From Folioceros fuciformis (taxonomy: Eukaryota): a stretch of 47,482 bases of DNA. Positions 1 to 47,482 of the stretch are shown here, piece by piece. The stretch is from NCBI GenBank assembly GCA_049999805.1, contig JBNGIO010002948.1, forward strand, positions 1 to 47,482, given 5' to 3'. Position numbers and translations under genes: made by a program. Within the stretch, counting starts at the first letter, position 1. Each line of letters starts with the position of its first letter. The notes beneath the pieces are model-generated. The model was not told the DNA's origin. It saw only the letters and a program-made list of their open reading frames with translations, and ran no database searches.

Positions 1-1003
1 AGGCCAAGCAACATGCACACCCTGCAGATGGAACAAGCAAGAACACAATCTTGCAAGACGGCCGCAACAAGCAAAAACAAGATCTTGCATATGGCCACAA
101 CAACTTAATCTTAGAGTTTGAGTTTTAGGGCACGTTTCGATAGGCTTAATCCATTTCCTTGTAGATCTCGGGCCAACCCATGGGACCAGAAGTTGAAAAA
201 ACCCTGATATACATCAAAACACTGCGCCGTAATGCTAGGTTCCCATGTAACCCGTACTCGAAGGATTTCCAGCCACGTTGTACAAAAGACAATGAACATT
301 AATGGTTTATGGCCGGGTTGAGCTCTCCGGGTTAGAGGTTTTGGTCGGGTTTATTTTTAGGTGCACTTGGATTTCTCCGACCCAGAGCACCCGCCATGCG
401 GGTGCGGGTTGGCGCTGTCTGAAATAACGGAACGACGTTACATACAATCTGGGTTGGATGTCATATGGGACCAGGAATCGCCCGTTTTTTTCCCATTTCC
501 ATGATCGCTGCAAGTTGCCCTCTTTACATGAATCGTTCTAGCGTTGAGGACAGGGCACGCCTGTACTGTACAGATGGACTCTTTTGTTCTACTATCGATT
601 TCAACAAGACCTCCGGCTGGATTCAATGTGCCAAGCGTACCTGGTAGGTATCAAGTGTGAAGCATGCTACAAATTGTAAAGACATTGCTAATAGAAACGT
701 GTATCAGTCTCAACATTTGTCTTATAGTGTAGCTCCAGGTTTGAGCATGAGCGAGGGAGGAGGTCCTTTGCTCCTCCAAACCTACACTGGGGATAATGTA
801 GCAAACCACTTACAAGGTCCTGGCTATTCCGCAGCTTGGACACCACAATTTCAGACTGAGCTGGAAAGCCAAGGTCCTTAGAGCCCATCTGTGAATCCCA
901 ACCATGCCGAGGGCAAGAAAAGGTATAGGGTTCAAGCTTCAAATCAAGGGATTCATCACTCATTGACGAAGATAACACATGAAAAAGGTGGGACAAATCT
1001 GAA

Positions 1004-1254
1004 TTGCTCATGTTGGTTTATGTACGGAAGGAGGATGTTATGAAGCACAAGGACGGTGGTATGAAAGAAAAGATGACTCATGCCAACACAAGATGGGCTG
1101 TAATTTCAACTTCATGTGCAAGCCATAAGGTTTACAGGACGGCGAAGCAATGTCGTGATCGCTGGGAAGCTCTCATGACAGACTTCAATAAAGTCCAAGA
1201 TTAAGAGTGACCTGGTCACAATTCAGGACGGAGCAGCTATTGGAATATGGAGAA
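1004..1254 (+). pseudogene. Decayed Myb/SANT-like (trihelix-type) DNA-binding ORF, probably Harbinger ORF1 remnant
   Basis: RWAVISTSCASHKVYRTAKQCRDRWEALMTDFNKVQD matches the trihelix W..I...C......R...QCR.RWE.L..DFKK pattern. The frame continues through two stops (D*E*PGHNSGRSSYWNME) into the SYW.M motif typical of such proteins. Confidence 0.7.
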
Positions 1255-1475
1255 GGTCTCTAGATGATGCTCTAAGAAGAGCATCATCTAGAAGTCTGTG
1301 GTCATCCATGCTCACATATCTTAAAGATAGCCCGCAATCGGTGATGGCAGTATCATTACTACCCTCAAAGTAATTCACTAAATAAAACAAGTCTCCAACT
1401 ACACTTAGTGTAGCAAGGGCTACGCCGCAGACGACCGTTTGCTCCACATTGGCCATAGGTTGTCAATCCCTGAGT

Positions 1476-1592
1476 TTCAACCTAAAACGTAGCTGCTTAC
1501 TTCAACCTAAAAAGTAGCTGCTTGTTGAGCATGAAACTTGCTGAGCTTTGTCAAAGTCCATATGAAACTTGCTGAGCTTTGTCAAAGTCCAT
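1476..1592. repeat. Two short tandem duplications (25-bp x2, 31-bp x2) inside the transposon
   Basis: TTCAACCTAAAA(C/A)GTAGCTGCTT at 1476 and 1501; ATGAAACTTGCTGAGCTTTGTCAAAGTCCAT at 1531 and 1562. Confidence 0.85.
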
Positions 1593-2199
1593 AGGGACAC
1601 TTGAGTGAACAGCCCAAGGCCAGCCCGTTGTACTGAACCGAAGACCCGTTTCTGGCACTTGGCAACTGTCGGTCATGAGTTCCGATATGAGATCGTTCAC
1701 ATGTAACGGGAAAAAAATCCCCAGAAAAAGCGCTCAGGGTCCGGGCTACATGGGAACCTAGCATAAGCCTGACAAACGGCGGGCCGAAGGATGGCAAAAA
1801 GATGTTTAGAATAACATTCTCCTTTCTTTACGGTAGATAATTATCACTGCGCGGTCCCTTTTGTCGGCTTAGTTGTGAAAGGCGCTTCAGAGAGAAGCTG
1901 CCAAGTTGAGCCAAGCCCTCCAGAGCTCCACGTGGTGCCCACTGTGCGGTAGGAATCAACTCTTGATTCTCCTGCCATTGACTGACAGATACTGCACATA
2001 CACTACTCCTGTCCCGATAGTCTTGCGACGAACAGCAGCCCGTCGAAACAGAAAGAGGACCACACTGACAGCTGTCGCTAAGTCTTGTAAGGTCAACTGT
2101 TGCGGTTAGGAAGCTATGTCCAAGTCTATGCATGTGCTTGGTTCGATTGCCGATAACACCGAAAATGGGTGCCTCAAGCTATGCCACTGGTGCCTTGCC

Positions 2200-2990
2200 T
2201 CAAGACATTTTCGCAGTTTTGTGGTGATGGTACAGATTTATAGTGGGAAACTGTCCTCCATCTTCTGTTACAAGCTGAAGCGGGGTCCTCACCATCACGC
2301 GGCGTGAGTCCCGGCAGGAGCGATGATTTATATGGAGAATCCGTGTCACGATGACCTGTTTCCGGAAGACCTGCTGGTCCTCACACGATGCTCGCAGCCC
2401 GATTGGTATGGTATTGGCCATGGCTTCCCTTGAAAATCTGAGACTGGTACGAGCGAAGGCTACGGGGCATTCATCTCAGCTGTTGCCGCCCTCAACTTTG
2501 GTCTACATCCACACGATAGATACGGGGCGCATCCCGCACAGGAACGCGAAGCCCAGCAACGTGATTCTGGACTCCAACATGGAAATCCGATCGGGGGACT
2601 TCGGCTTGGTCCGCCTGGTGGGGAGACCGTCAACACGGGCCTCACGCTGACAGGGCTACCTGCGACCAGGGGCACGAGGTTACCCTATCAGGAAGAGTCT
2701 CGGCCGAGTCGGATGTTTTCAGCGTTGGGTTTTGTCTCTGGAGGTGGCAACCGGCGGGAAGCCGCAGATCCCCAGCTAGGAATTTCAGCTAGTGGAGTGG
2801 GTGTGGCAGCTGGCATCCTCTTGGATGTGGCGGATCCAGCTCTGGAAGGGAAGGTTGATGCTGAGCGGATGAGCAGTGTGTTACAGATAGGCTTGCAGAG
2901 TGCTCCCATCCTGATCCCAGCTTCAGGCCTTCGTCTGGGAGCATGCAGCAGGCTTTGAACGGATGTATGTTCGACTACCTCCGCTTCCCA
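2200..2990 (+). pseudogene. Receptor-like kinase (L-type lectin RLK-like) kinase-domain pseudogene
   Basis: Kinase motifs are spread over several frames: LVYIH...IPHRNAKPSNVILDSNMEIRSGDFGLVRLV, then DVFS, LEVATG, QLVEWVWQL, LLDVADPALEGKVDAERMSSVLQIGLQSA, HPDPSFRP. Frameshifts present; the catalytic HRD reads HRN. Confidence 0.8.
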
Positions 2991-3071
2991 GGTGGAAACC
3001 GGTTTCGTGTATTGCTTTGGTCACCATCATACGATTCACACTCCCAAGGAGACAATCCTATGCTCCTCTGC

Positions 3072-3176
3072 TTGCAAAGCTCCGAATGCTACGATCCTAG
3101 GCTTGCAGAGACGCCCTAGTTGCAAAGCTCCGAATGCTACGATCCTAGGCTTGCAGAAACGCCCTAGTTGCAAAGC
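3072..3176. repeat. 48-bp tandem repeat, ~2.2 copies
   Basis: TTGCAAAGCTCCGAATGCTACGATCCTAGGCTTGCAGA(G/A)ACGCCCTAG units start at 3072, 3120 and 3168. Confidence 0.9.
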
Positions 3177-3715
3177 GCCGATCATGACACAACAAAGTAA
3201 GGAAGGTTTAATGAACGCTAAAGTTGAAAAGAAGGAAAATGCCATCCGAGAAACTGGGTTTAGGATTAAACCCTGAACCCCTAATCCTACAGCGATACAG
3301 CTTAACCTGTCTCTGGTCGCGAAAGAGCGCGCATGGCGGGGAATCCCATTGCCCTAAAGAGCATTTTTAATAAAACTGAACTCCAACCCTAGCGAAACCG
3401 CAAATTGGCAGAGTCAATGGGGATAGAATGTTTGGCCGCTCTCGGTAAACAGAATCTGAGTTATGCATAGTTATACGTTTTAGGGTGAGAAAATTCCCTT
3501 GCACTATCTGTACTGTTGGTTCCTGCTCGTTCATGTGGTTTAAGGCAGCGGGCAGGCGGGAGTGTATGAGCATCAGCTGGACCGCATCGTGTCGTGCAAA
3601 TCTGTTGCTGCGGCGATCGGTGCTCGCTCGGCTGTCTGTTTCGCAGCGCATGCCCTTACTCTTCTAACTGCTGCCGACAACTTCCATCCCAGGTGTCTGC
3701 CGATTAGGTTCCATC

Positions 3716-5068
3716 ATGGGGAAGGGAGCAGGGCGGGGAAAGTTCAAGGGCAAGCCGACGGGGCGCCGTCATTTCTCCACCCCAGAAGAGATGGGTACAT
3801 TCCTCTTTCTCGTTTCAGACACGGCTTGGCTTGCACTGTGAAGATCTCCGGGTTCAGCGTGCTCCTTTCTTGCGTGCTGGTGCTCCCGGTGTAGCCTGCC
3901 AGACGTGCTTTTGCAAGCAAGGCATTTGTGGAGGAGAGCGTTGGTGGTGTGGATCATGAGTTGCTCGAGAATGAAGCACTGGCCTGCACTGCGTTTCGGT
4001 GCTGGTGGTTCTACTGATGCCTTTGTGCGTTGTTTGCAGCTGCCGGCACTTCAGCTAAGCCTCGCAGTTTCAAGAGGGTAAATTGAGACTGTACCATGTA
4101 ACCTTCTCATTCCCAGGAGGCTCTCATTTTGCTGGTTTCCGTGTTGCCTCGGTGGCTGCTAAGGATTTTCTCTCGTTTTCAGAATCCGAAGGAGGAGGAA
4201 GATGCGGAGGACGAGGAGGAGGAGGAAGAGGAGGAGGATTCTGACTCCGGAGATGAGTCAACGGTTTGTGTCAGTTTGTCGTGAGAGGAGACGATTCGGT
4301 TAAAGGCCTTTGCCATACGTTAGGAGGCCCCTGATTGGCTCTCTGTGATTTGTACAGAAGAAGAAGGGAGCTCAGGGTGTCATCGAAATCGAGAACCCTA
4401 ACATAGTGAAAGCGAAAAATTTGAAGGCCAAGGAACTGGATGTACGCATGTAGCTAGCAGTGGCTGCGTTGGTTCACCTCCAATTATCGTGTCTTCCAGC
4501 AAGGGCTGACCTGCTCTTCATTTTGGCTTTTCTTTTTTTGGCAGCCTGACAGACCTACAGAGTTATCAAGACGAGAAAGGTATTGGATTGAATCTCCCCC
4601 TGTTGTCCTTTTCGGAACAGGGGACTTTTCTTCGTCAGGAATCAGTATAAACTTCACGGGCTATGTGAATGCAGAGAGGAGCTTGAGAAGCAAAGGGCCC
4701 ATGAGAGGTATCTCAGGCTGCAAGAGCAGGGGAAGACCGAACAATCGAAGAAGGATTTAGGTTGGTGACGCCATTTCACAGCTCTCATAGTTGTGATTCT
4801 ATCTCCTGGCTGTCTTCGGGCTGTCACCCTTGTTTACATATGGATAAACTTGCAGAACGACTAGCATTAATAAGGCAGGAACGGCTGGAGGCTGCTAAGA
4901 AGAGAGAGGAAGAGAAAGCAGGTTGGTTCTCGTACTCATGTCCAGCGGAGCAGCAAGATCCGTTGTGTTTTTAGCACGGTAGTCCACCTGACCATGCTGA
5001 ATAATTGTTGTGCTCCGTTTGATCAAACAACAGCGAGAGAAGCAAAGAAAGCGGAATCCCGGAAGTAG
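3716..5068 (+). CDS. PDAP1: 28 kDa heat- and acid-stable phosphoprotein / PDGFA-associated protein 1-like (multi-exon)
   Basis: Spliced translation: MGKGAGRGKFKGKPTGRRHFSTPEEM, acidic EEEEDSDSGDE tract, [82 protein letters not shown]. GT-AG introns. Confidence 0.92.
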
Positions 5069-5421
5069 TTTACCTGTGTATGTCAAGGGATGAAGGTCTG
5101 GGCGCAGATATGGAGCATTTCTCCGCGGCAAATAAGTCAATTTCTTTAGGCCCCGCTAGACAACCTTCATCTGCGTTTGGTTTCAAATTTGTTGAATACG
5201 TTGCGACAGTTGTTTGATGTTATCAAATGAAAGCACTACATGTACTTAGGATAACTCGTCCTTGGGATGGAGCTGTTTCGAATATCCCGATTTTCTTTCT
5301 CCCGTCCCGTGGGTCGATATCGCACATGGACAACACGTGTCACGGGGTTGTGGGCGATTACGGCGTTTATAACAAGTGATGTAGCCAATTCCGGTGAACA
5401 CTTCCGGGCTTAGTGCGAGCT

Positions 5422-7835
5422 ATGGCAATGACAGGCCAGGTTCCCGCCGTGCAAGGCCTCGTCGCAGGCAATGGCCTGGCTATCATCTCCTTGGATCGTC
5501 CCAAGGCACTGAACGCCATGAACCTTGGTAACTTCCGAGTCAGTTTGGCTCACTTCGTCTCGCTTCTGTCCTTCTTGCTGGTGTGCTGATTTTCCATCCT
5601 GCCTTCTTTCCTAGAAATGGACAAGGCGTATAAGCAGTTTCTCGACGAATGGAGTCGCGATACATCTGTCAAGGGAGTGCTCGTAGAAAGCACTTCTCCG
5701 CGAGCCTTCTCAGCCGGTAAGTTTCGTATCTGACCTTTAGACACAAAGTGCGTCGTGGAGTAGTGTCTCGGCTGATGACAAAGAGGACTTGGCGATGGTG
5801 TTCTCAGGGGAAGCTTGGTAAAATGCAGGAATGGACATAAAAGGGGTAGCTGCTGCTGTACGAGAGAACGCAAACACACCTCTTGTACAGGAGGTGCTTG
5901 TTCGAGCCCTATACTCTTTAGAGACCGTACTTAGGTCCGACTGGAAATGTGTTGAACCAATGGTATAACCTGCGCTGTGACGTAATTCGTCAGGAACGAC
6001 GAGGTTAGGAAATTAAAAACAACTTGGTCATGCTAATCCTGCAGGAGGCGATGTTAAGTGGATGACAACAACTGGCGTCCGAGGAAGGAATGCTCACATG
6101 TGTGCAGTGGAGGTCGAGCATGTGTATACCTCCTTTTTTCTTGCGGAGGCCGGATTTTGTGCTTTTGCGATTGATTCTGAGCATCTTTCTACACTATCTA
6201 GCAACAACCACGATCTGTATTTGTGCCACCCTATTGTCTCGATCATTCAGTTCTAGACTTCCTAGCTCCCAATTGTTCCTCCCCGTTGTCCTCTGTACTT
6301 TTGAGTGGGCGTGCTTCTTAGGACGTATTTTTCTCTTGCAGGTCTTCCAGACAGAATATTCTCTCATTTGTGCGATATCAAGGTATGCAAAGCCATACAT
6401 TTCTCTTATGGATGGCATCACATTGGGTTTCGGTCTTGGTCTCTCTGCTCATGGGCGCCATCGCATCATAACTGAGGTATGGCGTAGTCGTTGGGGTTCG
6501 CGCTTCAGAGCTTGGCATGTTGTACTTTGCATTTGACCAGACCCTTTACCATGAGGAGCTAGACAGTACGTTTCAGTTCTTAACCTTCCTATCAAACCTT
6601 GGGATGCCAGAAAACAGTTTTAGGCATGCCAGAAAATGGAATTGGCCTTTTCCCTGATGTTGGATTTGCACACTTGGCTGCTAAAACTCCTGGCCAAGGA
6701 GCACTCGGTGCGTCTGTTGCAGTTCTCATTGAACCTGTGTTGCCCTCATGCCAGCTTGCCATAAGCCGTACCTGAACTAGACTCACTTGATCCTGTTTCT
6801 CTGTTCTATGCAGGGGCATATCTGGCGATCACAGGTGCTCGAGTGACGAACCCCGCGGATGCTTTGTTTACAGGGCTGGCAACTCATTTTGTCCCATCAC
6901 AGAATCTGCCAGCTTTGAAGCAAGCCTTGCTCGAAGAAGAATTGTAAGTTCCCATCACAATATTTCCCAGCCTACCGAAAGGGCTGATATCCAGTATGGC
7001 GTTTGATAAGACCCTAAAAGTCACTGTGGAATATGAACTTGCAGTGCTGCAGACGTCGGTGAGGGTGTGGAGCGTGTACTGTCAAAATTCAGTGAGACCC
7101 CAAAGGATGAGCCTGAGTTAAAAAGGCTTTTGCCATGGATTGTTGCATGTTTCGGGGAAGGCAAATCAATTGAGGAGACTGTGGATGCTCTTCACAATCT
7201 CAAGCTTTCTGAGAACAGCCAAGGTCCATCCTAACTCGACCTTGCGACGCCTGCACTAGGATTATTTTCCAGCCATCAGGTCCTGGTTCTATGCCTGTTT
7301 CTTATCTGGAGAAAATCGTCTGTGCTTTGACAGCTGCCGAGTGGGCACGAGTTGCGCTCCTTGGCATTGAGAAAGGTGCCCCCTTTTCGGTGAGCCTAAC
7401 TCGAAAACATTTCTCCGAGGTTGCCTCAGCTGCAGCAAGTCCCGGACATGAGCTTTCAGAGGTAAAGGCATGTCGGGGTTGTGGGACACCTCCGGTGTAG
7501 GGCGTGCTCAGGGCGATGTTTCTGATTGTTCTTGCACTACTTGCAATAGATTGAAGGAGTCATGAGGAGGGAGCACCGGCTAGCTGTGAGGATGACATTG
7601 CGCAAAGATTTTCTGGAGGGCGTTCGAGCAGTCCTAATCGACAAGGATCAGGTGCGTTGCATGAGATGCTTTCCCGTACCATGTGCACTATTTTTTCTCA
7701 CAGCGCTGGTTTTCACTCGAACTCCGTTTTCAGAAGCCTAGGTGGGAGCCGCAAAGCCTTGAGCAGGTGAAAACTGCAGATGTGCAGGCGTGCTTTGGAG
7801 CTCTGGAATCGTCGTCAGACGAGTTGGTTTTGTGA
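5422..7835 (+). CDS. 3-hydroxyisobutyryl-CoA hydrolase-like protein (crotonase family, multi-exon)
   Basis: [98 protein letters not shown]. Stop TGA at 7833-7835. Confidence 0.92.
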
Positions 7836-8065
7836 TCATTGTGCTCGCACTACGAAGCTCAATAACGTGGCCTTTCCTTGAGTAGTGCCGAGGAACACCA
7901 TTTTCCATCGCGGTTGTCTGTAATAAACATAACATTTGGTCCCTCCGGTCGCAGGACAGTGTCGGGATGCCCAAGGCAGATGTCTCCTCATGTCTCGGTT
8001 GGACCAAAGCAGTTTCTGCATCATTAAAGTACTGTACATTTGTCCGCCGGAACGGAAAGCATTCA

Positions 8066-10890
8066 TCAGCGCAGGCCGGCCGACCTGAACGTCGGCGGTG
8101 GTGGAATGTCCAACGGCCGTTTGCGGCGGCCACGAGAACCTGGTGTAGGGCTCTCGTTTTCTGCCGGGTGACGAGACAGAGGCGTGGCCTGCCTTCGTTT
8201 ACCCAAACTGTTGTTGGAGATGTTCTGCAAAGCTGCTCTAGGCTCCTTCTTGCTCTTGGTTCTAGACGGAGCTACATACTGGAGCATCTCTTCGTGCTGC
8301 CGATGGCCGCTCAGGAGCTTCACCTTGAAGGAGTCATCTGCAGTAAAACATTGGGAAGAGCACGGGCTACTCATATCACTCCTGTCGATGTCCACGTTGC
8401 CATTGTTCACCTGCCGCGAACACGGAAATTGATCAGCTCGCTAAGTGAGCTCACTGTTGCGAGTGCCAGGCGACTAGTGCGTGCGTACCAGTTGTAGAAG
8501 AGCGGAGAAAGATCTGGCCACCTCGTGCTCTGGTTGGCCTCGAACCAGGTCTGCAAACGACTTGTCCTCTTGGGAGCTTGCAGCGGCCCCAGCGACGTCG
8601 GTGGTACTGGAGAGGTGTTGCAGCAGCTTCTCACCGTAGATATGTATGTCAAATGGTGTGCGAGATTCCTGTACAAGCAACCCATGACCATGGCCTTAGT
8701 GCCCCAACAGCCAGGGGATACCCTGCTCTACATCTGTGCTGCAAATGGGAGGTACTCGCACCTGCTCTTCCAGCGTTACTTCGATTTTCTGCTTCCAGCC
8801 TGAGACTCTGGCTGCAAGTTCTGTACGTTCCTCCGAGTCCACCAACTTCCGAAAAATGGAATCCTGCAGTTGCCCTGATCAGCACTACCAAAATCTCGCC
8901 GAACAACGAAAAGTTGTCGAGTAATCGCTATGCGTACCATATGAGCTTGGCAAAGTTCTTCAAAACTCATTTCTTCAGTTTCTCCATCTTTCCAATCAGG
9001 GAGGGGCCCTAGATCCGACTCTCCCCGTTCGCTCGTTCGAGCCTGTTCACAGCCAAGTCTCAGCCCATTCTCCAGCTTTCCAACCATCAGAGAAAGATTT
9101 CTTGAAGAAAGCTCACAATGTTTGCGTCAGTGGTTTCAATGACATGCTGGAACACAAAGTCATCCTCTGGCACAGCATCCCTAGTTTCGTTGCACTGATC
9201 GTCCTCATCTGACAGGTTTGCTGTTTCGGCTCCTTCATCCAATGTGTCTTTGTCTGGGGATCCTGGTTTTGGGCGCTCAAGTGTGCAATATGTAGATCGA
9301 AGCTGCAACAGAAACGAGGCCCCAGCCAATCAGATTGCTGACTTGAAGATGGTCAACTTCACTGGGGGGTTGCAACGACCCACCTGCTCGAAACGTCTGG
9401 ACCAGCCATCGTCAGATGTCTCGGACTCGACCTGTTTCAGCTTGGCCTGCAGGATTTTTCCAAATTCAGGAAAAGATGGACCATGCCGTGATGCAACGCA
9501 CACTTCGAAAGCAGGCGTCGTGCTGGATTCTCGTCTTGGCTTGATTTTCCGAAAGTGGTCCCCTGCACGATGTCGAAGTAGGTGAGACATGTCCTGCCAG
9601 GGACGACTTTCAGGGCAGCCCAGTCTGAGGGTACCTTTCTTGAATGGTTTGATCGGAAGTGACCCCACCTCGTAAGGATTCAGTGCAGCCCAAGGATCGC
9701 TCTCTGTCTCGCTGTCGGAGACGGAAGCTTCATTAGGCGGCATGGCATCACCGTGATCATCGTACATGTGCTCCAGCGAATTGACCGGCCAGTAAGAAGA
9801 ATCAAGGACGTTCGGTTGCTCAGGTGCAGCCCCTTGCTCCCTCTTGTTTGCATGAGCCCCATCCTCTCCGCCTTGTCCATGAGTTGCAGCAGCACTTTTA
9901 GGTGTCCTGTCCTTTACAACCGAATTTTGCCTCTTGGCAGGCGTTGTCGTCCCAGTGCCTTTAGGCGTCCTGCCTCGAACACGGGGTGCAGGACTCTTCC
10001 TCGCAGCACACCCCAAGTAAATATCCACGGATGCAGTATCACAGGGATCAAGCAGCAAAAAGTCCCTATGCAAAATGCTGGTTGCAATCTGCACTTCAGA
10101 AAACCAACGAAAAACACGTGAGCATCTCCACGGGAAGGGAAGCAGGGGCAAGCAACAAGGCAAAGAATATCCCGAACAACCTGAAACGATGCCAACTCTC
10201 CTGCATCCCCCGCCATATCCCTAACATCTCCCTCCACCACGAGCAAGCAAGCTGGTGGCTTGAGCACAGGCGTGAGAAGCCCTGATCCGCTACCGTGGTC
10301 ATCGATATCGATGTTTGCCTCTTCTGCAGAATTCAGAGACGGCATCAGTCAAGACAATTACGTTGCAGCTGGGGCGGAAACTTTCTCCCAACCAATGTCT
10401 CACCCGGCACATCGTCCAGATTCAAAAATTCCTCCTCCTCCTCCTCAAAAACGTCCGTATCCTTCCCGTCCACTTGCAACGGCGACTTTCCGTCAACGTG
10501 CGACGCCTTCTTCAGCGCAATGAGCTCCAGCGCCTGCAAAACGAGGCCGTACAGATACTCCACTTTCCTGCTGTAGACTTGTATGGAGCCTTGGATGACC
10601 AACGCCGCTACAAGACAGTGCAGGCATGAAATGGTGACACGCAGAAAAAACCTAGCCGAGAAGGTTTAGCATCAGCAAGAAGCGCAATAGCAGCGAGAAG
10701 TACGAGCATTACCTTGAGCAAAATTGAGCAAAGAACGGCCATCGGGGCAAAGGCAGGATCGCGAGAGCTGCTCAAGATATTGCTGCAGCTCACGCGCCAC
10801 ATCCACAGACCAGTTGGCCACCAAATCGCGCTGCGGCTGCAGCAACGCGAGCAAATCCGCTCCCTCGGTGTCCACCTCCGCCTCCTCCAT
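8066..10890 (-). CDS. CAPH2: Condensin II complex kleisin subunit H2 (multi-exon)
   Basis: LLQPQRDLVANWSVDVARELQQYL, LNFAQ/AALVIQGSIQVYSRKVEYLY, DPWAALNPYE, SFEELCQAH, FDIHIYGEKLL, HEVARSFSALLQLVNNGNVDI. Confidence 0.93.
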
Positions 10891-11090
10891 CCTCGTCGTC
10901 CAGCGCGCTTTCTGCTCCTCAGAACGTTTTTTTTGAACCGGAGGTAGTCTCGAGACGTCTCAAACGCTGGGTTGGAGCACCCGGGTGCTCCAACAAATTC
11001 CCTGAAAATGACCCCCTTTTCCAACCAGCACTTTAGGAGCAGGCCGGTTTGCAGTTGCAGAGAGCTTATCCTTTAGCAGCGCCAGAAACA

Positions 11091-11951
11091 ATGGAGGGGC
11101 CGGGGCCTGGGCCGGGGTCGGGGCCGGGGCCTGGGCCGGGGTCGGGGCCGGGTTCGGGAACAGGATCAGGGCAGGCGCTGGGAAGTTGCGGCGGCGGCGG
11201 CAGTGTCGGCGCCAGCAACAGCACGAGCAATGGTGGTAGCGGCAAGAGCAAGGCGATGCGGCGGGAGCCATCGGTGGAGGATCTCTTCGCTCCCATGTGG
11301 CGCCTGGATGTGCACTCCACCAAGCCGGCATCCGAGGATGCGGATTCTAATCGAGAGCCGGAGCCGGAAAGTTGTGTTGCAACCTCGATTCCGATTCCCA
11401 GGGCCAGAGGCCGTAGCGGGAGCGGTGGGAGCAGCTCGGCCACTTCATCTCACTCTTGGCCTTCCTCCACCTCCTCCGGGATCGCAGATGTGAGGTCTGT
11501 AGGAGGCGCGGCACCCGCGTCCGGAGCTGGATCTGCACTCTGCGTAGGAGGACATGAGGGATTGGCGCCAGCTCAGACGGCTGCGCTCTCCAATTCCGCT
11601 TCCGACGATGATCAGGTGGCCGTGGACGAGAGGAAGCAGCGGCGGATGCTGTCGAACCGAGAGTCCGCGCGCCGGTCCCGGCTGCGGAAGCAACAGCACC
11701 TGGACGAGCTGCGGGCGCAGGTGGCGCATCTGCGAGGCGAGAACAATCAGATTATGAGCAAGTTCACTCTGGCCACGCAGCACTACGCGCAGATCAGCGA
11801 GGAGAATCGGGTGCTGCGCTCGCACGCCATGGACCTCAGCCGCCAGCTCCAGCGGCTGCATCACGCTGCGGTGGCGCACAACGCGGCGGCTGGATTCCTC
11901 AGTGTGGCAGGGAGTTCTACAGTAGAGACACCTGCCGCGACTACTCCCTAG
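11091..11951 (+). CDS. Intronless bZIP transcription factor (group S/C-like basic region) with Gly/Pro/Ser-rich N-terminus
   Basis: DERKQRRMLSNRESARRSRLRKQQHLDELRAQVAHLRGENNQI...EENRVLRSHAMDLSRQLQRL. First ATG at 11091. Confidence 0.9.
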   Translation: MEGPGPGPGSGPGPGPGSGPGSGTGSGQALGSCGGGGSVGASNSTSNGGSGKSKAMRREPSVEDLFAPMWRLDVHSTKPASEDADSNREPEPESCVATSIPIPRARGRSGSGGSSSATSSHSWPSSTSSGIADVRSVGGAAPASGAGSALCVGGHEGLAPAQTAALSNSASDDDQVAVDERKQRRMLSNRESARRSRLRKQQHLDELRAQVAHLRGENNQIMSKFTLATQHYAQISEENRVLRSHAMDLSRQLQRLHHAAVAHNAAAGFLSVAGSSTVETPAATTP

Positions 11952-12219
11952 CTTTCTCCAACATTCATGTACATAACATTCTTCCTTCTTCCTGACGCAG
12001 GTAACACCTTTCCTCCTTTTAATCTCTTTTATTTCGTTGGTAGAGCTTTCAGACGGCTATCCCACAATGAACAACAACCGAGCCTCTGTAATTACTAGGC
12101 GGGCTCGTGGGTTATTTCACCCAACCCGTGCCACAAAAATGGATTTGACAATGCCTTCCTAGGCTCACGAACAATTGTATTTCCCACCTCCATGTCCATG
12201 CTCGTAGTCATGTCACCTC

Positions 12220-14723
12220 CTACTGATGATCCGCACCTACTGCCTCTTTCACCGATTTGAATCCGTCCCGTTCAAGACAACGAACCAACTCTGCCTGCAG
12301 CAAAAGGGATTAATACTCAACCACATTCCAATGGCAACAATCGCGGCTACAGCACCTGACAGCTTAAATCACGTTTGAATACCTTTATCCGGGGCACAAT
12401 GGCAGGCCCTTCGTAGGCGAAGGCGGTATACAGCTGCACTAGCGAGGCACCCGCCCGTATCTTCAGGTAGACATCCTCGCCACTGTTGGACACGACAACA
12501 CTTGGTCGCACAGTTTGGTACAAACAATCCAGCACACATGGACATTTTTTCGCAACAACCTGCGTACCTGCTGACGCCTCCACATCCAACCAGTGGGATT
12601 CTACCCTGCAATATAGTAACGCAATTCATTCGCGAGAAAGACCAAAGCCCATCACCTACTCATTCCCACTGAAGAAACAAACGACGGCTACCGTGGATAA
12701 GCACACACCCGGGTCAGGCTGTACATCTCCCTCAGGACCTCGGTTGACAGGTTAAACAGGGGTTTTCCACTCAGTCCTCCGGTTTCGTCGGCATTCATGA
12801 CACCAAGAACAGCATCTGGCCTGGAGACTGTTGTGTTGCCAATCATCTGGAAAACAGACACAACGCAAAAAATTCGGACATATCGTGCGAGAGCAAGAGC
12901 CTCTGGAATTGAAGAGGCTTCAAATAACTTACCAGCCCATCCAACCTTAAACTCAAAGCGACCTGCAAGGTGGAGAAGGGTATTAGCGGACGTTTGAAAC
13001 CTTCAATCCAGAGGAGAAGTCCAACGAAAAGCTCAGCCATCAGATCACCTGAGCTATGTCTGCCAAGTCCTGGTTCGATAAATCCGGAGCAATCTTCACT
13101 AGTAATGGAGGGGGGCCCTCCTCCCCCCATTGCATCTCATCTCGAGCAGCCAGAACCTGGAACAAATTGCCAATTATGGCTGCCTTCTTTCACGACATGC
13201 AATCATGACATGATCTTGCACGGGAACGTACCTTTTTTATAAGGTCTTTCAGCTGCTTCCTACCTTGTAATTTTCGCAAGCCTGGAGTATTAGGAGAAGA
13301 AACGTTTATCACCTACATGACAGACAGGCTCTCCTAAGGTGTCCATCAAATACAGCGCCCCCAGAAAACAATCGAGAGGGTGCTGCTGCAGCTGAATCAT
13401 CATTGAGGTCCTATGACAAGACATGCAGTACAAGGACCAAACAAGGCAAGCGTGGCAACCAACTGACCAGGTAATCTGCATATTGCGACAGTGTGTGGAC
13501 CCCTTGCACATAATCAGCAGAAGCATCGTCGCTCGTTTTATTTTTCCCCAAATTGACTCCAAGGATCCCTGGTCCAGCTTTGCCACCATGTCTATTTCGC
13601 TCTAAACTCCCAGAATTCGTCGCACGAACAGTTTCTGCCATTCGTCTCTTTCCGTGCTGCGCCCCTAACCTCTTGGCTACAGCCACTATCCCCTCGCTAT
13701 TAAAACCATACCTGTTGATAATAGCCCTGTTCTCGGAAGCAGAATGCACATACCCGCATCAGTAACCAGGACGAGGTCTCACCACGCTAGTGGACTAAAT
13801 TGAAAGTCTCCCGGTAAACATCATTACCCTTGTTCATGCAATCTGAAAACACGTGGCCTTGGGTTGCCATCCTGCGGTACAGGTGTCACCGAGCCCACTT
13901 CTACAAAACCAAACCCAAGGCCAAGCAAGCCTTCCACAGCTTGAGCGTCCTTGTCAAACCCGGCTGCAAGGCCAATGGGATTGGCAAATACGCGCCCCCA
14001 TACGTCAACCTCAAGTGCAGGCGGGTCAGGCCTAGATTCCCTGGGAACTAGACCATGTGCAGCAGCCCAGATGGCCACTCGATGGGCATCTTCTGGATCC
14101 AGCAGTCTGAAAAGCGGATTGACTACGTTGCATGCTTTGAAGGCCCAAGAGCTGCACAGAACAAGGTGGAGCAAATCGCTGAGTCCACCAAGCGACCCAC
14201 ATTCAGGCATACCTGATTACAGAAAACCAAATACCAAGCCACGGGCCGTAACAACAGCTGACAGAGATTAGTCCGGAACCTGATCGTGGCCTCGTCCTTA
14301 GTGCCCACGTATGCTCCAGCACCTATCACCGACCCCAGAAATGTGCCTGTCAACAAGCGTCTCTGTACGAATGCCAGGGTGCAGGCAAATTAGAAGCCAC
14401 TATGCCAACCCTAAAACCCTAAACCCTAGCTTCTCTCTCGAGCGCAAATGCAATGCGATGCCATGCAAAACCACGACATCGACGAACGAAACAAATGACA
14501 CGAGACTCCAATCCCCCGCCTTCAGCCAGAGCATCGTACCCACCCAAGTGAGACGCAATTTCGGAGGCAGATTAGGTCTGCGAGGCTGCGCGGCGCTGTG
14601 AATGCCGGAAGTGGAGCAGGAAGCCGAGCCTTGCCCCCAGGAGCGCGGTGCCATGGTGGAAGCATCCTCCAGAGCCGAGCGGACCAGAGCGCGCAGCCGC
14701 CAGCCCGCTCTTGGGTGCGTCAT
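12220..14723 (-). CDS. PYRD: Dihydroorotate dehydrogenase (quinone), mitochondrial (multi-exon)
   Basis: [117 protein letters not shown]. Start codon approximate. Confidence 0.95.
14407..14429. promoter_or_regulatory. Telo-box (AAACCCTA) cluster in first intron of the DHODH gene
   Basis: AACCCTAAAACCCTAAACCCTAG. Similar telo-box-like words occur upstream of PDAP1 (~3268, ~3386, ~3479). Confidence 0.5.
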
Positions 14724-15212
14724 GGTGAAGGGATCAAGCCACGAAGCAGGTGCGCGTGGGTGTGTCCGTACAAGTGCATGGTGGCCTCCAGGACTCAAGC
14801 ATACGCAGCCTTCTGCGCCTCCCACCGTTTCTCTACCTCGACTCCTAGCCTTGGAGGAGTCCGGAGCTGGATCGAACCACTCACTTCAGCCGGCGCGGAT
14901 TCACAGACAGACCTCACGGGAATACACGCACCCAAAGCAATGGTAGTGGGGCTGGTTTACTGTGGATTTTAACAAAACCTGCACAAAACAAGGCTACATA
15001 CTATCTAGTAGCATGTGTTGTACATACAGAAGTAGGGGCGAGGCGGGGCGGGGCGGGTCCCAACCAGCCTGTATCGCCGGCTCTCAAGCCAAGTGCCTTT
15101 CATGTCACAGCCGTCCTACTAGCGAAGGACGTGTCTTTTCCATCATTATGTTAAGTAAGTACCTAATACAATACATATTTAAAAACACACACACACACAC
15201 GTACAGAGAGCT

Positions 15213-17459
15213 CTAGGAGGCTACTTTGAAGAGGCTACGGCGCTCGAGAGTAATGGGAAGGCCTTGGTTGAGGCACGCGATGGGCCACTGTTTGATTTTC
15301 TCGTCAGGATTCACCGGCTTCCATCTGCGGGAACAAGTCGTGACAGGCAAAGTCACGCGACCCCGTACAGAAAGCATTCTTGCACCTACAGACCAACACC
15401 AACACCAACACAACGATCGAAGGAGGAATTCATCGTTACGTGAAGGTGGTGACGAGGTGGTGCAAAAACACCAGCATCTCCTGCTTGGCGAACTCGCTGC
15501 CGGGGCAGCCTCTGGGGCCCATGCCGAAAGGGGAAAAGGAGGGCGCGGCTATGGGCTTCTCGAACCTGGACGGGTCGAACTGCTTGGGGTTTGGGTGCAC
15601 CTCAGGGTTGAGGTGCACGGACCTCCAGAACACCAGCACCCGCCATCCTCTGGGTATCAGCATGCCTGCAACATTGCAGACGAACATGTCAGGCGATGAA
15701 TGAACATGTCTCTCATGGCGATGCGCGCCCCGAGACCACTTGTGCCACACAAACACTAGCCTCCAGGTGGTTGGAGTAAGGAGGGGAGTGAAGAGGAGAG
15801 CAAAGGAAAGGAAAGGACAGGAAAGGTAAGGAGACCTTGGAACTCGAGATCCCTTCGAGCTTTCCGCATCACGAATGCTGCGGGCGTGGTGATTCTCATC
15901 GTTTCTTGGATCACCTGAAGAATCAATCTCGTCAGCTGAGAACCAGGTAGGAGGTCAGAGATGCACATGTCATGCTCACCAATACGAATGAAAGCGGGGC
16001 TCAATGACGTATGTCTGGAGCTCATGCATCATACATACCCGCCATGTGAGTTGCATCTTCTTGGTGTCCTCCCAAGTCACGTACTGGCGGCCCGCCAGCC
16101 TCATGTCCTCAGCGATGGCATCCTGCTCCGCCTGCACCACCCCAGCCAGCCATGGACGGCGTCACCACGATTTGCATGCAAAATTAGGGGTTACGAGTCG
16201 GCGAGGGATGTCCAGTTACTAGTACTACATACAGTACCTGAACTTGCTCCAGAATGTGGGGATAATCGGCCAGGAGCTTGACGACCCAGGTGAGGAAGAT
16301 CCCAGGCGCCCTGTGGCCTGCTCCCAGGAGCAAGAGCAGGTTGTCCAGGACCTCGCCGCTTCGAAGCTTCCTGGCCTGAGCCTCGTACCCTTCCACCACG
16401 TCCGCCTCCATGAGCGAGCTCAGCCCGTCCAGCCCATCGACTTGACCGGAGGCGTCGTGTCGCCGCCCCTTCCTCGCCTCGATCAGCTTGTGCGCGAACA
16501 GGTCCACCTTCTTCCGGGCCTGGAGCATGCAACGTGATTGTACGTGGTGAGAGTAACTTTCATGCATGCATGCGATGGGAATTCGTGTAACGGGAGCTGA
16601 GGTGAGGTCTGCGACGCTCGGGCCGGCGGCCGCTATAACTAGTCTCACATTCAAGGCCCTTCTGCGTCCCATGAAGGGGATGTTGACGGGCAGGCTCATG
16701 AGCCCGTTCTCCATGTCCGCAAATAGATGCAGCAGCTCCTCCACCTGCTCGTGGCTGTAGGATTGGTAATCGGAGCCGCAGGTGAATCGCAGCACCACTC
16801 GGAACGCGAACTGCAATGAATGAGGAATCCGGATCCATCCGCGGTCTCTTGAGCATGCTGGCACGACAGCGTCGGAAGGACGGGAATTTTGAATGGTGTC
16901 CATGGAACCGACGTACCTTGGTAGCCTCCTCTTCCATCACCACCTTCTCTTCCCAGGGTTTCATGCACGACAGCGCAGTCTGGGACACCGCGGTGCAGAA
17001 GCCTCGCATGGCCTCGGGGGCCAGCAGCTGGTGCTGCAGGAGCTTCCTGAGCGCGGTGTGGCGGGCTCCCGCGGGGATCATGGAGAGCGAGTCTCGGCCC
17101 AGGATATCGTTGGAGTAGATGGCTCTCAGGGCGTGGTGAGCTTGGGGCGTGGAGAGGCAGAAGGCAGAGGCGTCCATGGTGGTGGTCACCACGGCTGGCC
17201 CGCCGAACACATGGGTCGAGAACGTGTCCCCGTACTTTTGCGTGTGGCGGCTCAGGAAGTCGTCCACGTCCGAGAGAAGGAGGTCCAAGGTCTCTCCCAG
17301 CCAAGGAATGAACCATTTGCGGCCTGCCGGAGTCCGAAGCTTAGCAGATTGCGCCTTGCCAAGCCTCAGAGCAAGCATTTCGTACATGCCGCTCACCAGC
17401 AGGGCCATCACAACGCATCCTGAGAGCAACATCAGGTACATAGCCGCTAGAGCTTCCAT
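15213..17459 (-). CDS. Cytochrome P450, CYP85 clan-like (multi-exon)
   Basis: N-terminal membrane anchor, PWLGETL, KYGDTFSTHVFGGPAVV, ExxR (QETMR), FDPSRF, heme motif FGMGPRGCPGSEFAKQEMLVFLHHLVT. Confidence 0.9.
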
Positions 17460-17977
17460 TTTCCTGCCTGTGGCCTATCTGCAACTCAAGTCTCAATCAG
17501 TGGTGGAGTCTGCTACACTCAGATGTGGACACTGCACCAAACCTCCTTGAGGGCATGCAGGTATGGAGCTACTCATATATATCTACCTATGTTCACATCT
17601 CTCAACATTCCGCAGCGGCTCGCACGCACACAGCGGATCAGCATCTCCACTTGGACCATGGAGGAGTTGTAGATGCGGAATTTGCAGGCAGCAAATCACC
17701 TCAGAGTCGCAACGACATTCGTCGATCGCCTTGAAGTTGTTTCAAGGCAGACAAATAGGACTGTTCCCGAGATATACCGCGCCCTTCGCACTGCTAATGC
17801 TACCTTCACTGGAACAGACTTCAGTGGATGAAACAGTGGAAACATCTGCGGGATGAGCTCCATCCATGTGTGAGGCGACATTAAACTCGATTGTGTGGAC
17901 CAGGTCCACACATGCAGCCGCGGACAGGAAGGCTTTGGAAAGATCGAGGTCGTGCACATGTTTCGATGTCGTATTTC

Positions 17978-18295
17978 TGGTGCAGTTTTATCTTCGCTTA
18001 TTCCATGTCTACAGCCAGATGCCTTGTCCGTTGCTGTGGGAGGGAATCTTTCATGCTCCTGTTCAACCTATTTTTTACGTGGTTCAAAGGTGAGAGATGC
18101 TTAACGCCCTGCTGCAGGCTGGCTCAAAGAGTGAAGGCGGGATGCCGATTGCCCAGCTGCTACTGCCTTGTGCAGGTTTATTAACATCAGCTACTCCATG
18201 TCTGCGAAATGCCTCCTCCGTATCTGTGCGGTGGTCACATGGGATCTTCCGCAGTCCTGTTTGATCTTCTCTTTCTTCACATGGTTCAAGGGTAA
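17978..18295. repeat. Degenerate ~120-bp direct duplication
   Basis: GTGCAG(G)TTT...TCCATGTCT...ATGCC...CCTGTT...TGGTTCAA(A/G)GGT occurs at ~17980-18092 and ~18170-18295. Confidence 0.55.
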
Positions 18296-18394
18296 GGTAA
18301 GGTGCTCCAGGCGGTTATGTTGTGGGTCGGCTCCCAGCGCGTACATATATATACAGAGGTGGATAAGACTGTCCGCCTTCCTACCGCATTGATG

Positions 18395-21300
18395 CTACTG
18401 GCTTAGGAAGTTCTGGGGTAGAGCAAAACTTACCCTGGCCTGGGTTCTACCCTGAAACCAAGTGCTACATTTAAGAGCAAAGATCTGCATTTGGAGGGCA
18501 GACCACACTGGTACATGCAGCTCAGGACATGAGAGAAAATACCTCCTGAAGCATGCTGCTACCTCCCTCAGGAATTGAGGCTTCAGTAGGTGTCCACATT
18601 CGATTCAGGGCCTACAGAGGGAACAAAAGAGCTAACTAACGTTAACAGGTTTGGATACTCTTATTCCTCTGACGCAGCGTGGCATAGCGAAAAACATGTC
18701 TTAGACCGACTCACCCGCACATAGTTGTCCTTGTCATACTCGTAAGATATGGTTGAGGTTTCCTCCTCACCAGCAACCTGCCCCAAGGTTGACCGCCTCC
18801 TTCTAGAGACAGGCGCAGCAGCTTGGGCTTCATCCCACTGGACGAGGCTCTCCAGTCTACAAGACCGGATAATTTGATCGAAATCACGACACACGTTGGA
18901 GTTGGTGTTTCACTATCATTACAGGAATCCAGATAGAGACAAAGGGAAAGCGAACGTACTTGCATGACACACGCTTCTGTAGCAAGTGTACAAGTTCAGG
19001 GCCAGAGAGGTCAGGTCCTTCAGCAGCATCTGCTACGTGCTGCGCATAGTTGAGGATGCGTTCAGGGTTGCTGAAGCTTGGTGCTCTCTCTGCATCAGGC
19101 TTCCATATCGGATTGTACGTCTGCACATGTGCACAAGGTACGTGACTTGAGTGGATTAGGTCCCGAATCCTTCAATCCACTCCCTGAACGCAAGAGGGAC
19201 AAACTACTCATTTACGAAGAAAGCACGAGAGTCTGCAGGGATTGATTGACACAAGGGCATATACGGAGAAGAGATACTGCGGAAGCAATCACCCGTATCT
19301 CCTTGAAGTCATCCTGTTCACCTTCGTTCTGCCCCAGTGCAAGCTTGAGCTTGCGGAAGTACCGCTGCTTGCCCCACACGAAAATACCGACACTCATGCC
19401 AAGAAAACCTAGAGATCCGATAAGCCCTCCGCATAGCCTGCGCACCGCTGTTCAACACAACACTTCACATCACGATCAACACTGCAGGCTTCGCAAACAA
19501 GAAGGGGGACGGGGCATGACAAACTTGGTGACGCCGTCGCAACATAGGGAACAACTTCCACAGATGCCTCGGCCGATAGAGGATAGGGTACATCACTATC
19601 ACACGCACCATAGCAGCCGAAGTTGCCCATGTCACTCACAGAAATATGCAGGACATAGGTAATTCCCGCTGTACCCTGTGCATCGAGTACCAAACGGTCA
19701 GCAAGCGTGCCAAACCAAGGCACCTAGCAAACTTGTGTGTCCAACAGCACGTTCCACAACAAATGCTCACATTGGGCTGAAACTGCATGGCAGCCAGGGC
19801 CGCATTGCAGACTGCCACCGGTGCCTTGAATATAAAGCCAGCACTTCCGAAGCTCACCACTTTGGACAGCTCTCGCTGCATATGATGGAACTTCGAAACA
19901 TCCGATTGCCGAGATTTAAGAGACTCGGCATTCTCTGCACCAATGGTGTAGTTGGTCCCCATTGGCAAGGATATCGTCAATACTCCACCTTCTATTCGCA
20001 AAGTAACCTCAAGTTGGAGCAGATGACCATCCGCTGCACGATCAGAACACGACACTCTTAGCCTAAAGGCACAAAACCATTCACAAATCTAGGCAGTCTA
20101 TACAAAACAAGTCGCAGCTGAAAGGGGAATCTTCTTGTACATTCAAAATCGCAAGAACCCTCATCCAGAAGTGGAATTCACCTCGAAAATCACTGCTGTC
20201 GGGATCTCCGACAACAATTGCCGGTACAACTAGGCCCTTATTAGTAGCGATCTTCACTTGATCTGGCGTATCAATGAAAGGTGGGTCATTGTAGGGGTCC
20301 AGCTGCGCAATACAACTCTGTGAATCCTCATGTCCTTTTCCATCCGACACAGTCACCACAACCGTATCATTCCCATTGAAATGCTGCTCCCTGCACTCAG
20401 ACCAGGGCAACAAATGACGACCTCAAACCGAGACTCAACTACACGTAGAATAGTGCAAGGAACGAAATTCCAGGACTGTAATGCAACAAGACCATCTTCC
20501 AAACAACTTTTCACTTTCATACGATCATCAGCGAATAAATGCTACCATCACAGACAATAGTTTGGATTCCTAGATATCCACATGGAGATGTCCCCTTTGG
20601 CAGACCAACACCGATGATCATGAATCGGAAAGGGGCGTCATTGAAGCCACACGCAGCCCTGAATGACCCTGGTTTGTGACGTCATACCCTTCATAGAGTA
20701 GCGCCGCAAGAGCTTGGTTCGCAAGACTGGTTGTGCCTGAAAAATGGACGTCTCCGGGGTGAGAGGGATCCGTAGGTAAGATTGTGAATCCGGTTATCCC
20801 CATATAGACGCGTGATGGAAGGATAAAGCTTCCATGTTTGGCGGAAACCTTTACAGTAACTGGTGTAGTTAGATTGAACGAGCTCACTTCAAAGACCAAG
20901 CTCCCACTGCAATCCTCTACCACATCCACACACATGTAATCAGCTCGCATCAGGCAACCAGTTCGGAGTACTCTGCCAAAGCACAATGGATACAGCAAGG
21001 GCACAGATCTGAGAGATGAGTCCAACCTCTGGCAAGGCATAACGGCTCCCTCCAGGCCTGTGATTAGACCTGGGGACGAAGACACATGCGGATAATCCAA
21101 AATCGACGACCCATTTACTGGGTGGTACATAGAGATACTCTCATCAGTACGCAGTCATCTTCATGCACTCGGAAAGCCGGATTCAAAAGAGTCAAGGGAC
21201 TTACTGTCACTAACGATCACTGCAAATGGGCTGCCAATAATCACTTGGTTATGGTAACTGAGTGAAATGTTGTAGTTCCCAGTGTGCACAGGCTTGTAGA

Positions 21301-24300
21301 ACATAATATACTTCCCCACACCCATGTGAACAAACGCTTGCTTATCTGCACTACCTGGTCCGCTTATATCAAAGCCTATGAGATTGGCGTCAGCAAGTGT
21401 GGGATTGCCAAATTCATCGCTGAGAAATACATCGATCTCGTCCCAGTATCTGATAGATGCTTTACGAGACAGACCTACTCCACTGGCGGACGACAAGGAG
21501 GCACTTGGTGTTCCTGCATTCACGTCACCACGAAAAGAGTTTAGCGCCCAACCAACAATCGGCCTGCGGCAGTCCGAGAAAACGTTTCAAGGTCCATGCC
21601 TGCAGAGATAATGAATACATACCTGCATTGACGGTGAAGAAAAATGGAGACCCAAAAATTTCCACCCCACCATTGCTGACATACAGGTGATACTGCCCAG
21701 CTTGCGTTAGGTTGTAGGTCAGAGAAAAGCGGGTGCCATTATCAAGAGATTCAATCTGACAACTTGCATTCACCAGTAAATGCACTCCAAGCCTGAACAC
21801 TTTTGGCACCAATATTGGAGCCGTTCCATTGGTTGCCACTTCGGGGGACAACATATTGTCGTACTGATCTCGTAGTGTGATGAGCAGGGTCAAGGAAACC
21901 CCAGCCAAAACGCTCTGAGATCCTCCTGCCCATGCACCTGTGCTTCTAGGCGTATCCAAATCACCTGCAATGGCACCACGTTGGCTCTCGGACTGACATA
22001 CACGCCCACACCACCACAAACTGGACATGCTGCTTGTACCCAAAGAATATTTGAAGATATTGTGACTCGCCTGAGAGGAATGTAAAGGCGATAGGCGCCA
22101 TAGAAGCGCCAGTTTTGTCCCCAATCCGTAGCTTAAACTTACCTGCTACAGTCAAAGTGAAGGACAGCACCTGCGCAGAGCTGTTCTGTGGCACAATATC
22201 TACTTTTGCCGAAAGCATCGTGCCATTTTGATCAATTTGGGGAGTGATGTCCTTAGCACCCACTGATACATAATTGCCATACATGTCTTGAGCCATAAGA
22301 ACAAAACTTGCTGTTTGCCCTACACGAAATGTGCTTATTCCGTTGAGCCATCCTCCAGTGCAGTTCGCTATGGAAAATTGCCCTGCACAACATTCAATTA
22401 GTAACAGCAAATGGGGTGGTCCAGTCATATCCAGCAAGCTGCATCTGAGAAACTTCTCAACCTGGAAAGTAGGAGTACTGGAAAGACCCCGGGATGCTCC
22501 CATCAGAGTTTCCCACTTGAAGCACGTACTGCCCAGCGTCATGCATTGTAAAACTGAACAGCAGCATTTCTTGAGATCCATTATTGAGAGGATTGAATTT
22601 GATGTTGAGAAGATTTCCACCCACGTCGGTCAAACCATTTTTGGCTACAGCAGTGAACACAGTACTGTTTGCAACTGCGTAGACAGGATTGTGGTTCTTG
22701 TCAACTTGCCTTACGACAAAATTTGCTGCCACTCCAACCGTAAAACTATTGATTCCACCCAACCATTCTCCGGCACAGAAGGGTGTTGACACCTTCCCTG
22801 AATGACAGAGACAACCGGTGAGCAATGTCGACACATGTACATGACCTTAATACGTAATTGTAACAGCAAAGCGAAAGACATAGCAGGTTGGACAGAAGAC
22901 TGTCAGTAGCACGCACTGATGGAACATTTTCTTGCCCACTGCAAATAGTCAGAATGTCAAGTGGGCTGCACGATGTCTAACCAAAATCTGACACAAGAAA
23001 TCTACCTGGCAATATCATTATGGAGAATGGACTGCCTGAAATAGCCTCTCCAGGTGCCACAGTCCCTAAGGACACACTCAGGCTATATGGGTCAGGCTGA
23101 GCCAATGCAATCGAGTACTTGACAGAGATGATGCTCTTCTTTCCCAGGTTCATAACGCTAAACGGTAGTAGCGAAACCTTCGGGGAAATGCTAAGGAAAG
23201 CGGTTGCCGAGTAGGAAACCACAGAATTGTTGAACACGTCCTGCAGCTGGATTTGAATGGTTAAGGAGTCTCCTGCATTCCCACCTTGCAATCCAGTTCC
23301 TGATGCCGTACAGCTAGGCGGATCCAGAGGTCCTACAATCAGAAGCAGAACTGATAAGAATATGCACAACTGTAACCAACATTTCTGCTCTGGAAAAGCG
23401 TTCTTCAGATACATGACCAGGCAGCAGTCAGCTCCATCGATCTGATACTATTAGCCCAAGCATGGCTATTATGAAGACGTGTTTACCGACCTTAGAGTAG
23501 GCAAGGCACCTGCATAGACGAGCTTTGTGTGACCCGAAGCAAGTAACGTATTATTCCATCCAACTGTGATGAAGTAGAGGCCAGCAATTGTAGCATTGTA
23601 GATCACAAAGTACGTGCCGTTTGTTTGAGTAGAATTCATCACGTATACGGGAATAGATGGGCCACTTTGTGTGAGAGATACAACAACTCGCAATGTGTCT
23701 GCTTCCATTGAGGTTGGATTTCCGGAGCTGTCTTTAAGCTCTACCTCAAATTGCGATAGCTGCCCAGCATAAGAGTTTCCCAGCCCTGTTCCTTCAATTA
23801 TACTCCCTTCAGTGGACTGAATAACTGCAGATATCACCTTACATTAGAGAAATCGTGCACGTACTGATTGTTCTCCTCTGAATACCTCAGATGCCTTTCC
23901 ATGCAATGTCTACGAGGTAATGAGTACAAGCAAGATCTACCCGCTGAACCAACAAAGAGGACGTCATGGTACCCTGTGAGGAACCCGTGAAGTGAAATGC
24001 TGAGCCCTTGATGTACTGATTCCCATCTCCAACTTGTAGGATATAGTCGCCAATCTGGGTGACTGTGAAGGTCATTGACAACTGGTTTGGGGTGCCAGCA
24101 CTCTGATTTGAACTTATCACAGGCCTGATTAGCAGATCGGGTATGTTAACAGGCTCGATATTCCCGGTATTGTACAGTGTTGCCAGAAAAGTCACTGTTC
24201 CCGATTCCAATGTTGGAACAGGATTACCAAAGGCATCAAAGAGAGAGATCACAAGGTTTGCGACAGAACCGAGATTCAGATGATTGATACCGTTGTACCA

Positions 24301-27193
24301 ACTTCCACGGCAATCAGGTACAGATAAGGGTCCTACAAATCAAAACCAAGTACGTTTTCTATAGATGAGGCTATCTACAAGTCAAAGCGCTGCACCCATG
24401 TCTGCTATGGCACAGATAAGCACAAACAAGCAACGTACCATGAAGAACAGTGAATTTCAAAGGACTGTTGGAGATGCTCTGCAAACCAGACGCGCTTGAC
24501 ACATTTAAAGAAAAGTTTCCAGCTATACTGGACTCAAAAGTGATGTCCTGAGACCCAGCTTGAACATCTGGGGACACAGTTACTGACTGATTATAACCTT
24601 GAACAGACACAAGGAAATTATAAACTTCAAAGCTGCCGGTCAGCACGTTAACAATGTTTCCAAATTCATCGCTCTGTATCACCCGGAGCGTGACTAGACT
24701 GCCAGCCACAAACTCCGAGCCATGTATCCAAATTCCTTGACAAGTACCTGGAAACACAGGACCTGCAAGAGCATAGCCTTGTATTACTCAGGATCCGAAA
24801 TTTGGAGGGTCTCTTCGATCAGCAGGTGCAAAAAGTGGATTCGAATGGCCAGTTCGGCAAGGTCATCAAGGCAGGACGTGATCAACAGAACTTGCCAAGA
24901 AACTGAGAACAGGTTCCCATTTGGCAGTTCTGAGGGATTGAAATCCTGATTCTCAAACTGTAGAGAAAAAAGCTTACCGGCACTGACATTGAAGATGAAA
25001 GGTGAGCCCATGATTCCAGTAACGCCATCTCCAACATGAAGCAAATAGGAACCAGGCGTGAAGGGCTTGAAACAAACAGCCACTTGGCTGGGAAAATTCT
25101 CATCAGAAGTCATTGTGAGATTGTACAGCTTCATGGCTGCCGGAAAATTTACCACCTCGACAGTAAACTGGAAAATTTGACTGTTAGAAAGCGCTGGTTG
25201 CAAGTTACCATAAGCATCCATTTGCGCAACTACAAGATAAGCTGTGTCCCCGGCCACGAACGTGTTCATAGAATTGTACCAAACTCCAGTACAATCTGGA
25301 ATTGAAAGAGGACCTGCAAAACCACCCCGATTGAGAACACACCTGAAGAGCAGAAGAAGTAAGGAGCTGTTTAACCGGGATAAGAAGCAGCGCTGCTCAC
25401 CAATGGTTGTCGAGAAGGGAAAAGGCGAGTTCTTAACAGTTTCGGTTGCAGTACCGACTTGAATATAATACTGCCCCACTGCCCATGTAGGAATGAAAGA
25501 CACGATAAACTTAGACTGGTCCGGATCCACACTTGTTGAATAGTTGAGGTTTCCAAGTTGGGTCATATTTGCATCCAAAAACATCACCCCTAGACTGAAG
25601 GAACTTGAGATCTTCACAACATTTTGAAAAGAATCGTACGCAGTAATCATGAGAGTTCCCTTATCAACTCCTGTTTGGAATACATCTTTCCCAGGCCATG
25701 TACCATTGCTCATTGACACGTTCACAGGACCTGGGGAAATGGCACAGAACCAAAACAAGTCAACCACACACAAGCACATTTTCCATATCCCGCAACCTCC
25801 ATCATAGACGAGATCAGCAAGAGACTAAAGATGTTGGGTCATGGTTATCTGCACAATTTCTCAAAATGCTAAGGTGCCTTGGATGGGGTTGTCCAAACCT
25901 GTAATCACCGTGAAGGGTGCTGGCACATTCGATAAACCTCGTCCCTTCAGAAATACGAAGAAATTATAGGATCCAGCAACTATTGGAGTGAAGGTGAGAT
26001 AGTAACAGCCGGCACAAAGTGGATTTCCTGACTGCTGGATTCCCCCTGGTGCAATGGAGACATTTTTGTAGGTCTGCTGGATGTAGCTGTCAAAGTTCAC
26101 AATTTCTGAGCTGCCTGTATTCTCCCAAACAATATTTCCAAAAGAATCAAACTGCTGCACGACAAGCCTTGCCTCCACTCCCGCTGTGAAAGTGTTGACG
26201 TACCCGGGCCAGGAGATAGTAGAGATGGAAGCGTCCACCAGACCTGTTACCCACCAAATTCCAAAGCCATGCCACCAGAGTAAAGCAACGCTTCTTCCTG
26301 CCTTTTCTTCTTTTTTTTTTTTTTTTTTTTTCTGTCCGTCTTTCTTTCTATCTTTCACCTTTCTCTTTAAAACTACGTTGAAAACAAGATTTCAAACAAA
26401 ACTCCACGAGTGATGAAAAACGAACCAGCCACAAATTCCACAACAGGACTGTTGACAGAGTTGTCCAAAAAGCTGCTCGGTTGCTCAGATTGATTTGGAG
26501 CGTCTTTGAGCACATAGAACTGATCGAAACCAAGATGAATATGGTAGGATGATGATGAGCCAGCCAAATTGTTCGCCGCAAAGCAAGTCACTGGATATAT
26601 TCCATAAGCGGTGATCTGGTAGTTGCCAACAGTGCAAAAAGCTTTCGGAACGATCTGTCTATTTTGATCCATAATGGTGACATTGAACACATAGTATGTC
26701 CCACTATAGAATCTACATTTCTCACAGTTCTCACAATACTGATCAGTTGTGTTGCAGAATAGTCTTCCACAATAGATATCGAAAGCCACAATAGAGAAAT
26801 TGGCAGGTACGCCTTCCACAATCCTGAGTGGATTGGGACAATCAAGACGTGTGCAATATCCTTCATCGATCCAGCTCGTACCATTCCACCATTCATCTTG
26901 TCTTGTAACTATAAAAATCAGAAGTCCATTACATGGATTCCAAGGGGAAATTTTTTTTGCAATGACTTAGAATAAAATCAGAATGTTTCAACAAACATCT
27001 ATAGTATTCTCCCAAAGTTGCACATAGTCAAGAAAGCTATAGAATAATCCTCACTCACACAACTCAATAATTGAGAGACAAATTGAAGGTATAAGTAAGT
27101 ACGATAAGGTGGAAATGCTTGTGCTCCCAAGGCAAATAAGATAAGATACACTGTCAATTGTTGTTGCCAAAACCACATTTGATTCACCCTCAT
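18395..27193 (-). CDS. GEX2: GEX2 (gamete expressed 2)-like type I membrane protein, copy A, ~12 filamin/Ig-like repeats
   Basis: Signal-peptide exon MRVNQMWFWQQQLTVYLILFALGAQAFPPY (27193). Then ~12 exons of form GP...C.G.W...F.AG...D.FGN...G.Y.L.V...I.GSPF...G. GEX2-type C-terminal region (HFNGNDTVVV, PYNDPPFI, VGDPDS, CNAALAAMQF, SVSDMGNFGCYGAC), TM segment GLIGSLGFLGMSVGIFVW, then a cytoplasmic tail. 3' end uncertain. Confidence 0.82.
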
Positions 27194-27913
27194 TTGATTT
27201 CAATGAAACAAGTAGTTCTTGCTTTTCTTGTGCTAATGATAGTTCCTAGTGATTGTTGTGATTTTCATTCAGCTTATGTTTGGTACATGATTTTGAACCC
27301 AAGAATACATCACACCATGCTTATTTTATGATCATGTTAGATGAAGAAGTTATGCAAGTAAGTATATCATTAATTAGTGGTGAAAAAAAAATTGAAGAGC
27401 GGATACAACAACACACATAGCACTTACAAGAAAAGGCCTGCGAGTGTAGTGTGTTAAGTGGAGGCTCGGAGCACATGTGGGATAACAGTAGAGAGAGAAA
27501 GTTTCTGGATTTATATAGCTATATATTCGTATAAAGTGTGGGAATTCAGAAAAGACAAATGTCCTTAGCGTTGGCAGGGTATCATCTCGGCCGATAAGTC
27601 ATTTTATGTAGTTTTATTAGTGTCCCGGCATGATAGAGCCTACTAGGTTGCGAGCTGCGCTGCAGAAAAAAGAAAAAACAATGAGAAATACTGTACATTG
27701 GTAGGAATCCAAGTGCGAGATCACGGGAACGGGACACGGCGGGTAAGGTCGTTCAAGTGACGTGGCGGAGGACGAAAATGGCGCCACGGCTCAGTCGAGG
27801 GCAGCGGCCTTCGGATTTGTTGCAGGTGGTGTGGTGGTGAGAGTTTCTGCGCAGTTTTGTGATGTTCCACAAGAATAAGAGCAGAATGGAAGGCGTTCCC
27901 TCTGACGGTGTGA

Positions 27914-27956
27914 TTGCAAGATTGCAAGATTGCAAGAGCCTTGCAAGATTGCAAGA
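27914..27956. repeat. (A)TTGCAAG short tandem repeat just upstream of the GEX2-B start
   Basis: ATTGCAAG x3, AGCC, TTGCAAG, ATTGCAAG. Confidence 0.7.
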
Positions 27957-27964
27957 CTCTTAAG

Positions 27965-30900
27965 ATGAGGCTGCAGAATGGGATTGCCAAGATGGCGGTG
28001 AGATTGCATGCTCACGGTACAGGAGGATCAGGGGCAGGAGCTGGTGCAGGTGCAGGGGCAGGGGTTTGGTTTCCTACCCTAACAGCACTTGGGTGTGGCC
28101 TTGGGCGCGTCCTCATTCCCCTGCTCTTGTGCTGCAATTTCCTGCAGCGGGCAACAGGCATCAAAGTGAGCGGTAAGGGTGGGGCTGAGCGGGGTGTGGC
28201 TGTCGGAGGCGACTAGAATTGAGTTGGAATCTGACAGTGAGCTGCGTTTGGTTTATGGTGTCCCGCACAGGACCTCCTGTGGCTACCGGCAGTTCAGCTG
28301 TATGGGACAGTGACTCTGTGCTCACTGCCGGGAGCCTTGCAAGTATGAACCTGTCGTTGGTGAACACCACTGGCCTTCCTGCAATACGGGATTCCTGGGT
28401 TGAAAACTTTGGAGGCTATCTCGGTTTCTCTTTCGTGGATGGAACTGGGACAAAAATTTCAGGTCCTGCTATACAGCTGGGGAACACAACAATACCAGGC
28501 TTGCAGTTCATAAGTTTTAATTGGACCACAGCGGGCTCCTTTGCTTTATGGATTAATGTATCTGGTGTACCAATTTCAGGATCACCCTTCTCGTTCTATA
28601 TAAACCCAGGTGATCAACTGTAGCATGTCTCTTCTACACCACACAACACACAGCGTCACCTCTAGCTCACCACCTTCTGGACCGCGCACCTGGTATGCCT
28701 CACGGACCTCCTGGCCATGGGCAGTCCATGCATGAATGATTTGTATCGCACCTGCTGTTCCAAGTTATGGTGTCACATCTGCACCAAGCCGGAACACCAC
28801 TCTAACAAATGTGTGGTGTGGATTCACAGGGCCACCTAATTATCCTGCTTCTGTTGGCTCCTGGGTAGATGGTGTTCATGATTTCTCCATTGATACTCAG
28901 GCTACTTTGACAATTACGCTGGTGGACGCGTACAACAACGACGTCTTCCTCTCACCAATGGAGGCTGGCCACAACTTAATTGTCTACTTCGTGAGAGGTG
29001 GAGACTTTACCTCCACAATCTTTACCACAACCATGAACAGGAACATTGAATCGGTGACTTTCAACACTCAAGTAGCTGGCAACCTCACACTGGCTATTGT
29101 CAGTAGAGATTTCGAGATTATCAAGAACTCGCCTTTTCATCTTTTCGTATCCGCAGGTACTATTTTGCCAATACTGCATTGCAATGGACCTATCTGTTGT
29201 AGGAAACACTAGCTTCTCACATGCATGCTTCTGCTGCTTTAAATGTGCACCGCAGCATTGTATCATGTCATCATGAGAGAGGCTTCTGTGATGCATAAGC
29301 CTGGAGTTCTGTCATCTGCATGTTGTATGCTTCCTCTCGGCTTTTTGCCATAATGAGAGAGGCTTCTGTGATGCATAAGCCTGGAGTTCTGGCATCTGCA
29401 TGTTGTATGCTTCCTCTCGGCTTTAAGCCATAATGAGAGAGGCTTCTGTGATGCATAAGCCTGGAGTTCTGGCATCTGCATGTTGTATGCTTCCTCTCGG
29501 CTTTGTGCCATAATGAGAGAGGCTTTTGTGATGCAGGCCCTGTTTCATTAGTGAAGTCACAAGGTGCTTGGTACCCAGATAATATTCCATCTGTGCAAGC
29601 AGGGAACCAGGCAAAATTTGTCGTCACTCAGATGGACAGATATGGTAACACTGTATGTCCTGTGAATGGAAACCAGCAGATGATCACTTTGACAGCCTTT
29701 TTCACAACTTACTCCTCTTCAGCAATACCGTCCATCTCAGCACAGGTTAATACGACTCTGGGCCAGACCACATTTACCTTCACTCCAACTGCAACAGGGA
29801 AGTCTCTCTTTACAGTCCAGGACTCTCATGGTTCAACTCTTGCTGGTCTGCCCCAAGTGTTCACCGTTACTCCAGGCAAGTCATCTTCTCGTGAAAGGAT
29901 TCCGTTGCTTTTGTTCCTAGTCCCTTTCTTGTTGTATCCCCGCAGAGGGAATGGTCTGCTCAACGGAAGTTCTGAAGCAACAGGGAGAGACGTACTGTTA
30001 CTGATGCTCTCTTTGGAGCCCTCTTGGGCTTGGAATGAACAGGTCCATTATCCACTCAACACTGCGTGGCAACCCTTGTTTACTCTGGAACGAGACTGGA
30101 TGGGGTCCCTCTCTTTCGTGCAGGGGTGCCGGCCACAGTAGTGATTCGCCTTCTAGATGCGTTCGGGAACATAGTGAGCTATCAAGATGGTGCAACAAAC
30201 ATCTTCCCCAACTTCGTTGCGACGTTGGTGAATGAACCTTTAGTCGCCATAGCTGGATTGACCTGGGCTCCAGTAGATAGTTCTGGGTCGCAAAAACTAA
30301 CCTTCATCCCAATTTCTGCCGGCGCAACAGTTCACCAGCTGCAGATAGGACAAGGCACGCAGGCTGTAGGAAATACGCCTCTGAGCTTTGCGATCTACCC
30401 TGGTAAAGCATCCCACAACCCTTTTTCTCGTCGCTGGAAATGCAAGCCTTCTTTGAGTCTAGTGTCAAGCAAATGCTGCCGATGGCTAGAATGTCCCCTG
30501 TTCAACAAACCACGATCTATGCAAAATTCGCTAAATGGTCTGTCTAACTCCCCATTTCTGTTGTCATCAGGGATCCTGTCTCCAGCGAACTGCACAGGCG
30601 GCTGGATGATGCCAGGCAGCCATTCTTTTGGAGTGGTTGGCACAGAAGTAAATCTCAGAGTGTACCTAATGGATTGCTGCGGCAACAACTTAACAGTAGG
30701 CAATGGTCTGGTAGCATATCCCTCCTTCTCTGTGAGCATGCAGGGCTGGGAATCCGTCGGAACAGTCTACAATGGTGGGATATATGGAAGCATTAAGACC
30801 ACTAATGGAAATGGTTATGTCGACGTGACCTTTAACCCAGTAATAGCTGGCAAGGGTAGCATCATTGTGTCTGCCATGTACTCTGGTGTCACGGCTCAGC

Positions 30901-33900
30901 TGCAAAATAGCCCTTTCAGCATCATATTGCCTGCTGGTGAGAGGCGTGATTTATCGGAGGCATCTGGCCTTATTCCATATCTGTGATCAGCTACTCACCC
31001 TTGTGGGTGCTGTTCTGACTTCCTCAGGGCCAGTGTATCCGATCAAATGCTTTTGCTTTTTCTCTCAAGGCGACACTTTTCATGCTGGCAGTACAGCTCT
31101 AATCGAAGTGGTTCAAGTGGATGTCTTCGGGAATGTTGTGGGGCCACAGAACTATCAGTCTGAGTCAGTGCGCTTCAATGGCACGGTGTACGAGAATGGT
31201 GTTCCTTTGCCTGCAGTGACCGTCAGTGTGGCAGGTCCAGTTCAGGGATCATATAATGGAACATGGACATTGACGAAAGCTTCTGATCAGTACAGCATTC
31301 GTCTAACGGCATTAGATCACACAACCACTGCTACGACCTATACCCCCGTCGTGGCCGCTGATTCCACCTTTACGGTTCTGCCAGGTAGCAGGATGACGTG
31401 TTGCTCTGCTGTGCACATCAAGCTGTCGAATCCTCTAACGACAGACTTGTCTGCTCTGCTCTTCCCTGGTGACAGCTGAAGTGAATGCAAGCCACTCAGT
31501 CGTGCGATATGGAACCAATTTTGGAGACCCCTTGCCTGTGATCTGTATGAGCAAGACAGTGTATGCCGGTGTCAATGACAAAATTCAGATTGAGCTTCGA
31601 GATGCCTACTCTAATATCATTGCGTCCCTCTCTCAGAACTGGAATACCTACCACTTCCTAAAATTCACCTTGAGCGTACTGAACGGTTCCATAGACATAA
31701 CACCTACTGTGCTCAGCCAAGTGACGAATGTACCCAACCCAGATGGATCTTCCCTTCAGGCAATCACATTTCTACCCTCTCTTGTGGGACAGTTTGACCT
31801 CCAGGTAGCAGGTGACAATGGGGAGACACCTATTTGTGGCAAAACGACCTTGTACGTCATGGCTGGCAAGTGAAAGCTAAACCTTCTCGATGGCTCATTG
31901 TAACTTGACTTTAGGTCCCTTGTGGTCAAAATGGAAGAGCTGCAAAGAACTCATGGATGAGAAGTTTGTGGGACTCTGGTTGTTGGATTGCAGGTTCTGT
32001 GTTCGTGCCTTACTGTGTGGGTAGCTGGCAATATGGGGTCAGTACAGCGCAAGCAGGATCTACAATCACTCTGCTTGTATTGCTTCGTGACGTGTATAAC
32101 AATTCCTTCCGGCAACAGTACACAAGTCCACAAGGACGTGCTTATCGCTTCAATGTCGTGCGAACTCTGGGATATCAGAATGTCATAAGGAATGTCCTTG
32201 AGACTGATCCAGATTCAAATGGATACAGCCCGCTATCCTTCACCCCCATACAAGCCGGCAACTTCCAGCTAGATGTTGGCAATCAAGATCAAGCGGGCCT
32301 CACAAGGATCGTCGGTTCCCCCTTCAATTTCACAGTCACCCCAGGTAGTTTGGCTTTCAGTTTCACAGTCAATGGTTACTGCTGGGAGGTAGAGTCTGGT
32401 TACCTCTGACAGCAAGGGGTCTGACACGCTGTCCATTTCTCTCTTGTGAACTGTGGTCTGAAATGTCTATGCAGGTGATGCGTCTGTGAGCGACTGTGTG
32501 GGAAGTTGGTCTGCGGGAGTGAACAGATATCAAGCTGGTGTTAATATTACCTTTCAAGTGCTGATGAAAGACAGGTTCAACAACATTGTCACTTCCCCGA
32601 ACAGTGCATCCAGCTTCCTCACCCTCACCATGACTGTTCTTGTTGCGGACGGTTCACGGGTCATTCCTTACTACAATTACACCTATGACAAGAGTCAGGG
32701 GACAGGCTACCAATATCTCCATTTTCAGATGCAGACTATGGGCCAGTTTCTTCTGCAGGTTGGGTCTGGGGACCAGGTGATATTTGGTTCACCGTTCCCC
32801 TTCACCATTACCGTCGGTATGACTTGTACCCAGCTTTGAATGATCTTCACACATGTAACAGCGCTTTGGTTGTTGATGGTCTGACCGTACGTGTAAGGAA
32901 AATTCTGACCGTTTTTCTGTCTTCAATGCGGCAGGCCAGCCCATGGTATCTCAGTGCGTAGGATTCTGGTTAAATCAAGTCAACGTATTCCAAGCAGGAT
33001 ACTCAACTGCAACATTAAATGTACAGCTCTCAGATGCATTTGGGAATCCTGTCACAGTTGCTAACGGAGGTAGTCCCTTGTTCATGTTCACCATCACCGT
33101 GGTTGGTGTTCAAAATACCGGAAGTGTGATAGCAAATGTGACTCAAATACCTGGGCAGCAGATTCGATTTGTTCCCATACAGGTCGGATCCTATCAGCTT
33201 AGCGTTGGGAGCAAATCTAACATCATTGGCTCCCCGTTCTCCTTCACAGTAGTTGCAGGTATGGGAATGATGTTTCTTTCACTTATACTGGTTGGCAGGA
33301 TGATCCTGTTGCCTGGATTCTCAACAATGTGCACTGAAAACCTGCAGGTTCTATATCGGTACGCTCTTGCATTGGACAATGGGTTGGCAATTACCATTTC
33401 ATCTCGGGCCAACTGGCAAACCTGAGTGTGTTGTTAAAGGATGCTGTTGGCAACACCCTTACATCAACCAGCCAGACTGGCTCCGTGTCTTTTAGTGTCA
33501 GGGTCGACGTGGGCAACACCACCAATGCCATATCAAATCTGCAAGTTTCTTCTGCTCAATTGGGCTACGTATACATCACTTTCGTGACCGTCTTAGCAGC
33601 TCAAAGTATGAAGTTGAGGGTGGGCAGCATGGTTGGTGGATCTTGGCAAGAGCAAATTTCAAATTCGCCCCTTTCATTCAGCGTCACTCCAGGTGTGTGT
33701 TGTAGCCTTGTTCTTCCATCTGCAAGATCTCCTGGGTCAGCCTTCGCGGGATTTTAGATTTGGATCTGTAAGCAACCAGTGCTGGTCTTTTGCAGGGCCA
33801 ATCCAATCCTCGGTTTGCACTGGGGCTTGGAGAAGTGGTATCAACCAGTACCAAAGACCGGCCGTCGCACAATTCTTTGTTACACAACGAGACGCTGCTG

Positions 33901-36900
33901 GCAACCCTGTCTATACAACAGCTGGTGGGGCCTTGCATTCTTTCCAAGCTACTTTGTCAGTCGTGAATTCTGGAGCCTCTATGGCCATGTCGAATGTCAC
34001 TTGGACATTATTTCCTGGGCAATCATCAACTTGCGTGCAAATTTTGAGCTTCACACCTAAACAGGATGGGTACTTCATGCTTAAAGTTTTTGATCAGTTG
34101 GGGACCATCCTCGGTGGACCTTTCTTCTTTTGGTATTTCACAGGTACTAGTAGTTCCGCATGTGCTAACATCTATGGTTGCCAAACCTTCCAAGCATGTG
34201 GCCCCTGAGTAGAATAATGTTACAGGACATGTTGAACCAACGAAGTGCACTATAGCTGGACCCGGATTATACAATTCAACTGCGGGGACTTCCTCTTCCT
34301 TTGTGATCCAGCTGAATGATGTCAATGGGAACCCGGCAGATGTGACGCCACAGCTGTCCACTTTGGGAGGAATCACAGCAGTTTTGCACATGCAGAACAC
34401 CACCTATGAGCTGGAAGTTAGGATAGCTAGAGATCCTCAAGCAGTTTCGCTGTTCGTGGCTTCTTATACTGCTATAACGGCTGGGACTTACGACATACTC
34501 GTGTACTACGCTGGACAGGTCCTCAAAAGTGGCCTTGTGAAGACTGTATATCCAGGTAAGGTAGTTTCTGACCTTAGCTCAGTAACGGAGGCGATACGAA
34601 TGTTCTGAAGTCGATCTCTTGGATGATGCAGGACCCTTGGACCCCCGAACGTGCTCTGCTCAGGGCCCAGCACTTCAAGGGCCACAGAAAGCAGGAACGG
34701 GTCTCACATTCCAAGTCTACACCTATGACTCGAGCAGTAACTTTGTCCCACATACCAGTGTTCAAGTTAGTGTGATTCCAGCAGATGGAGCCAGTGTGAC
34801 CAACATCACCCTTGATGCCAGTGGTGTGACAACAGTGAACTTGTCTATTACTAAAGCTCCGCGAACCTATCTCGTTTATGTGTTCGTGGCGTCAAATGTT
34901 GCTACTACTGAGACAGGTGGCAAACCACCTTTGATAGCTGATTCCAGCGACCCGACGAACGTAGCTGGTAGTCCATATCAGGTGGCAGTCCAGGCAGGTA
35001 CTCAAATGTGCAGCAATCCTTGCATTGGTTGAGGTCACGTTACTTGCACCTTTCTGCAGATCTACTCTTTTGTCCACAGGAAGTCCAGATCCTACTAAGT
35101 GCACCGCAAGTGGAAACGGACTGAATGCACATGATTCACTGAGGCAATGGAATCCTATCGTTGTGACAATTAAAGACAGCTACGGCAACCCTGCTTCTGG
35201 ATACTCTTCTTCCCTTTCGATAAGCATCACAGGTGTGGGTGACTATGAGACCTCTGATATTCAAGATCAAGGCAACGGGCAATACCTCATCCAGTTCAAG
35301 CCTGTGAACTTGGGAAGCTACCAAATCTCTATAACCTTGCAAGGGCAACCTTTGACGGGCAGCCCCTGGAACACGACAGTAGTTGGTACATCAACTCCGC
35401 CTCTCCGTTATTGAGCTTGTTCAGACACATGAGAAGATGTAAGCATGGCCAACTTCACTTTCACATAATCTTAGGTTTTCAGTTACCGACAGCAAAAAAT
35501 GACACGGCTTCTACTACGGATGGTAGCGCCGTGGCCATAAATGTCACCGGAAACGACCAGGTTTACTACGGAAGCGCGACTGTTTTCGACATCCCGTTGG
35601 TAAAATCCCTGCTTTTGTGGGTCTTGAAGGTTTTTGCTTGGCTACGTTTTCCACGCTAAAAAGATTTTGTTTTCCAGGCTCCTGGTAACGGTTTCGTCAC
35701 CATCACAAATAATCAGCTCCTCTACACACCCAATCACCAGTATATTGGGACTGATTTGCTGGGCTACACCATTCAAGACGGATACAATCGCACAGCCACA
35801 GCATATGTGGCGCTGACTATAGTCCTCAGGCCTCCACATATAGTGTCGATGCCGTCCATCATTGCTGGATTTGAGGATACACCTCTGCCAAGTTATGGGT
35901 GAGCTCAGTGCCTGCATGCTTGTGAATGGTTTCTGAAGTTCAAGCAGCTGTTTGGGTGTGGTTTATATACAACGAGCAGCATGCAAGGAATCAAGGCAAG
36001 AACATGCATGCTGTGTGGCATTGCGGTAACATTCATCTTGTGACAGTGGCATCACAGGAATGTCGATTGATTACAGTCGGCCGCAGGATGTGATCTACGT
36101 GAGCTTGACTGCCGGTCATGGAAGTGTGTATACAGCACAACCACGTGGCGGACAGATTAGCCTGCAGGGAACCGTCGCGTCATTGAACAGCAGCATACAG
36201 AATGTGCACTACGTGAGGTACATACAATGTTTTGCAGGCTAGGCTGTGGTGTGGCAAAGTGGAGAAACTTTTCTCACACTGGCTCCTTGCTTGGCAGCAA
36301 TAAGCACTTCAATGGAAACGATACTATCACACTGAGTGTGAAGGACTGGCGGGGCAATGGTGACACCAGGTTCCTGGTGGTCATTGTGCAGCCAGTGAAC
36401 GATCCTCCCTGGGTGCAGGTGCCCTCACCCTTGCAGATCCGCTCTTTGGCAGTGAATTTTGGGGGAGCAAACATGCCAGGCATTATTGTTGGTGACCCTG
36501 ATTCAGCAGATGTGAGGGGTAAGAGTCCAGAACTGATTGCCCTCTCGGTTCTGTCATACCACAAGCTGCTCTTGGCTAACTTTATGATGAGTGTGCAGAC
36601 GACCAGGCGGTGTTCTTGCTCGTGGTCGCGCTCGAGGTGGCTGGGGGCCTTCTCAAGCTGACGTTGCCCGTCCAATACAGACGGGATATTAGTCTGCTGA
36701 ACACGACGAGCAATGTTTGGGTGGACAGACCGGAGAGCCTCCTTGACGACGATTTTGTGAATGTGCAAGGGCTGGGAATCCAATTCGTGGCCCCCGTGGA
36801 TGTGTGCAACACGGCTCTTAGACAGCTGGTGTTTGCAAAAGACGACCTGAATGTAGGCCTCTTACAAGCATTGTCGAGACCCTTGAGCAGCAAGCAAGCT

Positions 36901-37832
36901 GGAGGGTCCCGGAGCTGCTGCTGATGAGTGTCGTGGTGGGCGGAGTGCAGATTTCCGTCAGGACAGTGAACCTGTTTGTGAGCGTGAATGACGGCGGAGA
37001 TTGGGGTGATTGCATCAACTGCACGAGTAACGCTTCTTTGCCTCTATCCATGAGCGTGATCGTGGAGATCGAGCTCCTGGACTGGTTAACAAAATTAGAG
37101 AACGCCTGGTCTGACACCCTTTGTAAGTGCCCCCAGCTAGTGACAAGAGGATTTTGTCTGTATCGTTTGCGTGAGCCTCAAAAGCAAGGTCGTTGGTGCA
37201 GTGGCAACGCGGAGAATATTAGGAAGCACCGCCGGATCGGTGGGCATCGCCTGTATTCTGTTGGTTTTCCTTGTGCTACATCTTTCACGGAAGGCGCGGA
37301 TGAAGTACAAGGCATTGGGATTTGTGGATGCAGATGAGCTCAATCAGGAGCTTCTATGCGAGCAATCAAGGGCGAGTGTAACAATCTTTTGTGTGCTCGA
37401 GGGGCAACAGAGGCATGCATGTTGTGCACACCCAGGTGCGTCGTTTCTCACGGGGGGCGGATCATGATGCAGATATTCAACCCGATGTGGATACCGGCGG
37501 CTGCGGGGGACCCTGAGTTTCGTGTCTCTTCCACCCCGAATCCTCTTCTTTTCCATGCGCGCAAGCATGAATTCAGACACAGGTACATAGCCTGACGTAG
37601 AGCCCCGCCTTTTGTGGCCAGCAAGGCAGATCGGCTTGCAATGAAGATGTAGATGAGCCATCCTGTGAGTTGCAGGTTGATGAAGGTGAACAACGAAGTG
37701 GAGAGGGAGATGCTTCTAGGATTCAAAGAACCGTCTGATTCATCAATTCGAAGAACAGCGAGGCCGTCTGTGTTCCAGGAGGAGATTTCAAGCCTGCCTG
37801 AGGATGAAGGCCCAGGAGCAGAGTGGTACTAG
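27965..37832 (+). CDS. GEX2: GEX2 (gamete expressed 2)-like type I membrane protein, copy B, ~15 filamin/Ig-like repeats
   Basis: Hydrophobic leader, then ~15 repeat exons (28271-35385). An Ig/cadherin-like module follows (LPTAKNDTAST...INVTGND...YTPNHQYIGTDLLGYTIQDG), then NKHFNGNDTI, PVNDPPWV, VGDPDS, CNTALRQLVF, SVNDGGDWGDCINC and TM segment AGSVGIACILLVFLVLHL. Stop TAG at 37830-37832. Confidence 0.85.
29273..29536. repeat. 80-bp intronic tandem repeat, ~3.3 copies
   Basis: Units starting ATGAGAGAGGCTT(C/T)TGTGATGCA at 29273, 29353, 29433 and 29513, nearly identical. Confidence 0.95.
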
Positions 37833-38740
37833 GCTACAGCTTCCAGGCTCCCGGCCCCGTGTCGTGAGACAATTGATGAGCTTCCAGGCTCCCGGCTCCG
37901 GTGGCCGGCCAGTAGTCGCAGGACAAGTAATTGGTTGAGAAGGCCAACGGAGAGTTTTTTCCATCTCCCTGGCATGAAGGACGGAGCAAGTGGTGTCAAG
38001 GAAATTAGGACATCTCTACATATCCGCAGCCATGCCTGCTGCAGACAATAGGATAATTGCAGGAACCTAGACTTTTTGCCACGCCAGATGACATTCTGGA
38101 TTCTTGCCACTTGCATCGTTATGCACGTGCCGTCCCTGTCCGCACACAATCCGTGTTACCTTGCCTGCACAAAGATTTCTGTCAAACGCGGCTTGCAATG
38201 CGGAAAAGGGAGGAGGCAGCGAGTACAGAAGAGGCGATGGCGCGTTATGGCGGAAGGGTGACGTCGCCCCATTGCGGAGTGTAGATAGCCGAAAAGAAGC
38301 ATGTGGAAACGTTCAGCTTTTGTCACAAGAATGCGTGACTGAAGCCTCGTGCGCTCAGACGTAGGTGCACAGATCCGTAGCATAGTCTATTGTAGTGCAG
38401 GGAGGCGTTGCTGACCACAGCCTCTGCAACCAAGCGGATCCTTTGTGGAGATGAGAGAGAAAGGGATATGGTCCGTTCCGTCCAGGCTCCAGCTGGGGCC
38501 GCTGGTGTGCGCGTCACCCTAGAGACCGAGTCATCACCGAGTCCAAGAGTCGCAGAGACTCGCAGACTCCCACTGCTGCGCTGCTCTGTGCTCTGCTCTC
38601 GTACTCTCCTGTGTGTCTGCAGCAAGCGCGCAGCCAGTGTGGATGCAGACTGTATGATTGTTATTTAGAGCTGGAAGCAGGGAACGCGGTCGTGGAAGCA
38701 ACGCAAGCTCCGATTGTGATTCCTCCGTCCTTTCCTCATT

Positions 38741-38850
38741 TGCTGCTGCTGCTGCTGCTTCTGCTACTGCTGCTGTGCGGCCTGGTGCACGCAGCCTTCC
38801 GCACGCCGCGCCGCGCCGCACCACACCGCACCACACCGCACCGCACCGCA
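38741..38850. repeat. Low-complexity (CTG)n and (CCGCA/CCACA)n microsatellites
   Basis: TGCTGCTGC... run and GCCGC/CCACACCGCA pentamer runs. Confidence 0.7.
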
Positions 38851-40066
38851 GCCGACAGCTGCCACTGTCCCATCAGAACTGATGTGAAGAGAAAGGAAGG
38901 GAAGAGGGGGAAAAAAGAATTACCCTCCTCTTTGTACGGTTAATTACCGAGGCTAATTACTGAGGTTAATCGTGTGTACAGCCTATTGTGTCTATCAGTA
39001 TGTGTATGTACAGCCTGTAGTAGCACTCTCACTAGCACTAGAGTCCAGCGCTGTAGTAGGATTGGCTCGCGGATGGAGGTATGTATGTATGTCCAATCGT
39101 ACAAAATGTAGATAGGCAAGCTGGAGAGCCAGACAAGGCAAACCAAAGCAAGGCAAGGCAAGGCACAGCCTTTTGACGACACCAGACTACACCACATGAT
39201 TTTTAATTTACCTGGCTCACTATCTTTGTTTCAAGAAGACGACGAAGAAGTGGCGAAGCAGAGGCGGAGGAGAAGGCGGCCCCGCCGTCGGGAGTCGGCC
39301 GCGTGATTGACGCTCAGACTCGAACTCTCGCAGTTGGAGTCGAGCTCGAGCTGAGGCCCCATGGTTTGCTCGCGCGCTGTGGCCGCCGGAGATAGCCAAT
39401 GTCCTGAGGCCTGCCCCCGCCTGCTCTTGTCCTTCCATTTTTGTGGGCTGGAGAAGCTGGAGGAGCAGGAGCAGCAGGAGCGGCAGAGGAACAAGCCCGA
39501 GCAGCTAGCAACAGTGGAGGTATCGGCACCAGGCCCGCCGGGGATGTTTGCTCCAGGTCTCGCTTTCTCATGCTCGCCCTGTGGGTGATGCTTTCCTTCT
39601 CTTGGGTTGGGGTCTATTGGGCTGGGAACGAGAGGGCGGAGAGGATTTGTGTGGCTCATTTGCGGCTTGGAATCCCTGGAAACCATTGGTGCGCGAATGC
39701 CCGCCCGCGGTTTCGAATTCACCGGCAGACCATATCTCATTCTGATGTGCAGGCTACCGCGCGGCTCCCTACGCTCAACAGCTTCCTCCGCGGAGGCGAT
39801 CTGCGTGGTTATGAGGTTCTGCACCTGCGCCCCCCCTTCCTTCTGCGTCTCGAATCTCGTGTTCTCGTGCCATGTTGCTTCCCCGACCTTCTCACCACTG
39901 CTCTTGTGCGCTGAATTCAGGCCGGCGGTTTCCATGTCCAGTAGACACCCCGGCACCGAAGCAGGTGGGTTTTCAGTCGCGCTTTTCTTCGCTGCTTGGA
40001 GCAGGGCTTTGTATTTGGGTTGGATTCCCCTTAGGTCTTGCAACGGTTGTTGTCGGGCTGCAGAAC

Positions 40067-43000
40067 ATGGGTGACTGCGTGCCGGATTGGGACGAAATGG
40101 CTGGAGGAACTGAGGTGGGGATATCACTCGAGAATCTTGAACATCTTTTGAAGGAGAAATGGGATAATGTAGAACTCAGCTCTCAAATTAACTACTTAGC
40201 ATCTCTGTAAGCTGCCTACCGTTTTTTTCCCCTTGTACATGAAGCTTTGGGTTTGCTCAGAATGGGATGTCGATGTCATTTGTGCACCAACCGCAACCCT
40301 TGGTCTCTAATACAGGGACTGCTTGATCCGTTCATCAGTCATCATGTATTCTCATTTTTGTCTTCTGTGTCACGAATCTCTGGACTTTGATTGATAGCTG
40401 CGTGCTGCTTGCCAGGGGGTTGAGAGTTGCAGGAATTTTTGGCTGCTGACGCTCATGTTAGCATTCTACCTTCCAGGTCAGACCATGACGTGAATCAAGG
40501 CTCCTGGGGGGATACTCCCTTGTGCACAAATCTTCGTGCCCACCTGGAGCACTTGGATTCCCAGCGTGCATCAGTGTGTGACGCTGTGACACCTTCTCAT
40601 CCATCTGGTGGGAAGTGTCTCAGTTCCGACCTGAGAAAGAGCTGGAGTGGTGATGGCGGCACTAACATCAACAACCCCCAGGAAGATGAGCTGGTTTCAT
40701 GGCTTCAACCCCTGGAGGATCCTGTGGAGAAGGAGCACCACCATTCCCTCACTTTTAGTTCCCCTCATGACTTTCATGGTGATCCCGGTGCCGCTTGCCA
40801 TTTGCAACAGAAGGGTGTGTCTCTGCATAGAATGAGGCAACCAGCAGCAGCAGCAGCAAGTAGAGATGGAGGAAATCCAGGGATAGCCTTTAGTTCTGGA
40901 GCTGGAGGTGCTGTAGGTGTCTTACCACAGGGTGGCGAGTTGTTTAACAGGTTTCGGACCTTGGAGCCAGTCATGCCTAAGACACCTTGCCTTGAACGGC
41001 CAAGTAATGTTGTTCATGGCCCCGGGTCGAACAACAACCACAGTCACCGTGTGTGCTCCCCCAGGGTGTCTTCAGTGACGGCAACTTCTGCAGCAGAGCC
41101 TGTCTCGGAGCCTGCCAGCAGGTTAAATTTTCCTCATTTTTCAAGGCCTGCAGCTCTGGTAAAAGCAAACCTGCAGAGCTTGGGTGTGTCCTGTATTCCC
41201 ACAATGCAACCCCTTGTGCGGCACAACACATGTCCTAAAGGAAGTGCGTCAGCCAGCCCACTTCCTTTTACTCTGTCAGCCAGATCTGGGGCCACAAACT
41301 CCGGTTCTCCTGCAGAGATTGACATCTGCCGAGAAAGCTCGTATTCCCATACAGGGATAGAGTCTGAGGGAGAGGGTTCAGGTGACAGGGCTTCTAAGCA
41401 ACCGAGCTGTGCTGGTAGTGCGGAGGGTAATTTTGCTATGCGCAGTTGCTTTCCATCTGCGAGCCTCACATGTGACTCCAACGACAAGGGGCTGCGCACG
41501 AGCAGCCATGAGGCCTCAGAGGCAACCTTTGGCTCCACCTCTGGTGGTTCTGGTACCAGTATGGTGGAGAATGTGAATGCGCCCCAAGCTAATATGAAAC
41601 GTCGACTGGCAGAAGAAGATTCTGAGGCTCCTGTTGATGTGTGTCTCGTCTGCTTGTGTACTTCTTGTTTTCTTGTTTTCTCGTGTTGTTTGCTTTCGAA
41701 CAATTTTGGGCCCTCAGTCTTTACGATGTCAACAGGATGCCAAAGATGAGACAGTGGACCTGAAGAAAACAGCACCTGTCCGCACCAGTGCCACGAAGAG
41801 GAGCAGGGCCGCTGAGGTGCACAACCTCTCAGAACGGGTAAGTCTCTTCTGTTTCCTACACCGAACACCCTAACACATTCATGTATGGTTTGATCATTAG
41901 TCCTTGTGCGGTCAGTTGACAATTCCTTGCATGACGTTTCAGCGTAGACGGGATAGAATCAATGAAAAGATGAGGGCGCTACAAGATTTGATACCAAATT
42001 CAAACAAGGTTCGTACTTGAGCCTCGTGTTGTCGGAATGTGCATACGTGAAGTTGTTGTGTTGACAACCCGTTCTTGTTCGTGTGCAGACTGACAAAGCA
42101 TCCATGCTGGATGAGGCGATCGCTTATCTGAAGATGCTCCAGCTTCATTTGCAGGTTACCCTTTGGACTGTGTGTCTGCACTGTCTATAACACCCCAATC
42201 ATAAATAGTGTGCACCAAAAGGGTGTGCTGATGTGTGAATGTTTCAACGGTCTCAAGTCATTTTCTAAATCGAAAGACTGCTGCTCAACTTCTGACTTTG
42301 CTTGAGACACTGGAAATGGGATAACAGTCTTTTTGCATCATGAGAGCACACGTTGCACAGGACATGCCTATTTTTTTGCAAAATGCATGTAAATAGTCAA
42401 CTGTAGGGTGGGGAAACCAGGTCGTACAGCACTTGCAGTGCTGCCATGTGTGGAAACTGGGATGTTGTATTGTTCTGCAGCGGTTGGACTTGTGTCTTCT
42501 TTGGGCTTCACCCCTCTGCTTTGTGTTGAGATGCTGTTAGGAGAATTGATTTTGGCTCACTTGTTTGCTGTATCCTTGTCAGATGATGTATGTGAGGACC
42601 GGTATGAAAATCCCGCCCATGATTCTGCCACCAGGGTTGCAAGCACATGAGTCTCCAGTGTGTGCACCTGATCCCAATTGGGGTGTTAGCGTCGACAGGG
42701 GAAAGGCACCAGGCTCTGGAATGGGTTTAGGCAGGATGGACGTGATTTCTCCTGGCCAAAGGCCAGTTCCACCATTTTATGGCCCCACCCATGTTCTAGG
42801 GGGAGGCACAGCCGATGATCAACTGCAAACAACACCGCTTGGTGCAGAGGCGTGGAATGTCTGCCTTAGCCACCAGGACGCTCAGGTTGTCCGCCCCGCC
42901 CATTTAGGACCCTTGAATAGTTAGAGTAGTCGCTATGCGATGATATGGGATTCAGACTGACTGGGGGTTCACGAGTTTGTTTTGGTAGAAGATTTTTCTG

Positions 43001-43147
43001 GAAGTTCGTTGTTTAGGCATGACTGTGCGCTGATGATGTGTCTATCTGTTCCTTTAGCCTGGAAACGTGGATATGTACAATACATTCATGAGAAACCATC
43101 AACAACAGCAACAACAGTTCCTGCATCCGCGCTACTATCAACGATGA
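40067..43147 (+). CDS. PIF: Phytochrome-interacting factor (PIF)-type bHLH transcription factor (multi-exon)
   Basis: Start MGDCVPDW, QEDELVSWLQPL, APA-like NFPHFSRPAALVKANL. bHLH [58 protein letters not shown]. Last exon PGNVDMYNTF...QQQ...*. Confidence 0.9.
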
Positions 43148-43999
43148 CCAGTGACAGCACCCACCCTGATTAATGTTTGACTAGAGACGCAGATTTGTTG
43201 CTCAGTCCCACTTTCACATAGCTGCGTTACTGCCATGATGTAGTTTGAACTGAGACGTTGGTTTGCCGTTCTTGGTAAACGTCATGTTGGTTGTGATGCT
43301 GCTATTTGAAGCTCCTGATTAGGTTCTTGATGTGTTCAGCGTGCTATGACAGCCTCTTGCTAGGTGTTCCTTGTCTCTGAGATATCTTAATAATGTCTTT
43401 CCTCCACAAGAGGCCGCTCCCAATGTTGCTCAGAAATTTCAGCTGTTACAAAGAGAGCCGTCAGAGACCCAAGGATGCCGAGTTGTTTGAAACAAGGTAC
43501 GCCCTGTAGACAGGGAGTGAAGTTGTGATCTGCGAGCGTGGGCACCGTCTGTACGCAGTTGGAACCAAATTCTATCTGCGGACAACAGATTAGGTTTCTT
43601 ACATATGTATGTAGATCTCAGTGGCGGTGTCGGACTTGGATTCCGATTCACTCGGACACCACATTCAAGGTGCTGTTCTTTAATCCGCAGGAGCCATTGT
43701 GGATATCTCAATTGTAGTTCACACATGGAATACGGATAACCTCAGTCCCAGCTCTTCACAACATGGAATTCGTCCTTCCTCATGGCGGTTATCGCAAGAC
43801 AAAAAACTTGCTGCTGTGGTATGTATGTACAGTATGTACGTTGTAAGAGGGGTCCCTACTCGATTCTCAGATACTTGTTAGATCTATCCCCATGAAATGG
43901 CCTGCTTGATTTCGTTCCAGCTGCGTTCTGCTCCAAATGCTCATGCTGCTGCGTTCAGGTCCAAGCATCTTTGTATATATATGTACCGTGAACCAGGTG

Positions 44000-44660
44000 A
44001 TCTTCCCATCTGGCATAATATCAGGTGAGGAGTACTATGCCTACTCTCGTACCAGTAGCGGAAGGGAAGACCCCACAGTTGTCCGTGGGGTTGGAGACAG
44101 TGCACTCGGACTCATTGATGGCGTGATTGGGGTTAGGGTTAGTAGCCATAGGGTGAATCAGCCGCTCGAGACAGAAGGTGTTAGATTAGCCTCTGGCACT
44201 CTGCTGTTGGTGCAGCGATGGGAACCGTGACAGAGGAGCTGGCTACGGAGGTTGGGCCGGAAGGTGCAGCCTAGAGGATGTGCAATTGGCACATGTGAGC
44301 AGCCCCCAACCCCCGGACGGATGCGGAGCCGAATCTGGATCTGGATCTGGATCTGGATCCGGACTCTTCAGCTGGGGCGCGAGGAGACCACTGGTGGGTT
44401 GGATTCAGGTGCTGATATGGTTGCCGGGATCGTTGGAGGAGGGTTTTGAGAGGGGAGGGTACTGTGTGTGTGGGATTCGTCTGCACCGTGATGGCGACTC
44501 GGTATCCTTATGCACAGTCAGTACCACGATTTGCACTCTCAGCGTCACATGCAAAGTGGTATGCATGTTCCGGGAGTTTCTGCATGCCACAACTGCAATA
44601 TGTATGACATATTTGGGATATTCCGTCCAGGGTGTGCGGATCTTGACAGCTGCCAAGCCT
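44000..44660 (-). pseudogene. Probable phytocyanin/early nodulin-like pseudogene with Pro/Ser-rich tail
   Basis: Minus strand reads PEHAYHFACDAESANRGTDCA*GYRVAITVQTNPTHTVPSP, resembling the plastocyanin-like C-terminus (YF.C....HC..GM...V.V). It has an in-frame TAA and Pro/Ser-rich fragments in shifted frames. Confidence 0.4.
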
Positions 44661-45261
44661 GCCAACTATGTACAGTAGATGCCGGGTAGATCATTGCTGG
44701 TACTGAACGGGTCATCCATCTAACTCATGTATCCCCGAAAAGATTTCAAAAGTGTTTAATGATATATACAACTACATACTCTTATTCGTCCTAGGTGCCA
44801 GCCAAGGAGGGACTCGTTGGAGGAGGAGAGAGTATGTATGGCATGACAGGAATAGAAAGAGAGAAGATTAGACTACTCACTTGGCTGACACTGTGCGTGT
44901 AAACCCTAAAAATTTACAATCCGCACCTCACTAATCTAGTAGTATTACTGTGCCGCATACGCACAGCTTAAGGTGTGACTCGCACAGTTGCGACCCGCCG
45001 CGCACACCTGGCTCGGCGAGCAAGGGTTTTAGTCTAACAGAGCGCGCTACCGTACCAACTCGGATCTGCCATTACGTCGGGAATCGGGCAACCACACCAC
45101 GTACGATCCACAGCCCAAGCCGCCACTTGAGCGTCAGGCTCGCATAACATCGTCACGAGACACTCGTGGTGTTCACACCTGCGTGTCCATCCTTCCACAG
45201 CAACCTACGGAAGCCGACGAACTGGACAACGCTCACAGTCGGACTGCAGGAAACACTAGCC

Positions 45262-47482
45262 TTAGGTAGCAGCGGTTACAAATTTGCCACGACCCACGGA
45301 AAAGCCTCGGGTGCCGTCCGGCATGCGAGGCCCCGGAGGCAGCCTTGGTACTAGGTCACTTGAAATAGGGCTAGAGTTCTGGGGCGAAGCTCCCAAAGGA
45401 TAGCCACGGCCACTGATGACAACGTGATGGCCCCTACCGCGACCCCTAGCTCTGATGCCCCGCCCTTTCCCCCTCCTTGCGTCTCCCTGATCCAAGCCCT
45501 GCGACGAATGTATGGGCGCGCCGCTCAACGTCATGACAACACGCACGCAAGCAAGCAAAATCCACCATGGCAAGGGGAAGAAAACACAACCTCCACCACC
45601 GGGAACGCCTTACTTGCACATTGAGACTGGAGAGACGAAGACTTACCCCATGCTCCTCCAACCTTTCTGCCTGCTGGCCCCCCGACTCATCCCAACTCCG
45701 ATCCAACGCTGAGTCACAAGCTGTCTCCTCCTCCCCACCACTGCTGCCATCTCCTGCTACCTTCCGTGCAGTCGGCAAGGGAGGTTGTTGATAACCATGC
45801 TTGCTTTGAAACTGCCGCCACGTCACGTGGGTAAATGCTTCAACTTTCCCCACAACGGAAACCAACTGCTTTGCGTTCGTGCAAAAGAAGCACAACAAAA
45901 AGAGCGAGCTTGCTTACTGTCCGTCTCAAGAGAAGCCTCACACGCAGACCGCTTCTCCAATTCCTCTCATCCGTGAGCTCTGCTACCTGCCCAGCTTCAG
46001 TGAGTTTCACTGTCAGATCAACACAAGGGTGTTCCTTCGATTAAAAAAACCAGGCCACAACAAATTTACTCACAGCTCTTTCGGCTTGTTCTACGGTCTC
46101 ATACTCCACCAACGCATGCAACTGAAATGGCAGAGAAGCCAGCAAACATGGTACCTCCGTCAGAACCGGTGACACCCCGCATGGAGTTAGCAACCCACGA
46201 CAACCGTACTGCTAGAGATGAGCAGACAAGTTCTTCTTGAAAAGGACTAGTTACCAAGAGTGACGACAAGAAGCCACTGAATCTCACCTTGTTGCTCACG
46301 ACCATATCCACTTTCGGATGCTTTGCGGCCGTCTGTATCGAACCATTAGCTGCCTCTGGTTGACAGATGCGCACCATCTTCACACTGCCGATAAACACAC
46401 CCATAAATCGTTGGTACGAACACCCCAAACATGCCAACGGTTGAAGGTTCACACTGCTACTTCTAAAAAACGGAACGTGACATACTTGCCGATTCTGCCA
46501 AAAAAATGCTCCATCTCCTCGATTGAATGTTCTTCTGGCAGATTCTCAGCTACGACAGTACGTGACTACATGAAAAAAGAGGGGAGATCCTGATAAACCA
46601 GTTAGCAAGCAGGCAACCAGCGGCAGGGCAAACTAACTTACACCGGAACAGCAAACGACCAACGGTGTTGGATAACTCAATTGTGCTAAACACTGAGCCG
46701 CTAGCAACACCAAAAAAAAAAACTGGAACGTTCGAGACTAGAGAGTACTAAATGTTTCCAACTGCGAAATTGATACCTGCACTTCTTCCAAGTCGATGTC
46801 GGGTAAAGGCTGCGAACGCCTAACCTTCTTTCCATCGTCGCTCACCACCTGAAGCAAATGGCGGGGTAAAAACATGGTAAGCAATGCGAAGGCTGGCAAG
46901 GCCACGAGGAAGAAAAGGGGCATGCAGAACAAACCAGCATAGTGGAGTGTCGAAGAGCAGCAGCGACTATTCCGCTGTTCTTGGCCAGATTCTTCACCTT
47001 CCTGAAGGAAGCAACCACAGGGATAGGCACTGCACAGTCCACAGCGAGCAAAGGTATCACACGTGGAACAAAGGCGAATCGTGTTCCCCCAAGGCAGGAG
47101 GCAGCAGCAAGAAAGCGTAACTGCCGAGCCTACCATATCCTTCCGGATCTTTCTTCACAAATTTCATCAAATAATTATCGGTGGGCAAGTTGACGTCACT
47201 GAAGTAGAATTCCACCTGCAGGCACAGCAATCAAGACGAGAAGGGCGGGCGGACGGTCACGGGGAGGAAGAAACAAGCAGGTCCTTGCAGACGCGGATCT
47301 GTGCGGAAACCTAAAACTGCAGGGAGAATCGGGAAGCTCACCTGCTTGATAATTTTGGACTTGAGCTCGTCCGTGAGAACGGGCTTGGCAACGGAAGGCG
47401 CAACCGAGCCCTGAAGCTGTGAATCCGGCTGGTCGGAAGCAGGCGAAGCCGCCGCAGAAGGAAGCAGGGGCACGGGTAACGG
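45262..47482 (-). CDS. LARP6: La-related protein 6 (La motif + RRM + LSA motif), 5' end beyond window
   Basis: KIIKQVEFYFSDVNLPTDNYLMKFVKKDPEGYVPIPVVASFRKVK, VSDDGKKVRRSQPLP, SRTVVAENLPEEHS, VKMVRICQP, HALVEYETVEQAERA, C-terminal PPGPRMPDGTRGFSVGRGK. Confidence 0.93.

Follow-up and report, generated by a model that had tools for sequence, protein, structure and literature searches.

A divergent pair of long, intron-rich genes was characterized in a 47,482-nt stretch of Folioceros fuciformis DNA (the window, meaning the whole of the stretch that was analysed). The two are probably real, anciently diverged gamete-adhesion paralogues of the GEX2/FUS1 family arranged head to head, of which the plus-strand gene would be the canonical member and the minus-strand gene a representative of a second class. 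They are new members of a known family, and the kind of system is not new. Conserved gamete-surface proteins are few in plants, GEX2 being one of them, and this locus, together with fern and lycophyte proteins, shows that the family has forms twice as long outside seed plants.

Locus layout, gene models and transcription

Both start codons are present in the sequence (CAT at 27191-27193, giving a minus-strand ATG at 27193, and ATG at 27965-27967), and the gap between them is 771 bp, which agrees with the first-pass annotation of divergent paralogues whose start codons lie about 770 bp apart. The 3' end proposed there for the plus gene was also recovered, the stop codon being read at 37830-37832. 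On the other hand, the end proposed for the minus gene (18395) had to be moved to 18522 because of splice junctions present in transcript contigs. The features of the locus are as follows.

27965..37832, plus strand: coding span of the plus gene in our own splice model (25 exons, 2349 aa)
28240..35384, plus strand: 15 Ig-like domains in an array, each on its own exon, with phase-1 introns throughout (Pfam and Ig profile)
35493..35898, plus strand: Big_9/Cadherin_5-type domain on two exons (Pfam)
36047..37122, plus strand: membrane-proximal module with the motifs HFNGNDT, VNDPP, VGDPDS and NDGGDWGDC
37202..37371, plus strand: TM-helix exon, ending at the donor of a GC..AG intron, its acceptor set from phase and the paralogue
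37473..37832, plus strand: cytoplasmic tail exons (intron 37583-37675), opening with R-IFNPMWIP
27194..27964, no strand: start-codon spacer, 771 bp
27912..27956, plus strand: 8-bp tandem repeat GATTGCAA, 5.2 copies, stopping 8 bp short of the plus ATG
18522..27193, minus strand: coding span of the minus gene in our own splice model (21 coding exons, 1904 aa with a 91-nt exon skipped)
26426..26965, minus strand: Cys-rich N-terminal exon of 179 codons, without a Pfam match
21206..26241, minus strand: 11 Ig-like domains in an array, each on its own exon, with phase-1 introns throughout (Pfam and Ig profile)
21027..21117, minus strand: 91-nt exon, included in the run contig and encoding the module's conserved start (PGLITGLEGAVMPCQ)
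19525..20916, minus strand: membrane-proximal module with the motifs HFNGNDT, YNDPP, VGDPDS and SDMGNFGC
19293..19447, minus strand: TM-helix exon, both junctions present in run contigs
18522..19120, minus strand: cytoplasmic tail exons, opening with R-TYNPIWKP

The plus gene thus reads as a leader, 15 filamin/GEX2-type Ig domains, Big_9, the conserved membrane-proximal module, one TM helix and a tail, with a frame open across all 2349 codons of the spliced model. The order in the minus gene is a leader, the Cys-rich region, 11 Ig domains, the membrane-proximal module, a TM helix and a tail.

Transcript evidence was taken from the contigs of one public run, guessed to be RNA, which contains 0.29 of the sampled words; 33 of 35 run pieces are at least 99% alike to the window. 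These contigs skip modelled introns in the 3' parts of both genes, and both genes are therefore transcribed and spliced, while their relative expression cannot be ranked from contigs. Fourteen of the 15 joints shown are GT..AG, and the fifteenth is GC..AG when shifted by one base. The joints in the plus gene are 35598/35677, 35897/36046, 36215/36296, 36517/36598, 37370/37472 and 37579/37673, with a loose end at 29876; the minus gene is supported by nine joints within 18610-21205 and a loose end at 23973. The models were set by hand from these joints, the loose ends and the alignment of the paralogues. The bins 25504-27495 and 28160-28823 have no contig cover, the former taking in the 5' part of the minus gene (25504-27193), and cover near 28023-28062 consists of loose-ended contigs over a microsatellite. 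The 5' exons of both genes, start codons and leaders included, are accordingly predicted, as are exons 1-3 of the plus gene as a whole and its acceptor at 37202. One predicted plus intron (34144-34225) is read through unspliced by a run contig (record 3).

Domain content and membership of the GEX2 family

Matches to both PF23616 (Ig_GEX2_N) and PF00630 (Filamin) were found by Pfam searches on both strands, with a best PF23616 score of 110 bits against a cut-off of 27. Five of ten stop-to-stop ORFs on the minus strand and six of ten on the plus strand exceed the PF23616 cut-off, one further plus-strand ORF reaches 26.1 bits, and one plus-strand ORF matches Filamin at 58.3 bits. A profile built from the 26 Ig exons recognizes 11 domains within 21209-26238 of the minus strand and 15 within 28273-35384 of the plus strand; since these exons match their own profile by construction, independent support for the repeats comes from Pfam. 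No further Ig domains were detected by this profile elsewhere in the window, the other 13 rows having E of at least 1.5. Earlier counts of about 12 and 15 repeats are therefore correct for the plus gene, and for the minus gene 12 is reached only if the Cys-rich exon is counted, the number being 11 otherwise. Big_9 is carried by the plus exon 35678-35896 (PF17963, 31.7 bits, cut-off 23.6; PF17892, 27.8 bits, cut-off 26.5). None was found above the Pfam cut-off in the minus gene, in which the exon bearing HFNGNDT (20183-20389) gives a partial match of 22.5 bits, under the cut-off of 23.6. For the C-terminal exons, Pfam at E <= 1 returned nothing beyond chance rows in five of six on the plus and two of three on the minus strand.

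The TM helix previously proposed for each protein finds support in hydropathy, as the most hydrophobic 19-mer falls at the aligned TM position of relatives in both (residues 2214-2232, KD 2.32, in the plus protein; residues 1728-1746, KD 1.83, in the minus protein). Hydrophobic leaders occur in both models, on first exons that are predicted, and the two models contain 34 and 35 N-x-S/T sequons. Structure prediction was less informative: AF2 gave a pLDDT of 32.5 for the minus Cys-rich exon alone and of 43.1 for the Selaginella C-terminal module with a three-row alignment, both too poor for a fold search.

By BLASTP with the C-terminal module, three of 151 proteins were matched, from Diphasiastrum (E 5e-68), Selaginella (E 4e-62) and Ceratopteris (E 8e-37). 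A profile of those three modules then finds a 1104-aa protein of Dionaea (E 8e-86, 89% coverage) that carries PF23616, PF00630 and PF17963. This protein matches the plus module at E 3.7e-35, and in tblastn it aligns with exons of the C-terminal module in the two genes. The three atlas clusters nearest to it are made up of streptophyte proteins (983, 1135 and 1149 aa) that bear the name 'GEX2 N-terminal Ig-like domain-containing protein', and 98-100% of their members have Big_9. GEX2-type proteins of lycophytes, a fern and an angiosperm can be aligned over the membrane-proximal module, which supports the membership of both genes in the GEX2 family as well as the GEX2-type region named in the first-pass annotation; the link to Arabidopsis GEX2 runs via the name of the Pfam family, the protein from Dionaea and its atlas clusters.

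Within the module, identity is 27.9% between the plus and minus genes and 33.1% between the plus gene and Diphasiastrum, which speaks for an old split of the two genes. A tree of the module joins the plus and minus genes with a support of 85/89 (not starred) on long branches, which fits a lineage-specific duplication and not two ancient classes. The Ig domains point to conservation by position. For plus Ig domains 12, 13 and 15, the best matches are domains 13, 14 and 15 in Ceratopteris and domains 3, 4 and 5 in Dionaea, and every one of plus Ig 2-11 best matches Dionaea Ig 2. The minus array consists of five N-type, a 13-type, a 14-type, three N-type and a 15-type domain, an order that parallels Selaginella EFJ32173.1.

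Integrity of the minus gene

The minus gene raises a specific difficulty. Its 91-nt exon keeps the upstream frame and throws the next exon out of frame, so that a stop comes at codon 1478, ahead of the TM helix, and this exon is included in the sole contig seen across the gene (record 1, 2146 nt). Neither the frame-breaking exon nor the lack of Big_9 figured in the first-pass annotation. No canonical alternative donor or acceptor mending the frame could be read from the surrounding sequence. Thus, the minus copy may fail to make a full protein, a milder form of the untranscribed copy that the first-pass annotation listed against its own reading, and the possibility that the plus gene alone works as a GEX2, with the minus gene being a young pseudogene or the source of an NMD-targeted but still produced transcript, deserves weight as the foremost, if less probable, alternative. 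The minus gene also sits on the tree's longest branch (2.45 versus 1.40) and has lost Big_9, as might be expected under this alternative. Against it, leaving out the one exon yields a frame open over 1904 codons in 21 exons, and the approximately 450 codons past the break retain the TM helix as well as the conserved and tail motifs, which argues against a long decay. Moreover, assembled contigs drop rare isoforms, so that an exon-skipping form could go unseen. Under the favored reading of two real paralogues, the minus gene would either rely on skipping the 91-nt exon or have been disabled recently.

Related systems and possible roles

In the proposed mechanism, each gene would encode a type I single-pass membrane protein whose ectodomain is a chain of beta-sandwich modules, presumably rod-like in shape. 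The CxGxW 'GEX2_N' Ig repeat would have been multiplied into a distal array, three to four membrane-near Ig domains would hold their position across land plants, and one or more Big_9/cadherin-like modules, the TM helix and a tail opening with R-x-[YF]-N-P-x-W-x-P would follow. The plus gene has the canonical GEX2 layout in a long form, as in a fern, and to judge by homology its protein is most likely carried on the male gamete and initiates contact with the female one. Cis partners would be held by its conserved part near the membrane, in the way that Arabidopsis GEX2 holds GEX3, a binding described as dependent on Ig domains in the accessible part of PMC13589550. The minus gene would be a faster-evolving second class that has a Cys-rich head, lacks Big_9 and carries additional Ig domains inserted ahead of the last one, resembling the Big_9-less Selaginella copies. 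One multiplied distal repeat type beside a fixed set of membrane-near domains and Big_9/C-terminal module is a pattern that separates a likely conserved machine from a variable part for reach or recognition.

Angiosperm GEX2 (Arabidopsis At5g49150) was compared through Dionaea muscipula Dimus_029374 (1104 aa), which stood in for AtGEX2 itself. This protein shows the same leader, GEX2_N- and filamin-type Ig domains, Big_9, membrane-proximal module and single TM helix, its module shares the motifs NG(N/D)DT, VNDPPF, GDPD and NDMGNFGC with the window genes, and its last three Ig domains correspond to theirs by position. The differences are a count of five Ig domains by the Ig profile versus 15 and 11, the absence of the tail motif, and a module identity of only 22.7-24.8%. 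In angiosperms, a pollen tube brings the sperm. For AtGEX2, seven or eight Ig-like domains are given in the available portions of 10.1101/2021.09.03.458930 and PMC13589550. The window proteins, at 2349 and 1904 aa, are indeed much longer than seed plant GEX2 (~1000-1150 aa), as had been claimed, but such length is not peculiar to this genome, since Ceratopteris KAH7281701.1 (2408 aa) and Selaginella EFJ32173.1 (1810 aa) are comparably long. Similar repeat counts in relatives, one half of a condition that the first-pass annotation listed against its own reading, are therefore seen.

Ceratopteris richardii KAH7281701.1 has the long layout of the plus gene, with 15-16 Ig domains (12 PF23616 and three filamin stretches), Big_9, a similar C-terminal module and a TM helix; its tail, with YNPHWIP, is of the plus-gene kind, and its UniRef name is 'GEX2 N-terminal Ig-like domain-containing protein'. 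Its module identity is only 24%, and its distal repeats do not follow the plus-gene repeats one to one in order, so the two arrays may have grown separately. In Selaginella moellendorffii, Big_9-less copies comprise EFJ32173.1 (14-15 Ig domains), XP_024527230.1 (1445 aa) and two more; a word-index search with one of these two gave just itself and the other. As in the minus gene, their N-terminal region is Cys-rich, GEX2_N Ig domains are numerous, Big_9 is lacking and additional Ig domains are inserted behind the 13- and 14-type ones; the best ORF identity is 29%. The likeness of the Cys-rich exon to residues 111-198 of EFJ32173.1 and XP_024527230.1 is weak (tblastn E 4e-7) and under BLASTP composition adjustment amounts to E 0.01 over 17 aa. 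The database models of these copies stop within the Ig array, before any C-terminal module or TM helix, and may therefore be incomplete. Big_9 and a TM helix are typical of the GEX2 subfamily and two Selaginella genes lack Big_9, according to the accessible part of PMC9777546. A second, little-noticed Big_9-less class is thus indicated, and seed plants seem to be without it. Long forms are already in public fern and clubmoss databases under the GEX2 family name, unnoticed: our literature search found no paper on KAH7281701.1, on long GEX2, on fern or hornwort GEX2 beyond mentions or on paired GEX2, and supplementary tables may list some.

Chlamydomonas FUS1 (PDB 9qs0), which works on the plus gamete, the one without HAP2, is likewise a gamete adhesion protein that spans the membrane once and has its Ig-like domains arranged as a rod. 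It is treated as a GEX2 orthologue (PMC13601591) and has seven Ig-like domains in 823 aa (PMC8777248), as given in the accessible parts of these sources. When the Ig profile was compared with 42 PDB sequences, matches were obtained to filamin A (E 1.2e-14), the gelation factor 1wlh (E 6.6e-10) and FUS1p 9qs0_A (E 6.3e-10). Filamins share the Ig fold family with the window repeats, and the likeness ends at the repeat.

The breadth of this fold bears on a further, unlikely explanation, namely that the genes encode general adhesion or wall-contact proteins of vegetative cells, built from a widespread Ig type and with no gamete role. The Ig profile matches 7370 proteins (E <= 0.001), the best matches being giant repeat proteins from protists (Gefionella with 4208 aa and 36 stretches; Diphylleia with 2906 aa) and from bacteria, and in a profile search the Big_9 part resembles bacterial tandem-95 adhesins. 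However, the whole C-terminal module with a TM helix is common only to plant proteins of GEX2 layout (the three of 151 above, and two of 120 among the matches listed). Furthermore, the studied family members are gamete proteins in the available text of PMC9777546, PMC6290024 and PMC13589550; in Marchantia, differentiating sperm express the GEX2 orthologue (PMC6290024, in part).

A slightly less likely idea is that the genes form a matched pair, either co-regulated from the 771-bp spacer, which may be regarded as a candidate bidirectional promoter, or divided between sperm and egg, with products that bind each other or form a heteromer. This would suit the head-to-head layout, the presence of both spliced genes in one run, and the fact that the pair differs most distally and shares the membrane-near module. 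On the other hand, no transcript end falls within the spacer, and the DUO1-type motif AACCGYC has no match in the spacer and six in the whole window, within chance of the expected mean of 7.45. The paired arrangement is not seen in Selaginella, in which the Big_9-bearing copy and the others are recorded on contigs differing in size; to judge from these sizes, its two GEX2 classes probably lie on different contigs. In addition, the GEX2/FUS1 partners described so far, MAR1 and GEX3, are unrelated proteins, and the GEX2 partner on the female gamete is called unknown, in the accessible parts of PMC13601591 and PMC13589550.

The most speculative and least probable scheme is that two ancient GEX2 classes have been kept in free-sporing plants and stand here as a head-to-head complementary pair, with the long GEX2 on sperm, the Big_9-less Cys-rich class on the egg or acting as a cis co-receptor, and the 91-nt exon switching between anchored and secreted forms; if true, a GEX2 paralogue would be the counterpart that has long been sought on the opposite gamete of plants whose sperm swim. 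Finally, an identity as filamins, which are cytoplasmic actin cross-linkers without a leader or TM helix, was rejected: no calponin-homology (CH) domain was found by Pfam in the scanned ORFs and exons, and the leader, TM helix and many sequons point outside the cell.

Structure and transcription of the gene pair

The window consists of eukaryotic sequence with abundant short introns. The head-to-head pair of GEX2-like genes proposed by the first-pass annotation was confirmed: the sequence places one ATG on the minus strand at 27193 and another on the plus strand at 27965, with 771 bp between them, and PF23616 (GEX2 N-terminal Ig-like domain) occurs on both strands. When stop-to-stop ORFs were searched with Pfam, PF23616 exceeded its cut-off in 5 of 10 minus-strand and 6 of 10 plus-strand ORFs (slightly below it in one more of the latter), a Filamin match of 58.3 bits was found in one of the 10 plus-strand ORFs, and no Pfam family was detected in four minus-strand and two plus-strand ORFs. 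Gene models were built with a splice-aware dynamic program and corrected manually from three sources: splice joints in contigs of a public sequencing run (X1), two loose ends of X1 contigs corresponding to the starts of next exons, and an alignment of the two paralogues.

Corrected splice models and GC..AG introns
27965 to 37832, plus strand: plus gene, 25 exons, 2349 aa
27193 to 18522, minus strand: minus gene, 21 coding exons, 1904 aa
29876-30042, plus strand: GC..AG intron seen in X1
37372-37472, plus strand: GC..AG intron seen in X1
31866-31993: GC..AG intron, inferred
21965-22070: GC..AG intron, inferred

X1 contained 0.29 of the sampled window words, and its contigs were aligned over 18200-38100. 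Nearly all aligned pieces (33 of 35) were at least 99% alike to the window, and GT..AG ends were present at 14 of the 15 joints listed, beyond which there were 17 further joints; the fifteenth, 37370|37472, reads GC..AG when shifted by one base. Since the joints skip short stretches with intron-type ends, the X1 contigs were assembled from spliced RNA, showing transcription and splicing of the 3' portions of the two genes in this sample. X1 contig cover was absent in two bins (25504-27495 and 28160-28823), and the 5' ends of both genes are therefore predictions alone.

GC..AG ends occur in 4 of the 44 modelled introns of both genes (two seen in X1 and two inferred), all with the donor AG|GC(A/G)AGT. 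This share looks high, as GC-AG introns account for ~1% of introns in most plants. One X1 contig (record 3, 33882-34552) spans the predicted intron 34144-34225 unspliced, apparently reflecting intron retention or pre-mRNA; a stop at 34206-34208 makes its removal necessary for an open frame. A (CAGGGG)n microsatellite at 28024-28064 in plus exon 1 encodes a leader Gly-Ala run, and the X1 contigs touching it have loose ends 167-255 letters long, indicating that they stem from other loci with the same repeat.

Membrane-proximal region and family assignment

In the plus gene, a domain scoring above the Pfam cut-offs for both Big_9 (31.7 bits) and Cadherin_5 (27.8 bits) comes after the last Ig domain; next are a ~340-aa module, a 19-mer more hydrophobic than any other in the protein (KD 2.32) and a ~114-aa tail. 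The minus gene has a module of the same type, a hydrophobic segment (KD 1.83) and a ~152-aa tail; Pfam found no Big_9 domain at the equivalent position, the HFNGNDT exon alone reaching a sub-threshold 22.5 bits. The module was common to only 3 of 151 proteins compared.

Proteins sharing the C-terminal module
Diphasiastrum KAJ7541186.1, 1051 aa
Selaginella EFJ04876.1, 1365 aa
Ceratopteris KAH7281701.1, 2408 aa

A profile built from these three modules (A2) matched 239 proteins at E <= 0.001. PF23616 was present in two among the 120 matches listed of these 239, namely the Selaginella query itself and a Dionaea protein of 1104 aa (E 8e-86, 89% coverage), and the other matches listed were mostly bacterial tandem-95/Big_9 proteins matching via their Big_9 part. 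In the atlas, the Dionaea protein lies closest to three clusters of streptophyte proteins under the name "GEX2 N-terminal Ig-like domain-containing protein"; their length is 983-1149 aa, and Big_9 occurs in 98-100% of members, Filamin in 97-98% and Ig_GEX2_N in 90-96%. Common motifs run from the module start to the TM helix in all sequences of a six-sequence alignment, and Big_9 and TM are named as conserved domains of the GEX2 subfamily in PMC9777546. Based on these clusters, motifs and domain statement, the membrane-proximal region of both genes is accepted as GEX2-type at the sequence level, the comparison covering lycophyte and fern proteins, with angiosperm GEX2 represented by the Dionaea protein. 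This agrees with the earlier description of such a region followed by one TM helix and a tail, and assignment of the pair to the already known GEX2 family, to which it would add members, is supported.

The first post-TM tail exons, 18962-19120 (minus strand) and 37473-37580 (plus strand), open with R-x-[YF]-N-P-x-W-x-P, a motif also present in Selaginella, Diphasiastrum and Ceratopteris but absent from the Dionaea GEX2-type protein. Speculatively, the motif may connect the proteins to a cytoplasmic partner that seed plants no longer have.

Repeat arrays and protein length

Both arrays are organized as one Ig domain per exon, with phase-1 introns in every case. A profile built from the 26 Ig exons themselves (A1) identified 15 domains on the plus and 11 on the minus strand, with no further Ig domain in the window; as A1 comes from the same exons, Pfam serves as the independent witness for the count. 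Of the initial estimate of about 12 and 15 repeats, the 15 of the plus gene held; the minus array has 11, and about 12 would fit if the Cys-rich N-terminal exon of this gene counted as a further domain. No repeat exceeds 41% identity to the reference repeat, implying old arrays rather than recent tandem copies. In a full HMMER search, A1 matched 7370 proteins at E <= 0.001, and the best matches, ranked above any plant protein, were giant repeat proteins of deep-branching protists.

Giant protist proteins matched by A1
Gefionella okellyi (P0005), 4208 aa, 36 stretches matched
Diphylleia rotans (P0017), 2906 aa, 23 stretches matched

Such top ranks indicate that this Ig type is widespread.

Seven Ig-like domains are given for AtGEX2 and FUS1 (10.1101/2021.09.03.458930; PMC12069490) and eight for AtGEX2 in PMC13589550, compared with which 15 and 11 are many. 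However, Ceratopteris KAH7281701.1 has 12 PF23616 and 3 Filamin stretches, together with Big_9 and a module of the same type, and Selaginella EFJ32173.1 (1810 aa) has 14-15 Ig domains. Long forms thus have precedents in a fern and a lycophyte, which weakens the original claim of exceptional length. Discussion of long GEX2 forms was not found in a literature search of texts outside supplementary material.

In domain-by-domain scoring, plus Ig 12 is closest to Ceratopteris Ig 13, Selaginella Ig 6 and Dionaea Ig 3, plus Ig 13 to Ceratopteris Ig 14, Selaginella Ig 7 and Dionaea Ig 4, and plus Ig 15 to Ceratopteris Ig 15, Selaginella Ig 8 and Dionaea Ig 5. The best match of plus Ig 2-11 is Dionaea Ig 2 in every case. 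The membrane-near domains are thus conserved by position, and one distal type has multiplied. No one-to-one order of distal repeats between the plus gene and the fern was found in these scores. Judged from sequence, the long array may reflect either ancestry or parallel growth.

By homology, both products would be type I proteins of the cell surface, with an ectodomain made up of beta-sandwich modules in a chain. In filamin repeats, an Ig domain spans about 4 nm, and at this value the plus ectodomain would reach ~2x as far as a 7-8-domain GEX2. The multiplied distal repeats would be a likely site of reach and recognition, and the fixed membrane-near domains and module a likely place for conserved contacts in cis, of which the GEX2-GEX3 contact reported for Arabidopsis (PMC13589550) would be an example.

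Relationship and integrity of the two copies

C-module identity between the plus and minus genes is 27.9%, compared with a higher 33.1% between the plus gene and Diphasiastrum. In a six-row tree, the two genes were joined at 85/89 (not starred), and the minus branch was long (2.45 vs 1.40). The domain order of the minus gene (five N-type, that is, distal GEX2_N-like, then 13-type, 14-type, three N-type and 15-type, the numbered types resembling membrane-near domains) is similar to that of Selaginella copies without Big_9, with which it also shares a Cys-rich head of weak likeness (tblastn E 4e-7; BLASTP E 0.01 over 17 residues); the database models of these copies end within the Ig array, and the likeness covers the Ig part and the head. 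Absence of Big_9 from two Selaginella GEX2 genes is stated in PMC9777546. These common features argue against a purely local duplication. The Big_9-bearing and other Selaginella copies are recorded on contigs differing in length, suggesting that the head-to-head layout is not shared there.

An X1 contig (record 1, 2146 nt, equal to the summed exon lengths) spans positions 21988 to about 18542 of the minus gene and contains the following exon.

21027-21117, minus strand: 91-nt exon encoding PGLITGLEGAVMPCQ

This exon prolongs the upstream reading frame, and PGLITGLEGAVMPCQ aligns with the conserved module start of relatives. Its inclusion throws the frame of the following exon off by one base, leading to a stop at codon 1478, and inspection of the surrounding sequence found no canonical alternative splice site mending the frame; its skipping gives an open frame of 1904 codons. 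Because everything downstream of the break is conserved and open, a gene functional via a putative exon-skipped isoform, or a very recent lesion, is favoured. That the sole X1 contig across the 3' part contains the frame-breaking exon would fit a pseudogene, but the intact downstream sequence makes this rather unlikely. One of the two copies may be impaired.

The 771-bp spacer (27194-27964) is a candidate bidirectional promoter, and co-regulation of the pair or its division between sperm and egg, both raised by the first-pass annotation, would be hypotheses. No match to a DUO1-type motif (AACCGYC) was found in it. An 8-bp tandem repeat, GATTGCAA (5.2 copies, 85% matches, 27912-27956), ends 8 bp before the plus ATG and may belong to the 5' UTR or the promoter. 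Three further ORFs matched Pfam families and look like ordinary neighbours without relation to the pair in a gene-dense region.

Neighbouring ORFs
about 9330-10220, minus strand: condensin II CAP-H2 mid domain, 26.3 bits (slightly below cut-off)
11037-11951, plus strand: bZIP_1, 46.6 bits
16184-16936, minus strand: cytochrome P450, 23.3 bits

Follow-up and report, generated by a model that had tools for sequence, protein, structure and literature searches.

One exon per Ig domain and uniform phase-1 introns in two head-to-head GEX2/FUS1-like genes of Folioceros fuciformis, probably through exon duplication

Positions 21205-35385 of a Folioceros fuciformis contig (JBNGIO010002948.1, positions 1-47,482, assembly GCA_049999805.1; this whole 47,482-nt stretch is called the window) carry the repeat arrays of two head-to-head genes transcribed away from each other, in which each repeat exon encodes one complete filamin-type Ig domain and is bounded in our models by phase-1 introns. 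The reading we favor, with a probability of roughly 0.8, is that these are the Ig-array parts of two anciently diverged GEX2/FUS1 paralogues, whose arrangement of one 1-1 exon per domain grew by exon duplication and was inherited with the family.

RESULTS

Layout of the two genes

Gene models were built from stop-to-stop open reading frames and splice-junction scans and then assembled, and they were checked against the spliced contigs of one small public RNA run (X1), for which 15 of 24 joints are listed. Contigs of this run show that both genes are transcribed. The two limits of the region, 21205 and 35385, are the outermost exon borders of the minus and plus arrays, respectively. The plus gene is modeled at 27965-37832 with 25 exons and 2332 aa, and the minus gene runs approximately from 27190 down to 19200. 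The spacer between them (26909-27964), free of RNA cover, may contain a first exon of the minus gene with an ATG at 27193 or 27178, and it carries an 8-nt tandem repeat immediately upstream of the plus-gene ATG.

Plus exon 1 (27965-28172, 208 nt), predicted in silico, contains the start codon and a hydrophobic N-terminus, a putative signal sequence, and ends in phase 1; RNA contigs at 28023-28062 match it by low complexity only, with loose ends. The 15 repeat exons that follow, all of class 1-1, begin with exon 2 (28271-28609, 339 nt; Pfam Ig_GEX2_N) and exon 3 (28830-29156, 327 nt; an alternative acceptor at 28869 is likewise phase 1), both predicted in silico only. Exon 4 (29537-29875, 339 nt) has a GC donor, and an RNA loose end at 29876 matches the first bases of exon 5 (30043-30402, 360 nt), whose acceptor is thereby supported and whose donor comes from the junction scan. 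Exon 6 (30571-30936, 366 nt) is known in silico only, whereas exon 7 (31028-31384, 357 nt) is covered by an RNA contig (31013-31383) beginning 15 nt within the intron. For exon 8 (31476-31865, 390 nt), the junction scan gives a predicted GC donor; a GT donor at 31811, likewise in phase 1, is an alternative that would truncate the domain. RNA joins the donor of exon 9 (31994-32344, 351 nt) to the acceptor of exon 10 (32475-32816, 342 nt; Pfam E 1.3e-19), over which a contig reaches 32815, and supports the donor of exon 11 (32935-33258, 324 nt), both ends of exon 12 (33348-33692, 345 nt), and the acceptor of exon 13 (33796-34143, 348 nt), the donor of the last being in silico only. A contig at 33882-34552 is unspliced across 34144-34225, the predicted intron between exons 13 and 14. 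Exon 14 (34226-34555, 330 nt) is joined by RNA to exon 15 (34632-34997, 366 nt), near whose end one contig stops at 34998, and the array closes with exon 16 (35080-35385, 306 nt), a filamin-type exon placed by junction scans (Pfam Filamin E 1.5e-15), beyond whose donor an RNA contig (35077-35438) continues. Nine C-terminal exons (35475-37832), with eight RNA-confirmed junctions, encode a Big_9/cadherin-like domain, a hydrophobic putative membrane span, and a short tail that ends at the stop codon. The translation shows hydrophobic stretches in exon 1 and, close to the C-terminus, directly ahead of a basic cluster.

The minus array is headed by a divergent twelfth exon, m1 (26426-26908, 483 nt), which ends in phase 1, has a tentative 5' boundary or acceptor outside RNA cover, and gave no match to Pfam or to an HMM built from the 26 repeat exons. 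The repeat exons after it, again all 1-1, are m2 (25899-26243, 345 nt) and m3 (25401-25730, 330 nt), both in silico only; m4 (24978-25313, 336 nt), from the junction scan, with an alternative acceptor at 25295 that is also phase 1; and m5 (24439-24762, 324 nt), both of whose junctions admit only phase-1 GT/GC..AG pairs. A 17-nt RNA loose end at position 23973 of m6 (23973-24332, 360 nt) corresponds to the start of m7 (23510-23824, 315 nt), a filamin-type exon by Pfam, and supports its acceptor. Exon m8 (23006-23332, 327 nt) is closest to plus exons 15 and 16; the junction between m9 (22462-22797, 336 nt) and m10 (22071-22382, 312 nt, with a GC donor predicted by the model) admits only phase-1 pairs. 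The contig over m11 (21623-21964, 342 nt) begins at 21988, 24 nt within the intron, and RNA joins its donor to m12 (21205-21513, 309 nt), a filamin-type exon with RNA joints at both ends. The C-terminal part (approximately 19200-21117, mixed phases) has RNA joints 21205/21117 and 21027/20916, and its single stretch aligning with the plus C-terminus is 20147-20386 (39% identity, E 4e-14, tblastn). Since the RNA-supported joint 21027/20916 leads to a stop 8 codons later, the model of the minus gene may be wrong outside the array, or the gene may be non-productive.

One complete domain per exon, with the intron at one place

The 15 plus and 11 minus consecutive repeat exons span 306-390 nt (306-390 nt in the plus gene, 309-360 nt in m2-m12). 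At E<=0.001, PF23616 (Ig_GEX2_N) was found in 21 of the 26 exon peptides and PF00630 (Filamin) in 7. The 113-aa peptide of exon 10 covers Pfam model positions 1-105 of 105 within its residues 5-111 and scores 70.7 bits against PF23616 (cut-off 27); its AlphaFold model (pLDDT 90) has strands spanning residues 8-112 and aligns structurally with a filamin domain across 113 columns. Among the 20 exons with an xSPF pattern detected near the end, the Pro lies 8 residues from the exon end in 18 and 7 residues in 2.

Junctions are equally regular. The first-pass annotation had described single-repeat exons, nearly all flanked by symmetric phase-1 introns, and a split codon that is usually Gly, and this one-exon-per-repeat observation is real: phase 1 was obtained at 28/28 modeled array junctions (16 plus, 12 minus), eight of them with RNA confirmation, and the split codon is Gly at 25. 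Both junctions that it had quoted (28609/28830 and 32816/32935) exist, the doubled G representing one split Gly. Mixed phases appeared on tabulation only in the C-terminal, non-repeat part, outside the span that this annotation had described: downstream of 35385, the plus gene has phases 0, 2, 2, 1, 0, 1, 0, and 2. Phase 1 thus occupies 16/16 array junctions of this gene versus 2/8 of its RNA-confirmed C-terminal junctions (Fisher p = 2e-4), to be read with the provision that duplicated exons inherit their phase, so the array junctions are not independent events.

With exon limits equal to module limits and phase-1 introns on both flanks at every modeled junction, the repeat exons correspond to class 1-1 modules, which have been linked in the metazoan literature seen here to exon shuffling. 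Exchange of exons among unrelated genes, the route taken by animal mosaic proteins, is nonetheless very improbable here, as all of the 1-1 exons belong to one domain family, the sole other recognizable domain (Big_9/cadherin-like) is interrupted by mixed-phase introns, and HMM matches within the 47,482-nt window were confined to the 26 exons of the two paralogues, with none of the module in unrelated genes. One domain family for all modules and array introns that all fall in a single alignment column instead support the exon-duplication reading, as had been proposed from the sequence at first pass.

RNA support, model building, and exon skipping

Spliced RNA confirmed 8 of the 28 array junctions (six joints and two loose ends) and contradicted the model at none. 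The confirmed junctions are 29875/30043, 32344/32475, 33258/33348, 33692/33796, and 34555/34632 in the plus gene and 23973/23824, 21623/21513, and 21205/21117 in the minus gene. GT/GC..AG dinucleotides and reading frame force phase 1 at only 6/28 junctions; forced or RNA-confirmed junctions together number 11, and the remaining 17 were placed by splice consensus together with the repetition of the pattern. Several junctions also offer alternative sites of the same phase, and three contigs of run X1 (33882-34552, 35077-35438, and 31013-31383) are unspliced across predicted splice sites, which indicates that pre-mRNA or DNA is present in the run and that some predicted splices are unproven. Hence, the regularity of phase could in part be produced by model building, with some exons joined or cut differently. 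We give this little credence, because RNA agreed with the model at each of the 8 array junctions open to such a check, in-frame stops follow nearly all predicted donors, Pfam domains and exons share their limits, and the plus model yields an unbroken 2332-aa frame with a GEX2-like C-terminus.

The lengths of the array exons are divisible by three in 27/27 cases (models), and together with symmetric phase 1 this means that skipping any exon would retain the frame, so the arithmetic behind the earlier suggestion of in-frame skipping holds. Regulated skipping of Ig exons could then generate sperm-surface isoforms that differ in length or specificity, and shorter forms could work, given that Arabidopsis GEX2 is reported to tolerate, in rescue tests, the removal of as many as four N-terminal Ig-like domains. 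Against such cassettes, all of the 15 listed joints (of 24, from one small run) connect adjacent exons, with skipping in 0/15, and in Selaginella the difference between isoforms X1 and X2 lies at the N-terminus only, with no internal repeat affected. We therefore consider regulated skipping unlikely.

Assignment to the GEX2/FUS1 family

By sequence, both genes are assigned to the GEX2/FUS1 family, with PF23616 matches in the Ig arrays and, after the array of the plus gene, a GEX2 C-terminal region, to which the minus gene aligns in one stretch only. The C-terminal 533 aa of the plus product aligned with residues 604-987 of a Linum 'Protein GAMETE EXPRESSED 2' (E 4e-45), with a Diphasiastrum protein (P0007, E 3e-71), and with a Selaginella relative (E 7e-66), and Pfam identified Big_9 (E 1.4e-7) and Cadherin_5 domains in this part. 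Because the plus C-terminus aligns with angiosperm GEX2, the genes appear to be family members with an expanded array. A profile of the 26 exons matched the solved FUS1 chain 9qs0 (E 4e-7), as well as filamin A (2e-13), gelation factor, and the TRIM45 filamin domain over the full length. Animal filamins and the Dictyostelium gelation factor share the Ig-repeat fold, but the plus gene differs from them in having a 69-codon exon before the first repeat and a putative membrane span after the array. Identity as a filamin, an actin cross-linker, was rejected: the plus gene is without a calponin-homology actin-binding N-terminus, and the 208-nt exon precedes its repeats and the GEX2 C-terminus follows them.

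The best matches to exon 10 were GEX2-like proteins of lycophytes and ferns (Selaginella moellendorffii XP_024527230, Ceratopteris KAH7281701, Adiantum, and Diphasiastrum; E 8e-72 to 2e-29, 27-32% identical to exon 10), which have 5 to 15 repeats and a homologous C-terminus. We know of no partner for GEX2 in any land plant. Flowering-plant GEX2, including that of Arabidopsis, likewise combines Ig_GEX2_N and filamin-type Ig domains with a Big_9 C-terminal module and a membrane span, the last being putative in the plus gene, and is about 30% identical to the plus gene in the C-terminal part; unlike in that comparison, F. fuciformis has two head-to-head paralogues. Repeat number, which the first-pass annotation had suggested comparing between species, does vary by HMM, from 4-5 in the GEX2 of Linum and Cichorium to 15 in Ceratopteris and the plus gene. 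For the whole ectodomain of Arabidopsis GEX2, the accounts available give 7-8 Ig-like domains. Cotton GEX2 genes are reported to have 14-16 exons, a number that would fit one signal, about five repeat, and nine C-terminal exons.

Age and spread of the architecture

The repeats are only 16-39% identical to exon 10, and such low identity between repeats indicates that the duplications are old. Reciprocal best pairs number only four, two between the genes (m7 with plus exon 14, m12 with plus exon 16) and two within a gene. Fragment P0004, an ortholog of plus exons 10-12 (54, 66, and 46% identity), carries non-domain inserts of 28 and 25 residues exactly at both junctions, as expected of read-through in-frame phase-1 introns, on a reading of the peptide only. 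Furthermore, ORFs of <=215 aa from other assemblies, considered as peptides only, made up 35 of 80 HMMER hits and were nearly all single-repeat. Gly stands at the expected split position in 35/35 of their domain ends, and the residue after it has a purine-starting codon in 28 (strict) to 32 of 35, which fits a GTR donor. The contigs of 10 such hits that were looked up measured 0.6-4.4 kb. These peptide patterns suggest that one intron position is common to the whole family and that the trait is not peculiar to the F. fuciformis genome, in which case the architecture would have been inherited rather than created by a local event.

DISCUSSION

The arrays recall the animal Ig/FN3 mosaic genes built from the modules described by Patthy, with which they share the coding of each domain by its own exon, symmetric phase-1 introns, and modules that can be gained or lost in frame. 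They differ in that a single module type has been multiplied within a gene, with no exchange between families seen in the window, and in that the organism is a plant. The excess of 1-1 exons is placed in metazoans by the literature available to us, and within that literature the earlier description of the array as unusual in plants fits.

In the models, array introns fall between two domains, behind the first base of a conserved linker codon that is Gly at 25 of 28 junctions. Judging from the end state, we propose that tandem duplication of such a 1-1 exon, occurring again and again, is the most likely way in which the arrays grew. Unequal recombination in the flanking introns would have added one whole domain and kept the frame. 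The outcome would be a plus gene with 15 domains and a minus gene with 11-12, followed by the C-terminal module conserved in GEX2 and a putative membrane span.

GEX2/FUS1 proteins are described as single-pass membrane proteins by which gametes of plants and green algae attach to each other prior to fusion, and a role in gamete attachment has been reported for Arabidopsis GEX2 and Chlamydomonas FUS1. The latter, counted in the GEX2 family in the literature consulted, is reported to have seven Ig-like domains, to work on the plus gamete, and to bind the alga-specific MAR1. By analogy with these proteins, the long Ig rod of F. fuciformis may extend from the surface of the sperm, where it would mediate the attachment of gametes.

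Results

The interval 21205-35385, in which the first-pass annotation had placed two genes built of one repeat per exon with symmetric phase-1 introns, lies in eukaryotic DNA with short introns and carries two sets of open frames (stop-to-stop ORFs) on opposite strands, directed apart, whose translated products are recognized by the Pfam models PF23616 (GEX2 N-terminal Ig-like domain) and PF00630 (filamin repeat). By scanning every frame-compatible donor/acceptor pair between consecutive frames and then assembling the exons, we obtained a plus-strand model of 2332 aa without frame interruption, composed of exon 1 (starting at 27965; 208 nt), 15 repeat exons (P2-P16) extending from 28271-28609 to 35080-35385 (306-390 nt each), and nine C-terminal exons up to the stop at 37832. 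The minus-strand gene comprises 11 repeat exons from 26243-25899 to 21513-21205 (309-360 nt each), a divergent exon, m1, upstream of them (26908-26426; 483 nt; acceptor tentative), and a C-terminal part 3' of the array that is only partly modelled. In the models, all 28 array junctions are phase 1, with 17 of them placed by splice consensus and pattern only, and the split codon is Gly at 25 junctions and Ala, Val, or Ile at the other three. The proposed architecture, including the symmetric split-Gly joints, was thus recovered, as were both junctions quoted in its support, and 21205 and 35385 proved to be the exact outer exon boundaries of the two arrays. Because every array exon (27/27) has a length divisible by three and is flanked by phase-1 introns, any of them could be skipped in frame, as had been suggested.

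The exons correspond to protein domains. When the exon peptides were aligned, all exon ends fell in the same columns, and in Pfam searches 21 of the 26 peptides matched Ig_GEX2_N and seven matched Filamin. In the 113-aa peptide of plus exon 10 (32475-32816), positions 1-105 of the 105-position Pfam model lie within residues 5-111, and AlphaFold predicts eight strands across residues 8-112 (pLDDT 90), a model that Foldseek superposed on the filamin domain of TRIM3 across 113 columns (TM 0.76 and 0.81). A profile of the 26 exons matched filamin A (2e-13) and gelation factor, the filamin domain of TRIM45 along its whole length, and, at 4e-7, the solved chain of Chlamydomonas FUS1. Our own repeat HMM was built from the same 26 exons, so that scanning the window with it is circular for these and informative only for further matches, of which there were none. 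Exon m1 (26427-26908, minus strand) encodes 160 Cys-rich residues ending in '...SPVVEFVAG' in phase 1; it matched neither Pfam nor our repeat HMM, and may be a strongly diverged or else a different N-terminal module.

Transcript evidence came from run X1, a public sequencing run containing the stretch (0.26 of sampled words), whose RNA status is a guess in its listing; we took it to contain spliced RNA because its contigs bear GT..AG or GC..AG joints. Among the placed contigs, 29 of 31 were 99-100% alike to the window. They confirmed 8 of the 28 array junctions (six joints and two loose ends), with none conflicting, and eight further joints among the plus C-terminal exons, whose phases are 0, 2, 2, 1, 0, 1, 0, and 2. 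Mixed phases, which the first-pass annotation had set against its own reading, were therefore seen only beyond the repeat array. In the plus gene, phase 1 occurs at 16 of 16 array junctions versus 2 of 8 C-terminal ones (Fisher p = 2e-4), although these events are not independent, since duplicated exons inherit their phase. Enumeration of all GT/GC..AG pairs revealed that dinucleotides and frame alone force phase 1 at only 6 of the 28 junctions, so this test by itself does not prove the phase pattern; RNA-confirmed and forced junctions together amount to 11 of 28. Run X1 also contains unspliced transcripts or DNA, because some contigs enter or cross predicted introns: those at 33882-34552, 35077-35438, and 31013-31383 are unspliced across predicted splice sites, and one reaches a predicted minus-gene intron (21988-21965). 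Retention of intron 34144-34225 would lead to a stop at 34206. Among the 15 joints listed of 24 in run X1, all link neighboring exons and none skips an exon.

The run left 25312-27567 and 28132-28695 without cover, and the cover at 27568-28131 was rejected as support for exon 1, as it consists of loose-ended contigs on a low-complexity stretch; a 12-nt Gly/Ala-coding repeat within exon 1 (28024-28062) draws unrelated loose-ended RNA contigs. Other repetitive features are an 8-nt tandem repeat of 5.2 copies immediately 5' of the plus start codon (27912-27956), an 80-nt unit present 3.4 times with 95% match in intron 3 of the plus gene (29265-29535), and an A-rich run in the first minus array intron (26297-26358), which in frame would read as Lys repeats and was skipped as a repeat in contig placement. 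The two genes together contain four GC-AG introns, three among the 24 of the plus gene (29876-30042, 31866-31993, and 37372-37472) and one in the minus gene (22070-21965); 29876-30042 is backed by an RNA loose end and 37372-37472 by a joint. This class accounts for about 1% of plant introns, and the number here seems high for it.

At the 3' side of the minus gene, an RNA-supported 110-nt intron (21027-20916) follows a 91-nt exon (21117-21027). Its removal changes the reading frame, and a stop is reached eight codons into the next exon; the unspliced frame, by contrast, stays open across this intron, and the frame would also be kept by an alternative donor near 21070 that resembles the usual 'PG|GT' sites. 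Either the splice yields a non-productive isoform or a secreted form cut short, or the gene is a copy in decay.

A word-indexed homolog search of exon 10 against longer proteins scored nothing, and an exhaustive HMMER search retrieved only 80 relatives. The best of these come from Selaginella, Adiantum, Ceratopteris, and Diphasiastrum and are either uncharacterised or named 'GEX2 N-terminal Ig-like domain-containing'; flowering-plant GEX2 ranks lower. The C-terminal 533 aa of the plus gene align lengthwise with the C-termini of these lycophyte and fern relatives and of the Linum 'Protein GAMETE EXPRESSED 2' (E 3e-71 to 4e-45), and they include a Big_9/cadherin-like domain (Pfam), as is also reported for cotton GEX2. 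The minus gene has one C-terminal stretch in common with the plus gene, at 39% identity. The Pfam domains, the C-terminal alignment, and this common stretch together assign both genes to the GEX2/FUS1 family, and, judged from their sequences, the two copies are old paralogues. Elsewhere in the window, no database entry exceeds 83% identity to a dihydroorotate dehydrogenase exon (13824-14216, minus strand), which scores best with Sphagnum (81-82%), followed by Selaginella, Marchantia, and ferns (67-76%), and this points to a land plant as the source. Frames at 11037-11951 (plus) and 15436-17474 (minus) resemble by eye a bZIP transcription factor and a cytochrome P450.

Repeats share 16-39% identity with exon 10, which over about 110 residues we judged too low for a resolvable tree, and kinship was assessed by reciprocal best hits. 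Between the genes, m7 paired with P14 and m12 with P16, while m8 was nearest to P15 and P16, so that the three membrane-proximal filamin-type repeats predate the gene split. Within genes, P9 paired with P10 and m4 with m6; some duplications may be later than the split, and none is recent. Between the minus-gene counterparts of P15 and P16 sit three exons of Ig_GEX2_N type (m9-m11), a position that would fit insertion or loss of exon blocks. Comparison across species, which the first-pass annotation had proposed, revealed that repeat number does differ: by our HMM, Linum and Cichorium GEX2 have 4-5 repeats, Diphasiastrum 5, Selaginella 8-14, Adiantum 8, Ceratopteris 15, and the plus gene 15. 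P0008, a giant ENA protein of 5434 aa, gave 50 partial HMM matches that cover the C-terminal half of the repeat and recur regularly about every 100 residues; it is probably microbial, an unrelated protein of Ig repeats.

The one-domain phase-1 exon architecture is probably not special to this genome, as judged indirectly, from peptides of the relatives. P0004, a database protein fragment orthologous to plus exons 10-12 (54, 66, and 46% identity in order), carries non-domain inserts of 28 and 25 residues precisely at both junctions, each flanked by Gly, which is the pattern expected from read-through of stop-free phase-1 introns with lengths in multiples of three. Furthermore, short ORFs of 215 aa or less make up 35 of the 80 HMMER matches. 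Almost every one holds a single complete repeat, and the ten whose contigs were checked sit on contigs 0.6-4.4 kb long. All 35 domain ends have Gly at the expected split position; nearly all continue into a non-domain tail, while P0064 runs straight into the next repeat. The codon directly after that Gly begins with a purine in 28 (strict) to 32 of the 35, in agreement with a GTR donor. Cotton GEX2 genes are reported with 14-16 exons, in a gene-structure statement that gives exon numbers only; these numbers would be accounted for by a signal exon, some five repeat exons, and the nine C-terminal exons found here.

Discussion

The locus is not a new kind of system: the GEX2/FUS1 family, class 1-1 modules, and long-array relatives in databases are already known. 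The architecture described in the first-pass annotation is clear and correct; the splicing idea attached to it is a hypothesis only. The locus offers a clean plant example of the 1-1 exon-module pattern, which is described as mainly metazoan and is textbook material for animals. No paper combining GEX2 with 'intron phase' or 'exon duplication' was found in the literature searched. The plant, bryophyte-like in its gene set, has two diverged GEX2 copies, and our HMM detects arrays only a half to a third as long in flowering-plant GEX2.

Few gamete-recognition families are conserved all the way from green algae to flowering plants; GEX2/FUS1 is described as one of them, and the egg-side partner of land-plant GEX2 is reported as still unknown. 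In Arabidopsis, GEX2 resides in the sperm membrane and is required for gamete attachment, with an ectodomain described as 7-8 Ig-like domains; it is reported to bind GEX3, and the gex2 mutant is still rescued by constructs from which as many as four N-terminal domains have been removed. Chlamydomonas FUS1 reportedly binds MAR1 via loops in its Ig-like domains 1 and 3, and Marchantia GEX2 is reported to be expressed in differentiating sperm, independently of DUO1. By homology, we infer that both genes would encode long adhesion rods on sperm.

The array layout allows whole-domain gain or loss with the frame intact, and whole-domain exons provide a simple genetic route to big differences in repeat number among relatives. 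These phase-1, one-domain exons might be what lets GEX2-family sperm adhesins change fast, with swimming-sperm lineages gaining or losing Ig exons as complete units (from 4-5 repeats up to 15 among relatives) and perhaps skipping exons in splicing, either of which could tune rod length or specificity and add to species-specific gamete recognition. We regard this as unlikely, with a probability of roughly one in eight. The Selaginella isoforms X1 and X2, considered as a case of exon skipping, were rejected, as they differ only by 96 N-terminal residues. If the proposal were true, such fast exon-wise change would be a plant counterpart of the modular evolution of the animal Ig superfamily.
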